A DNA stretch of 64,000 nucleotides from an uncultured beta proteobacterium (GCA_963750805.1 CAVVSV010000015.1:7468-71467), one strand, 5' to 3'. Shown: positions 1-64,000, counted from the stretch's first letter. Notes: generated by a model not told the origin, from the letters alone. Translations and numbers: made by a program.

Positions 1-6
1 GCTTGT

Positions 7-28
7 ATTGTTCATTATTTCGAACAAT
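7..28. promoter_or_regulatory. perfect palindrome ATTGTTC-N8-GAACAAT upstream of mmsA (candidate operator)
   Basis: ATTGTTC at 7-13 and its exact reverse complement GAACAAT at 22-28, in an AT-rich leader about 95 nt upstream of the mmsA ATG. The cognate regulator would lie outside the window. Confidence 0.35.
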
Positions 29-121
29 CATTTCATTGGTATGGCCTTGTTGGGGCGGGAGCGTGTGCCTACACTCTGGGTTTACGCTACACCACCACCC
101 GCACTACAACCAAGAGACACC

Positions 122-1639
122 ATGACCACAGACAACACAGAAATTGCCCAATACATTCAGGGTGCGCGCGCCGTTGGCAGCAGCATCCGCACCCAGGCCG
201 TCTACAACCCCGCCACCGGCGCGGTGACCCGCCAGGTCCGCCTGGGCAATGCCCAGGATGTGGCGGCTGCGGTGGCCTCTGCGCAAGCAGCCTTTCCCGC
301 TTGGGCTGACACCCCGCCGATTCGCCGTGCCCGCGTGCTGTTCAAATTTTTGGAGCTGCTGAACCTGCACAAGGACGACCTGGCCCACATCATCACGTCC
401 GAGCATGGCAAAGTGTTCACCGATGCGCAGGGCGAGGTCTCGCGCGGCATAGATATCGTCGAGTTTTCCTGCGGCATTCCCCAGTTGCTCAAGGGCGACT
501 TCACCGATCAGGTGTCTACCGGCATCGACAACTGGACACTGCGCCAGCCCCTGGGCGTGGTGGCTGGCATCACACCGTTCAACTTCCCCGTGATGGTGCC
601 CATGTGGATGTTCCCGGTGGCGATTGCGGCGGGTAATACCTTTGTGCTCAAGCCCAGCCCGATTGACCCCAGTGCCAGCCTGTTCATTGCCGATTTGCTC
701 AAGCAGGCCGGTTTGCCGGATGGCGTGTTCAACGTGGTTCAGGGCGACAAGGAAGCGGTAGACGCGTTGCTAGTTCACCCGGATGTGAAAGCCGTGAGTT
801 TTGTGGGCTCCACACCCATTGCCAATTACATCTATGAAACCGGCGCGCACCACGGCAAACGCGTGCAGGCCCTGGGCGGCGCGAAAAACCACATGGTGGT
901 GATGCCCGATGCCGACATTGACCAGACCGTGGACGCACTGATTGGCGCCGGTTTCGGCTCAGCCGGTGAGCGCTGCATGGCGATCAGCGTGGCGGTGCTG
1001 GTGGGCGATGTGGCCGACAAGGTCATCCCCAAGCTGTTGGCGCGCACCAAGACGCTCAAGGTGCTCAATGGCACCAACCTGGCGGCCGAAATGGGCCCCA
1101 TCGTGACACCGGCGGCCCACGCCCGCATCACGGGTTACATCGAGCTGGGCGTGAAGGAAGGCGCGCAATTGCTGGCCGATGGCCGCGTGTTTGACGCCAC
1201 GACGGCGGGTGAAGGGTGTGGCCAGGGCTTCTGGATGGGCGGCACGTTGTTCGACCATGTCACGCCGGACATGCGCATTTACAAGGAAGAAATTTTTGGT
1301 CCGGTGCTGAGCTGCGTGCGCGTGCCTGACTTTGCGACGGCCGTGCAACTCATCAACGACCACGAATTCGGCAACGGTGTGAGCTGCTTCACCCGCGACG
1401 GCAATGTGGCCCGAGAGTTCAGCCGGCGCATCCAGGTGGGTATGGTCGGCATCAACGTGCCGATTCCCGTGCCCATGGCCTGGCACGGTTTTGGTGGCTG
1501 GAAGAAAAGCCTGTTTGGCGACATGCATGCCTACGGCGAAGAAGGCGTGCGCTTCTACACCAAGCAAAAATCCATCATGCAACGCTGGCCCGAGAGCATC
1601 GGCAAGGGCGCTGAGTTTGTGATGCCTACCGCCAAATAG
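122..1639 (+). CDS. mmsA: CoA-acylating methylmalonate-semialdehyde dehydrogenase (aldehyde dehydrogenase family)
   Basis: ORF 8..1639 has the aldehyde-dehydrogenase fold (FVLKPS, catalytic Cys in GERCMA, EEIFGPV). The ATG at 122 (MTTDNTE) is preferred over the upstream start, which lies in the AT-rich leader. Confidence 0.9.
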
Positions 1640-1787
1640 GGCACACCCCCCGGCTTCGCGCACTGCGTGTCGCTGCGCTTTCCCCCTTGCAGGGGGCGAT
1701 ACCAGTGGCCCGGCGGAGCCGGTTCCACGGTATCTCTGGAAGAATTCCCGCCCTTTCAACAGACGGGCGGCATCATCGGTTTGCTCT

Positions 1788-2705
1788 TCAGCTCAGGATC
1801 ACACTGCTCAAGCGTCTGCGGTAGGTGGCCACTGTGGGGTCGGCGGGGGGGATTTGGCCATCGGCTACCTTCACGGCAGGCGGTTCGATGATGTCCAGGA
1901 TGGCGATGAAGGTCTTGCGGGCCTGGTCGCTGTTCCAGGTTTTGTCGCGCATCAGAATTTCCAGCAACTCGTCCATGGCGGCGGTCCATTGCTGGGCAGC
2001 CATCAGCACCTGGGCTTTGCCGAAGCGGGCCTCAAAATCACGCTTGTTGGTGGCAATCTTGGCGTCAAAACTGCCGACTGTCCCCGTCAGGTCTTCATTG
2101 TTAGCTACTGAATCGATAGCGTCCATCCATCGCTGCAGGGAATCGAACTTGCGCACCAAACCTGTTTTGGCAATCACCGGGGCAAAGTTCACTTTGGCCT
2201 GGTCGACATCGGCGTCACGGCCGGTCAGCAGCAAAAACTTGATGTAGTCGAAACGCGCTGTTTCGTCGTCCGGGTTTTTCAGAACGGCCTGATGCAGGGC
2301 TTCGCGCATGGCGTCGGGGTCATCCGCGGAGGGAGCGTCTGAGAGTTCAACACCCGTCACCTCGGCTTCCAGCACATCGCCCTCAGGCACGTGTTTGTCC
2401 AGAAACGCCTTGATTTGCCCTTCCGGCAAGGCCCCGGTGAAGCCGTCCACCGGCTTGCCGCCCATCATCAGGACACAGGTGGGGATGCTGCGGATGCCAA
2501 AGGCCTGGCTCAACTCCTGCTCCTGGTCCGAATCAATCTTGACCAGTTTGAAGCGCCCGGCATATTCGGTCTCAATGCGCTCCAGCAGGGGACCAATCAC
2601 CTTGCACGGGCCACACCAGGGCGCCCAGAAGTCGACCAGCACGGGCATCTGCATCGACGCGGCAACCACCTCGTCATCAAAATTTTCAACGGTAACGTTC
2701 ATCAT
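1788..2705 (-). CDS. thioredoxin-domain co-chaperone, YbbN/CnoX-like (Trx fold plus C-terminal TPR-like domain)
   Basis: N-terminal thioredoxin fold with a WCGPC active site, followed by a roughly 190-aa helical repeat domain. Confidence 0.85.
   Translation of the reverse strand: MMNVTVENFDDEVVAASMQMPVLVDFWAPWCGPCKVIGPLLERIETEYAGRFKLVKIDSDQEQELSQAFGIRSIPTCVLMMGGKPVDGFTGALPEGQIKAFLDKHVPEGDVLEAEVTGVELSDAPSADDPDAMREALHQAVLKNPDDETARFDYIKFLLLTGRDADVDQAKVNFAPVIAKTGLVRKFDSLQRWMDAIDSVANNEDLTGTVGSFDAKIATNKRDFEARFGKAQVLMAAQQWTAAMDELLEILMRDKTWNSDQARKTFIAILDIIEPPAVKVADGQIPPADPTVATYRRRLSSVILS
2079..2120 (-). repeat. dispersed tripartite 42-nt motif, copy 1 (in ybbN-like gene, sense)
   Basis: GCTAT CGATTCAG TAGC TAACAATGAAGACCTGAC GGGGACA. 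Confidence 0.6.
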
Positions 2706-2756
2706 GTGGGGAATCTCAAGTAAGCAGGTCGGGGTGAAAAAGTAAAATTAAAGCCT

Positions 2757-3251
2757 ATGAAAACTATTCAAATCGGCGTCGTCATGGGTTCCCGGTCCGA
2801 CTGGGACACCATGCAGCATGCAGTGCAGATTCTCCAACACTTCGGAATTCATCACGAAGCCCGGGTGGTCTCGGCCCACCGCATGCCGGACGACATGTTC
2901 GCTTACGCGGAATCCGCTGCGGGCCGCGGCCTCAAAGCCATCATCGCGGGTGCGGGGGGCGCAGCCCATTTGCCGGGCATGCTGGCCGCCAAAACCACGG
3001 TGCCCGTGCTGGGTGTGCCGGTTGCCACCAAACACCTGCATGGCGTGGATTCCCTGCACAGTATTGTTCAAATGCCCAAGGGTATTCCCGTCGCCACGTT
3101 TGCCATTGGCGATGCAGGTGCTGCCAATGCTGCGCTGTTTGCCGTGGCTATGCTGGCCAATGAAGATGCCGAGCTGCGCACACGGCTGGAGGCTTTCCGC
3201 GCTGCGCAAACGCAAACCGCCCGCGACATGACGGTGCCGCCTGCGCTATGA
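2757..3251 (+). CDS. purE: N5-carboxyaminoimidazole ribonucleotide mutase
   Basis: 164 aa with VVMGSRSDW and GAGGAAHLPGM signatures. It sits immediately upstream of purK. Confidence 0.95.
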   Translation: MKTIQIGVVMGSRSDWDTMQHAVQILQHFGIHHEARVVSAHRMPDDMFAYAESAAGRGLKAIIAGAGGAAHLPGMLAAKTTVPVLGVPVATKHLHGVDSLHSIVQMPKGIPVATFAIGDAGAANAALFAVAMLANEDAELRTRLEAFRAAQTQTARDMTVPPAL

Positions 3252-4528
3252 AGACGTTGACGAAAGCAGTGCGCAAGCCAAAGGCCCTGCCCCCGATCCT
3301 TCCGGGCCTGGCTGGCAACGGCCAGCCGGTGACGCTGGGCGTGATGGGCGGCGGTCAGCTGGGCCGCATGTTCGTTCACGCCGCGCAGGCCATGGGCTAT
3401 GGCACGGCGGTGCTGGACCCGGACGCCGGCAGCCCGGCGGGGCTGGTCAGCCACCATCATGTTCAAACGCCTTACCTGGACCCTCAAGGTCTCGACGCGC
3501 TGGCAGACGTCAGCGCTGCCATCACCACCGAATTCGAGAACGTGCCTGCCGCCGCCCTGCTGGCGCTGGCGGAAAAACGTCCGGTGGCTCCTGCTGCGGC
3601 GGCGGTCAGCATCGCGCAGGACCGCGCCGCCGAGAAAGCGCATTTCGTACGCTGTGGTGTGCCCTGCGCACCCTACGCAGTGATTGAAACCTTGGCGCAA
3701 TTGCAAGCCGTCCCTTCGGATTTGTTGCCCGGCATCCTTAAAACCTCGCGCATGGGCTACGACGGCAAAGGTCAGATTCGCGTCAATAGCCGCGCTGCCT
3801 TGGCGGCTGGGTGGGCAGAACTCAAGGGCGTGCCCTGTGTGCTGGAGAAGATGCTGGCGCTGCAATCGGAGTGCTCGGTCATCGTGGCGCGCGGCCAGGA
3901 CGGACAGTGCGTCAATTTGCCGGTGCAGCTCAACACCCACCGCGAAGGAATTCTCGCCTTCACCGAGGTTTACAAAGGAAATGTGCCACTAGTCCTTGCT
4001 AAACGGGCGATTGTTGCTGCACTTTCGATAGCAAATGAATTGCAGTATGTGGGTGTGTTGTGCGTCGAATTCTTCGTCCTGCAAGACGGTTCCAAAGACC
4101 AGAAGGCCATCGGCAGCCTTGTGGTGAACGAGATCGCTCCCCGTCCGCACAACAGCGGCCACTACAGCCAGAATGCCTGTGACGTGTCCCAGTTTGAGCT
4201 GCAGGTGCGCACCCTGGCGGGCCTGCCGCTCACGCAGCCGCGCCAGCACAGCCCGGCCATCATGCTTAACCTGCTGGGCGACATCTGGCCAGCGGGCGGC
4301 GCGCAGAGCCCGCTGTGGAACAAGGTGCTGGCGCTGCCCGGCACCCATCTGCACCTGTATGGCAAAAGCAAAGCCAGCAAGGGCCGCAAGATGGGGCATC
4401 TGAACATTACGGGCACCACTTTGGCCGATGTGCGGGCTACGGCAGCCCGAGCGGCCAAAATTTTGGGCATCAAGGCGTTTTCGCAGTTGGCGGTCGCTGT
4501 TCCCTCACCGGTCAAGGCCGCTCGGTGA
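3248..4528 (+). CDS. purK: N5-carboxyaminoimidazole ribonucleotide synthase (ATP-grasp)
   Basis: GVMGGGQLGRM N-terminus and an ATP-grasp body. The ATG overlaps the purE stop (ATGA). Confidence 0.9.
   Translation: MKTLTKAVRKPKALPPILPGLAGNGQPVTLGVMGGGQLGRMFVHAAQAMGYGTAVLDPDAGSPAGLVSHHHVQTPYLDPQGLDALADVSAAITTEFENVPAAALLALAEKRPVAPAAAAVSIAQDRAAEKAHFVRCGVPCAPYAVIETLAQLQAVPSDLLPGILKTSRMGYDGKGQIRVNSRAALAAGWAELKGVPCVLEKMLALQSECSVIVARGQDGQCVNLPVQLNTHREGILAFTEVYKGNVPLVLAKRAIVAALSIANELQYVGVLCVEFFVLQDGSKDQKAIGSLVVNEIAPRPHNSGHYSQNACDVSQFELQVRTLAGLPLTQPRQHSPAIMLNLLGDIWPAGGAQSPLWNKVLALPGTHLHLYGKSKASKGRKMGHLNITGTTLADVRATAARAAKILGIKAFSQLAVAVPSPVKAAR
4016..4057 (+). repeat. dispersed tripartite motif, copy 2 (purK, sense; weak 3' block)
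   Basis: GCTGC ACTTTCGA TAGC AAATGAATTGCAGTATGT GGGTGTG. Confidence 0.35.
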
Positions 4529-5574
4529 TCCTGCCTGGCAACGCGCCTGCATCCATCGCGGAAGCGGCCCGCGCCGTCAGGCGGGGCGACCTGGTGGGTT
4601 TGCCCACCGAAACGGTGTACGGGCTGGCCGCTGATGCCGACAACCCTGCGGCCGTTGCCAAAATCTTCGCTGCCAAAGGACGCCCCAGCGATCACCCGCT
4701 GATTGTTCATGTGGCCGATGCCAGTGGCGTGGCTTGCTTCGCGAGCGAGGTGCCCGATTTTGCCCAAGCCCTGATGGCCGCGTTTTGGCCCGGCCCGCTG
4801 ACGCTGATCCTGCCGCGTAAAGTCGGTGTGGCCGCCACTTCGGCGGGGGGGCAGAATTCGATTGGGCTTCGCTGCCCGTCGCACCCGGTGGCGCAGGCGC
4901 TGCTGAAGGCCTTGATAGCGAATGGCGCCGACAAACTACAGCCCGTTTGGGGCCTGGCCGCCCCCAGCGCCAACCAGTTTGGCCGTGTCAGCCCGACCAC
5001 GGCCGCGCACGTGGCGGGTGAATTTGGCGAAGAGTTGCTGATTCTGGACGGCGGCGCATGTGAAGTGGGCATCGAATCCACCATCATCGATTGCACCCGT
5101 GGCGTGCCGGTGTTGTTGCGTCCTGGCGGCATCAGCCGCGCGCAGATTGAAGCGGTGTGCAAGCAGTCAGTGCTATCCAATGAAGAGCTGACAAGTGATA
5201 TCCCACAAGGACCCCGGGCCTCCGGAACACTTGAATCCCACTACGCACCCAACGCCAAGGTGCGCCTGATGGATGCCAAGGCGCTGCAGGCAGCGCTCGA
5301 TTTGCTGGGCAACGACATGGATGTCAAGGCTGACAAGGCTTTAGCGTCACAGCCTGTTATTGCGATCTATTCCCGCGTCATCTTGCGCACGCCCTCAAGC
5401 CGTGTTTTGCGCCGACGCATGCCCGATGACGCCACAGCCACCGCGCAGCAACTGTTTGCCGTGTTACGGGATTTTGATGCGCTAGGCGTCAAGCTGATCT
5501 GGGTGGAGACACCCCAGGACGACCCCGAGTGGGATGGCGTGCGGGACCGGCTGACGCGGGCATCCGCCGCCTGA
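4525..5574 (+). CDS. tsaC: L-threonylcarbamoyladenylate synthase, long Sua5/YwlC-type
   Basis: YrdC fold motifs (LPTETVYGLAADA, KGRPSDHPLIVH) plus a C-terminal Sua5 domain. The GTG at 4525 overlaps the purK stop (GTGA). The ORF is open from 4315, so the start is uncertain. Confidence 0.8.
   Translation: MILPGNAPASIAEAARAVRRGDLVGLPTETVYGLAADADNPAAVAKIFAAKGRPSDHPLIVHVADASGVACFASEVPDFAQALMAAFWPGPLTLILPRKVGVAATSAGGQNSIGLRCPSHPVAQALLKALIANGADKLQPVWGLAAPSANQFGRVSPTTAAHVAGEFGEELLILDGGACEVGIESTIIDCTRGVPVLLRPGGISRAQIEAVCKQSVLSNEELTSDIPQGPRASGTLESHYAPNAKVRLMDAKALQAALDLLGNDMDVKADKALASQPVIAIYSRVILRTPSSRVLRRRMPDDATATAQQLFAVLRDFDALGVKLIWVETPQDDPEWDGVRDRLTRASAA
5172..5213 (+). repeat. dispersed tripartite motif, copy 3 (tsaC, sense; degenerate)
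   Basis: GCTAT CCAATGAA GAGC TGACAAGTGATATCCCAC AAGGACC. Confidence 0.4.
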
Positions 5575-5581
5575 GAGGGGC

Positions 5582-5869
5582 TCAACCGCCTGTGTTGCGA
5601 GCTGATGCGGTCGGCCCGCGATAGCGCAGTTTCATCCCCAAAATCGCCAGGGCCAGCGCCAGGGTGATGCCATTGGCGATCACGATGGGCCAGGCACTGA
5701 GTTGCAGGCCGTAAATGAACCAGAGCGCGACACCCATGGTGAAGGCGGCGTACATGCCCAGCGAGATTCCGCTCACGTCACGCGTCTTGAAGGTTTGCCA
5801 GACTTGTGGCAAAAAACTGGCGGTGGTGATGGTGGCCGCGATGTAGCCCAGCAGGTCGTTCGAGATCAT
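5582..5869 (-). CDS. SemiSWEET / PQ-loop family small transporter
   Basis: 95 aa with three predicted TM helices and a PQ motif (FLPQVWQTFKTRD). Confidence 0.7.
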   Translation of the reverse strand: MISNDLLGYIAATITTASFLPQVWQTFKTRDVSGISLGMYAAFTMGVALWFIYGLQLSAWPIVIANGITLALALAILGMKLRYRGPTASARNTGG

Positions 5870-5916
5870 GGGAGCATTGTCCCAGACCTTGACGATTCGT
5901 GTTGCAGTGCACCAAA

Positions 5917-7362
5917 TTAATTGTCTTTCATCGTCCAGTCCAGCAAGGCGTCAATCGCCGGCCGCGCCGCGCCGGCGTTGGCGTGGTTGATGATCATCAC
6001 CATCACATATTGGTGGCCATTGGGCGCGTGCACGTACCCGGCCATGGCCACCACGTCGCGCAAAGTGCCGGTCTTCATGTGGGCGCTGCCCTGTGCTTTG
6101 GAGCGGTTGCGGCGCAGCGTGCCGTCCACCCCGATGATGGGAAGCGAGGACATCAGCTCGGGGCTGAGGGGTGAGGCAAAGGCTGTTTGCAACAGTCGCG
6201 CCAGACCCTGCGCCGTGATGCGCTCGGTGCGCGACAGGCCAGAGCCGTTGTCCAGCAGGGGCACATCGTCCACACTGACGGTGTTTTTCCACCAGCGCTG
6301 CACCACCTCCCTTGACCCCGCCAGCGTACCGGCACCGCCTGCGCCCCCCGCCTTGGATTGAAGGCTCAGGGACAGGAACAACTGCTGCGCCATCACGTTG
6401 TTGCTGAACTTGTTGATGTCGCGAATCACCTCGGTCAAAGTCGGCGAGTTGACCTCAAACGCGGGCTTCAGGGATGCAGGTACACGGCCCTCACGCACCG
6501 CACCTGCCAGCTTGCCTCCCATGTCGCGCCACAGGCCTTCCACTGCGCGAACTGCATAGGTTTTGGGGTCGCCATAGGCCACAGACCAGACCTTTTCGCC
6601 GCAACTCGCGGGGTAAGTGCCGTTGAAGCGGATGGCACCCAGATCCGAAAAATCGCCTTTCAGCGTGGCCTGGTAGTCGCCACACTCTCCGGCCGACAAG
6701 GGCACGCTGGCCTGCATCACCACACCAGCCAGGGGCGGCTCAAATTGCACCTGGGCGGTCGTGGCCGTGCGGTCTGGCACAAAGGTCATCACGACTGACT
6801 TGAAATTGATCAGGAGGGCATCGGGCGTAGCGTTGTAGGGGCGCAGACCTTCGCCATCAAAGCTGGCCGGGTCCACCTCCACCGTCTCAAAAGCACTGCG
6901 GTCCAGCACGATGTCTCCCGCAATCGACTTCACGCCCAGCCCCTGCAAGCGACGTAGCAGCAGCCACAGCCGCTCAGCCACCAGTTTGGCGTCGCCTTGG
7001 CCCTTGATGTACAGGTTGCCAAACAGCGTGCCATCGCGTACAGCGCCTTCCACATACACCGGCGTGGACCAGCTGAAAGCCGGACCCAGCAAGTCCAAAG
7101 CGGCGTAAGTGGTCACCAGCTTCATGACGGACGCAGGGTTGACCGGCATGTTGGCGCGGTAGCTCAGGCGGGCCGGCGTCTTGCCCTGGGCATCAATGAC
7201 CATTGCCGTGACGGCCTCGCGCGGCACTTTGGCGCGCGCCAGTGCGGCGTCGACTTCAGGGGGCAGGCTCTGGGCGTGGACCGCGCCGAACAAAGTGGTG
7301 GCCAGCGCCAGAAGGCAAAGTTTGCGGGCCAAGGCGGCAAAAAAATTGTTGGTCAACGGCAT
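5917..7362 (-). CDS. dacB: D-alanyl-D-alanine carboxypeptidase/endopeptidase (PBP4 family)
   Basis: Signal peptide plus SxxK (SVMKL), SNN (FSNNVMA) and KTG (HMKTGT) motifs. The start is either 7362 or 7389. Confidence 0.85.
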   Translation of the reverse strand: MPLTNNFFAALARKLCLLALATTLFGAVHAQSLPPEVDAALARAKVPREAVTAMVIDAQGKTPARLSYRANMPVNPASVMKLVTTYAALDLLGPAFSWSTPVYVEGAVRDGTLFGNLYIKGQGDAKLVAERLWLLLRRLQGLGVKSIAGDIVLDRSAFETVEVDPASFDGEGLRPYNATPDALLINFKSVVMTFVPDRTATTAQVQFEPPLAGVVMQASVPLSAGECGDYQATLKGDFSDLGAIRFNGTYPASCGEKVWSVAYGDPKTYAVRAVEGLWRDMGGKLAGAVREGRVPASLKPAFEVNSPTLTEVIRDINKFSNNVMAQQLFLSLSLQSKAGGAGGAGTLAGSREVVQRWWKNTVSVDDVPLLDNGSGLSRTERITAQGLARLLQTAFASPLSPELMSSLPIIGVDGTLRRNRSKAQGSAHMKTGTLRDVVAMAGYVHAPNGHQYVMVMIINHANAGAARPAIDALLDWTMKDN

Positions 7363-7422
7363 GGTGGCCAGTCTACCGCCCTGCGCCAAGCGTGGGCCCG
7401 TCGTGCCGTCGATAATCGCACC

Positions 7423-8466
7423 ATGCGTTTCTTCAAAGCCCTGTCGCCCAGAGCGGTAGGCATCTCTGCCGCCATCGTCACCGTCATCATCTGGACGGGC
7501 TTCATCATCATCGCCCGCGCCTCGGCCGACCCTTCACGCGGTGCGACCCTCACCCCGTTTGACATCGCGTTGGCCCGGATTCTCGGCGCCGGGGCGATCC
7601 TGTTGCCTTGGGGCTGGTGGCTGGTGCGGCGCGACCGGGCACGGGCACGGGCGCTGGACACCAAGCAGAACGCTTTGCCGCTCACACGCGTAGAGTCTCG
7701 GGAATCATCCCTGCTGGGCCTGTCTCCCCTGTCGCTCAAAGTCACGGCAACAGTCGGGCTGTTTGGTGGCCTCCTCTACGCCCTGCTCGCCTACAGTGGT
7801 TTTGTGTTCGCCCCGGCGGCCCACGCCTCGGTGCTGATGCCGGGCAGTCTGCCCTTGTGGACGGCCTTGCTGGCGGTGCTGTTCCTGAAGGAGCACCTCA
7901 CTCCGGCAAGACTTGCGGGGCTGGCCTTCATCGTCGCCGGTGACCTGATGGTGGGCGGCGCCAGCCTGCTGCGCGCGTTTGATGGCGGTACCGTTTGGAA
8001 AGGCGATGTGCTCTTCATGACGGCGGCACTGTGCTGGTCGGCGTATGGCGTGCTGGCCCGGCGCAATTCGCTGGATGCCGTGCGCGCCACCATCGCCATC
8101 ACGGCGTTTGCCTTCGTCATTTACGTGCCGGCGTATCTGCTGTTGATTGCCGTGAACGGCGTCACCAGCCATTTTTTCACCGCGCCGCTGCACGATGTGT
8201 TGTTCCAGGCGCTGTTTCAGGGTGTCGGCTCAGTGGTGATCTCGGGCATCACCTTCACCAAGATGATTCAGTACTTTGGCCCGGTGCGCACCACCATGTT
8301 CACCGCTATCGTGCCGGGCTCGTCGGCGCTAGGGGCCGCTTACTTTTTGGGCGAGCCGTTGTCGTGGAATTTATGGGCCGGACTGGGGCTGGTGACCTGC
8401 GGGATTTTGTTCGGGGTGCAGGCGGTGAAGCCCTTGGTGCCTAAAAAAGTAGCGCTCACGGCATGA
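7423..8466 (+). CDS. EamA/DMT-family transporter
   Basis: Multi-pass membrane protein with duplicated EamA-type halves. The ATG at 7423 (MRFFKALSP) was chosen because the longer 5' part of the ORF is antisense to dacB. Confidence 0.75.
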   Translation: MRFFKALSPRAVGISAAIVTVIIWTGFIIIARASADPSRGATLTPFDIALARILGAGAILLPWGWWLVRRDRARARALDTKQNALPLTRVESRESSLLGLSPLSLKVTATVGLFGGLLYALLAYSGFVFAPAAHASVLMPGSLPLWTALLAVLFLKEHLTPARLAGLAFIVAGDLMVGGASLLRAFDGGTVWKGDVLFMTAALCWSAYGVLARRNSLDAVRATIAITAFAFVIYVPAYLLLIAVNGVTSHFFTAPLHDVLFQALFQGVGSVVISGITFTKMIQYFGPVRTTMFTAIVPGSSALGAAYFLGEPLSWNLWAGLGLVTCGILFGVQAVKPLVPKKVALTA

Positions 8467-9215
8467 ACCTGCTTGCCTTTGACACCAGCACGGATACCCT
8501 GTCCATCGCCGTTCAACGTGGCGAGGGGGAATCGGCGCAAATTTGGCATCACGCTGGCCCGGGTGGCGCGCAAGCCTCCACCGCACTGATTCCGGCCATT
8601 CAGCAACTGATGGGCGAGGCCAGTTTGCAGCTTGACCAACTCGACGCCATCGCTTTCGGTCGGGGGCCGGGCTCTTTCACCGGGCTGCGCACGGCGTGTT
8701 CGGTGGCACAGGGTCTGGCGTTTGGGGCAGGCGTGCCGGTGCTGCCGGTGGACACCTTGATGGCCGTGGCGGAAGAGGCACGCTTTTTGGCGCTTGAATC
8801 AGGCCTTTTGGAGGCGACGTCGCACTTTGATGTGTTGGCCCTGCTGGATGCCCGCATGGATGAGGTGTACGCGGCGCACTACCAATTTAAGAGCAAACTA
8901 TTTACTATTGACGGGGACTATCGGCTCATTCGGCCTGAAGATGTGGCGTTGTGGCCGCTGCTGGTGGCGGGTCGCAACGGTGCTGTGGTCGTGGCGGGCA
9001 ACGCGCTGTCGGTCTATGGCGAGCGCCTTGCCATTGGCGAATTGCCCTACATCCCTGCCTTTCCCACGGCCAGTGCCTTGTTGCGCCTGACGCCTGCTTT
9101 GCTGGCTGCGGGGCAGGCGGTCCCTGCGGAGCAAGCCTTGCCGACCTATATTCGCGATAAAGTGGCGCGAACCACGCAGGAGCGACTGGCCGACAAGGCG
9201 GCCGCGCTGACGTGA
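8463..9215 (+). CDS. tsaB: tRNA t6A biosynthesis protein TsaB (YeaZ)
   Basis: MNLLAFDTSTD N-terminus and GPGSFTGLR motif, followed by rimI. Confidence 0.9.
   Translation: MNLLAFDTSTDTLSIAVQRGEGESAQIWHHAGPGGAQASTALIPAIQQLMGEASLQLDQLDAIAFGRGPGSFTGLRTACSVAQGLAFGAGVPVLPVDTLMAVAEEARFLALESGLLEATSHFDVLALLDARMDEVYAAHYQFKSKLFTIDGDYRLIRPEDVALWPLLVAGRNGAVVVAGNALSVYGERLAIGELPYIPAFPTASALLRLTPALLAAGQAVPAEQALPTYIRDKVARTTQERLADKAAALT
8878..8919 (+). repeat. dispersed tripartite motif, copy 4 (tsaB, sense)
   Basis: ACTAC CAATTTAA GAGC AAACTATTTACTATTGAC GGGGACT. Confidence 0.6.
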
Positions 9216-9250
9216 ACCCAATCTGACTTCTTCCCATCCCGCGTGAATGC

Positions 9251-9718
9251 ATGAGTGCCGTCCTTAAATCCGTCGACGCCCGGTTCGAGCCCTTCCAACC
9301 CGATCTGTTGGACACCGTGGTTCAAGTGGAACAGCGCGCCTACGCGCACCCTTGGTCGCGCGCCAATTTCACGGATGCCCTTCGATCGGGTTACCAGGCC
9401 CAGTTGCTGATGGCCGATGATGTGTTGCTGGGCTATTTTGTGGCCATGAAAGGCGTCGACGAGGTGCACTTGCTCAACATCACCGTGGCACCGGAACACC
9501 AACGCCAGGGCTGGGCGATGGTGATGCTGGACGCATTGGCCATCTGGGCGCGCGGGCAGTCGGCCCAGTGGTTGTGGCTGGAAGTGCGGGTGGGCAATGA
9601 GCGGGCCATGCACGTTTACCAAAGCCATGGTTATCGCCGCGTGGGTGTGCGCAAGGCCTACTACCCCAGCGGCCATGGACAGCGGGAAGACGCGGTCGTC
9701 ATGAGCTTGAAACTGTGA
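9251..9718 (+). CDS. rimI: ribosomal-protein-alanine N-acetyltransferase (GNAT)
   Basis: 155-aa GNAT (HLLNITVAPEHQRQGW) in the conserved tsaB-rimI arrangement. Confidence 0.85.
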   Translation: MSAVLKSVDARFEPFQPDLLDTVVQVEQRAYAHPWSRANFTDALRSGYQAQLLMADDVLLGYFVAMKGVDEVHLLNITVAPEHQRQGWAMVMLDALAIWARGQSAQWLWLEVRVGNERAMHVYQSHGYRRVGVRKAYYPSGHGQREDAVVMSLKL

Positions 9719-9740
9719 CACAAACGCTGGCGAACAAGCC

Positions 9741-10589
9741 ATGACCATCGATCTGGACGACCGTCAACGCGCCATGCTGCAGGAGATGGGTGTGCGCGTC
9801 TGGTTGCCCAGATCCGAGGTGATCAGCATTGAACCAGCACTTGCCAAATTGATGCCAGTCACGCCAAAGTCAGCCCGACCGGGGGAAGTAATTGCTACTG
9901 AAAGGATAGCTGATAAATCATTGGCTCCGGGGACTCCAGACCAAACTCATGGTGAAAGTCAGCGGCCCCTGGTGCTTGGGCAGACGTGGAGCGATTTGCA
10001 ATCGGCGGTGACCAGTTGTCGCGCCTGCAAACTGTGCGAGGGACGTACCCATACAGTGTTTGGAGTGGGCCCGGCGGGCCCCGATGCCCAGGCGGCACCC
10101 AAGGCAGACTGGCTGATCGTCGGCGAGGCGCCGGGTGAAAACGAAGACCGCATCGGCGAGCCATTTGTCGGTCAGGCTGGGCAGTTGCTGGACAACATGC
10201 TCAAGGCCATGGGTGCCAGCCGGCAAACCAACACCTACATCCTGAACGTGGTCAAGTGCCGCCCTCCCGGCAATCGCAACCCCGAGTTGGCGGAAATTGC
10301 CCAGTGCGAGCCCTTTTTACGTCGCCAGATCGAGCTGCTTCAGCCGAAGGTGATTCTGGCGATGGGCCGATTTGCAGTGAACGCCCTGCTGCAGGCCAGC
10401 ATTTCCGACGTGGCCAAGTTGCCTTTGGGCAAGTTGCGTGGCCAGGTGCACGGTTATGACTGTGCGGGTGTCACCCTGCCGGTGATCGCCACCTACCACC
10501 CGGCCTATTTGCTGCGCAACTTGCCGGAAAAAGCAAAAGCCTGGGCTGATTTGTGTCTGGCCATGGACACGATGAAGCGGCTGGCTTGA
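9741..10589 (+). CDS. uracil-DNA glycosylase, family 4
   Basis: GEAPGENED and HPAYLLR motifs with Cys ligands for a 4Fe-4S cluster, and an N-terminal extension of about 90 aa. Confidence 0.85.
   Translation: MTIDLDDRQRAMLQEMGVRVWLPRSEVISIEPALAKLMPVTPKSARPGEVIATERIADKSLAPGTPDQTHGESQRPLVLGQTWSDLQSAVTSCRACKLCEGRTHTVFGVGPAGPDAQAAPKADWLIVGEAPGENEDRIGEPFVGQAGQLLDNMLKAMGASRQTNTYILNVVKCRPPGNRNPELAEIAQCEPFLRRQIELLQPKVILAMGRFAVNALLQASISDVAKLPLGKLRGQVHGYDCAGVTLPVIATYHPAYLLRNLPEKAKAWADLCLAMDTMKRLA
9894..9935 (+). repeat. dispersed tripartite motif, copy 5 (UDG gene, sense)
   Basis: GCTAC TGAAAGGA TAGC TGATAAATCATTGGCTCC GGGGACT. Confidence 0.6.
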
Positions 10590-10593
10590 TGCG

Positions 10594-11475
10594 TTAGCGG
10601 GCGCGCGTAGGCAGCAGCACGGAGCCAATCGCCGCCACCATGAGCAACACGGCCGCCCAGTCCTGCCAGTGCAGGACCTCACCCAGCCACCACGCGCCAC
10701 TGAACACGCCCAGTATGGGAATGAACATCACACTCAAGGTGGAAGCCACCGGCGGCAATGACCGTGCCAGCGAAAACCACACGGCGTGGGCAAAGCCAAA
10801 AATCAGCACCGCGTTGTAAACGATGGCGATGACTGTGTCGCGCGGCGGCATGGTCCACTGCTCGCGCTCAAACAGTGTGGCGCACACGGACATCACCACC
10901 GTGGTCAGCACGGTCATCCAGAAAGAAATTGTCAGTGTTTGCAGGGGTAGTGTTGTGCGTCGCAAAAGTTGGGTTCCCAGCGCCCAGGTGGCCGCAGCAA
11001 ACAGCGCCAGCACCACGCCCACCGGCCGGCCCGACAAGTTGGCCAGCTCATGCCAGAGCAGCAAAACCACTCCCAGTGCAGCGGCCGCCACGCCACCCCA
11101 GGCGCGGGGTGCCAGACGTGCGCCAAACACCAGTGCTCCCAGCACGGCCGAAAAAATCGGCATGCTGTAGCCCAGAATGGCCGCCCGCCCACTGCTCAGG
11201 TTCTTGACCGCCAGAATGATCAACCCCTGCCACACGATCATGTTGGTCAGCGCCAACCACGAGATTTCGCGCCAATGCGCCCGTGGCACATGAAACGGCA
11301 CCTTCAGCATTTTCAGGCCCAATGCCAGCACTGGCAGCCCCAAAATGAGCGAGAGGGACCGAAACGAAAGGGCGGGGTAGTGGTTCACCCCCAGCTTCAT
11401 CACGGGCCAGTTCAAGCCCCACACCAGGGTCAGGCATATCAGCAGAAAAAGTTGGCGGCGAGTCAGTGCATGCAT
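10594..11475 (-). CDS. EamA/DMT-family transporter
   Basis: 293-aa protein with 10 predicted TM helices and two EamA-like halves. Confidence 0.8.
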   Translation of the reverse strand: MHALTRRQLFLLICLTLVWGLNWPVMKLGVNHYPALSFRSLSLILGLPVLALGLKMLKVPFHVPRAHWREISWLALTNMIVWQGLIILAVKNLSSGRAAILGYSMPIFSAVLGALVFGARLAPRAWGGVAAAALGVVLLLWHELANLSGRPVGVVLALFAAATWALGTQLLRRTTLPLQTLTISFWMTVLTTVVMSVCATLFEREQWTMPPRDTVIAIVYNAVLIFGFAHAVWFSLARSLPPVASTLSVMFIPILGVFSGAWWLGEVLHWQDWAAVLLMVAAIGSVLLPTRAR

Positions 11476-11525
11476 GCACGGATTGTCCCTGTTTGCGAGC
11501 CGTGCATGATTCTTACAATGGCTCC

Positions 11526-12374
11526 ATGAACTTCATCGCCATGTTGAGCGCCGCAGAGCGCCAAAACGCCTCCATGCTGTGTGTGGGCCTGGACCCCGAA
11601 CCCACCCGCTTCCCGGGTGCTTACAAAGGTGACGCCAGCAAAATTTACGACTTTTGCGCGGCCATTGTGGATGCCACGGCCGATCTGGTGATCGCCTTCA
11701 AACCCCAAATTGCCTATTTTGCGGCGCACCGCGCTGAAGCCCAGCTGGAGCGCCTGATGGAACACATGCGCCGCACCTCGCCCAGGGTGCCCATCATTCT
11801 GGATGCCAAACGCGGCGACATCGGCAGCACCGCAGACCAGTACGCGATTGAGGCCTTTGAGCGCTACGGGGCCGATGCAGTGACCCTGTCGCCTTTCATG
11901 GGTTTTGACTCGGTGGCACCCTACCTGAATCCCAAGAAATATCCAGACAAAGGCGCATTTTTGCTGTGCCGAACTTCCAACCCCGGTGGAGACGATTTGC
12001 AGAGCCAGCGCTTCTCCAGTGTGCCAGGTGACCCCCTGATGTACGAACACATTGCCCATCTGGCACAAGGCCCCTGGAACCTGAATGGTCAACTCGGCCT
12101 GGTGGTCGGCGCTACCTACCCCGCGGAAATAGAGCGGGTTCGAGCAATTGCACCCCATTTGCCGCTGCTGATTCCGGGTGTGGGCGCGCAGGGCGGTGAT
12201 GCGGTGGCCACCGTGAAAGCTGGCTGGCGTGGTCAGGATGGCGACACCACCGCTCCCATCGTGGTGAACTCATCGCGGGGCATTATTTACGCGTCGTCGG
12301 GCGATGATTTTGCAAAGGCGGCGCGCGCTGAAGCCATGAAAATGCGCGATGTGTTGCAGGCGGCGAAACGCTGA
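11526..12374 (+). CDS. pyrF: orotidine 5'-phosphate decarboxylase (type 2)
   Basis: LCVGLDP and ILDAKRGDIGST motifs. The ATG at 11526 (MNFIAML) is preferred. Confidence 0.9.
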   Translation: MNFIAMLSAAERQNASMLCVGLDPEPTRFPGAYKGDASKIYDFCAAIVDATADLVIAFKPQIAYFAAHRAEAQLERLMEHMRRTSPRVPIILDAKRGDIGSTADQYAIEAFERYGADAVTLSPFMGFDSVAPYLNPKKYPDKGAFLLCRTSNPGGDDLQSQRFSSVPGDPLMYEHIAHLAQGPWNLNGQLGLVVGATYPAEIERVRAIAPHLPLLIPGVGAQGGDAVATVKAGWRGQDGDTTAPIVVNSSRGIIYASSGDDFAKAARAEAMKMRDVLQAAKR

Positions 12375-12396
12375 GTCCAACCAAGGAATACACCCC

Positions 12397-12999
12397 ATGA
12401 CCATTGACCGTTTTGCCACCAAAGCCAGCACCTACGAGCAAAACCCAAACCGGGTTGATAACGTTGCAAATATCGCCGATGGCATCGTGAACGCCGTCCA
12501 ACTCGACAAGTCGATGCACCTGATCGATTTCGGCGCGGGAACGGGCCTGCTGCTGGAGAGAATCGCGCCGCACGTTGGCAAAATCACGGCGGTGGACGTC
12601 TCGAGTTCAATGATTGCGCAGCTTGAGGCCAAGCGTGAAAAATTGGGCTGCGAGCTCGGCATTGCCCAGACCGATCTGGAGACATCGGATTTAAGCGGCG
12701 AATTTGACGGCATCATTTCGTCCATGACCATGCACCACATCCGCAACATTGACGCCATGTTTGGCAAATTCCACGCGCTGGTGAAAAAGGGCGGCTTTAT
12801 CGCCATTTCCGACCTGGATTCTGAAGATGGCAGTTTCCACACGGAAGACGCCGGCGTTTTTCACAATGGATTTGACCGCGACGAGTTTGCGAAGGCCGCC
12901 ATGGCCACCGGTTTTGAGAAGGTTCAGGTGTCCCCCGTCAGCGTGGTGAGCAAGCCCCATCGGGACTTTTCTGTTTTTCTGCTCACCGCCATCCGGTAG
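12397..12999 (+). CDS. class I SAM-dependent methyltransferase
   Basis: Motif I DFGAGTGLL. The ATG at 12397 is preceded by AAGGAA. Confidence 0.75.
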   Translation: MTIDRFATKASTYEQNPNRVDNVANIADGIVNAVQLDKSMHLIDFGAGTGLLLERIAPHVGKITAVDVSSSMIAQLEAKREKLGCELGIAQTDLETSDLSGEFDGIISSMTMHHIRNIDAMFGKFHALVKKGGFIAISDLDSEDGSFHTEDAGVFHNGFDRDEFAKAAMATGFEKVQVSPVSVVSKPHRDFSVFLLTAIR

Positions 13000-13008
13000 A
13001 TGGTGCGA

Positions 13009-13959
13009 TCACTTCACCACGCCGCGGTTTAACCAGCGTCCACCCAGCATCACTGTCACCAGTGCAGCGACCACCAGCGCGATGCCGGCCCACTGCCAGG
13101 GTGTGATGACCTCACCGAGTGCCAGCATGCCTGCTGCGAGGCCCACCACGGGCACCCCCAGGCTGAACGGTGCCACCCGGTTGGCGGGGTGGCGTTTGAG
13201 CAGGCCGGTCCACAGGGCGTAGGCAGTGATGGTGGCCACCCACCCCAGGTAGGCGGCGGCCAGCCAGGTGGTCCAGGGCAGAGCGCTCCAGGCGGCTCCT
13301 GAAAGCCAGCGGGCGCTTCCGTCATCAAACAGCCAGGTCAGCCCAATGAAAGGCAGGATGGGCGTCAAGCCGCTCCACACCACAAAGGCCACGGCGTCGT
13401 AGCTTGGGCTGGACTGCTGCGCCTTGCGCGCCACAATGTTGGAGGCCGCCCACATGGCCGCAGCACACAAATTCAGGACAAAACCCCAAAAAGTGGTGAT
13501 TGTTCCCGCCCCTGAGGCATTGTTAGCTACGAAATTCATAGTAAAGCACAACAAACCCAGCGCGGCCAGCGCGAGTCCGGCGATTTGCTGGCGGTTCATC
13601 CGTTCGTGCAGCATCACAAATCCAAACAATGCGGTGAAGAAAACCTGCATCTGCATCAGCACCGAGGCCAGTGAGGCCGTCATGCCGACTTTGAGTGCAC
13701 TGAACAAAAACCCGAACTGGCCCACGCCCTGAAACAAGCCGTACAACACCACCCACTTCCACGGCATCTTGGGCGCCCGGATGAAAAAAATCAGCGGCAG
13801 CACCGCAAACGCATAACGCGCCGCGCCCAACTGAAATGGCGTGACATCGCGCAGTGCAAACTTCATGGCCACGAAGTTCAGGCCCCAGATCACCACCACG
13901 GCCAGGGCAGCGGCCAAATCGCGACCGGAAAGGTGAGTAGGGGAGGTGTTGGCGCTCAT
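13009..13959 (-). CDS. EamA/DMT-family transporter
   Basis: 316-aa multi-pass membrane protein with duplicated EamA halves. Confidence 0.8.
   Translation of the reverse strand: MSANTSPTHLSGRDLAAALAVVVIWGLNFVAMKFALRDVTPFQLGAARYAFAVLPLIFFIRAPKMPWKWVVLYGLFQGVGQFGFLFSALKVGMTASLASVLMQMQVFFTALFGFVMLHERMNRQQIAGLALAALGLLCFTMNFVANNASGAGTITTFWGFVLNLCAAAMWAASNIVARKAQQSSPSYDAVAFVVWSGLTPILPFIGLTWLFDDGSARWLSGAAWSALPWTTWLAAAYLGWVATITAYALWTGLLKRHPANRVAPFSLGVPVVGLAAGMLALGEVITPWQWAGIALVVAALVTVMLGGRWLNRGVVK
13501..13542 (-). repeat. dispersed tripartite motif, copy 6 (EamA gene, sense; degenerate ends)
   Basis: ACTAT GAATTTCG TAGC TAACAATGCCTCAGGGGC GGGAACA. Confidence 0.45.
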
Positions 13960-14137
13960 CGCCCGATTATTCCTGACGGTCTTTAAGGAATGCCGCTTTG
14001 CGCAAAATCAAACTTGGCACACCCCGGGGGATGGCAAATGCCTTCAAAGGCGCAAAATTGGCGTGTGAGCACCAAGGTGCTTCAGTGTGAATCTGCTAAC
14101 CTTTGCGCATTGTTTTTAAATCTCTGAAAGGGCCATC

Positions 14138-14458
14138 ATGTCGAGTTCAAGTCAATCCGGTGTCGCGTCGCAATCCCAATTGGTGACTGATATCAAGTCG
14201 GTGATTTCCGAGGCCGAAGAAATGCTCAGCGCCACCGCGGACCAGGTGGGCGAAAAAGCCGTCAAATTGCGTGAGCGCATCAAAATCCGCCTGGCCGATG
14301 CCAAAGTGCGTCTGGTGGAGGCCGAGGCCGTCTTGCTCGCCAAAACCAAAGCGGCTGCGCGCGCGACGGATGACTATGTGCACGAGTCCCCCTGGACGGC
14401 GATTGGCATTGCGGCCAGCGTGGGCCTGCTGGTGGGCCTGATCATCGGTCGTCGCTGA
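14138..14458 (+). CDS. DUF883 (ElaB/YqjD/YgaM-like) membrane-anchored protein
   Basis: 106 aa with a helical N-terminal part and a C-terminal TM anchor (AIGIAASVGLLVGLIIG). Confidence 0.7.
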   Translation: MSSSSQSGVASQSQLVTDIKSVISEAEEMLSATADQVGEKAVKLRERIKIRLADAKVRLVEAEAVLLAKTKAAARATDDYVHESPWTAIGIAASVGLLVGLIIGRR

Positions 14459-14478
14459 GTCACGGGCAAGCAGCGCTC

Positions 14479-14895
14479 ATGAATGGTGTGCCGGGCCGCC
14501 CCGGCCTCTTTGCCGCCCTGAAGAACACCACCGCCACATTGCTGGGGATGGCGCAAACCCGCCTGGAGCTGGCCGGCGTGGAATTGCAGCTGGAGAAAAT
14601 CCGGCTGATGCGCCAGATGGGGCTGGCCTTCAGCATTGTTCTGAGTGCCGCCTTTGGCGTGTTGCTGTGTGTGGCCTTGGTCACCCTGCTGTTTTGGGAG
14701 CATCGCGTTGCCGTGGTGGCGGGTTTTGCCGGCTTGTTCATGGTGTTGGCCTGGCGGTTGTACGCCGCACTGGGCCGCAGCATGGAGGCGTCAGAAGCGC
14801 TGTTTTCCGGCAGTATCTCGGAGTTGCAGAAGGACCTGAATCAGCTCAGAAAAGTGGTTGAGTCAAAGGGTAGCGAGCAGGGTGACGCATTGTGA
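14479..14895 (+). CDS. YqjE-like small membrane protein (DUF1469 type)
   Basis: Two TM helices, located directly after the YqjD-like gene. Confidence 0.6.
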   Translation: MNGVPGRPGLFAALKNTTATLLGMAQTRLELAGVELQLEKIRLMRQMGLAFSIVLSAAFGVLLCVALVTLLFWEHRVAVVAGFAGLFMVLAWRLYAALGRSMEASEALFSGSISELQKDLNQLRKVVESKGSEQGDAL

Positions 14896-15239
14896 GTAAC
14901 AGCATTGCCGATCTGCGATTGAAGCGTGGACAACTGGTTGAACGCATGGCGCATCAGCGGGCGGATTTGTCCCGTGATCTGGCCCCGGTGCAATCCGCAT
15001 TGGCCACGGTAGACCGGGCACGTGTGGCGGTGCATTCAGGCATTTCCTACCTGAAGCAACATCCCTTGGCACTGATTGCAGGCGTCGCCGGCCTGGCTGT
15101 ATTGCGACCCCGTCGCATGTTGTACTTTGCAGGGCAAGGGCTGGTGTTGTGGCGCAATTGGCGCAATCTGAGAGCCCTGGTGCCGGAACCCCTGATGCGC
15201 GGCTTGAAGAACCGGTTGGCGAGCCGCTTCGGACGATGA
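14892..15239 (+). CDS. YqjK-like protein
   Basis: 115 aa. Its start overlaps the preceding stop, and it is the third member of a yqjD-yqjE-yqjK-like arrangement. Confidence 0.5.
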   Translation: MSNSIADLRLKRGQLVERMAHQRADLSRDLAPVQSALATVDRARVAVHSGISYLKQHPLALIAGVAGLAVLRPRRMLYFAGQGLVLWRNWRNLRALVPEPLMRGLKNRLASRFGR

Positions 15240-15319
15240 TTGAATAAGTAAATGTCGCGGCCTTACCTCAACACAACTCGGATAGGACGGGGTGGCCATT
15301 CAATGATGTTTGGGCAAAC

Positions 15320-16180
15320 ATGACGAACGATGTGAAACACCCCTTGAAACTCACCTTTGCAGCCAACTTGATTGGTGCCTTGTTCGTCGGCAGTGTCGGC
15401 ATGGGTTTGTCACCGGCTGTGTGGGCACAGACGGTTGCACCTCAAAACTCAGTGGCTGCCACCGTCAATGGCGTTGCGATCTCCCAGCAAACCCTGGCGG
15501 CTGCCGTGGCCAATTTTGTGGCACAGGGTGCCAAAGACTCGCCTCAGCTGCACGATCAGGTTTTGATAGAACTCATCGCGCGCGAAGCGCTGGTGGGCGA
15601 AGGTCAGCGCCTCGGTTTGGACAAATCGGCAGCCTATTTACAGCGCCTTGAAGATGCCCGCCGCACGCTGTTGATGGACGCGACCTGGGCTGATTACCTC
15701 GCCAAAAACCCCATTACCGAGCAGGAAGAACGCGCCGATTACGAGCGCCAAAAAAAGGCATTGGGCGGTGGCGACAGCACGCCCCAGTTTTTGGTGAGTC
15801 ACATTGTGCTGGCTGACGAGGCACAAGCCAAAGTCGCGCTGGAGCGTGCGCGTAAGGGCGAGGCGTTCGACAAACTGGCGTCCAGCCTGTCAATAGATGC
15901 AACGACAAAAGCCAAAGGGGGTCAGATTGGCTGGCTGCTGCCCAGCGATGTCTTGCCAGCGATTGGCACGGTCATCACGGGGCTGAGCAAGGGAGCCGTG
16001 GCTGCCACCCCGATCCAGACCCCCGCGGGCTGGCAGGTGGTGAAGGTGGACGACGTTCGACCTTTCAAGATACCCACTTACGAGGAGTCGCGTCCCCAGC
16101 TCAAGGTGGCCGTGCAAAACAATCGGCGCAAGCAATTCATTGAAGAGTTGCTGAAAAAGGCCGAGATCAAACGGCCCTGA
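15320..16180 (+). CDS. periplasmic parvulin-type peptidyl-prolyl cis-trans isomerase
   Basis: Signal peptide and a PpiC/parvulin domain (FLVSHIVL...GGQIGWL...GWQVVKV). Confidence 0.8.
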   Translation: MTNDVKHPLKLTFAANLIGALFVGSVGMGLSPAVWAQTVAPQNSVAATVNGVAISQQTLAAAVANFVAQGAKDSPQLHDQVLIELIAREALVGEGQRLGLDKSAAYLQRLEDARRTLLMDATWADYLAKNPITEQEERADYERQKKALGGGDSTPQFLVSHIVLADEAQAKVALERARKGEAFDKLASSLSIDATTKAKGGQIGWLLPSDVLPAIGTVITGLSKGAVAATPIQTPAGWQVVKVDDVRPFKIPTYEESRPQLKVAVQNNRRKQFIEELLKKAEIKRP

Positions 16181-16188
16181 GCGCGGCT

Positions 16189-16386
16189 TTATTCATGCGG
16201 ACCCTTCAGATCCTGAAGGGCCGACGCCACCAACTTGGCCACCAAGTCCGCATCGCCCAAAGCATTCGCGAGCAGCAGGCAGAGCTTGGTCAAAAAGACT
16301 TCTGAGTGATCCGGGCCGGCCTGGTCGATGGCTTGTGCGAGCGTGTCGTACACCGCTTCGAGTTGGGCAATGTTCAAAGCGGTCAT
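16189..16386 (-). CDS. small DUF2783-like protein
   Basis: 65 aa. Its start overlaps the stop of the upstream FAD monooxygenase gene. The family assignment is from memory. Confidence 0.5.
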   Translation of the reverse strand: MTALNIAQLEAVYDTLAQAIDQAGPDHSEVFLTKLCLLLANALGDADLVAKLVASALQDLKGPHE

Positions 16387-18065
16387 GAGTTGATTCCGTG
16401 TTCAGACTGGCCCAATGCGCGCGCTATGGCCACCTTCAGGGCGGAAGGTGTGAGTGCCAACCAGCGCGCACTCACGTGCTGGTCCGGGCGAAACAGGTAG
16501 GCAGCCAACTTATCCGATGCGACTGTCGTGACCCCGTATTTTTTGGCGACAACCTCATGGGTGTTCTGGCGGACTTGAATCGATATTCCGGTTGATTGAA
16601 GGTCGGCGACTGCTGTCATGATTTCAGGGTGGTGGAGGGGCATCTTGCCAAACACCAACAACAAAAAGCCAGCCGGGAAATCATCCATCAGGTAGTAATC
16701 TTCGCCCAGCTTGACATTGGCCATGGGTTCACCGTTGGCTGGGCCTGCGGTGAACAGCGCGTTGTCATCCTGCGGGCAATTCAACGGCGAATCAATGTAA
16801 GCGTGCGGCCGTGAAGTGCGCCAGTGGTAAAGCGGACGCACAAATTCCTGCGTGAGTGACAGCGACAGGACCGCATCGCGCAGCAACCTGAAACCCCGAG
16901 TGGGTGGTGTCATGAATCGTGTGCTTTTGCCAGCCTCTTCCACGATTTCGCGCGCTGCGGCGACGCGTTCGTATGAATAGGTGGACAGCAAGGAATCAGA
17001 CGCCACGCCATTGACCACGCTGGCCAATTTCCAAGCCAGATTTTGACCATCCTGAAAACCCGTGTTCGCGCCGCGCACGCCAAAAATGGGCAGCATATGG
17101 GCGGCGTCACCAGCAAACAAAAAGCGCCCGTGTCGGTAGTCGGGCAACGTCAAGGCGCGGGCCGAATACACGGAAGACCAGTCCATCTCCCAGGGTGTCC
17201 CGCCATACCCAATCATGTCCAGCTGGGCATTGATGCGGGTGCGCAGGGACTCAGGGGCCAGCGCTTCCTCCGGCGTCTCGCCGGCTGGCAACTGGTAATC
17301 AATGCGCCAGATGCCCAGCGGCTCCCGATGCATCAACACCGTGTTGCGCGGGTTCCAGGGCGGGTCAAAAAAAGCAAGACGTTCGGTGGGCAGGGGCAGG
17401 TCGATGCGGATATCGGCAATCACAAAGCGGCCTTCGTAGGAGCTGCCTTGGAGCTTCAGGTTGAGCAGGCTTCGCACGGCTGAGCGCGCACCATCACACA
17501 CCACAACGTGATCGGCAATTTGCGCATATGGGCCCTCAGGCGTGTCAATTTCAATCCTTGCCGCACCCGTCGTCATGCCCGTGTCCGGCACTGCCGTTAC
17601 CTTGTTCCCCCAACGCATGTCGATGAGCGGCTGCGCCAGTACGCAGTCGACCAACGCTTCCTCCAGAAACTGCTGCTGCAGGTTGATCATGGGAAAGAAG
17701 CGGTCGTCCTCGCTGTAGGGGGCCTCCATGCGAAATACGCGCTGCTCCCGGTAAAACGAGTTGCCAAAGCGCCAAGGCAGACCCTGTGCGGTGACGGCTT
17801 TGTCAGCACCGACTTGCTGCAATATTTCCATGGATCGGCGTGTGAACACGATGGCCCGGCTGCCTTCACACACCTGCTGTTCAGACTCCAGCAGCACGCA
17901 CGGAACCCCAAAGCGCGCCAGCTCCAGGGCCGTGGCCATGCCGATAGGCCCGGCACCGACGATCACGACTTTGGCCTGAGCGGGCTGGGTCGGTCGTTCT
18001 GCGGCCGGGTAAACCTTGTAGTTGAAATAAAGCGACGGACGGGGCAGTTTGGTGGCTTGGTGCAT
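16383..18065 (-). CDS. FAD-dependent aromatic-ring monooxygenase (PheA/TfdB/MhpA-like)
   Basis: GAGPIGM dinucleotide-binding motif and a GDAAH motif, 560 aa. Confidence 0.8.
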   Translation of the reverse strand: MHQATKLPRPSLYFNYKVYPAAERPTQPAQAKVVIVGAGPIGMATALELARFGVPCVLLESEQQVCEGSRAIVFTRRSMEILQQVGADKAVTAQGLPWRFGNSFYREQRVFRMEAPYSEDDRFFPMINLQQQFLEEALVDCVLAQPLIDMRWGNKVTAVPDTGMTTGAARIEIDTPEGPYAQIADHVVVCDGARSAVRSLLNLKLQGSSYEGRFVIADIRIDLPLPTERLAFFDPPWNPRNTVLMHREPLGIWRIDYQLPAGETPEEALAPESLRTRINAQLDMIGYGGTPWEMDWSSVYSARALTLPDYRHGRFLFAGDAAHMLPIFGVRGANTGFQDGQNLAWKLASVVNGVASDSLLSTYSYERVAAAREIVEEAGKSTRFMTPPTRGFRLLRDAVLSLSLTQEFVRPLYHWRTSRPHAYIDSPLNCPQDDNALFTAGPANGEPMANVKLGEDYYLMDDFPAGFLLLVFGKMPLHHPEIMTAVADLQSTGISIQVRQNTHEVVAKKYGVTTVASDKLAAYLFRPDQHVSARWLALTPSALKVAIARALGQSEHGINS

Positions 18066-18130
18066 CTTCGTGGCGTCAAAGCGAGTGCACCACTGTATAG
18101 CGGTTGGGTCCAGCTAACCCTTTGCGATCT

Positions 18131-19576
18131 CTATCGACGACACACATTGAAATTGAACGCTGAATTGGACAGGCTGGGATCGCGGTCCAACAAAATGGGG
18201 GTAGTGGTCAAGCGAATGGGCGCCAGAGATTGCCCGGCAAATCCAGCCTCTCCCGCATCCATCACCAACGACGCCCCGGACTGTGCCAGCACCACTTTGC
18301 CTTCGCGCACCATCAAATAAACGCCGGAAGTTCCGCTGGGCGGCTCGGTACTGCCAAACAGTTGCGGCAGATTGACATCAATGACTTCCGGCGCAGGCGT
18401 CTCTAGCGAGTTGAAAAATTCAGGCGTTGCGTCGAGCAGTCGGGCCGCACCCTGTGCACCCGGCAATTTGGCACTTTGCCCGGCATCCATCAGGACTTCG
18501 CGACCATCGGCGCCAGCCAATGTCACCTGCCCCTTGCGTGTCGAGACAAACAGGGATTGATCGCAGCGGGCATCCTTCACGTCGCCGGGTGAAGGATCGT
18601 CGGGCGCGTCAGCACCCCCGCAACTCAGGTCAAACACGGTGCCACGTATTCCGATCGTGGCTGTTGTGGTTTGAAACTTGACCTGGCCGGGGGCTGCCTT
18701 GGCCACCAGCCCAGTCGCCACCCGAAGCCCTCCGGTGATCAGGCGAAACAGCATGGAACCCCGGGCGGGCTGCTCGGGCTCGTAAGCGTACTGCGCCAAA
18801 GCCAGTTGCGTGCCACTATTGAGCGTGATGCGGGTGTCATCCCGAAAGGCCAGCACGGCGTGGCTGCCACTGGCGGTGCTGACCCGGTCGCTGGCGTAAA
18901 CAGGTGCGCCTTGGGCCAGTTGCAACTCCCGCGATTCGCGTTCTACACGAACAGAGCCACTGGCCTGCACCAGCCGGGCGATGACGGGCGCGCTGCTGTT
19001 CAGCCGGTTGCTCAATGCCGCAGCAGGGGCTACCGCGCAATCATCCTCACAAAGGCGCGCGGTGTAGTCGGTTCCACGAATGCCTATCGTGGCCACTTTG
19101 ATGTTGAGTTTGTAGGCATCGACATTGCCCCGTTTGCCGATAGACCCTGTGATGGCGCGTAGTCCGCCTTTGAGCAGGCTGATCACCAGGCTGTCGGATT
19201 CGGGTGCTTCAGAGAGGTAACTGTAGGCCTGGACCACCACCCGTGAATCAGGGCGCAAAGCCGTTTCACCACCATCCGTGAAGCGCAACCGCACGGTGCT
19301 GTTGCGGGTGGTGGACAGCACATCGCCCACCTGCAGCGCAGACCCCCGTGCCAAAATGCCCTGTCGCCCATCGGTGCGGGTCACATAGGCGGTGCCTTCC
19401 ACCGACGTAGCGGTGGCAGCGCGGACCGATGGCGCAGCCTCACGGGCCACAGGCGCGACATCAGATTGGGCTATTGCGGCCATCCCATGCATAACCAATG
19501 CGATCATCGCCATGACACGTGGCCAGCGTCCCTTGGGTCGAAACCCCCAACATATTGCGTTCAATGTCATGGACAC
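18131..19576 (-). CDS. secreted protein with two FecR-type domains
   Basis: Signal peptide and two similar halves, each with a FecR-like beta segment followed by IGIRGT. The ATG at 19576 overlaps the tpsA stop by 10 nt. An alternative start is at 19513. Confidence 0.7.
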   Translation of the reverse strand: MSMTLNAICWGFRPKGRWPRVMAMIALVMHGMAAIAQSDVAPVAREAAPSVRAATATSVEGTAYVTRTDGRQGILARGSALQVGDVLSTTRNSTVRLRFTDGGETALRPDSRVVVQAYSYLSEAPESDSLVISLLKGGLRAITGSIGKRGNVDAYKLNIKVATIGIRGTDYTARLCEDDCAVAPAAALSNRLNSSAPVIARLVQASGSVRVERESRELQLAQGAPVYASDRVSTASGSHAVLAFRDDTRITLNSGTQLALAQYAYEPEQPARGSMLFRLITGGLRVATGLVAKAAPGQVKFQTTTATIGIRGTVFDLSCGGADAPDDPSPGDVKDARCDQSLFVSTRKGQVTLAGADGREVLMDAGQSAKLPGAQGAARLLDATPEFFNSLETPAPEVIDVNLPQLFGSTEPPSGTSGVYLMVREGKVVLAQSGASLVMDAGEAGFAGQSLAPIRLTTTPILLDRDPSLSNSAFNFNVCRR

Positions 19577-22500
19577 ACCTCCAGGTCGGGTTCACGTTCT
19601 ACGACAGACTTGCTCTTGTCTTCGGCAACCTTGCTCAAATCAATGGTCAGCTCTGCAACGGTCAACAGCCTGCTTTCTGCCACCAACACAGGGTTGGCTG
19701 TCACCAAGGTCTGAATCAGCGACGCAGGCTGGTTCAACAACGTTGGTGCCGCAGCCAGTGCGTTGACTGACAAAAGCAGCGATTGAGCCTGCTGTGAAAA
19801 GACCCACCCTGCAACGTTGGACAAATTCACGTTGGTAAAGCTGCCCGAGCTGGCGGCGAAATTCATGAAGCTGTAGCTGGACCCGGCTGGTGGCGTGTAG
19901 CCGTTATAGGGCATAACGTTCAAGGTTCCAGCGAGGCTTGCAGAACCCGTGACATTGATCCAGTCGTACTCCGTTCCCTGGGTCAGGCCACCCAATTCGA
20001 TGTTGAGCACGCTGGCTGAGTTCATTACCAGGTTTCCGCTGATGGTGATAGCCCCCGGCGAAAAGCCCGGTGCCAGCACACCAGATCCCACGGTCACATT
20101 GCCGTTGACGGTGCCGCTACCTTTGATGACGCCGCCATTCATGGTGATTTCGCCCGTCACACTGCCACCTGAAAGCACCAGTGCACTGCCGGGTTGCTGG
20201 GTCAGTCCATTGGTGAATTGCACATTGCTGCCCGCAGTGGCCACCAGAACACCCGCGTTGGTGAGCGGCTGGGCAAAGGTTAGCCCGCTGCCCATATTGA
20301 TCGTGCCAGTGTTGGTTATCGCGTTGGGAATGGTCGTGCCTGCCAGGTTGAGTGTGGCAGTGTTGGCCAGCGGCCCGGTGTTGGTCCAGTTCACTGCATT
20401 GCCTGAGGGAAGATTCATGTTGCCGCTGCCTGACATGCTGAGTGACCCGCTGCCCGCAAAATTGCCACCCGAGAGTCCAAACGTGCCAGCTACATCCAAT
20501 GTTCCCAGGTTATTGAGCGTACCGCCTTCCAGGTAAAGTCCAACGCCGTCGGGCAACAGTGCCGACCCCGACAAGGTCAGGCTGCCAGACTTCACGGTGA
20601 GCGAGCCGTTGGGCAGGGTCAAGTTGTTAAAGCCAAAGTTCAGACCGTCGATCACCCGGTCACCGTTGCCTGCAAAGTTGAACGTGCCGCCGCCCGAGAA
20701 ATTGACGGAACCCTGTCCGGCAATGGTGCCGCCAATCCAGCTCAGTTGGCCTGCCGGATTGCTCATATCCAGTTGTGCACCAATCGGCAGATTCAGCAGA
20801 CCATCCAGTTGCTGCGCCACCGGCCCGGCAACGGTCACCAAGCCGCTGACGTTGAAGGTGCCGGAGTTGTACAAGTTGCCGCCAATCGTGGTGTTTGTCA
20901 GATTGGCAGTAGCACCGGTCAGGTTGGTGAAGTCACCTGGAAGCATCAAGTTGCTTCCAGCTGTCACAGTGCCGGCGTTGGTGAACGCGGCTGCGCCGCC
21001 CGTTGCAAAGGCTACGGTACCTGAAGCCACAACCAGTGCCGAGCCTGCAGCCACGCTGGCCCCTGCAGCAGGCAAATTCAGCACGCCATTGTTGATGTTC
21101 CAGGTGCCACCACTGATGACCTGGGCGCCACTGTCATTGAAATTGACAGTCGCGCCAGCTACCACAACGGGCATGTTGGACGCAAATGCATTGGCGAAGC
21201 TGACTGCGCCTGAATTGAATTGCGCAATCCCATTGCCTCCTACAGTGATCGGCCCACCCGTGAAGCTGGCTCCGGGCGCAAAGATGATGTCGCCGGACAG
21301 GGTGCTATACCTTTGTGCAACAGCCTGGCTGGAGGAAGTAAGCGTCAAATTGCCGACAGACTGTGTGATGTTGAGGGCAGCAATTGGAGTCAGGTTGATG
21401 GCAGGATCCAGCGTAGAGCCATAGGTCAGGTCAATTGATTGGCCAATGGCAGTGAAAGCATTGTTGTCGCTGCGGTAAATTGATCCGCCCGCATTCAGTT
21501 GCAGGTTGCCCGCGGCCGATAAGGCGGTGTTGGAGCCATTGCTGCCCCCGTCATTGATCTTCAAATCCATGACGCCTGCAGCAGCCAGCACGATGGCACC
21601 GGACGTGGTGCTGGTCACATTGCTGGTGGAGGTGATGCCAATGTCTCGCCCGGCGTTCACGCTGATGGCGGCCACGTTGTCTGCCAGCCCGGCGATGCTG
21701 GTCTGCACATTGCCGTTCAGGGTGATGTCGCTGGCCCCACTGGTGGCCAGGGTGATGAGTCCCGTGCCCGAGGTGATGGAGCTCACCACCAGGTGGCTGC
21801 CCGTGCCGGTGGTGGCCAGCGAGATAGGGCCACTGCCACTGGTCAGTGGCCCCATCGACATGGTGGCCCCCGAATGGGCGGTGATGCTGGTGCCAGCGCT
21901 CAAGGAGCCAACGCTCAAAGCACCCGTGCCGCTTTGAAGGTCAATGGCACCCAGTGTGGCGGTGGCCGTGTTCACGGTCATTCCGCTGGCCGCCGTCAAG
22001 TTCACATCCCCGGTGCTGGCGGTGATGGCTCCCCCCAGGTTGCCAAGTGTGCTGCCCGCCGATACGTTGATCACCTTGGCTGCCAGACTCACGGCATTGC
22101 CATCACCGCGGTAAATGGCACCCCCCGCTGTCAGTTGCAGGTTGCCTGCGGCTGCCAGGTCGGTGTTGGAGCCATTGCTGCCCCCGTCATTGATCTTCAA
22201 ATCCATGACGCCTGCAGCAGCCAGCACGATGGCACCGGACGTGGTGCTGGTCACATTGCTGGTGGAGGTGATGCCAATGTCTCGCCCGGCGTTCACGCTG
22301 ATGGCGGCCACGTTGTCTGCCAGCCCGCTGGCACTGGTCAGCAAAGAACCATTCAGCACAATGTCAAATGCACCCACGGTAACCAGTCGAATGGCCCCAC
22401 TAGTTGTCAAGCTGCCGATATTGAAATGGCCAAGGCTACGCATTAAATCCAGGCTACCTGTCGGGTTGAACGTGCCGCCAGTCTGGTTGAAGTCACTGGT

Positions 22501-25500
22501 CACGGCGATGCTGCCGCTGCCACCAAAGCTTCCGGACGACAAATTGACGACCGGCGCAGTGAAACCCCCATTGGCGACCAATGCCCCGCCCGTGATCGTG
22601 AGAGTCGTGCCACTGTTCATGGTCAACGTGCCGAGGGTGGTCAAGTTTCCGCTGGCAAGCACCAGGTTCTCATCAGATATCAAGTCCAGCAGGCTGTAGC
22701 TGCCGCCTGTGATGGTGATGGTCTGGTTGCCAGCAACATTCAACTGCACCCGCTGACCGGCCGTTGGCGCTGCGCCGGTACTCCAGTTGCTGCCTATGGA
22801 CCAGTCGCCACTGGTGCCGATCCAACAGTCGTCTACCGCACAACCGCTGCCTTGGGCTAACGTGAAACCAGTTGCTCCATAAGCTGGGACCAACCCGGTG
22901 AATCCTGTGCCATTCAGTGTTGCAAAACTTCCGCTTTGCGATGCATAAGTCATAACTCCCAGGTTCTGGTTGGCAACCGGGATGAAACCGTTGATCGCTG
23001 TCAAGTTGACTGTGCCGTCCAGCGTCGCGTTTCCGCTCACGGCGAGTCTGTCAAATTGACCCACAGCATTGCCTTCAACTTGCAAATCAAGAAGCCCGCC
23101 GGCTGTTTGCGTAAAGTTGCCGGTAATGTCCATGGTGCCGGTTGCATCAGCGCCACCACCATCAGGGCGGATGATCCCCGTATTGACCAATGCTCCGCCC
23201 GTCACATCGTAAGTGCCACTTCCTGCGAGCACCCCACTGTTTGTGAACCCTCCAGACTTGCTGAATACTGCGCCACCACCAGCGACGCGGATTGTGCCGT
23301 TTTGCGTGAGACTTCCACTGATATTTAGCGTGCCGCCGTTGACGGTGACGATGCCCGAGGCGGCGTTGTTGAAGGCGACACTGACATCGGCGACGGTGGC
23401 GGTGGTCTTGTTCAGGGTGCCCGTGTTGTTGAAGGCATTGGTGCCGGAGTTGTTCAGCAGCGGGGCGGTTTGTGTACCGTCCAGGCTGAACGTGCCCGAG
23501 TTGTTGATCGTTCCGGTGTTGAATCGCACGATGTTGGCGGCAGTCATCGAGGTGCTGCCCTGGGCGTTCCAGACCTTGGACAGGGTGATGTCACCTACCG
23601 AGACCACGCCCGTGGTGGTGAGTTGGCCCGTGCCGCTGAGCACGCCGTTGGTCAAAGTGGCGGTGGCAGCCGAGATGTTGGAGCTGCCCCCCAGCGTGCC
23701 AGCGGTCATGGACAGGCCGTTGACAAAGTTGGTGGTCCCCAGATTGAAATTGGCCGTACCGCTGCTCAGCAGGAAGCTGCCGGTGGTGGCGATGCCCAGC
23801 GTGCTGCCGGCGTTGAAGTCGACCGTGCCGCTGGAGACCTGCAAGAGGCCCGCGCCCGCCACGCCACTGCCCGTGCCAAAGCTGCGTGTGCTGGCCAGGT
23901 TCAGTGTGGCCCCGCTGGCCACCGTGTAGTTGCCCGCATCGGTGCCGGTTCCACTCAAGCCCAGCGTGCCGCCGTTGACGGTGACGATGCCCGTGGCGGC
24001 GTTGTTGAAGGCGACACTGACATCGGCGACGGTGGCGGTGGTCTTGTTCAGGGTGCCCGTGTTGTTGAAGGCATTGGTGCCGGAGTTGTTCAGCAGCGGG
24101 GCGGTTTGTGTACCGTCCAGGCTGAACGTGCCCGAGTTGTTGATCGTTCCGGTGTTGAATCGCACGATGTTGGCGGCAGTCATCGAGGTGCTGCCCTGGG
24201 CGTTCCAGACCTTGGACAGGGTGATGTCACCTACCGAGACCACGCCCGTGGTGGTGAGTTGGCCCGTGCCGCTGAGCACGCCGTTGGTCAAAGTGGCGGT
24301 GGCAGCCGAGATGTTGGAGCTGCCCCCCAGCGTGCCAGCGGTCATGGACAGGCCGTTGACAAAGTTGGTGGTCCCCAGATTGAAATTGGCCGTACCGCTG
24401 CTCAGCAGGAAGCTGCCGGTGGTGGCGATGCCCAGCGTGCTGCCGGCGTTGAAGTCGACCGTGCCGCTGGAGACCTGCAAGAGGCCCGCGCCCGCCACGC
24501 CACTGCCCGTGCCAAAGCTGCGTGTGCTGGCCAGGTTCAGTGTGGCCCCGCTGGCCACCGTGTAGTTGCCCGCATCGGTGCCGGTTCCACTCAAGCCCAG
24601 CGTGCCGCCGTTGACGGTGACGATGCCCGTGGCGGCGTTGTTGAAGGCGACACTGACATCGGCGACGGTGGCGGTGGTCTTGTTCAGGGTGCCCGTGTTG
24701 TTGAAGGCATTGGTGCCGGAGTTGTTCAGCAGCGGGGCGGTTTGTGTACCGTCCAGGCTGAACGTGCCCGAGTTGTTGATCGTTCCGGTGTTGAATCGCA
24801 CGATGTTGGCGGCAGTCATCGAGGTGCTGCCCTGGGCGTTCCAGACCTTGGACAGGGTGATGTCACCTACCGAGACCACGCCCGTGGTGGTGAGTTGGCC
24901 CGTGCCGCTGAGTGAACCTGATGTAAAACTTGCCGTGGCCAAAGTCAGATTTCCCAAACCTCCCAGAGTGCCTGCGGTTTGGGTGTAAACGCCACCTACG
25001 TTCGACAAACCATTGAGTGTCAGTGTGCCACCCGACTGCAAAGTCAAATTTGCGCCAAACACCGCATCGCTGGACACCAGCAACGTGCCGCCAGAGGCGA
25101 CTGTGACACTTTCCGTGGTAGTCAATTTGTTGACTGAAATGGCCGATGTGATGGTCACCACCGGATTGGCATTGGGTCCCCTGTCAATGATGATTGTGTC
25201 GGTTGCCCCTGGAACCACGCCCGCGCTCCAGTTGGAGGCCACGTTGAAGTTTCCACTGGAGTCGGTATTCCAGACGTTGACCCCGGTGAAGGCGAGACCG
25301 CGCTGTAGGTATGCATTTTTTGAATCAACACCCAACGCGAACGGCTCCAAGCCATTGGGCGGAACTACCGTGGCAAATGTGCCGCTGAGCGCGCCACCTG
25401 CGCTCACGATATGGAAAACGTCGCCCAGGGCTGCGACAAATCCGCCTGTCTCAAGCACATTCACAGTACCACCCAATGTCACATTGCCAGTGACGTGAAT

Positions 25501-28500
25501 CGCATCGTAGCCCGACGCGATGCCCCGGGCGTAACCTGCCATCTCGATGTTGATGACGCTGGTACCGCTCAATGTCAAGTTGCCGGTGATGGTGGAAAAG
25601 CCCGGGCTGGCTCCGGGGTTCAAAATGCCGTTATTGGTGAGGGTTCCTGTGCCGATACTGATGTTGCCGCCATTCAGGAGGGTGCCGTTGTTGGTGAAGG
25701 ACAGGTTGGTGCGCGAAAAGACGGCACCCGACGATACAAAGATGGTGCCAGCATTGGTTGAAAAACTGGCATTTGTGGACAGGGTGCCCGCTGAAACGCC
25801 GACGGTGCCATTGTTGACGAACGAATTGATGGCGATGGTGGTTGTCTGGCCAACGCCACTGGCAATGATGCTGCCGTTGTTGACGATGGTTGCGGCGCTG
25901 CTCTGGTTGAAACTGGTGTAGCCGGAGATGGTGATGCCCGAGGCGATCGTCAATGTGTTGGCTGCGCCATACCCGGCGTAGATGTTGCCACCGGACGTGA
26001 TGAGGGTGGCGCTGCCGGGGGTGCTCAAACTGACCGCACCTGCGGTGTCAAAGCCCCACTGCGTGCTGCCCTTGTTGACCGTGACGCCGTTGGCCAGGGT
26101 CAGGCCATTGAGCATGCGCAGGAAGCCGCCCGTGTGAGTCATATTGCTGCCAATCGTCACGCCGTCAAGGTAACCTGTACCGACGACATTCAGGGCTGTG
26201 GTGTCTCCGCTAATGAGGGTGCCACCAATGATGACGCCATTGCTGAGCGAAGTCAGGCCGCCCGTCTTGAAGATACCCCCTGCGCCGATGTCCAGCGTGT
26301 TACCCGTGCCGATGGTGAAGTTACCTGTGATGTTGATGCTGGTGCCCGCCGCGCGCGTGAGCGTGCCTAATGTAGTGATGTTGGCGTTGCCGTCCAGATT
26401 CAAAATCGCGCTGCCAGAAAGGTTGAGTGAGCCTGTATTGGAGAGATTGGTGCCGCTGAGCGTCAGCGTGCCCCCACTTGCGCTGATGGTGCCGCTGCTG
26501 CTCCAACTGGTCGGTGTCACATTGAAAGTGCCAGACGTCACACTCAACAGACCGACGTTTGTGAAGCTGTTGAGGTTGATCGTGGAGGTCTGGCCGACGC
26601 CATTGATGATGATGCTGCCGTTGTTGACGATGGTTGCGGCGCTGCTCTGGTTGAAACTGGTGTAGCCGGAGATGGTGATGCCCGAGGCGATCGTCAATGT
26701 GTTGGCTGCGCCATACCCGGCGTAGATGTTGCCACCGGACGTGATGAGGGTGGCGCTGCCGGGGGTGCTCAAACTGACCGCACCTGCGGTGTCAAAGCCC
26801 CACTGCGTGCTGCCCTTGTTGACCGTGACGCCGTTGGCCAGGGTCAGGCCATTGAGCATGCGCAGGAAGCCGCCCGTGTGAGTCAGATTGCTGCCAATCG
26901 TCACGCCGTCAAGGTAACCTGTACCGACGACATTCAGGGCTGTGGTGTCTCCGCTAATGAGGGTGCCACCAATGATGACGCCATTGCTGAGCGAAGTCAG
27001 GCCGCCCGTCTTGAAGATACCCCCTGCGCCGATGTCCAGCGTGTTACCCGTGCCGATGGTGAAGTTACCTGTGATGTTGATGCTGGTGCCCGCCGCGCGC
27101 GTGAGCGTGCCTAATGTAGTGATGTTGGCGTTGCCGTCCAGATTCAAAATCGCGCTGCCAGAAAGGTTGAGTGAGCCTGTATTGGAGAGATTGGTGCCGC
27201 TGAGCGTCAGCGTGCCCCCACTTGCGCTGATGGTGCCGCTGCTGCTCCAACTGGTCGGTGTCACATTGAAAGTGCCAGACGTCACACTCAACAGACCGAC
27301 GTTTGTGAAGCTGTTGAGGTTGATCGTGGAGGTCTGGCCGACGCCATTGATGATGATGCTGCCGTTGTTGACGATGGTTGCGGCGCTGCTCTGGTTGAAA
27401 CTGGTGTAGCCGGAGATGGTGATGCCCGAGGCGATCGTCAATGTGTTGGCTGCGCCATACCCGGCGTAGATGTTGCCACCGGACGTGATGAGGGTGGCGC
27501 TGCCGGGGGTGCTCAAACTGACCGCACCTGCGGTGTCAAAGCCCCACTGCGTGCTGCCCTTGTTGACCGTGACGCCGTTGGCCAGGGTCAGGCCATTGAG
27601 CATGCGCAGGAAGCCGCCCGTGTGAGTCAGGTTGCTGCCAATGGTGACAGCATTGAGATACAAGGTTCCCGTAACGCTGAGCGCAGTGCCGTCGCTGCTG
27701 ATGAGTGTCCCGCCAGTGATGGTCGCATTGCTGAGCAACGACAGACCTGCCGCGCCCAGGGTACCGTTGACCGCAATATCAAAAACGTTCCCGACGTTGT
27801 TGAGCGTCCCTGTCAGGTTGACCGTGCCGCCAAGGCTATTGATTGCCCCAATCCCAACCGTGGTGAAGTTGCCATCCAGGTTCAGCGTACCCCCACTGGC
27901 GTTGATGTTGCCGGTGTTGCTCCAGGAGGCCGTGCCGCTGGCGGCCTGGCCCAGATTGACCGTGCCAGCGCTGACATTGAAAACGCCCGTGGCACCGATG
28001 TTCATCGTGCCCACATTCCAGGTGCGCCCGGCCACACCAGCGGTGACCGTGCCATTGAGCGCGATGGTGTCCCCCGCGTAGTAGCCCAGGTAACTGGTGC
28101 CCGTGGTGCTGCCCGAGATCGTGATGCCGCTGCCGATGGTCAGGGTCTGGGCGGTGTTGACGCCCCGCAGGTAGCTGGTCCCTGTGCTGCCAAAGACGAT
28201 GTTGCCCGTGCCGGTGATGCTTTGCGTGGACTGGGAATCAAAGGCAGCATTGTTCAGCGTGATGGTGACGCCGTTCAGGTCCAACCCGCCGCTGTAATAC
28301 GTCGTGCTGTTGACCTGCAGGTTGGTGCCCAGCTTCACACCCACAAGTTCCCCGCTGGAGCTGGTCAGACTGAAACCCGCGTTGGCGGTCAGCTCATTGC
28401 CCGCACCCCCGCCGGTGACAGCGTCATTGGCGCCGCCAGAGGCGATGTTCAAGCTGGTCAGCCCCAGGGTGCTGAGGTTCAACAGCCCCGCCTGCAGGTT

Positions 28501-31500
28501 CAGGTTGCCGGTGATCTGCACCACGCCCGTGCCGCTTTGGTTGATATGACCCGTCTCAATGCCCGTGCGTGTGAAGTTGCCATCCAGGTTCAGCGTACCC
28601 CCACTGGCGTTGATGTTGCCGGTGTTGCTCCAGGAGGCCGTGCCGCTGGCGGCCTGGCCCAGATTGACCGTGCCAGCGCTGACATTGAAAACGCCCGTGG
28701 CACCGATGTTCATCGTGCCCACATTCCAGGTGCGCCCGGCCACACCAGCGGTGACCGTGCCATTGAGCGCGATGGTGTCCCCCGCGTAGTAGCCCAGGTA
28801 ACTGGTGCCCGTGGTGCTGCCCGAGATCGTGATGCCGCTGCCGATGGTCAGGGTCTGGGCGGTGTTGACGCCCCGCAGGTAGCTGGTCCCTGTGCTGCCA
28901 AAGACGATGTTGCCCGTGCCGGTGATGCTTTGCGTGGACTGGGAATCAAAGGCAGCATTGTTCAGCGTGATGGTGACGCCGTTCAGGTCCAACCCGCCGC
29001 TGTAATACGTCGTGCTGTTGACCTGCAGGTTGGTGCCCAGCTTCACACCCACAAGTTCCCCGCTGGAGCTGGTCAGACTGAAACCCGCGTTGGCGGTCAG
29101 CTCATTGCCCGCACCCCCGCCGGTGACAGCGTCATTGGCGCCGCCAGAGGCGATGTTCAAGCTGGTCAGCCCCAGGGTGCTGAGGTTCAACAGCCCCGCC
29201 TGCAGGTTCAGGTTGCCGGTGATCTGCACCACGCCCGTGCCGCTTTGGTTGATATGACCCGTCTCAATGCCCGTGCGTGTGAAGTTGCCATCCAGGTTCA
29301 GCGTACCCCCACTGGCGTTGATGTTGCCGGTGTTGCTCCAGGAGGCCGTGCCGCTGGCGGCCTGGCCCAGATTGACCGTGCCAGCGCTGACATTGAAAAC
29401 GCCCGTGGCACCGATGTTCATCGTGCCCACATTCCAGGTGCGCCCGGCCACACCAGCGGTGACCGTGCCATTGAGCGCGATGGTGTCCCCCGCGTAGTAG
29501 CCCAGGTAACTGGTGCCCGTGGTGCTGCCCGAGATCGTGATGCCGCTGCCGATGGTCAGGGTCTGGGCGGTGTTGACGCCCCGCAGGTAGCTGGTCCCTG
29601 TGCTGCCAAAGACGATGTTGCCCGTGCCGGTGATGCTTTGCGTGGACTGGGAATCAAAGGCAGCATTGTTCAGCGTGATGGTGACGCCGTTCAGGTCCAA
29701 CCCGCCGCTGTAATACGTCGTGCTGTTGACCTGCAGGTTGGTGCCCAGCTTCACACCCACAAGTTCCCCGCTGGAGCTGGTCAGACTGAAACCCGCGTTG
29801 GCGGTCAGCTCATTGCCCGCACCCCCGCCGGTGACAGCGTCATTGGCGCCGCCAGAGGCGATGTTCAAGCTGGTCAGCCCCAGGGTGCTGAGGTTCAACA
29901 GCCCCGCCTGCAGGTTCAGGTTGCCGGTGATCTGCACCACGCCCGTGCCGCTTTGGTTGATATGACCCGTCTCAATGCCCGTGCGTGTGAAGTTGCCATC
30001 CAGGTTCAGCGTACCCCCACTGGCGTTGATGTTGCCGGTGTTGCTCCAGGAGGCCGTGCCGCTGGCGGCCTGGCCCAGATTGACCGTGCCAGCGCTGACA
30101 TTGAAAACGCCCGTGGCACCGATGTTCATCGTGCCCACATTCCAGGTGCGCCCGGCCACACCAGCGGTGACCGTGCCATTGAGCGCGATGGTGTCCCCCG
30201 CGTAGTAGCCCAGGTAACTGGTGCCCGTGGTGCTGCCCGAGATCGTGATGCCGCTGCCGATGGTCAGGGTCTGGGCGGTGTTGACGCCCCGCAGGTAGCT
30301 GGTCCCTGTGCTGCCAAAGACGATGTTGCCCGTGCCGGTGATGCTTTGCGTGGACTGGGAATCAAAGGCAGCATTGTTCAGCGTGATGGTGACGCCGTTC
30401 AGTGTGAGGCCGCCCGTGTAGTTGGTGGTTCCGTTGACATTCAGATTGGTTGCCAAAACAACCTGGTTCAACGTGCCACTGGTGGTATTGAGCGTGGTTC
30501 CATTGCCACTGGAGATCGTCCCTCCCTTGAGTGCCAATGTGGCTGAAGAAGTGAGCGTGGCAGCCCCGCCACCGGTTGCATCTGAATTCGCGTTCAATAC
30601 CAGATTGAGCTTGCCCGTCCCTGTGGCACTGATGCTGGCGCTGATGTTGATGTTGTTGTGCGCCGACATCGTCAGTGAAACGTCACTGGCGCTGTTGGTG
30701 GTGATGGCACTGGACAGCGTGATGTCACCCGCCTGTGCGCCGCCTGCCGACGTGGTGATGGTCACATTGATGCCGGCATTCAGTGCGGCTTGAATGGTGG
30801 CCGTCGTGATGATGGCGGAATCAGCTGTGGTGGTGAAGTCAGGGTTGCCCGTGACATTGGTATCGCTGCCTGTCGCCTGAACAATCACGTTGTTGGGATC
30901 CAGCAACCACAGGCCCGCTTTGCCTTTGTGGCCATCGGCATACGTCCCTGCGGATGCGTCTGCAATCCAGCCGTCGGCGATGTTGAGCATGCGTTTGCCC
31001 GACGTTTCGATGCTGCCCCCATCGCCCCCCAGGGCGCCCCCTTTTGCCCCAATGCGCCCATATATTTGCGCAGTGTCATTGGCCCACACCACCACCAGGC
31101 CGCCATTGCCGCGCAAATCAGCATTGGCGTAAAGAGTGGCAGTTTTGGCGATGTAGGTGATGTTGCTGGTGATGATGTTGGGGTTGAGCCCCTGCCAGCC
31201 ACCGCCGACCATGATGGTGCCGCCGCCATTGGGCCCACTCGCATCCAGAACCGCCTCGTCGCCAACAACCACACGCCCCCGTGCGCTGACCCGGATGGTG
31301 CCGCCCACGCCGTAGCCTGCGCCTGAAGGCACAGGTGATGGCGAGGGTGAGGTTGGCCCGGCAGGTAGTGCGGGCACAAAAGGCTCAGGCCGGCCTGGGC
31401 TGTTCGCAGGGACAAGAGGCACCGACAAAGAATTGGCATCCACTGGTGCAGGAGCGGGCGTCACCGGGTCGATGGGGCCTGGTAACGCGTTGGCCTGCAA

Positions 31501-32622
31501 AACCTGCGGGCTGGCAATGTCCCCGCTGGGACCAATGGGTGCGGGGACGATTTCCAGGTTGGTTGTGCCACTATCCGGGCTGCGGGTCAGGGCATTTTTT
31601 GCTATGCTTTGAGTAGCTAACAATTGATTATTGACGGGGACTTGCGGCTTGTTTTGTTCGGGAAATGTCAGGGGCGGCAGGATGGTCGGTTCCAGGACGG
31701 ACCGCACGCTCAAAACACCCTGGACCAGCACTTCGCCTCCGCCATTGAGTCCTAAGGTGTTGCTGGCCAAAATGTCAATCTCGCCCCCGGTGGTGCCCGC
31801 TGCACCCGTGGCTTCAATCACGCTGCTGGGGGTCAGCTCCACTTTTCGGGTGGCCCGCAACACCACTTTGCCGTTTTCGCCAACCGTGGCCGAGTTGGCC
31901 TGGATGCGCCCGGAATTGCGAACCAGCGCGCCATAGATTGAGATATGGCGCGCCATCAGCGTGCCCAAATTCACCGCTTCCTCATCGGTGTTGGTGATCT
32001 CGACCCGGATGGCAGGCTTGTCGATGTCGGCGACCTCCACAGTTCGCCCGGCAGCCAGCAAAATCTTGCCGTCGGGTGCATTGATCAGCCCCGAGTTGTC
32101 GATGCGCGGAGCAATCAGCAAAATTTCGCCACCCACCGCGCTGCGAAGTGTGCCTTCGTTTTTGATGCCACCCGCGCCAGGCGTCTCGGTAAAACGCAGG
32201 CGCTGGTTCAGGAAGTCTTCATTGGACAAACGCAGGGTGGACGCCACCAGCCCCGCCACATCGACCTGCGAACCTGCACCGAACACGATGCCGTTGGGGT
32301 TGATCAGAAATACCCGGCCATTGGACTGCAGGGTGCCCAGAATGGTCGAAGGGTCGACCCCCACCACGCGATTGAGCACCTGGCTGGCCGCACTTTGCTG
32401 CACAAAGCGGGTCAGCTCGCCGCGCCCGATGTTGAACTGTTGCCAGTTGATGATGGTGCCTGGGGTATTGGTGACCGTCAGTGTGTTGCCGTTTTGCACC
32501 AGGGTGGCTTGGCCATTGATAACCTGGGGTGCCTGCGGGTTGGCGATCAGGCTGCTGGCACCCATGGCCGTGAGCAGCGCCAACATCGGGTGCGGTTTGA
32601 AATGTTTTGGAACTTGCATCAT
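19567..32622 (-). CDS. giant two-partner-secretion exoprotein (TpsA, filamentous-haemagglutinin family), 4351 aa
   Basis: Signal peptide plus a TPS/haemagglutination-activity domain with an NPNGI motif (RVFLINPNGIVFG). After that come a Pro-rich linker and a very long Gly/Thr/Ser/Asn/Leu-rich beta-helix-type repeat body. A TpsB gene lies immediately upstream. Confidence 0.9.
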   Translation of the reverse strand: MMQVPKHFKPHPMLALLTAMGASSLIANPQAPQVINGQATLVQNGNTLTVTNTPGTIINWQQFNIGRGELTRFVQQSAASQVLNRVVGVDPSTILGTLQSNGRVFLINPNGIVFGAGSQVDVAGLVASTLRLSNEDFLNQRLRFTETPGAGGIKNEGTLRSAVGGEILLIAPRIDNSGLINAPDGKILLAAGRTVEVADIDKPAIRVEITNTDEEAVNLGTLMARHISIYGALVRNSGRIQANSATVGENGKVVLRATRKVELTPSSVIEATGAAGTTGGEIDILASNTLGLNGGGEVLVQGVLSVRSVLEPTILPPLTFPEQNKPQVPVNNQLLATQSIAKNALTRSPDSGTTNLEIVPAPIGPSGDIASPQVLQANALPGPIDPVTPAPAPVDANSLSVPLVPANSPGRPEPFVPALPAGPTSPSPSPVPSGAGYGVGGTIRVSARGRVVVGDEAVLDASGPNGGGTIMVGGGWQGLNPNIITSNITYIAKTATLYANADLRGNGGLVVVWANDTAQIYGRIGAKGGALGGDGGSIETSGKRMLNIADGWIADASAGTYADGHKGKAGLWLLDPNNVIVQATGSDTNVTGNPDFTTTADSAIITTATIQAALNAGINVTITTSAGGAQAGDITLSSAITTNSASDVSLTMSAHNNINISASISATGTGKLNLVLNANSDATGGGAATLTSSATLALKGGTISSGNGTTLNTTSGTLNQVVLATNLNVNGTTNYTGGLTLNGVTITLNNAAFDSQSTQSITGTGNIVFGSTGTSYLRGVNTAQTLTIGSGITISGSTTGTSYLGYYAGDTIALNGTVTAGVAGRTWNVGTMNIGATGVFNVSAGTVNLGQAASGTASWSNTGNINASGGTLNLDGNFTRTGIETGHINQSGTGVVQITGNLNLQAGLLNLSTLGLTSLNIASGGANDAVTGGGAGNELTANAGFSLTSSSGELVGVKLGTNLQVNSTTYYSGGLDLNGVTITLNNAAFDSQSTQSITGTGNIVFGSTGTSYLRGVNTAQTLTIGSGITISGSTTGTSYLGYYAGDTIALNGTVTAGVAGRTWNVGTMNIGATGVFNVSAGTVNLGQAASGTASWSNTGNINASGGTLNLDGNFTRTGIETGHINQSGTGVVQITGNLNLQAGLLNLSTLGLTSLNIASGGANDAVTGGGAGNELTANAGFSLTSSSGELVGVKLGTNLQVNSTTYYSGGLDLNGVTITLNNAAFDSQSTQSITGTGNIVFGSTGTSYLRGVNTAQTLTIGSGITISGSTTGTSYLGYYAGDTIALNGTVTAGVAGRTWNVGTMNIGATGVFNVSAGTVNLGQAASGTASWSNTGNINASGGTLNLDGNFTRTGIETGHINQSGTGVVQITGNLNLQAGLLNLSTLGLTSLNIASGGANDAVTGGGAGNELTANAGFSLTSSSGELVGVKLGTNLQVNSTTYYSGGLDLNGVTITLNNAAFDSQSTQSITGTGNIVFGSTGTSYLRGVNTAQTLTIGSGITISGSTTGTSYLGYYAGDTIALNGTVTAGVAGRTWNVGTMNIGATGVFNVSAGTVNLGQAASGTASWSNTGNINASGGTLNLDGNFTTVGIGAINSLGGTVNLTGTLNNVGNVFDIAVNGTLGAAGLSLLSNATITGGTLISSDGTALSVTGTLYLNAVTIGSNLTHTGGFLRMLNGLTLANGVTVNKGSTQWGFDTAGAVSLSTPGSATLITSGGNIYAGYGAANTLTIASGITISGYTSFNQSSAATIVNNGSIIINGVGQTSTINLNSFTNVGLLSVTSGTFNVTPTSWSSSGTISASGGTLTLSGTNLSNTGSLNLSGSAILNLDGNANITTLGTLTRAAGTSINITGNFTIGTGNTLDIGAGGIFKTGGLTSLSNGVIIGGTLISGDTTALNVVGTGYLDGVTIGSNLTHTGGFLRMLNGLTLANGVTVNKGSTQWGFDTAGAVSLSTPGSATLITSGGNIYAGYGAANTLTIASGITISGYTSFNQSSAATIVNNGSIIINGVGQTSTINLNSFTNVGLLSVTSGTFNVTPTSWSSSGTISASGGTLTLSGTNLSNTGSLNLSGSAILNLDGNANITTLGTLTRAAGTSINITGNFTIGTGNTLDIGAGGIFKTGGLTSLSNGVIIGGTLISGDTTALNVVGTGYLDGVTIGSNMTHTGGFLRMLNGLTLANGVTVNKGSTQWGFDTAGAVSLSTPGSATLITSGGNIYAGYGAANTLTIASGITISGYTSFNQSSAATIVNNGSIIASGVGQTTTIAINSFVNNGTVGVSAGTLSTNASFSTNAGTIFVSSGAVFSRTNLSFTNNGTLLNGGNISIGTGTLTNNGILNPGASPGFSTITGNLTLSGTSVINIEMAGYARGIASGYDAIHVTGNVTLGGTVNVLETGGFVAALGDVFHIVSAGGALSGTFATVVPPNGLEPFALGVDSKNAYLQRGLAFTGVNVWNTDSSGNFNVASNWSAGVVPGATDTIIIDRGPNANPVVTITSAISVNKLTTTESVTVASGGTLLVSSDAVFGANLTLQSGGTLTLNGLSNVGGVYTQTAGTLGGLGNLTLATASFTSGSLSGTGQLTTTGVVSVGDITLSKVWNAQGSTSMTAANIVRFNTGTINNSGTFSLDGTQTAPLLNNSGTNAFNNTGTLNKTTATVADVSVAFNNAATGIVTVNGGTLGLSGTGTDAGNYTVASGATLNLASTRSFGTGSGVAGAGLLQVSSGTVDFNAGSTLGIATTGSFLLSSGTANFNLGTTNFVNGLSMTAGTLGGSSNISAATATLTNGVLSGTGQLTTTGVVSVGDITLSKVWNAQGSTSMTAANIVRFNTGTINNSGTFSLDGTQTAPLLNNSGTNAFNNTGTLNKTTATVADVSVAFNNAATGIVTVNGGTLGLSGTGTDAGNYTVASGATLNLASTRSFGTGSGVAGAGLLQVSSGTVDFNAGSTLGIATTGSFLLSSGTANFNLGTTNFVNGLSMTAGTLGGSSNISAATATLTNGVLSGTGQLTTTGVVSVGDITLSKVWNAQGSTSMTAANIVRFNTGTINNSGTFSLDGTQTAPLLNNSGTNAFNNTGTLNKTTATVADVSVAFNNAASGIVTVNGGTLNISGSLTQNGTIRVAGGGAVFSKSGGFTNSGVLAGSGTYDVTGGALVNTGIIRPDGGGADATGTMDITGNFTQTAGGLLDLQVEGNAVGQFDRLAVSGNATLDGTVNLTAINGFIPVANQNLGVMTYASQSGSFATLNGTGFTGLVPAYGATGFTLAQGSGCAVDDCWIGTSGDWSIGSNWSTGAAPTAGQRVQLNVAGNQTITITGGSYSLLDLISDENLVLASGNLTTLGTLTMNSGTTLTITGGALVANGGFTAPVVNLSSGSFGGSGSIAVTSDFNQTGGTFNPTGSLDLMRSLGHFNIGSLTTSGAIRLVTVGAFDIVLNGSLLTSASGLADNVAAISVNAGRDIGITSTSNVTSTTSGAIVLAAAGVMDLKINDGGSNGSNTDLAAAGNLQLTAGGAIYRGDGNAVSLAAKVINVSAGSTLGNLGGAITASTGDVNLTAASGMTVNTATATLGAIDLQSGTGALSVGSLSAGTSITAHSGATMSMGPLTSGSGPISLATTGTGSHLVVSSITSGTGLITLATSGASDITLNGNVQTSIAGLADNVAAISVNAGRDIGITSTSNVTSTTSGAIVLAAAGVMDLKINDGGSNGSNTALSAAGNLQLNAGGSIYRSDNNAFTAIGQSIDLTYGSTLDPAINLTPIAALNITQSVGNLTLTSSSQAVAQRYSTLSGDIIFAPGASFTGGPITVGGNGIAQFNSGAVSFANAFASNMPVVVAGATVNFNDSGAQVISGGTWNINNGVLNLPAAGASVAAGSALVVASGTVAFATGGAAAFTNAGTVTAGSNLMLPGDFTNLTGATANLTNTTIGGNLYNSGTFNVSGLVTVAGPVAQQLDGLLNLPIGAQLDMSNPAGQLSWIGGTIAGQGSVNFSGGGTFNFAGNGDRVIDGLNFGFNNLTLPNGSLTVKSGSLTLSGSALLPDGVGLYLEGGTLNNLGTLDVAGTFGLSGGNFAGSGSLSMSGSGNMNLPSGNAVNWTNTGPLANTATLNLAGTTIPNAITNTGTINMGSGLTFAQPLTNAGVLVATAGSNVQFTNGLTQQPGSALVLSGGSVTGEITMNGGVIKGSGTVNGNVTVGSGVLAPGFSPGAITISGNLVMNSASVLNIELGGLTQGTEYDWINVTGSASLAGTLNVMPYNGYTPPAGSSYSFMNFAASSGSFTNVNLSNVAGWVFSQQAQSLLLSVNALAAAPTLLNQPASLIQTLVTANPVLVAESRLLTVAELTIDLSKVAEDKSKSVVEREPDLEVCP
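21525..21691 (-). repeat. 167-bp identical core, copy 1 (partner at 22161-22327)
   Basis: Identical nucleotide stretch 636 bp away from its partner. The flanks are only loosely similar. Confidence 0.8.
22161..22327 (-). repeat. 167-bp identical core, copy 2
   Basis: Same sequence as 21525-21691. Both encode ...ADNVAAISVNAGRDIGITSTSNVTSTTSGAIVLAAAGVMDLKINDGGSNGSNT. Confidence 0.8.
23327..24912 (-). repeat. in-frame tandem repeat, 636-bp unit, about 2.5 copies
   Basis: The sequence at 23327 recurs at 23963 and 24599. The plus-strand shadow ORFs 23930..24565 and 24566.. begin with identical peptides. Only isolated substitutions were seen (e.g. ASGIV versus ATGIV). Confidence 0.9.
25867..27630 (-). 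repeat. in-frame tandem repeat, 744-bp unit, about 2.4 copies
   Basis: Shadow ORFs 26198..26665 and 26942..27409 are identical. One SNP distinguishes the copies (SNLTHTGG versus SNMTHTGG). Confidence 0.9.
27863..30402 (-). repeat. in-frame tandem repeat, 708-bp unit, about 3.6 copies
   Basis: GTGAAGTTGCCATCCAGG recurs at 27863, 28571, 29279 and 29987. Shadow ORFs at 28304, 29012 and 29720 are identical. Confidence 0.9.
31601..31642 (+). repeat. dispersed tripartite motif, copy 7 (tpsA linker region, antisense)
   Basis: GCTAT GCTTTGAG TAGC TAACAATTGATTATTGAC GGGGACT. Confidence 0.65.
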
Positions 32623-32667
32623 TCATTCCCTTCGCATGACGGTGCTTGCTTGCCCATGAACTTGCGA

Positions 32668-34269
32668 CTACTTGAACAGCCAGACCACACTGGCTTGCAG
32701 GCGCTGGTGCCCGGTTTGCGTACCACTGTTGCCCAAAACACCGTGGGTGGCAAAGCCCCAATCCAGGCGCAGACTCATCTGCCGGGCGTAATTGGCTCGC
32801 AAACCCAGCCCTGCGCCTGAAATGTTTTGCTCTGCAATTTCTCCCGGAGCCGGCTGGTTGCGCGAGACGTTCGCCGATTCCACAAACACCAGCGGCGTGA
32901 AGCGCCACTGGTCCACATCCACCGGCGGGGCCCAGACTTCCAGACCCAGGCGCCACCCCTGATCGCCGGCAATTTCGCGTTCTCCAAAGCCACGCACACT
33001 GTCGGTGCCGCCCACGCCAAATTGCTCGCTGGCAATCAGCAAATCCCGGCTGGACTGGCCCGACAAACCCAGCCGCACCGCCCACAATGAGGCCAGCCGC
33101 TGGGTCAATTGCAGGTTGTACTTGAGTGTCCTGAATTGCGCATCCGCCCCGGCGCGGCCACCTGGCAAGTTGTAGTCAGCCGTGTTGCCGTTGCGCCCGC
33201 CGGGCAGGTTGGCCACGTAGTTAGCGCCAAAGCTCAGGTCGCGTGTGTCGTCGCGCCAGGTGGCGTTGTAGCCCAGTGTCAATGGGCGGGTGGCGAGGTC
33301 AGGCACCAGGCTGGCACCACCCAGGGTGACGCTGTTGCCCATCATGCGCTGCTCCAGGCCCACGCTGAGCTTGTGGTTGAAATCCGCCGAGCTATCCAGA
33401 TTGTGGGTGTACCGCAGACCAAACGTCGTGCCACTGCCGCTGATTGCCAGATCCGGCCCGCCTCCTGCTTGTGCAATCTTCCCCGAATCGACACTCGACT
33501 GGCTGGCATTGATGTCCAGCGCCCCGCCCCACGCGTAAAGCGGAATACGGTATCCCAAGCCCAGCACCGACACCTGCTGCCAATGGCCCGGGCTGGACAT
33601 GATCTGCACAGACAGCGCATGGTCGCGGTTGAACAGATTGGCATGCTGGTACACCAGGCCCAACCGGTACTCGCCCGTCGCGGGCGTCCCTGTGTTGTCG
33701 AGCAAAGCCAGCCAACGCTGGGGGTCTTCGCCCACCACCTTCACAGCCACGTCCACATCCTGGTTGTTCGCGGCACGCTTGAATGTGACACTGGTGACTT
33801 TGGCGCCCGCCTCATTGGCCAGCGCCAGATTTCGATTGAGTTCCCCGGTATTGACCACTTCTCCTTCCACGAGGGCGGGCAGGGCGTGGCGTAGATTGGC
33901 TCCGTCATAAAAGGGATTGGCCTCCACCGTCACGTTGCCCAATTTGCCTTGCACGACTTGCAGCGTAACAACGCCGGAGTCCAGTTCCTGCTCGGGAACT
34001 TCCACCTTCACCGAGCCGTATCCAGCGTTGACATAGGCTTGCTCCAGCGCTTCTACCGCTCTTTGAATCGTTTCAAAATCACTGGAGGACCCGACATGCT
34101 GGGCAACAATGGTTTCCACCCGCTTGGGGTGCAGCAGGGTGTTGCCCAGGACCTTGTAGCCGGTGATGCTGAATTGGGTTTGAGCTTCACACAAAACGGG
34201 CGACAACACCAAAGCCAGCAGCGGTATGCTGCGAATCACAAGGGCAACCAGAAAACCAAAAAGCTTCAT
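32668..34269 (-). CDS. ShlB/FhaC/HecB-family TpsB outer-membrane transporter
   Basis: Signal peptide (MKLFGFLVALV...CEAQ), POTRA region and a beta-barrel, directly upstream of tpsA. The ORF is open to 34305. Confidence 0.85.
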   Translation of the reverse strand: MKLFGFLVALVIRSIPLLALVLSPVLCEAQTQFSITGYKVLGNTLLHPKRVETIVAQHVGSSSDFETIQRAVEALEQAYVNAGYGSVKVEVPEQELDSGVVTLQVVQGKLGNVTVEANPFYDGANLRHALPALVEGEVVNTGELNRNLALANEAGAKVTSVTFKRAANNQDVDVAVKVVGEDPQRWLALLDNTGTPATGEYRLGLVYQHANLFNRDHALSVQIMSSPGHWQQVSVLGLGYRIPLYAWGGALDINASQSSVDSGKIAQAGGGPDLAISGSGTTFGLRYTHNLDSSADFNHKLSVGLEQRMMGNSVTLGGASLVPDLATRPLTLGYNATWRDDTRDLSFGANYVANLPGGRNGNTADYNLPGGRAGADAQFRTLKYNLQLTQRLASLWAVRLGLSGQSSRDLLIASEQFGVGGTDSVRGFGEREIAGDQGWRLGLEVWAPPVDVDQWRFTPLVFVESANVSRNQPAPGEIAEQNISGAGLGLRANYARQMSLRLDWGFATHGVLGNSGTQTGHQRLQASVVWLFK

Positions 34270-34393
34270 GGGGCGGCATTCAGACCGGCAACAGCAGAGT
34301 TGCAATTTTAGGTGGCCCGCCTCCGGCGCGCTGTGGAGAATTACCCGGTTGTCAAACTACCTTGAACAAGGCCGACATTTGCTGTGCGGTTTT

Positions 34394-37300
34394 TCACAGT
34401 AATCGCTTCAAATACCGCCCGGTGTGGCTGGCCGGGTTGGCCGCCAAATCTTCCGGTGTTCCGACACCCACCACCTGGCCGCCACCGGAACCGCCCTCGG
34501 GTCCCATGTCAATCAGCCAGTCTGCGGTTTTGATCACGTCCAGGTTGTGCTCAATCACCACAATGGTGTTGCCCGCATCCCGCAACTGATGAAGCACCTT
34601 GAGAAGCAAGTCGATGTCTGCAAAGTGCAGACCCGTGGTGGGCTCGTCCAGGATATAAAGCGTGCGGCCGGTGTCGCGTTTGCTCAGCTCCAGGGCCAGC
34701 TTCACGCGCTGCGCTTCGCCGCCAGACAGGGTGGTGGCAGCTTGCCCCAGGCGGATGTAGGACAGGCCCACGTCCAGCAAGGTGTGCAGCTTGCGCGCCA
34801 GGGTCGGCACGGCGCTCAGGAAAGCGTAGGCGGCTTCCACCGTCATGTCCAGAATCTGCGCAATGTTTTTGCCCTTGTATTGCACTTCCAGCGTTTCGCG
34901 GTTGTAACGCATGCCTTTGCAGACGTCGCAGGGTACGTAAACGTCGGGCAGAAAGTGCATTTCCACTTTGACCATGCCGTCACCCTGGCAGGCTTCGCAG
35001 CGGCCCCCGGCCACGTTGAAACTGAAGCGCCCGGGGCCGTAACCACGCTCCCGCGCGGTAGGCATTTCCGCCATCAGTTCCCGGATGGGGGTGAACAGGC
35101 CGGTGTAGGTGGCGGGGTTGCTGCGCGGTGTGCGGCCGATGGGCGACTGGTCCACATTGATGACCTTGTCGAAGTGTTCAATGCCTTCAATCGCTTCATG
35201 CGCCGCAGGCTCCTCATGGGCCCGGTACAGCGTGCGCGCCACAGCTGCGTACAAGGTGTCGTTCACCAGGGTGGACTTGCCCGAGCCGGAGACACCGGTC
35301 ACGCAGGTGAACAGGCCCACGGGGACTTCAATACTCACGTTTTTCAGGTTGTGACCGGTAGCCCCAATTACCCGCAGCGCCTGCAACTCGCCCAGACTCG
35401 CCTGGTGCGCGGCTTCGCGCTCAGCGCGGCGCGCGGCGGCCGGGCTTTGCGGGAAGCGACTGGATTTGTATTTGTCGGGTGACTCGGTGGATTTCACTGC
35501 CGGCAGCCAGGCTGTGCGGTGTTTGGGTACGGCGATCTTGAGGGTCTGCGCCAAATACTTGCCCGTGAGTGAATCGGGGTTGTCGCGCACTTGCGCAAAC
35601 GTGCCCTGCGCCATCACCCGCCCACCGTGCACACCTGCGCCCGGCCCCATGTCAATGACGTGGTCGGCGGCACGAATCATGTCTTCGTCATGCTCCACCA
35701 CGATGACACTGTTGCCAATGTCGCGCAGGTGCTGCAGGGTGGCGATCAGGCGGTCGTTGTCACGCTGGTGCAGGCCGATACTGGGCTCGTCCAGTACATA
35801 CATCACACCGGTGAGCCCAGAGCCAATTTGCGAGGCCAGGCGGATGCGCTGCGACTCGCCGCCGCTCAAGGTTTCGGCGCTGCGGTCCAGACTCAAATAG
35901 CTCAAACCCACGTCATTCAAAAACTTCAGGCGAAGGCTGATTTCCCGTACCACCTTGGCAGCGATGTCGCCCTTCGCGCCAGGGAGGGTCAGCGCGTTGA
36001 AGTAGGTGAAACAATCACGCAGGGTTGCGTGGCTGACCTCAAAGATCGCCTTGGCACCCGGGCCTTCACCCAGCTTGACATGGCGCGCCTCCTTGCGAAG
36101 TCGTGAGCCGCCACATTCGGTGCAGGCTTGGGTGCTGCGGTAGCGTGACAGGTCTTCACGCACCAGGGCGGAATCCGTCTCGCGGTAGCGCCGCTGCATG
36201 TTGGGAATGATGCCTTCGAAAGGGTGTTTCTTGGTAAGCTTTTTGCCTTGGGACTGGCCAGAATCCATCACGTAGCTGAACTTGATTTCTTCCTCGCCCG
36301 AACCATGCAGCACGGCATGCTGTATCTCGGTGGGTAGTGCTTCAAACGCCAGCTCCAGGTCAAACTTGTAGTGTTTGGCCAGGCTCTCCAGCATCGAAAA
36401 ATAATAGCCATTGCGCCGGTCCCACCCTTTGATGGCTCCGCTGGCCAGACTCAAACTGGGGAAGGCCACCACACGCGTGGGGTCGAAAAATTCCTGATGC
36501 CCTAAGCCATCACAGGCCGGGCAGGCCCCAACCGGGGAGTTGAAAGAAAACAGACGCGGTTCCAACTCTTGAATGGAATAGCTGCACACCGGGCAGGCGA
36601 ATTTGGCATTGAACAGGTGTTCCAGGGGTTGAATTGGCTTCAAGTCCCCGTCAGTATTGGATAGTTTGCTATCAATTTTGGATTCTGTGCGGACATCCAT
36701 CTCCAGCGCAATGGCGCGGCCGTCCGCCAAGCGAAGTGCGGCCTCGAAGCTTTCGGCCAGGCGCTGCTTGAGATTGTCAAATTCTGTGCGGGCTGAGCCA
36801 TGCTCGTCCTGAGCCGTTCCTTCGGCTGCCTCTGGGTGAACCGGTGCATGGCGAACCTTGATACGGTCCACCACCACATCAATGTCGTGCTTTTCGGTTT
36901 TTTTCAGCTTGGGCAGATTGTCGAATTCGCAGGATTCCCCATCCACGCGGAACCGCACATACCCTTGGGCCTGCATGTCTGCGAACACATCCAGAAACTC
37001 GCCCTTCTTCTCGCGCGCCAGGGGTGCCAGAATCATCAGCCGGGTGTTGTCAGGCAGGGCCAGCACGGCGTCCACCATCTGGCTGACCGTTTGGGCTTGC
37101 AAGGGCAGGTTGTGGTCGGGGCAATGCGGCGTGCCGGCGCGGGCAAACAGCAGGCGCAGGTAATCGTGAATTTCCGTGACCGTGCCCACGGTCGAGCGGG
37201 GGTTGTGGCTGGTCGCTTTTTGCTCGATGGAAATGGCCGGCGACAGACCTTCGATCACGTCCACATCGGGCTTGTCCATCAATTGCAAAAACTGCCGCGC

Positions 37301-37492
37301 GTAGGTGGACAGGCTCTCCACGTAACGGCGTTGACCTTCGGCATACAGCGTGTCGAAGGCGAGTGACGATTTGCCGGAGCCGCTCAAACCCGTGATCACC
37401 ACCAGCCGGTTGCGGGGGATGTCCAGGTCGATGTTTTTCAGGTTGTGGGTGCGCGCCCCGCGAATGCTGATGTTTTGCTGCTGCAAAGCCAC
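34394..37492 (-). CDS. uvrA: excinuclease ABC subunit A
   Basis: Two ABC modules ([18 protein letters not shown], two LSGGE signatures) and zinc CxxC modules. The start is uncertain: the GTG at 37492 lies 11 codons before the conserved [11 protein letters not shown], while the ORF is open to 37732. Confidence 0.9.
36643..36684 (-). repeat. dispersed tripartite motif, copy 8 (uvrA variable insert, sense; 5' block degenerate)
   Basis: AATCC AAAATTGA TAGC AAACTATCCAATACTGAC GGGGACT. Confidence 0.55.
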
Positions 37493-37788
37493 GGCCAAGT
37501 ATTTGCCGTTGAGTTCAGCTTCGAGATCCTTGCCATCACGTTCGGGTGGCTCTGCATTCAGGTGAAGACCGTCGGTGGGTGAGTTCAAAGTGGCGGTGCT
37601 CAGAAATGGGTAACCCTCAATGATAGTGACTGACGGGGTGAAAGGGTACCCGTCCGCGAATGGGGGACAATTCAGCTTGTTTCCCCAAAGCCAGCCCGTG
37701 AATTTTGGGCGCATTCCCCGTGTCTCTCTCACCCTCTGTTCCCGCCGCCGTGCCAGTCGCTACCTCCGAAGGGACGCCGTCCACCGCA

Positions 37789-38973
37789 ATGACCGCTTCG
37801 GAGCGCCGTGCCAGCGCCTCTTTGGCCACGATTTTTGCGCTGCGCATGCTGGGCCTGTTTCTGGTGTTACCGGTGTTTGCGCTGGAAGCCCGCAAATACC
37901 CCGGAGGAGATGACCCATCGCTGATTGGGCTCGCCCTGGGCATCTACGGGTTGACGCAGGGGTTGCTTCAAATCCCGTTTGGCCTGGCGTCAGACCGTTT
38001 GGGGCGAAAACGGGTCATCGTGGCCGGCTTGTTGATCTTTGCCGTCGGCAGTTTTGTGGCGGCGGCGTCGCACTCACTGGCCGGTTTGGCATTGGGGCGT
38101 TCGTTGCAAGGTGCCGGCGCTATTTCTGCCGCCGTGACCGCCCTGTTGGCCGATCAGACGCGTGACGAGGTAAGAACCAAGTCCATGGCGCTGGTGGGCG
38201 CCAGCATTGGCTTGATGTTTGCCTTGTCGCTGGTTATCGCTCCCGTCCTTGTTGCCCAAATCGGATTGGGCGGACTGTTTGCCTTGACCGGTTCGCTGGC
38301 TCTGGCTGGTATTGCGATCGTTCTGTGGTGGGTACCCGCAGAGCCCCCGAAACACAAGGACACGCCGCGTGGCAGTCTGATCGAGGTGCTGCGGCACCCG
38401 GCCCTGCTCCGGCTGGACATAGGCGTTTTCATCCTTCATGCGGTTCAGTTGTCCATGTGGATGGCAGTTCCAGCCATGCTGGTGGCTGCCGGACTGGACA
38501 AGGCGCAGCATTGGGAGGTTTACTTGCCGGCGGTTTTGGGGTCCTTTCTTGTGATGGGATTGACATTGTTCAGACTTGAGAAAAAGGGCTACTTGCGCGC
38601 CGTGTTTCTGTCGGCCATTGGGCTGATTGCCTCGGTGCAGGTGGGACTTTTGTGGGCGGCTTCCAAGCCGCCCACGATTGGCGCACTGGCCGTATTGCTG
38701 TTCGTGTTTTTTTGTGGCTTCAACGTGCTGGAAGCCAGCCAGCCCAGCCTGGCCTCCCGGGTAGCGCCGGCGCATTCCCGGGGCGCTGCCCTGGGGGTTT
38801 ACAACACCTCACAGTCCCTCGGATTTTTTGTCGGTGGCGTTTGCGGAGGCTGGCTGGTCAAACATGAAGGCGCGCAGGGGCTTTTTGCGGTGTCTCTGGT
38901 CGCCATGCTGGTTTGGTTGGCGGTGGCCTGGCCCATGGTGGCGCCGGGCCGGGCGGCGACAAAGGCGGGATAA
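37789..38973 (+). CDS. MFS transporter
   Basis: 12-TM MFS pattern. ATG 37789 (MTASERRAS) is preferred. The ORF is open from 37705. Confidence 0.8.
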   Translation: MTASERRASASLATIFALRMLGLFLVLPVFALEARKYPGGDDPSLIGLALGIYGLTQGLLQIPFGLASDRLGRKRVIVAGLLIFAVGSFVAAASHSLAGLALGRSLQGAGAISAAVTALLADQTRDEVRTKSMALVGASIGLMFALSLVIAPVLVAQIGLGGLFALTGSLALAGIAIVLWWVPAEPPKHKDTPRGSLIEVLRHPALLRLDIGVFILHAVQLSMWMAVPAMLVAAGLDKAQHWEVYLPAVLGSFLVMGLTLFRLEKKGYLRAVFLSAIGLIASVQVGLLWAASKPPTIGALAVLLFVFFCGFNVLEASQPSLASRVAPAHSRGAALGVYNTSQSLGFFVGGVCGGWLVKHEGAQGLFAVSLVAMLVWLAVAWPMVAPGRAATKAG

Positions 38974-39009
38974 TCAAATCCAAAGTCAGAGTTTATTCAG
39001 GAGATCCCT

Positions 39010-39516
39010 ATGGCATCCGTCAACAAAGTCATCATCGTCGGCAACCTGGGCCGTGACCCGGAAGTGCGCTCTTTCCCCAGCGGCGACCGCGTTGCCAACG
39101 TCACCATTGCCACCACCGACAAATGGAAAGACAAGCAATCCAACGAAATGCGTGAAGCCACCGAATGGCACCGTGTGGTGTTCAATGGCCGCCTGGCTGA
39201 AATTGTTGAACAGTACTTGCGAAAAGGCTCACAGGTGTACGTGGAAGGCTCTCTGCGCACCCGCAAGTGGACCGACAAAGATGGTCAGGAAAAGTACACC
39301 ACCGAAATCCGGGCCGACCAGATGCAGATGCTGGGCGGCCGCCAGGGCATGGGCGGCCCTTCCGGTGAAGATGAAGGCGGTGGCGGCAGTTACGACAGCG
39401 CGCCGCGCCGTCCGGCTCCGGCTTCGCGCCCGGCGCCCCAGGCACCCCGTCAGGCGCCAGCCCCGGTCAAATCAGCCAGCGGATTTGATGACATGGATGA
39501 CGACATTCCGTTTTGA
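39010..39516 (+). CDS. ssb: single-stranded DNA-binding protein
   Basis: OB fold (TEWHRVV), a Gly/Pro-rich tail and the C-terminal DDDIPF. Confidence 0.95.
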
Positions 39517-39558
39517 CCTGTCATTCTTTTTCCCCCGAATTTTTGGAGTATCACTGCC

Positions 39559-39993
39559 ATGACAACGTCCGCTGCCGGTCTGCCCCCCTTTCACCTGGCT
39601 TTTCCGGTCAACAATCTCGCTGAGGCCCGCAAGTTTTATGGCGAACTGCTGGGTTGCCCGGAAGGGCGCAGCTCGGACGAGTGGATTGACTTCAATTTCT
39701 ATGGTCACCAGATCGTGGCCCACCTGGTGGCGGGTGAAAAAGCGAAGCGCCCCACCAATGCCGTGGATGGCCATGACGTACCCGTGCCGCATTTCGGCGT
39801 GGTGTTGCCGATGGCACAGTGGCAGACACTGGCCGACAAGCTGACAGCAGCGGGCACCGAATTCATCATCAAGCCCTATGTCCGCTTCAAGGGCGAAGTG
39901 GGCGAGCAGGCCACCATGTTTTTTCTGGACCCCAGCGGCACGGCGCTGGAGTTCAAGTCGTTTGCCGATCTGGGTTCGCTGTTCGCGAAGTAG
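39559..39993 (+). CDS. VOC (glyoxalase/bleomycin-resistance/dioxygenase) family protein
   Basis: 144 aa with a [12 protein letters not shown]-terminus typical of VOC folds. Confidence 0.7.
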
Positions 39994-40426
39994 CGCTTTG
40001 AGGGCTTGAACCCTCGGCAACACGCTCTGCGGCCCGTTCTGCATATTTGTTGAAACGCCAGGCTGTGCCATCCATGCTGATGCGGCGCCACACCTGGCGC
40101 TTTTCAACCGGGCGCAAGTCCACCCAGTGCTGAACCTCGGCAAAGCTTCTGCCGCAGCCCTTGCACTGCTCGTCCCCTTGGCTGGTGGAGCAGATGGCTA
40201 TGCAGGGCGTGTCGGGGGTGCTGTGGTACCAGGCCAGCCATGCGTCATAGGCGGCCTTGGGAAACGTGAACTCATCCGCTTCCACTTCGCGGTAAAAAAC
40301 CAGCAGGGCATACACCTCGGCCAAAGCGCGGATTTCGGGGCCCAGCGAAAAGCCATCCGCCGGGGGTTTGCGCTCCCGCCAGTAGTTGATGGCCGACTCG
40401 ATGTCGGTGATGTGAATGCCTGCCAT
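39953..40426 (-). CDS. DUF3717-like / DUF1289-like (Cys-rich) fusion protein
   Basis: The N-terminal half resembles DUF3717. The C-terminal half has the PCIAIC...CKGCGR...EVQHW Cys pattern of DUF1289/YdhL. The domain names are from memory. Confidence 0.55.
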
Positions 40427-40510
40427 GGGGGTTGAGTAGGGGGCGAATCATAGCCTTTCGAAATCCGTACGGATTGCAAGGTTGACTTACATTGTGTTTC
40501 AATCCAGTCA

Positions 40511-40677
40511 CGAAGGGGAGTAGCTCCCTCTTGTTGCAGCACAGGGAGGTGGTCTGGAAACAGGTTGCCGTTGCAGCGAGTATCAGCAAGTCGTCAATAC
40601 GAAGCACTACAACGATGTAAACCGCTTCCGGCTTGTTGGGCACATATCGCATGATTTCATGCCGAGCGAGACCTTCG
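40511..40677 (+). promoter_or_regulatory. candidate yybP-ykoY (Mn2+) riboswitch
   Basis: 5' CGAAGG|GGAGUAGC ... ACAUAUC-GCAUG-AUUU-CAUGC-CG-AGCGAGA|CCUUCG 3'. The P1 arms CGAAGG and CCUUCG pair. GGGGAGUAG and ACAUA...AGC(A/G)AGACC match the conserved cores of the family. It lies 113 nt upstream of a TerC-family gene. Confidence 0.6.
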
Positions 40678-40789
40678 ATTGTTGCCCTTTGCGGGTTCAG
40701 TCGAAGTGCGCTTGCAACACATTCGTTACAGGTGATTCCCAAACTGTTCTCACCAGGGGTTGTTGATCGAAACGACTCGGAGAACGTTT

Positions 40790-41509
40790 ATGGAATTCAT
40801 GTCCGCCCCCTGGTGGTCAGCCCTGCTGGCCATTGTCCTGATTGACCTCGTACTCGCTGGCGACAACGCCATCGTGATTGCACTGGCGGCGCGCCATTTG
40901 CCCGACAAGCTCAAGCGAAAAGCCATTGTTTGGGGCACGGTCGGCGCCATTGCCGTGCGCTCAGTGATGACCCTGGCCGTCGTCTGGCTGCTGAAGATTC
41001 CCGGACTCATGCTTCTGGGAGGGATGGGATTGATCTGGATCGCCTACAAACTGCTCGCGGATGAAGGCGAAAGTGCACACGACGGGCCGGTCACCACCAC
41101 ATTTTGGGGTGCCATGAAAACAATTGTGGTCGCTGACGCCTTGATGGGTGTTGACAATGTGCTGGGTGTGGCGGGTGCCGCCCATGGCGCCATGGACCTT
41201 GTCATCATCGGCCTTCTGATCAGTGTGCCGATCGTCGTGCTGGGCAGTTCCGTGGTGCTGAAACTGGTGGAGCGATTTCCGGTGATCATTCAGCTGGGAG
41301 CCGCTGTGCTGGCCTTCACGGCAGCCAGCATGATCGTCAAAGAGCCTTTGCTTGACACGGTGTTTGACCCGCCTGAACTGGTGAACACCGTTGCGCGCTG
41401 GAGCACCTACGCTGTGGCAGTAGCGGGCGTCCTGATTGGAGGCTGGTGGGCTGGCAAACGCCAAGCCAACCAGGCCGACAGTACTTCGCGCGCCGGACAA
41501 ACAGTCTGA
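40790..41509 (+). CDS. TerC/YjbE-family integral membrane protein (putative Mn/metal exporter)
   Basis: LAGDNAIVIALAAR and MGVDNVLGVAGAA repeats typical of TerC. The ATG at 40790 is preceded by GGAGA. Confidence 0.8.
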   Translation: MEFMSAPWWSALLAIVLIDLVLAGDNAIVIALAARHLPDKLKRKAIVWGTVGAIAVRSVMTLAVVWLLKIPGLMLLGGMGLIWIAYKLLADEGESAHDGPVTTTFWGAMKTIVVADALMGVDNVLGVAGAAHGAMDLVIIGLLISVPIVVLGSSVVLKLVERFPVIIQLGAAVLAFTAASMIVKEPLLDTVFDPPELVNTVARWSTYAVAVAGVLIGGWWAGKRQANQADSTSRAGQTV

Positions 41510-41560
41510 GCCGCAGCTCATTTTCTTTTCCGATTTTTTTTATCTTCCGAGGAGCTCACC

Positions 41561-42034
41561 ATGGACAAAATCATTGTGTACGTTGACGATGCAGCCCAAG
41601 CGCTGCAACATCTGGCACCCATGAACGGCGGAGACCGGGTTTCTGGCATAGGCAAAGATCGACCCTGCACCCAGTGGATATTGGTATCCTGCCCACCACG
41701 CATGACCCGGCACGTCAGCCGCTGGGTGAGTTACAGCGCGCGTGAAAACTGGCGTCAAAAGTGGAGCGACAACTTGTTTGCGCAAATTGCACCCCTGCTC
41801 AGGGCACGCGGGGACTCTGTGGTGACCCTGGTCGCCAAAGACCCGCTGATTGAACTGACGGAGCGGCTCCGCAAACAGCACGTCGGGGCCCGGGTACTGG
41901 ACGCTCGGCGCCTGCGGTTTGGCCAGGATTTGCAGCCGGTGACGGCTGATCAACCGGTGGAAGGCAACAGCCGCTGGTCTGTACCTGGGGCGTTGGCCGG
42001 AATGGGCGCTCTGCTGGTGCTGGCCGCGGATTGA
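41561..42034 (+). CDS. hypothetical protein with a C-terminal hydrophobic tail
   Basis: 157-aa ORF with a good start context (GAGGAG upstream). No family was recognised. Confidence 0.5.
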   Translation: MDKIIVYVDDAAQALQHLAPMNGGDRVSGIGKDRPCTQWILVSCPPRMTRHVSRWVSYSARENWRQKWSDNLFAQIAPLLRARGDSVVTLVAKDPLIELTERLRKQHVGARVLDARRLRFGQDLQPVTADQPVEGNSRWSVPGALAGMGALLVLAAD

Positions 42035-42092
42035 GTGCTGGTGCCCGGTTTTTATCGAAAGCGGGTACGGCGGTGAGTGCTATTCTCCGGGC

Positions 42093-42449
42093 ATGAAACT
42101 CATTGCGAAATGGCTGCTTAGTGCAGCCGCCCTGCTGGCAGTCGCCCATTTTTACAACGGGGTGGAAGTGACCAGCTTTGGTTCCGCCCTGATTGCCGCG
42201 TTTGTCATCGGGCTGTTCAACACGGTGCTGCGACCGGTGCTGGTGGTGCTGACCCTGCCAGTCACACTGATCACGCTCGGCCTGTTCATGTTTGTCATCA
42301 ATGCGCTGATGTTCTGGGCTGCAGCGGGTGTGCTGGACGGTTTCCATGTGCGCGGCTTTGGTGCTGCGCTGGTTGGCTCCCTGCTTTATTCGCTGCTGGG
42401 CATGGTGATTGAATCAGCGCTCGGCAGCCTGTTCCTTAAGAAGGACTGA
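42093..42449 (+). CDS. small four-TM membrane protein (phage-holin-4_2 / DUF360-like)
   Basis: 118 aa with four hydrophobic helices (FNTVLRPVLVVLTLPVTLITLGLF). Confidence 0.6.
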   Translation: MKLIAKWLLSAAALLAVAHFYNGVEVTSFGSALIAAFVIGLFNTVLRPVLVVLTLPVTLITLGLFMFVINALMFWAAAGVLDGFHVRGFGAALVGSLLYSLLGMVIESALGSLFLKKD

Positions 42450-43988
42450 GTTCTGGCGTGCACGGGTGTCGATGATGGAGGCTTCAATGTGGTCCATCGA
42501 GCCGCGCCGCGCCTGATCCCTGGCGACCTCCTGTGCCGCTTTGAAGCGGTCATTGGCACCTGCAAAATCAAGGTGGGCGACTTGAACCTCGGCCTCTGCC
42601 CGAATCGCGCGCAGCGTCTGACCTTGTGCCGCATAGGCGCTGGACAAGGCCTGCCAGGCCAAGGCGTCGCGTGGGTGGCTTGCCACCCAGGTTTGCAGTT
42701 GCTGGGCCGCCAGTGCCGCTTGCGCGGAGGTGCCTGAGCGGATCATGCCCTGGGCGCTCAGCATGAGTTCGGGTCGGCGAACGCCACCAGCGCCGCCGTC
42801 TGACACCTTGTTGCCTTCCATCAATGCCACAGCGGTCCGTGCGTCATTGGCAGCCAGTGCTATTTCGGCGGCGAGCAATGTGACCTGCCGGATGGCGGGG
42901 GCATCTTGTCGCGTCAGTTCGGTCAGTTGACGCATCAGAGGGGGCAGCGCAGCGAATTCCCGTAATTTGACGCCCGCCAACACGGCGCCATACAGGGTGG
43001 CCACTTGGCGGGGCCGATCAAGTTTGATGAATTCTGATCCGCTGGCGTGTGCGGCCCACTTACGCAAATCATCAACGCCCGAATTGGAAAGCACATTGGC
43101 CCTGGCCGAAATCATGAAGTGCTCCAGGACGGGGGGCGTGGCGGGCAGTGTTGTTTTGCCAAGCTGTGCGCGTGTCTGCATGTCCGCGATACGCTCGGTC
43201 GTCAACGGGTGGCTGCGCAAATACGGGTAGTTGCCGTTGTCATTGAGGCGTGAGGCGTTTTGCAATTTGTCGAACATGGTGACAAAGCCCTGGGCCTCAA
43301 ACCCGGCTTGGGTCATGACGCCAAAACCAACGCGGTCTGCCTCGCGTTCCATGTCCCGAGAGAAATTGAGCTGGCTTTGCGCCGCCACAGCTTGCCCACC
43401 GGCGATCAGGGCATTGGCGGTATCGGCACTTTTGCTGGCTGCCAATGCGCCCAGGATCATGGCGCCAATCACCCAAGGTGTTTGCGCATTTTGTTTGGAT
43501 ATCAGGCGTGAGATATGGCGCTGTGTGACGTGGCTCAGTTCGTGGCCCAGCACGGAAGCCAGTTCATCGCGGCTGGTGACCACGGAAAGCAACCCTAAAT
43601 GCAGTCCCAAATAGCCACCCGGCAAGGCGAAGGCGTTCACTGTCCTGTCGCGGCCCATCATCACTTCAAACGCAAAACGCTCATCCAGTTCGGGGGACAA
43701 CTCGCCACGCAGGCGCGCTGCCGCCAGCAAGGGTTGCCAGATGCCTTGGACGTACTCAACCAGCACCGGGTCGTCAATGAAATCGGGGTCGCGGTAAATC
43801 TCCCGTGCGATGCGGTCGCCCATGCGCCGCTCGGCGCTGAGCGTCAGATCGCTGCCATCGCCCAGGTTGGGCAATTGGGCGCTGCTGTTGGCGGCAGGCA
43901 GCCCTCCAGACGGTGCCTGCGCCATGAGCGGAATGCCTGACCAAGCCCAAATTGCTACCAAAAGTGTAGCTAATAATATCCGTCTCAC
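42414..43988 (-). CDS. periplasmic M48-family metalloprotease with TPR domain (BepA/YfgC-like)
   Basis: HELSHVTQRH zinc motif and a C-terminal TPR-like region. The GTG at 43988 gives a classical signal peptide (MRRILLATLLVAIWAW...AQA). The ORF is open to 44135. Confidence 0.8.
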   Translation of the reverse strand: MRRILLATLLVAIWAWSGIPLMAQAPSGGLPAANSSAQLPNLGDGSDLTLSAERRMGDRIAREIYRDPDFIDDPVLVEYVQGIWQPLLAAARLRGELSPELDERFAFEVMMGRDRTVNAFALPGGYLGLHLGLLSVVTSRDELASVLGHELSHVTQRHISRLISKQNAQTPWVIGAMILGALAASKSADTANALIAGGQAVAAQSQLNFSRDMEREADRVGFGVMTQAGFEAQGFVTMFDKLQNASRLNDNGNYPYLRSHPLTTERIADMQTRAQLGKTTLPATPPVLEHFMISARANVLSNSGVDDLRKWAAHASGSEFIKLDRPRQVATLYGAVLAGVKLREFAALPPLMRQLTELTRQDAPAIRQVTLLAAEIALAANDARTAVALMEGNKVSDGGAGGVRRPELMLSAQGMIRSGTSAQAALAAQQLQTWVASHPRDALAWQALSSAYAAQGQTLRAIRAEAEVQVAHLDFAGANDRFKAAQEVARDQARRGSMDHIEASIIDTRARQNSVLLKEQAAER

Positions 43989-43995
43989 GGGGACT
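43954..43995 (+). repeat. dispersed tripartite motif, copy 9 (5' end of M48 protease gene, antisense)
   Basis: GCTAC CAAAAGTG TAGC TAATAATATCCGTCTCAC GGGGACT. Confidence 0.65.
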
Positions 43996-44155
43996 TTGGG
44001 GCTGAATGACTGTTGAATAGGGCTCAAAGTGATTCTCGGGACGTAAAAACGAAAGCACCGCCAAGTCGATGGCTTGTGCGAGTCAGTGTCGCATGATGCC
44101 GCATGGTTCCATGGCATTGCACAGACACGCGTCAAGCTCAGGTAAAGTTTGTGTC

Positions 44156-44656
44156 ATGAACCCAACTTCCCAAACGCTCACTCACTTCGATGCCCAAGGC
44201 CAGGCCCACATGGTGGACGTGGCTGCCAAGGCCAGTACCCATCGCATTGCCATCGCCGTGGGCCGAATCGACATGCTGCCGGCCACACTGGCGCTGATTG
44301 AAGCAGGTACAGCCAAAAAAGGTGATGTGCTGGGCATTGCGCGCATTGCCGGCATTCAGGCGGCCAAAAAAACCAGCGACCTGATTCCCTTATGCCATCC
44401 GTTGGCTTTGACTCGGGTTGCTATTGAATTTGAAGCAAACAATTCAACAGTGACTGGGACTACAGGCATTATTTGCACTGCAACTGTGGAAACAGTCGGT
44501 CCTACGGGTGTAGAGATGGAAGCTTTGACCGCTGTACAGGTGGCCTTGCTCACCATCTACGATATGTGCAAGGCGGTGGACCGTGGCATGACGATCAACG
44601 ATGTGAAAGTTCGCGAGAAGCATGGGGGCAAGTCGGGGAGTTTTGTAAACGGCTGA
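44156..44656 (+). CDS. moaC: cyclic pyranopterin monophosphate synthase
   Basis: IPLCHPL and GVEMEALTA motifs. Confidence 0.9.
44420..44461 (+). repeat. dispersed tripartite motif, copy 10 (moaC, sense)
   Basis: GCTAT TGAATTTG AAGC AAACAATTCAACAGTGAC TGGGACT. Confidence 0.6.
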
Positions 44657-44680
44657 TGCAAGTCCGATCAAAGAACACAG

Positions 44681-46192
44681 TCACCCCGGGTTTTTCAGAA
44701 TCCATTTCGCGTAATCGGCCGGAAACGCGGCCTGAAGCCGCAGCAGGAAATATTTGGCCTCCTGGTCATGGCCCAACAACATAGCGCTTTCGATCAGCTT
44801 GATGGCAACCTTGGCCTCCGGAGAAAAATGCAAAAGCTCGTGGGCAATCTCGTTCAGATGTGAAGCGTTGTCTTGGGTGACAGCCGTTGTCGTCAACTCG
44901 GCAAACTTGATCTGATTTTGGAACAGCCATGAATCCTTGACCTTGTCGAAAGTGTCCTCGCGGTAGGCAGCATCGCGCATTTTGGGAATCATGTAAATCT
45001 GGCTGATGCGGTGATAGTCCCAACTTGCGTAGCCAATGCATGCTATGAATACAAAAGCAAACATACCAATAGTCACGCGGACTTGAGGCCAATATTTACC
45101 CCAATCAGGTTGCCAGAGAAGGGCTATGCACAAGCCGAAGGCAATTTGAAAAGGCCCGTACCACAGCGGGTACTCCACCATGCTGTGCAACAGAATGACT
45201 GCCATCACGCCCCATGCCATCTGCCGCGTGGCGTCTTGCTCCCGCCATGGTCTGGCGCGAAAAATCAACCACAGCCCGGTGCCGCAAATTAGTAGTGAAG
45301 CTGGCACACCCAGTTCAACGGCGAGATGCAAAGGCAGGTTGTGGGCATTGTCCAGAATGTCGCAAAACCGTTCGCCCGGGTACAGGGTGACAAAGTGGGC
45401 ATAGTCCAGATTGCCCCAGCCCCAACCCAGCCAGGGTTTTTGCGCGATGAGGTGGAGGACGTTGCTCCAAAGGACGAGGCGGCTGGCGCACTGGAGTGGT
45501 TTTTCTTTCATCCGGCCGAGGATGCCGCTGTCACCAAACCCCATTCCAGCCAAAAGTGGCAGGACAAGGGATGCCAGAAAGTAGGCGACAACAGCGACAA
45601 CCAACAGACTGCGAATGGTTTTGTGATTCAGCAAGCGCCAAACACCAAACAGGCAAACCACCAGAGCAAGTTGCAGGGTACCCGTGCGTGACGCCGAGGC
45701 TGAGTTGGCCGTCCCCAATATTGCTGCAGCAACGAGCAGTGTCGGCGTGGACATCATCGGTGGCATAGGTCCCGTGCTGAGTTGGTCGCCAGATTTCTGC
45801 CCCGCTTGGCTGGATTCGCGCCCGTCCGCGAACCAGATCAGTGCAGCAAGCCCAATGTTGATCAACGATGCAAAGAGATTGCGCTGGCGCAGATTGCCAT
45901 AGGCCATGCCTACTTCGGTACTGTTAACCCAGGGGCTGAATACCGCTGCTTCACCGAAGTACTGCAGAAGGCCAAACAATGCATTGAAAAGTGCAGCGGC
46001 CATCCAGGCCAAGGCAATAGCCGGTGTGTTGATCCTGGCACCGAATTGTATTTGCCAGCAACTCCACGCAGCCACAAATGCGCAACCACAAAACCACGAA
46101 AAAATAAGCGGATTGACGGCTGGAGAGGGACCTGGCGCAAAGGGGTTGAGCCACGGCAGCAAAAAAAGAAAAAAGACCAAAGAAAATGGCAT
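44681..46192 (-). CDS. PglL/Wzy_C-type O-oligosaccharyltransferase-like membrane protein (putative pilin glycosylation ligase)
   Basis: 503-aa multi-pass protein with an O-antigen-ligase-like core and the PWLNPFAPGPS N-terminus seen in PglL/PilO-type enzymes. It lies in the pilA gene string. Confidence 0.65.
   Translation of the reverse strand: MPFSLVFFLFLLPWLNPFAPGPSPAVNPLIFSWFCGCAFVAAWSCWQIQFGARINTPAIALAWMAAALFNALFGLLQYFGEAAVFSPWVNSTEVGMAYGNLRQRNLFASLINIGLAALIWFADGRESSQAGQKSGDQLSTGPMPPMMSTPTLLVAAAILGTANSASASRTGTLQLALVVCLFGVWRLLNHKTIRSLLVVAVVAYFLASLVLPLLAGMGFGDSGILGRMKEKPLQCASRLVLWSNVLHLIAQKPWLGWGWGNLDYAHFVTLYPGERFCDILDNAHNLPLHLAVELGVPASLLICGTGLWLIFRARPWREQDATRQMAWGVMAVILLHSMVEYPLWYGPFQIAFGLCIALLWQPDWGKYWPQVRVTIGMFAFVFIACIGYASWDYHRISQIYMIPKMRDAAYREDTFDKVKDSWLFQNQIKFAELTTTAVTQDNASHLNEIAHELLHFSPEAKVAIKLIESAMLLGHDQEAKYFLLRLQAAFPADYAKWILKNPG
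45042..45083 (+). repeat. dispersed tripartite motif, copy 11 (pglL-like gene, antisense)
   Basis: GCTAT GAATACAA AAGC AAACATACCAATAGTCAC GCGGACT, followed by TGAGG as in copy 13. Confidence 0.6.
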
Positions 46193-46211
46193 TTAACAGG
46201 ACAACCTGTTC

Positions 46212-47867
46212 TCAGCGGATCTTGTCACACCCGCGTTTGGAGAAACTACAGCTGACCCGGTAATCTGCCTGGGCTTTCTTTGTTTCGCCCATCTTTTCAT
46301 AGGCCTGCGCGCGGCCGTATACATAGCGGGGACTCAACGATTTGCCAAGGGTCTGGGCCAGATCAATCGCTGCGGTGAATCCGTCGATGGCGTTCTTCCA
46401 GTCGTCTTTGTTGAAATACGCAGCGCCCAGATTGCCATACGCCTCAGGGAAATTCTTGTTCAAGGCAATGGCTTGTTTGAAATCCTTAACGGCTTGATCA
46501 GCATTGCCAAAGTTGAGCCATTCCGTGCCCCGGTTGTAATAGATCCGGTAAGCACCCGGAACGTCCTGGCGATCTTTGACCAGCTTTTCAGCATCGTCCC
46601 AAATAAACACAGGCTGCGAAAGCGTCATCAACCTCTCCATGGACACCAGAAACATGACCCCCGCAACCGGAATCAGGACCATACCCGCCACCCGCCCGTT
46701 AACTCGTGAAAGAACAACGGGAACTGCACAAAACGCACCCACCGCCCACAGGTAACTTCGGTAAAGCACAAAGACTTCCTGTGCACGCACTGACGACATC
46801 TCGGTAAAAAACATGAGCCATGGGAACACCATGGCGAAGCCCAACAGCCCGCGTTGTCCCCTTTGCCGCAGCAACCAGACTGCAACTGTTCCCCACGCTA
46901 GAAAACCGAGCCCTGCCAACAAGTAGGTTGAAAAAATTGCGGGTGCAAATGGCTCCCGCATGTCAATGGACATCCACACCGGGTTGGGGAATATCCACAA
47001 AAAAACGTACTTGAAAAAAAGCCAGCACTGCGTCAGCATGCTGAGTGGGTAAGCCAATTCACCTTCATTGGCCAGCATGGAGGCTGCGTCAATTTCGTAG
47101 ACCGATCCCAGCAAGCCTTTTCGGGTCAACACCACGGATACGGCAATCAGCGCGAGTGACGCAAAAATGGCCCAACGTTCTTTCATCTTGGCCAACCAGT
47201 CCGCGTGAATCAACACGGTCAGCGCCAGCAAAGCGGGCAGCAACATGATGGCGTGTTCTTTGCAGAAAACCGCCAGGTAATACAGGGGCACAGTGAGCCA
47301 AAGCCACACCAAGCGTTGTCGCGCACTGCCGTGAACATAAGCCAGCATGGTCAGCAAGCTGAACAAGGTTGCCATCACTGTGGTGCGTTGAACGAGGTAG
47401 CCAGCGGCATAGGTTGCGACGGGGTTGAGCGCAAAGAGAAGCGCCGCAAAAAAAGCGATCCAGGGGGACGACATGGCCTTGTCCAAAGGCTGGCGATGGC
47501 TGCCAATGCCCACAACTTTCATCATCGCGTAGAGAAAAAAATACAGCGCCACCACGACGGTCGCATGCAGCAGCAAACCTCCGAGGCGGAAGTTGATCAA
47601 ATCTAGGCCGAACCACGCCTTGGTCCAGGCCAGAGTGGCATAGGGGAGGGATCGCAACTCCAAAAAGTTGAATCGGTAGGACGACACGGGCTGAGTCCCC
47701 ATGTCGTCCAACATGAAGAAGTACATGTCGTCGAAGATGATCGGATTCCAAAGGAACTGCCCGTAGAGCGCGCCGATGGCCGATACCAGCAGCACACAGG
47801 CCACCCCAATTTTTCGTTGGATAGGGTTCAATTGGGTGTGATCTCCGCTTACGCTGTGGAAGTCCAA
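46212..47867 (-). CDS. multi-pass membrane protein with C-terminal TPR repeats (GT-C / PMT-TMTC-like)
   Basis: About 11 TM helices, an acidic DD motif in the first loop (IIFDDMYFF), and C-terminal TPR repeats (AYGNLGAAYFNKDDWKNAIDGF). The only in-frame start upstream of TM1 is the TTG at 47867. Confidence 0.65.
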   Translation of the reverse strand: MDFHSVSGDHTQLNPIQRKIGVACVLLVSAIGALYGQFLWNPIIFDDMYFFMLDDMGTQPVSSYRFNFLELRSLPYATLAWTKAWFGLDLINFRLGGLLLHATVVVALYFFLYAMMKVVGIGSHRQPLDKAMSSPWIAFFAALLFALNPVATYAAGYLVQRTTVMATLFSLLTMLAYVHGSARQRLVWLWLTVPLYYLAVFCKEHAIMLLPALLALTVLIHADWLAKMKERWAIFASLALIAVSVVLTRKGLLGSVYEIDAASMLANEGELAYPLSMLTQCWLFFKYVFLWIFPNPVWMSIDMREPFAPAIFSTYLLAGLGFLAWGTVAVWLLRQRGQRGLLGFAMVFPWLMFFTEMSSVRAQEVFVLYRSYLWAVGAFCAVPVVLSRVNGRVAGMVLIPVAGVMFLVSMERLMTLSQPVFIWDDAEKLVKDRQDVPGAYRIYYNRGTEWLNFGNADQAVKDFKQAIALNKNFPEAYGNLGAAYFNKDDWKNAIDGFTAAIDLAQTLGKSLSPRYVYGRAQAYEKMGETKKAQADYRVSCSFSKRGCDKIR

Positions 47868-47873
47868 AATGAA

Positions 47874-47897
47874 ACAGGCCGCACTGAGGCGGCCTGT
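47874..47897 (-). terminator. rho-independent terminator after pilA
   Basis: On the minus strand: ACAGGCCGC-CUCAGU-GCGGCCUGU followed by UUCAUUUU. The stem is 9 bp and perfect. Confidence 0.7.
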
Positions 47898-47941
47898 GAA
47901 TCAGTCAGGTCTGTACCGGACTGACCTGGTCAATGCACAAA

Positions 47942-48385
47942 TCAATTGTTCTTGTTGATAAGTTCAATGGCTGTTGCGTTGGTGACTGTGGTTGTGTTCG
48001 CCCAAGTCACATTGGACGTTCCTACATTTGGAGTGAAAGTAATAGTCTGTCCGTCAACGCCAGTACCAACACCGGTGGCAAATGTAACGGTAATGATGCC
48101 ACCAGTTGCGCCGCCAACTGTACCAGAGGCAAGTTCCTTAGTTGCGGTGAATGCTGGGATACCGCTAGATCCTGTAACACAACCCGTCAAAGTACCACCA
48201 GCTTCTTGCGCACACAGGCCAACTGCGGTCTTAAGCGAGGCCACGGATGACAAAGCTGCGCCAACTTTGGCCTTAATGATGTAGTTCTGGTATGCAGGCA
48301 GAGCCACAGCAGCCAGAATACCGATGATCGCAACAACGATCATCAACTCGATCAGGGTAAAACCCTTTTGCAGAGAACGTTTCAT
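47942..48385 (-). CDS. pilA: type IV major pilin
   Basis: The class III signal peptide and N-terminus ([35 protein letters not shown]) are diagnostic. AAGGAG lies 7 nt upstream of the ATG. Confidence 0.95.
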
Positions 48386-48433
48386 AGAAAAACTCCTTGG
48401 TGAATTAAAAAAACCGACTAGGCAAGGACTTAC

Positions 48434-48449
48434 CGCAGATTCCGTGCCA
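48434..48449 (-). promoter_or_regulatory. sigma-54 (-24/-12) promoter candidate for pilA
   Basis: The minus strand reads CTGGCACGGAATCTGCG, against the consensus YTGGCACGR-N3-TTGCW. It lies about 50-65 nt upstream of the pilA ATG. Confidence 0.6.
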
Positions 48450-48562
48450 GCTATTTACAGGGTGAAATACGATTGCCGGGTATCTGAAGCTAGCAAAAAT
48501 GGCGGAAAAGTTTAATCTCGAATGATCAACGCAAAACGAAATGACATTTTTGTCACTCGACT

Positions 48563-50983
48563 CTATTTGATGCAAACCTGCCGCACCATCTTGATGTCGG
48601 TCAGCCCCATCATGATTTTTTCCATGCCATCCATTTTCAGGGTACGCATGCCGCCTTCGACTGAAGCTGCAAAAATCTCGGCGACCCGCGCACGTTCCTG
48701 AATCAGCTTTTTGACGTCGTCATCGGCGATCAGCAACTCATGCAGACCAATCCGACCTTTGTACCCGGTCTTGTTGCACTTGTCGCAACCGACGTGGCGG
48801 AAAAACCGGAGTTCACCGTTTTGTCCATAGACGTTTCTCCAACTGTCTACCAATTTCCGGGTTTCTCCGTCGTAGTCCAGTTTCCAGGCTGCTGAGTGTT
48901 TGAGCTCTTCGGAGTACTCAGCAGCAAACAAGCGCAATTCTTCTGGGTCAGGTACATAAGACTCCTTGCAATCACAAAGCTTTTTGGCAAGACGCTGGGC
49001 CAGAATGCCCAACAAGGCATCGGCAAAGTTGAAAGGGTCCATGCCCATGTCGAGCAGTCGGGTAATGGACTCGGGGGCCGAGTTGGTATGCAGTGTAGAG
49101 AACACCAAGTGACCGGTCAGCGATGCTTCCACGCCCATGGAGACGGTTTCCTTGTCGCGCGACTCTCCCACCATGATGATGTCGGGGTCAGCCCGCAAAA
49201 AAGCCCTCATTACCAGTGCAAAGTCGATGCCAGCCTTCTTGTTGATCTGAACTTGTCGCAAGCCCTTTTGGGTGATTTCAACCGGGTCTTCTGCTGTCCA
49301 GATTTTGGTATCTGGCGTGTTCAGGTGCTTCAATATGGAGTGAAGCGTCGTGGTCTTACCGGAGCCGGTAGGTCCACACACATAGAACAATCCGTAGGGC
49401 TTTTCAATGGTGCTGACAACACGTTGTTTGTTATGTGGCGTCAGCCCCAACTTGTCCAGCGGAATGGGTTCACCAGCCGCCAGGATACGCATCACCACAT
49501 CCTCAACGCCACCCGCAGAAGGAATGGTTGCAACCCGAAGTTCAATGTCCAGTGGGCCATATCTTTTGAACTTGATCTTGCCGTCCTGTGGCTTGCGACG
49601 CTCGGAAATATCAAGGTCACACATGATTTTCAGGCGAGTCACCATCGCCTGTCTAAAATGTGACGGCACTTCGATATAGGGCATCAAAGTACCGTCAATC
49701 CGAAAGCGAATGCCAGTCTTGAGTTTGCCTGGCATTGGCTCAATGTGAATATCGGAAACCTTTTGGTTGTAGGCGTCAATGATTACCTTGTTGACGAATT
49801 TCACCAGTTCATTGTCTGCCGCTGCGGAGGCGAGCGAGTCATCATTGGAGCCATCGTCAATGGGCGCGCCGTCCATATCTGCGAGCATCTCATCGATGGA
49901 TCCACCCTCGACGCCTGCGCCAAACACCTGCCCCAGCGTTTCCTGAAACTCTGCCTGGGTTGTGACTCTGTAGGAAAACTTGGTGATCTTGGAGAAAACC
50001 TGCGGCACGATACGTGAGCCACGCACCGCCTCAGGATCAACACACATGATGACCAGGCCTTCAGGGGACTCCTCCAGGGGAAGCCAGCCATGCTCAACGA
50101 CAAAATCCCGTTTAAGTGGGCCGTGAAGCATTTCCGAGCGAATCCGACCAGCCGAAAATGGCTCGTAAGGAACCCCAAAAAACTTGGACAGCGACGGTCC
50201 AATTTGGGAAGGGCGCACCTTGTAGTTGGCCATCAGCGTGTATTCAACAGTTTGGCCAGCTTCACGGGCCTCCTGAACGCATTTCTGGAGCTCGTCGGAC
50301 GTGATGAATCCTTCAGATATCAGTCCATCGTATTTGGTCGCAACTTTTTTCTGACCGTCGTCTGCCTTTTGAACGCGTTGGCGAATGGCCGTCCCTAAAG
50401 TCTTGCAGAGCTGTGAAACGCCCTCGACTTCAAGGTCACTGAAGGGCTGATTTCCCTTGTTATTGATAACCTGAAGTACACCGTGGAGGGTGTCACCCTC
50501 CATGATGGGCGCAACCAGCATTTCCCGAGTGCGGTAACCTGAGCGCTTGTCAACTTCCTTCAGGAAAGTCAGCGATGGATGAATCCTCTTGAGCGCTTCA
50601 TCATCGTAAACATCTGAAAGATTGAGCAGTTTTTTGCTATAGGCCGCATAACCGGCAATGCTTTGAGGAGAAATAGGAAGTTTGAGATCGCGACTGCTGT
50701 TGAGTCCTGTCTTGATTTTCGAAACAATGGCCGTTTTGTCGTCGTTGACCGCGTAAAGCGTCAACCGGTCTGCATTGAAGAGCCGGCAAATGTCCTGGCT
50801 GGCCTCGAGCATGATTTGCTCAACATTGTCAGTCTCATGAATTCTTGCCGTGACTTGCTGGAGTTGGCGATAGAACAGCGCTTCAAATGTCATGCCGCGC
50901 TTGTCTGCGGGGAGTTTTTGAGAGTCCAAAAACGCTTGGTCCGGCTGCTTTTCTGCGCCTGGCGGTTTCATCACGGCATTCAT
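48563..50983 (-). CDS. GspE/PilB-family secretion ATPase with N-terminal GAF domain (GAF - T2SSE_N - ATPase), 806 aa
   Basis: A GAF-like region spans about aa 45-205 (...LTLYAVNDD...HGVLQVINNK). A T2SSE_N-like segment follows. The ATPase part has Walker A GPTGSGKTTT, Walker B IMVGESRD, the His box STLHTNSA and a C-terminal GCDKCNKTGYKGR. Confidence 0.85.
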   Translation of the reverse strand: MNAVMKPPGAEKQPDQAFLDSQKLPADKRGMTFEALFYRQLQQVTARIHETDNVEQIMLEASQDICRLFNADRLTLYAVNDDKTAIVSKIKTGLNSSRDLKLPISPQSIAGYAAYSKKLLNLSDVYDDEALKRIHPSLTFLKEVDKRSGYRTREMLVAPIMEGDTLHGVLQVINNKGNQPFSDLEVEGVSQLCKTLGTAIRQRVQKADDGQKKVATKYDGLISEGFITSDELQKCVQEAREAGQTVEYTLMANYKVRPSQIGPSLSKFFGVPYEPFSAGRIRSEMLHGPLKRDFVVEHGWLPLEESPEGLVIMCVDPEAVRGSRIVPQVFSKITKFSYRVTTQAEFQETLGQVFGAGVEGGSIDEMLADMDGAPIDDGSNDDSLASAAADNELVKFVNKVIIDAYNQKVSDIHIEPMPGKLKTGIRFRIDGTLMPYIEVPSHFRQAMVTRLKIMCDLDISERRKPQDGKIKFKRYGPLDIELRVATIPSAGGVEDVVMRILAAGEPIPLDKLGLTPHNKQRVVSTIEKPYGLFYVCGPTGSGKTTTLHSILKHLNTPDTKIWTAEDPVEITQKGLRQVQINKKAGIDFALVMRAFLRADPDIIMVGESRDKETVSMGVEASLTGHLVFSTLHTNSAPESITRLLDMGMDPFNFADALLGILAQRLAKKLCDCKESYVPDPEELRLFAAEYSEELKHSAAWKLDYDGETRKLVDSWRNVYGQNGELRFFRHVGCDKCNKTGYKGRIGLHELLIADDDVKKLIQERARVAEIFAASVEGGMRTLKMDGMEKIMMGLTDIKMVRQVCIK

Positions 50984-51771
50984 AGCTCAAATTCCTGGCC
51001 AGCGCGAAGCCAGCGAATGTCGTGCGTCACATTGGGGCCTGTAATGGCTGTTTCATCAAACTTTTGAATTTCCGCCATGATCAGCGCGGTTTCGGCGGGC
51101 TTGGTATGAGTGATGTAAATGGGATACCTGTTTTCACGCGATATGAAGTCCAGCTCGTTGGCCAGGACCACGGGCGACAAGTGAAGGCTCAGCTTGGCCA
51201 AATCTTTTTCTCGATTGCTGAATGCGGTTTCAATTACCAGCATCGCGACATTGAGTTCATTCACTCGGTTCCAAAATGCAGGATTACGCTCGGTATCGCC
51301 AGTGAAGACCCAGCAACCTGTGCCCGCCGTGACTGCATAACCGACAGCCGGGACGGTATGAACAGCGGGCAAAACTTCGATCAGCTTGCCTTTGAGTTCG
51401 AGGGTCTGGCCAGTTTTGATTTCGTGAAACGAAATAAACGGTGCCTCGGGCGTAGGAATCCGGCTGAAATCCGGCCAGATGACATTATTGAAGATATGGG
51501 CACGCAGCGCAGCAATGGTTCCAGCCAGCGCATGAATCTGAATAGGGGACGTTCGTCGCGAAGCAATTGCATCCACCATCAAAGGCAATGCGGCGACATG
51601 GTCTAGATGAGAGTGCGTCAAAAAAACCTGATTGATGCCACTCATTTCATCAAGTGTCAGATCTCCAACGCCTGTGCCCGCATCAATCAAAACGTCGCCG
51701 TCAATTAGAAAAGACGTGGTTCTGCAGTCTTTGGCAATGGCACCTGAACAACCCAGAACGCGAACCTTCAT
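50980..51771 (-). CDS. class-II-type 3',5'-cyclic-nucleotide phosphodiesterase (MBL fold)
   Basis: 263 aa with the H-x-H-L-D-H core (THSHLDHVAALP) and the MKVRVLGCSG start typical of PDEase_II proteins. Its stop overlaps the ATPase start (ATGA). Confidence 0.7.
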   Translation of the reverse strand: MKVRVLGCSGAIAKDCRTTSFLIDGDVLIDAGTGVGDLTLDEMSGINQVFLTHSHLDHVAALPLMVDAIASRRTSPIQIHALAGTIAALRAHIFNNVIWPDFSRIPTPEAPFISFHEIKTGQTLELKGKLIEVLPAVHTVPAVGYAVTAGTGCWVFTGDTERNPAFWNRVNELNVAMLVIETAFSNREKDLAKLSLHLSPVVLANELDFISRENRYPIYITHTKPAETALIMAEIQKFDETAITGPNVTHDIRWLRAGQEFEL

Positions 51772-51780
51772 CTCGATTCC

Positions 51781-54033
51781 CTATTTCGTTTCAAAGTTTG
51801 TTGCGCCGTCCCACTCAGGATCAAACGGCAACATTCGCATAGAGGCTACACGTTCCAGGTACAACTGGTAAAGGTACTTTTTGGCGTTCGTGCGGGTTAA
51901 GTTGATGAGCAGCACATCGGATTGATCCCAGTCTTGCTGCCGATAGGCCTTGATGAACGCAGACCAAGTCTTCAGTTCGGATGCAGATTCCGGCTCCAGT
52001 TCGCTGGTCAATGCCCTTGGGTAGAAAATTGCGACTGCTTGTTCCTTCCCCTTGACCCGAACCTTATCAAGTTCCTGCCAAGCAAATTCCGGTGCCAATT
52101 TTCTCGTGGATTCTGACACCACGATGTCAACACCGTACGCTTTTGAAAGCCCCTCAAGCCGTGAACCCAAATTCACTGCATCGCCAATTACCGTGTAACT
52201 GCGCCGGATGTTGGATCCCATGTCACCCACGCACATACTGCCAGTGTTGAGCCCTATGCCAATGCCAATTTCGGGAATGCCTTTGGCTCGGTGATCCTTG
52301 TTGATGGCACTGATTTCACGCGCCATTTCCATCGCCGCTTTCACCGCCAAGCTGGCGTGCTCAGAGGTTTCAACGGGTGCCCCCCAGAAGGCCATGACGC
52401 AATCACCCATGTACTTGTCAATGGTTCCCCTGTTCGCCCGAATCAAATTGGTCAATCGAGAAAACACGCCGTTGAGCAATTCCTGCAATTGGATGGGCTC
52501 CATTTGCTCGGACATTTTGGTGAACCCGCGCATGTCGCAAAACATCACGGTGAGCTCTTTATTGCTGGCCTTCATGCTGTAGCTGTCTGGGTCTTTGACC
52601 ATCTCGTCCACCAATTCTGGCGGAACATAAGTCCCAAAAAGGTTGGCCAACTCGCGTTTTGAGCGACTTTCAACAAAGTAGCCGTAGCTCATATTCAGTG
52701 CAAATGCCGCCACCGCCATGGTCAGCGATGATGCGAGTGGCAATACAAGCCCAAATGACAGATACATCCAGAAATTGAAAGCCACCAGAACAAACACCAC
52801 ACCTGCACTGAGCATCATGGCTCTAGACGCTGATAACAAGGGCAGGGCAATTGCCAATGTGAAACCAGCCAGCACAAGCATCACGACGTCATACCCTACA
52901 GCGTAGTCCGGTTTGACCAATACTTTTCCGTCCAGAAGACCGGAAATTACATTGGCGTGAGTTTCAACCCCCGGGTAAGTTTCTCCCACTGGCGTGACTC
53001 GCAAATCAACCAAACCTGGCGCGGTGGTACCCAGTAGTACGATCTTGTCTTTGAGAGCACCCGGTGCAACCCGTTTAGCCAGAACATCAGCAGCAGATAT
53101 ATATTTGAAAGACCCGGAATTGGCGCCCCCATAGCCGCGAAATGGCACCAAGGCGGATACCCTGTCATCCACTGGAATGGCCAGGGTCTTCTGCTCACCA
53201 AGTTTCAAAAGAATACTTTCCAACCCCTGGTAGTTGCGGCTCAGAAACCGCTCTTTGGGAAAGCCGGGCGACACAGTTGGCATGCCGATAACGGCCCGAA
53301 ACATGGCTAAGGACAATGACTCGTAGTACTGACCTTTGTACTCTGCGATCAAGGGTAGCGACCTGACCACGCCATCTGTTTCTGTGATCGAATTGAAAAA
53401 CCCCGCCAGAGGTGCCGCCTTGGCAAGCTGTGGAATATTGGACCCGTAACCGTTCCAGGACGTGAACCGAATGGGGCGACCCTGGACGGATTCCTTGGGC
53501 ATGACGGTAGTAGGTAGCACCCCCGACGAACGGCCATCCCTATCGCTGGTGAGGTAGTACCCCATGACCACTGGCTTCTTTTCAAGGGCTTTTGCAAACG
53601 TGGCATCGTAATCAAGCGAGCTCTGTAAATTCTGAAGCCGTTCGGCAAATCCAGGCTGATCACGAAGCTCGTTTTTAGCCAATTCGTTGAGCCGCTTCAG
53701 GCCGGAGCTATCGTCTGCTTCGGCAAAGACAACGTCAAAGCCAAGCAACGCAATCTTTTGATTGTCAAAAAGCTCACTGGTCAGGTCGCCCATTTTGTTG
53801 CGACCCCAAGGCCACCGGCCAACTTCAGCCAGGCTTTTTTCGTCAATGTCCACAATGACGATTCGCTCATCCAGAGTTTGGGGCATCGTGGCGCGCAGGC
53901 GCGCATCGTAAATGATGTCATCCAGACGCTGAAGGACGCCAATGTGGACAATGCCAACCGCATGCAAACTTGCAAACAGCAAGGGAAGCAACGTAATGGC
54001 GATGCGGGGCCAGTGTTTCAGAAGCGATTTCAT
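51781..54033 (-). CDS. CHASE2-domain class III adenylate/guanylate cyclase
   Basis: The order is N-terminal TM, periplasmic CHASE2-like domain, three TM helices, then a cyclase domain (FCDMRGFT, GDCVMAFWGAP, IGDAVNLGSRLE). Confidence 0.85.
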   Translation of the reverse strand: MKSLLKHWPRIAITLLPLLFASLHAVGIVHIGVLQRLDDIIYDARLRATMPQTLDERIVIVDIDEKSLAEVGRWPWGRNKMGDLTSELFDNQKIALLGFDVVFAEADDSSGLKRLNELAKNELRDQPGFAERLQNLQSSLDYDATFAKALEKKPVVMGYYLTSDRDGRSSGVLPTTVMPKESVQGRPIRFTSWNGYGSNIPQLAKAAPLAGFFNSITETDGVVRSLPLIAEYKGQYYESLSLAMFRAVIGMPTVSPGFPKERFLSRNYQGLESILLKLGEQKTLAIPVDDRVSALVPFRGYGGANSGSFKYISAADVLAKRVAPGALKDKIVLLGTTAPGLVDLRVTPVGETYPGVETHANVISGLLDGKVLVKPDYAVGYDVVMLVLAGFTLAIALPLLSASRAMMLSAGVVFVLVAFNFWMYLSFGLVLPLASSLTMAVAAFALNMSYGYFVESRSKRELANLFGTYVPPELVDEMVKDPDSYSMKASNKELTVMFCDMRGFTKMSEQMEPIQLQELLNGVFSRLTNLIRANRGTIDKYMGDCVMAFWGAPVETSEHASLAVKAAMEMAREISAINKDHRAKGIPEIGIGIGLNTGSMCVGDMGSNIRRSYTVIGDAVNLGSRLEGLSKAYGVDIVVSESTRKLAPEFAWQELDKVRVKGKEQAVAIFYPRALTSELEPESASELKTWSAFIKAYRQQDWDQSDVLLINLTRTNAKKYLYQLYLERVASMRMLPFDPEWDGATNFETK

Positions 54034-54096
54034 GAAGGCCCTGCAAAAATAAGCTTGAGTGCTCTGTCGGTGAGCCCAGCTCGGTCCGCTTATTGC

Positions 54097-54777
54097 CTAG
54101 ACAAGGACGAACTGCATTTGCGTACCTGCCAGTTCGATTAAATCGCCATTCTTAAGTGCAACGGGATCAACCCCAATGGGTGCACCGTTCAAAGTCGGGT
54201 TGCCCGCTCCCTCCACATGATGAACCACAAAGCCATGCTGGCGTCGGGTAATTGCTGCCACCGCCACACCAGGCTTTCCTACCGTTGTAACCACTTTTGT
54301 GAGCGGAACTTCCCGACCGGAAGCAGCGCCGGACAAGACTTTGATCGAAGCTTTTGAACCGGTTGCCATGACTGGCTCGGGTGCAGAATAGGCGGGCATT
54401 GAAGGCACGGGTGCGGGTGCTGCGGGCGCTGCCATGCCCGCCAACATTCCCGGTTTGACCATCATCGTTTTCTCGAAGCCTTGTTCAGCCGCTTCGTTGA
54501 CGTACTTGATTTTGTATTTGCCGACTTCTATAACGTCCGCGTTCTGTAGCAACTGTTTTTTGGCAGCCTTGCCATTGACGTAAGTGCCGTTGGTACTGTT
54601 CAAATCTTCCAGATAGACCTCGCTACCGGTCATTTGCAAAACCGCGTGCTCGCCACTCACGGCAAGATTGTCGATCACGATATCGTTATAGGGACGACGC
54701 CCAAGGGTGGTTCTGTCCTTGGTAAGTTGGACTTCCTTGATGACAACACCGTCAATCGACACGATCATTTTCGGCAT
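54097..54777 (-). CDS. FHA-domain protein (N-terminal FHA, Ala/Pro linker, second FHA-like C-terminal domain)
   Basis: TLGRRPYNDIVIDNLAVSGEHAVL...STNGTYVNG is a canonical FHA. The C-terminal 85 aa ends in ...LNGAPIG...GDLIELAGTQMQFV. Confidence 0.8.
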   Translation of the reverse strand: MPKMIVSIDGVVIKEVQLTKDRTTLGRRPYNDIVIDNLAVSGEHAVLQMTGSEVYLEDLNSTNGTYVNGKAAKKQLLQNADVIEVGKYKIKYVNEAAEQGFEKTMMVKPGMLAGMAAPAAPAPVPSMPAYSAPEPVMATGSKASIKVLSGAASGREVPLTKVVTTVGKPGVAVAAITRRQHGFVVHHVEGAGNPTLNGAPIGVDPVALKNGDLIELAGTQMQFVLV

Positions 54778-54825
54778 GACCGACTCCTGTTCCTGAAATT
54801 TTTGATTTGAAAACTCATAAAACTG

Positions 54826-55611
54826 CTATTTTCCAAGCAATCTGGATATTAAACCGCGTTTTTCACCCTCTGCTCCAGCCTGAACCATCAAGACCGTGAT
54901 GTTATCGCGACCCCCATGTTCATTCGCGGCCGCGACAAGACGTTCGGCTTTTTGATCCAATGAAATATCGGTCGCCAGAATACCCGCTATCTCTGCATCA
55001 TCCACCATGTCCGACAACCCGTCAGAGCACATCACATACAGGTCACCAGGTTCTACCTGATGTTCATTGAGCTCCAGCATAACAGCGTCTTCCACCCCCA
55101 ATGCCCGGGTTACCAAGTTCTTGTACGTGGAGGTCGCCGCTTGTTCAGGCGTAATCATGCCTGCATCGATCTGCTCTTGCAGCAGCGAATGGTCTTTGGT
55201 AATTTGCTCAAACTCGCCATGGCGCAACCGGTAGCACCTCGAATCTCCGATGTGGCCCAACATCAAGTTGGCGTCCTGAAATACCGCCACAATCAAAGTG
55301 GTGCCCATACCTGAATAGTGGGCATTGGAGTTCGCTGCATTGAAAATTGAGCGATTGGCGTTGTCGACACAAATCTCAAGGGCACGCCTTACTTCTTTTG
55401 TCTTGGCATTCCGGCCGGCCTCCGAGAGCCATCGTGCCATTTCGGACTTGATGAAGGCTGTTGCCATTCCACTGGCAATTTCACCAGCGTTATAGCCCCC
55501 CATTCCGTCAGCCAACACGCCCAATCGCGTCGCTTCATCAAAAGACGCAGCGTCTTCATTGTTGTCTCTGGCCCGGCCAGGGTCTGTTTTTGAGCAAAAC
55601 GTATAAATCAT
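54826..55611 (-). CDS. PP2C-family Ser/Thr protein phosphatase
   Basis: RARDNNEDA, DGMGG and GGRDNITV motifs. Confidence 0.9.
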   Translation of the reverse strand: MIYTFCSKTDPGRARDNNEDAASFDEATRLGVLADGMGGYNAGEIASGMATAFIKSEMARWLSEAGRNAKTKEVRRALEICVDNANRSIFNAANSNAHYSGMGTTLIVAVFQDANLMLGHIGDSRCYRLRHGEFEQITKDHSLLQEQIDAGMITPEQAATSTYKNLVTRALGVEDAVMLELNEHQVEPGDLYVMCSDGLSDMVDDAEIAGILATDISLDQKAERLVAAANEHGGRDNITVLMVQAGAEGEKRGLISRLLGK

Positions 55612-55623
55612 TGCGTCTTCTGT

Positions 55624-64000: not shown

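Follow-up and report, generated by a model that had tools for sequence, protein, structure and literature searches.

A modular cassette with putative cyclic AMP and phosphothreonine inputs to a PilB/GspE-family ATPase of Burkholderiales

Introduction

The post-translational regulation of type IV filament motors has mainly been traced to c-di-GMP, which acts through MshEN domains or through FimX/PilZ. Wang et al. are said to have described in 2016 how MshE/PilB-type ATPases, among them Vibrio cholerae MshE and Thermus PilF, are controlled by c-di-GMP via MshEN; the binding motif of this domain consists of two copies of RLGxx(L/V/I)(L/V/I)xxG(L/V/I)(L/V/I)xxxxLxxxLxxQ. In the Pil-Chp/CyaB/Vfr pathway of Pseudomonas aeruginosa, cAMP acts on type IV pili through the transcription factor Vfr, the sensor of CyaB being a MASE2 domain, and to our knowledge cAMP control of pili is known solely through transcription. 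The GAF domains that bind cNMP carry the NKFDE signature, N-K-x(n)-F-x3-D-E.

Phosphothreonine signalling has also been linked to secretion-type nanomachines and pilus motors. A threonine phosphorylation pathway of the T6SS, PpkA-PppA-Fha1, is known (TagF paper, PMC5995506). Class III CpaF, a Tad pilus ATPase found mostly in betaproteobacteria, carries a fused N-terminal FHA domain (PMC12019362).

Here we describe six genes from a 64-kb stretch of DNA of an uncultured betaproteobacterium of the Rhodoferax type, the whole of which stretch is called the window. On balance, we think that this region is a modular cassette for the post-translational, two-input control of a PilB/GspE-family ATPase paralogue of Burkholderiales. 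No description of such a cassette was found in the searchable literature, and as far as that literature goes this supports the original prediction, which was made from the sequence of the window and knew of no described system of the kind.

Results

Organization of the locus

The six open reading frames lie on the minus strand, as do all features given below, and extend from 55624-58428 to 48563-50983 in the order CHASE2-kinase, PP2C phosphatase, FHA protein, CHASE2-cyclase, MBL phosphodiesterase and GAF-ATPase. The gaps read from the sequence are 12, 48, 63 and 9 nt, followed by a 4-nt ATGA overlap. Order, gaps and domains as first predicted match the ORF list and Pfam exactly, and the proposed logic of writers, erasers and readers holds at the domain level (Pfam).

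A candidate sigma-70-type promoter (58524..58552; TTGTCG, 17 nt, TAACGT) precedes the start codon of the kinase gene by about 96 nt. In an alignment of 40 upstream regions of related loci, its two blocks alone are shared by at least 80% of the sequences, and a conserved promoter-like element of this kind was found only upstream of the first gene; we regard it as the putative promoter of the cassette. No terminator-like site was seen in any intergenic gap inside the cassette. The G+C content is lower in the cassette region than in its flanks.

Pfam searches of the window ORFs of at least 140 aa judged likely genes found no platform protein, secretin or prepilin peptidase, and a prepilin motif scan in all six frames of the window gave no second prepilin N-terminus, that of PilA being the only one. 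The predicted absence of these components and of minor pilins was borne out by these two scans. Neither pilC nor pilD was found in the 64-kb window or within 10 kb at related loci.

A GAF-MshEN ATPase below the PilB and GspE cut-offs

The last gene (48563..50983) encodes an 806-aa GAF-MshEN-PilB/GspE-family ATPase (Pfam GAF 44.7, MshEN 34.6 and T2SSE 372 bits). Its GAF domain covers approximately residues 54-200 (nt 50384-50824) and is followed by a long linker helix (residues 183-211), an MshEN/N1 domain at approximately residues 215-357 (nt 49913-50341) and the core at residues 389-800 (nt 48584-49819). The core contains a Walker A motif (GPTGSGKTTT), an Asp box (DIIMVGESRD), the Walker B motif and His box (LTGHLVFSTLHTN) and a tetracysteine motif (CDC...CDKC), and can be aligned along its full length to PilF, PilB and EpsE, apart from roughly 37 aa inserted between the Cys pairs. 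None of these three proteins is clearly closer to the C-terminal half than the others. The scores against the NCBIfam equivalogs of PilB (TIGR02538, 464.4 bits) and GspE (TIGR02533, 432.6 bits) lie below the respective cut-offs of 675.65 and 630.25, and the gene does not adjoin pilC or pilD; on these counts the protein is probably not the ordinary PilB of a canonical pil cluster, an outcome that the original prediction had considered. Public annotations of the orthologues are merely 'GspE/PulE family' or 'T2SS/T4P/T4SS family'. Equally distant from PilB and GspE, the sequence of the ATPase does not point to a particular fibre as the one served.

An AlphaFold2 model of residues 1-395 has a mean pLDDT of 79, with values around 90 in the MshEN domain. 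The MshEN/T2SSE_N fold is present (PF05157, 34.6 bits; cut-off 23.1), and the N-terminal domains of PilF, PilB and MshE are among the solved relatives of this region in profile searches. The ATPase thus shares with the MshE/PilF system both the MshEN fold and the fusion of a predicted N-terminal nucleotide-messenger sensor to a PilB/GspE-family ATPase. In contrast to that system, it lacks the RLG...Q motifs: in an alignment with PilF, the Arg, Gly and Gln are kept at neither site, where the window reads TKYD-GLISEGFI...QEAR and TVEY-TLMANYKV (family consensus KYDxLV). The original prediction, which listed c-di-GMP among the nucleotides to be assayed on the GAF and T2SSE_N regions, needs correction at this point. 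The cassette further differs by an extra cNMP-type GAF and by encoding synthase and hydrolase of the messenger together.

Genes for cyclic nucleotide signalling

Searched against solved structures, the profile of the GAF family matched CyaB2 with E = 1.6e-42 and PDE5, PDE10, PDE2 and PDE6 with 1e-26 to 1e-20. Other GAFs matched with 1.5e-23 (PmGH HD-GYP GAF, 4MCW), about 4e-7 to 5e-6 (PtsP) and about 7e-11 to 1e-3 (phytochrome/cyanobacteriochrome type). The region, which might have failed profile searches, passes them strongly, and judged by these matches the GAF belongs to the cNMP-binding class. The motif VDKRSGYRT in its core is conserved to at least 95% in every type of cassette, and the domain is unchanged also where cyclase or phosphodiesterase is missing. 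At the NKFDE site the window reads NNKGNQPFSDLEVE, with N, K and F kept and D-E displaced; F-x3-D-E is exact in several distant members of the family alignment. Fold comparison did not separate cNMP GAFs from other GAFs. The tandem GAFs of CyaB1/CyaB2 and of PDE2/5/6/10 are the closest solved relatives and, as far as the model indicates, share the arrangement in which a long signalling helix comes after the GAF. They differ from the cassette clade, in which there is a single GAF and the output is a hexameric secretion-type ATPase, and from the window protein in that the latter keeps NKFDE only in part.

The cyclase (51781..54033; 750 aa) is a predicted CHASE2 class IIIb adenylate cyclase (Pfam CHASE2 181 bits; Guanylate_cyc, PF00211, 95 bits), the best solved relative of which is P. 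aeruginosa CyaB (3R5G, E = 3.9e-32). The metal-binding Asp500/Asp544, the substrate-defining Lys540/Thr614 and the transition-state Asn621/Arg625 are at least 95% conserved among 43 orthologues, and the catalytic residues align to 3R5G. Given the class IIIb Lys/Thr pair, the messenger of the cassette is probably cAMP. The original prediction had named cAMP or cGMP, and with the Lys/Thr pair and the CyaB match only its cAMP half is retained, cGMP not being predicted. As in the Pil-Chp/CyaB/Vfr pathway, a membrane class IIIb adenylate cyclase is here tied to type IV pilus biology; the cassette differs in having CHASE2 in place of MASE2, a cNMP-type GAF on the ATPase itself and an MBL class II phosphodiesterase.

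This MBL-fold class II cNMP phosphodiesterase (50980..51771; 263 aa) matches Pfam Lactamase_B_2 and PDEase_II (PF02112, 47.5 bits; cut-off 23.7). It carries the motif HSHLDH, which fits the H-x-H-L-D-H signature, and its best solved relative is yeast PDE1 (4OJV, E = 1.5e-8). Only profile positions 82-145 out of the 340 of PF02112 are aligned, which marks the protein as a short and divergent family member. Orthologues carry precomputed matches to PF23023 (Apyc1). To judge from the ATGA overlap, the phosphodiesterase gene is translationally coupled to that of the ATPase. The GAF-ATPase, the one cNMP reader named in the original prediction, is not the sole one in the family: cassettes of relatives add cNMP_binding-rhodanese, GAF-HD and kinase-cNMP_binding proteins.

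Genes for phosphothreonine signalling

The first gene (55624..58428) encodes a 934-aa CHASE2 Ser/Thr kinase (Pfam CHASE2 166 bits, Pkinase 187 bits) with an N-terminal TM helix, a periplasmic CHASE2 domain, three TM helices, a conserved juxtamembrane segment, a kinase domain (residues 577-830) and an unconserved Ser/Thr/Pro-rich tail. The motifs GxGxxG, VAIK, HRD, DFG and SPE are visible, and Thr733/738/740/746 of the activation loop as well as the juxtamembrane Thr471 are at least 90% conserved. The PP2C-type Ser/Thr phosphatase (54826..55611; 261 aa; PP2C_2 58.5 bits) scores 250.6 bits against the NCBIfam Stp1/IreP model, above its cut-off of 230, and with conserved metal-binding motifs NED, DGMGG, SDG and GGxDN it looks active.

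The FHA protein (54097..54777; 226 aa; Pfam FHA 80.6 bits) begins with a canonical phosphothreonine-binding FHA domain (residues 1-95), followed by an Ala/Pro-rich linker and a degenerate FHA-like domain (residues 140-226) lacking the GR...SxxH loop. Both domains are highly conserved, and hhalign relates one to the other with a probability of 87.6% (E = 3.5e-6). All Foldseek matches of the protein model, which is of low confidence overall, are FHA domains. Among NCBIfam models, the FHA domain comes closest to regulators of other processes, of the OdhI/GarA and FhaB/FipA types, and Foldseek gives a similar picture. In the alignment, no conserved Thr stands out as a phospho-acceptor candidate in the N-terminal extension or linker of the ATPase.

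With PpkA-PppA-Fha1 the cassette shares a membrane Hanks kinase, a PP2C and an FHA adaptor encoded with part of a secretion-type nanomachine, both being thought to act post-translationally. It differs in that no T6SS genes occur in the window, the FHA protein fails the TagH/Fha model (TIGR03354, 39 bits; cut-off 120.25) and contains a degenerate FHA domain in addition to the canonical one, CHASE2 serves as the kinase sensor and the output is a PilB/GspE ATPase. Class III CpaF, found in the same class of bacteria, likewise couples a phospho-Thr reader to a type IV filament superfamily motor. There, FHA is fused to a CpaF/TadA-type ATPase, whereas here a separate two-domain FHA protein is encoded beside a PilB/GspE-type ATPase, and phosphatase, kinase and cAMP module are added.

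The downstream pilin gene

A gene for PilA, a major type IVa prepilin of 147 aa (47942..48385; Pfam Pilin and N_methyl), follows 177 nt after the ATPase gene. It is preceded by a sigma-54-type -24/-12 element, TGGCACGGAATCTGC (48435..48449), and followed by an intrinsic terminator-like hairpin (47874..47897) with a 9-bp stem, seven G-C pairs and a T-rich tail. A pilin gene follows the ATPase in about 70% of the related loci (46/66), and in 42 of these 46 the prepilin motif is preceded, at 70 to 105 nt, by the same sigma-54-type motif; by itself this pattern is not unusual in the window, with 2 occurrences against 1.1 expected. pilA is predicted to be transcribed separately from a conserved sigma-54-type promoter. 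At the other 20 loci no pilin gene occurs within 700 nt after the ATPase, and about 13 of them have none within 8-10 kb. The spacing first given for pilA is thus correct, but the gene appears to have a promoter of its own and is often missing beside the ATPase. Further downstream are genes for a TPR protein (46212-47867; Pfam TPR families) and a PglL/Wzy_C-type O-oligosaccharyltransferase (44681-46192; Pfam Wzy_C_2, Wzy_C and PglL_A). PglL-like genes follow pilA in related loci, and the enzyme probably serves pilin glycosylation.

Conservation across genomes

The locus sucCD-TerC-cassette-ATPase was present in 63 of 63 Comamonadaceae genomes with a readable upstream edge, and its position between sucCD-TerC and MoaC is fixed in this family. 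Within these bounded loci, PP2C was found in 63/63, the FHA protein in 62/63, the kinase in 44/63 and the cyclase in 33/63; kinase, cyclase and phosphodiesterase occur together in 30 and are lost in various combinations elsewhere. Full or near-full cassettes in the same order were found in Gallionella and on five other contigs, with 45-51% identity over GAF and MshEN of the ATPase. PP2C is present in all six distant betaproteobacterial loci. The left flank differs in L086 and L169 and the right flank in several of the distant loci, and the adjacency of PP2C, FHA and ATPase is kept; a pilin gene also comes after the ATPase in L084 and in L170, and L086 has one close by on the other strand. GAF-ATPases of a distant clade are orphans among housekeeping genes, with cassette genes beside 0 of 80 loci and none at one Desulfobacterales locus.

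The gene neighbourhoods bear out co-conservation of the cassette in dozens of genomes, a recurrence that speaks against chance. PP2C-FHA-ATPase forms the conserved unit, to which kinase, cyclase and phosphodiesterase are dispensable additions that many relatives have lost, so that the original six-gene unit is upheld only for its core. As each of the three is dispensable in many genomes, a two-input logic cannot be obligatory. Reduced cassettes are interspersed on the ATPase similarity tree, indicating repeated loss, and the six-gene form is probably ancestral. The cassette is widespread in freshwater and soil Burkholderiales, including Rhodoferax, Ramlibacter, Curvibacter, Caenimonas and Gallionella.

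Discussion

From the co-conservation of these genes we infer that cAMP and phospho-Thr signals converge on the ATPase, which most likely works on the type IVa pilus machinery of the cell, with PilA as the probable fibre substrate. Ramlibacter has one type IV pilus machinery and three PilB paralogues (PMC3164672), and in Verminephrobacter a separate canonical pilB-pilC pair is required for pili (PMC4212676). Two periplasmic CHASE2 sensors would convert envelope or extracellular cues into cAMP synthesis and Thr phosphorylation. cAMP, trimmed by the co-translated phosphodiesterase, would bind the GAF of the ATPase, and the signal could pass along the long GAF-MshEN helix to alter how active the hexameric motor is or how it docks at the platform. 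The FHA protein would read phospho-Thr made by the cassette kinase, or by a kinase encoded elsewhere in the case of reduced cassettes, PP2C would erase it, and the degenerate FHA-like domain may tether or release the ATPase. The ATPase would integrate both inputs to time powered pilus assembly, with pilA transcribed on its own from the sigma-54-type promoter. More tentatively, and with clearly less confidence, the ATPase could be a coincidence detector, in which cAMP on the GAF and phospho-Thr-dependent docking or release of FHA together switch a dedicated PilB paralogue on or off at the base of a shared type IV pilus; the timing of pilus extension would in that case be up to two CHASE2 surface sensors, acting within seconds and without transcription.

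It is rather unlikely that the cassette acts through cAMP-dependent transcription, by a CRP/Vfr-type regulator or other cNMP-binding proteins, with a GAF that is structural or binds another ligand. Such a route would accommodate the likeness of the cyclase to CyaB, the separate cNMP_binding proteins of relatives, the fold search that is not specific for cNMP GAFs and the unchanged GAF in cassettes lacking cyclase or phosphodiesterase, but the GAF of those reduced forms could still be supplied with cAMP produced in another part of the cell. Moreover, the GAF profile favours cNMP GAFs over other classes by 15 to 35 orders of magnitude, the phosphodiesterase gene overlaps the ATPase start codon and Pfam found no CRP-type regulator in the window cassette. 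We consider it no more probable that PP2C and FHA act on another target, such as the cyclase, pilin glycosylation, the envelope or central metabolism, next to an ATPase that is syntenic merely by vertical inheritance. The adjacency of PP2C, FHA and ATPase persists in six lineages despite changed flanks and outlasts the repeated loss of every other cassette gene, and the PP2C-FHA pair is absent from every distant-clade ATPase locus. These observations have to be set against the fixed position of the locus in Comamonadaceae, which vertical inheritance could explain, the lack of a candidate phospho-site in the ATPase and the closest FHA matches being regulators of other processes.

The near-equal similarity to GspE and PilB, together with a pilA that has its own promoter and is absent beside the ATPase in 20/66 loci and with the orphan state of the distant-clade ATPase, would suit a motor for a type II secretion-like pseudopilus, a competence pilus or another fibre, the neighbouring pilA being incidental. 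This seems to us improbable, since the ATPase is followed by a pilin gene in 46/66 Comamonadaceae loci as well as in L084 and L170, with one close by in L086, no gsp genes lie nearby or elsewhere in the window, and several PilB paralogues per type IV pilus machine are reported for Comamonadaceae (PMC3164672). We give very little credence to an anti-phage defence composed of a Pycsar-like cyclase, a PD-T4-6-like kinase and an Apyc1-like MBL regulator. The PADLOC matches to the kinase domain (PD-T4-6, 330 bits) and cyclase domain (PycC, 108 bits) that favour it, along with the Anti-Pycsar_Apyc1 Pfam matches of the MBL orthologues and the lowered G+C content, are generic and at the level of the fold. 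In the cyclase, the Lys/Thr pair of adenylate cyclases is retained and CHASE2 provides a membrane anchor, there is no Pycsar effector gene, and the cassette occupies a fixed chromosomal site beside housekeeping genes in dozens of species and not a variable defence island.

Should the favoured two-input reading be correct, cAMP and eukaryote-like Thr phosphorylation would be direct inputs to a PilB/GspE-type motor, and a cellular output would be assigned to two CHASE2 sensors. The coincidence detector, if real, would have no precedent among PilB/GspE-family motors in being gated by cAMP or by a Ser/Thr kinase. The cassettes would also provide a series reduced by nature, between the six-gene form and PP2C-FHA-ATPase, in which each input could be taken apart. 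Since at least one isolate in culture, Caenimonas soli S4 (locus L078), carries the cassette, the system is open to testing.

Organization of the cassette

Six minus-strand genes (48563-58428) coding for a CHASE2 kinase, a PP2C phosphatase, an FHA protein, a CHASE2 cyclase, a phosphodiesterase (PDE) and an ATPase were originally predicted to form an operon joining cyclic nucleotide and phosphothreonine signalling to a secretion-type motor. The ORF table bears out their order, coordinates and spacing exactly. Successive genes are separated by 12, 48, 63 and 9 nt, and the last two overlap by 4 nt (CTATGAATG), where the TGA stop codon of the PDE gene shares bases with the ATG of the ATPase gene (48563-50983, 806 amino acids); pilA (47942-48385) lies 177 nt beyond the latter. 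All earlier domain calls were confirmed by Pfam and NCBIfam: CHASE2 and Pkinase in the kinase, PP2C in the phosphatase, which passes the Stp1/IreP equivalog (250.6 bits vs a cut-off of 230), FHA in the FHA protein, CHASE2 and a class III cyclase domain in the cyclase, a metallo-beta-lactamase (MBL) fold in the PDE, which scores above the Pfam cut-off for the class II PDE family, and GAF, MshEN and T2SSE in the ATPase.

Downstream of the cassette lie pilA and genes for a TPR protein and a PglL-type O-oligosaccharyltransferase, and upstream of it TerC, sucDC, recX and recA; the remainder of the window consists of housekeeping genes and a two-partner secretion cluster. As had been claimed, the window contains no platform protein (pilC/gspF), secretin or prepilin peptidase gene, nor a second prepilin; no RNA family was found in it with Rfam. 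Across the segment from 44 to 60 kb (44000-60000), which covers pilA, the genes for pilin glycosylation and the entire cassette, the G+C content is 0.51-0.54, down from about 0.60. The locus nonetheless occupies one chromosomal position in dozens of species, and the dip could reflect an old acquisition or a compositional constraint.

Distribution and modularity

Hundreds of relatives of the ATPase share 83-100% identity with it, the named ones belonging to Rhodoferax. One genome per species was scanned with the GAF+MshEN region as query, using a six-sequence alignment since a 14-sequence N-terminal alignment was too divergent. A relative was present in at least 570 genomes, the best 80 of which are all Comamonadaceae (Rhodoferax, Ramlibacter, Curvibacter and Caenimonas). 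When the window proteins were compared with these Comamonadaceae loci by tblastn, the chromosomal site was everywhere sucCD-TerC-cassette-ATPase, with pilA, PglL and MoaC downstream of the ATPase in most of them.

Gene content varies from locus to locus in modular fashion. Among the 63 loci with the upstream edge present, the ATPase gene is preceded by kinase-PP2C-FHA-cyclase-PDE, that is the full six-gene cassette, in 30, by PP2C-FHA only in 15, by kinase-PP2C-FHA-PDE in seven, by kinase-PP2C-FHA in six and by PP2C-FHA-PDE in two, the last three having a cyclase without the PDE. Some genomes can do without one or other of the accessory genes; the linkage of PP2C and FHA to the ATPase is invariant across lineages (PP2C in 63/63 and FHA in 62/63 of these bounded Comamonadaceae loci).

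The original prediction also called for co-conservation across genomes, and gene neighbourhoods support it: besides Comamonadaceae, the cassette recurs in the same order in six more distant contigs, including a Gallionella MAG, whose ATPases are 45-51% identical to the window protein over GAF and MshEN. Among these more distant loci, L084, L085 and L086 have all six genes, L168 lacks the cyclase, and no kinase was found within the readable stretch of L169 and L170, the latter missing its upstream edge. Because the full or near-full order occurs in distant contigs and the full and reduced forms are interspersed on the ATPase similarity tree, the full cassette is probably the ancestral state in Burkholderiales sensu lato, the reduced forms representing repeated losses. 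A homologue search with the FHA protein gave only close orthologues, covering no distant contexts. Of two TerC-family membrane protein genes in the window (40760-41509 and 58615-59364), one is the immediate upstream neighbour of the cassette; a TerC gene is likewise found ahead of it in L084, L085 and L168, more distant lineages with a matching left flank.

The GAF-MshEN-ATPase architecture is old and broad, with 202 clusters at 50% identity (E < 1e-30), some having two or three GAF domains. In a distant clade whose ATPase is about 45% identical, none of 80 metagenomic loci had a kinase, PP2C, FHA, cyclase or MBL gene beside the ATPase, which there is an orphan with Maf, TatD, Asd, YchF and TilS-type genes around it, and a Desulfobacterales locus likewise had no cassette genes next to its ATPase.

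Several of the more distant loci carry additional cNMP readers within the cassette or beside it. In three of the non-Comamonadaceae cassettes, a GAF-HD gene (HD_5/HD-GYP-like), absent from the window, directly follows the ATPase (L084:12389-14011, L086:12388-14064, L170:8126-9759). A cNMP_binding-rhodanese protein is encoded between the PDE and the ATPase in three loci (L084:8824-9909, L085:8879-9973, L169:8742-9824), and L170 has a Pkinase-cNMP_binding fusion (12525-14163) followed by a rhodanese gene; these genes hint at direct cross-talk between cNMP and phospho-signalling and at a sulfur-transfer-type output. On a sediment metagenome contig, the GAF-MshEN-ATPase is immediately followed by a second ATPase of MshEN-T2SSE-cNMP_binding architecture (L136:7576-9828), whose C-terminal cyclic-nucleotide domain is of the CAP type, so fusions of cNMP sensors to PilB/GspE-type motors recur.

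The GAF-MshEN ATPase

The GAF region, whose reality was a point at issue in the original prediction, is upheld by profile search. Against all solved structures, the top matches of the GAF family profile are cNMP-binding GAFs, namely Anabaena CyaB2 (1.6e-42) and PDE5, PDE10, PDE2 and PDE6 (1e-26 to 1e-20). An HD-GYP GAF (4MCW) likewise reaches 1.5e-23; the values are about 7e-11 to 1e-3 for phytochrome/cyanobacteriochrome-type GAFs and about 4e-7 to 5e-6 for PtsP GAFs. Conservation of the GAF core VDKRSGYRT is at least 95% whatever the cassette type. Some distant members keep the NKFDE-type motif exactly, but in the window protein it is displaced. Residues 1-395 were modelled with AlphaFold2 (pLDDT 79) as a GAF, a long helix (183-211) and an MshEN domain; Foldseek matched this model to GAFs from more than one ligand class, and the ligand can therefore not be told from the fold alone. 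The MshEN fold is present and keeps neither of the two c-di-GMP motifs.

The ATPase core has all catalytic boxes and the four Cys residues. It resembles PilF, PilB and EpsE to about the same degree, PilT being distant, and it scores below the NCBIfam cut-offs for the PilB and GspE equivalogs. We infer that it is a regulated PilB-type paralogue. Within the same bacterial family, Ramlibacter is reported to combine a single type IV pilus machinery with three PilB paralogues (PMC3164672), and a canonical pilB-pilC pair is needed for pili in Verminephrobacter (PMC4212676).

Signalling enzymes and FHA protein

The best solved relative of the cyclase is P. aeruginosa CyaB, and its metal-binding Asp residues, Lys540/Thr614 and Asn621/Arg625 are conserved. 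In class III cyclases, residue patterns of this kind go with cAMP synthesis and class IIIb; the sequence thus predicts a class IIIb enzyme producing cAMP. The PDE has an HSHLDH signature and yeast PDE1 as its best solved match. PDE orthologues also match the Apyc1 family; a reading of the cassette as an anti-phage defence system was rejected.

All catalytic motifs are kept in the kinase and in PP2C. The FHA protein has a canonical FHA domain followed by a conserved second domain that has no phosphothreonine-binding loop and aligns with the first (hhalign probability 87.6%, E = 3.5e-6). Its AlphaFold2 model, better for the C-terminal domain, matches only FHA folds in Foldseek; given the low overall confidence (pLDDT 58), this result supports no more than an FHA fold.

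Candidate transcription signals

No terminator-like hairpin was found in the internal gaps of the cassette, the sole convincing one being located after pilA (47897-47874). In an alignment of 40 loci, TTGTCG-17 nt-TAACGT (58552-58524) comprises the only blocks at least 80% conserved upstream of the kinase gene and is a plausible sigma-70 promoter; a sigma-70 consensus scan gave no enrichment (4 sites vs 8.2 expected). Since a conserved promoter-like element precedes the kinase gene and internal terminator-like hairpins are absent, the six genes appear to form a single transcription unit. A perfect 9-bp inverted repeat (AACACCTTG, 14 nt, CAAGGTGTT; 58479-58510, minus strand) between this element and the kinase start codon was considered as an operator and dropped, not being conserved in 39 related loci.

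A sigma-54-type -24/-12 element (TGGCACGGAATCTGC, 48449-48435) lies between the ATPase gene and pilA, which would be driven by its own promoter. The bare pattern is not rare in the window (2 found vs 1.1 expected); the element is at the same place in 42 of 46 related loci with a pilin gene after the ATPase. The other exact TGGCAC-N5-YTGC match (10755-10769, minus strand), in or near an EamA-family transporter gene, is probably due to chance, given these same counts.

Proposed mechanism and relation to known systems

The genes of the cassette are co-located, co-oriented and tightly spaced, and their catalytic and sensor motifs are intact. In the mechanism that we propose, the CHASE2 cyclase would make cAMP and the co-translated PDE would remove it, cAMP being bound by the GAF domain of the ATPase. 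Through the FHA protein, the ATPase would be coupled to a phosphothreonine mark; the CHASE2 kinase would write this mark, its place being taken by another kinase in reduced cassettes, and PP2C would erase it. The kinase juxtamembrane Thr471, which is conserved, and the activation-loop Thr residues are candidate FHA docking sites; no conserved Thr was found in the N-terminal extension or linker of the ATPase, where Thr32 is not conserved. The ATPase would probably serve a type IV pilus. As a caveat, pilA is not adjacent to the ATPase in 20 of 66 loci, and unrelated housekeeping genes continue after the ATPase in two of the related loci (L033 and L043).

Similar logic is found in c-di-GMP-MshEN control of MshE/PilB, in the T6SS PpkA-PppA-Fha1 pathway, in a betaproteobacterial class III CpaF with a fused FHA (PMC12019362) and in the link of Pseudomonas CyaB and cAMP to pili, but the cassette is a member of none of them. 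Full-text literature searches found no description of such a cassette or of a GAF-bearing PilB/GspE with FHA/PP2C, in agreement with the original prediction, which knew of no described system combining cAMP/cGMP and phosphothreonine signalling on a GspE-family ATPase; a Leptospira MshEN/GAF paper proved unrelated. We rate the conserved combination as new, the signalling modules and the motor class being already known. The cassette is of interest as a widespread, internally consistent and testable system whose function is a prediction.

Other features of the window

The two-partner secretion cluster (18131-34305, minus strand) encodes a ShlB/FhaC-type TpsB transporter (32668-34305), a 4351-amino acid protein (19567-32622) in which Pfam recognizes a TPS secretion domain at the N-terminus and nothing else, and a FecR-domain protein (18131-19576). 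On the 3' side of pilA (44681-47867) lie genes for a 551-amino acid protein, with C-terminal TPR repeats and about 430 unassigned N-terminal residues, and then for a PglL/Wzy_C-type ligase. Relatives have instead one or two PglL-like genes, or TPR-Glyco_transf_41 proteins, so the pilin-glycosylation module appears to vary.
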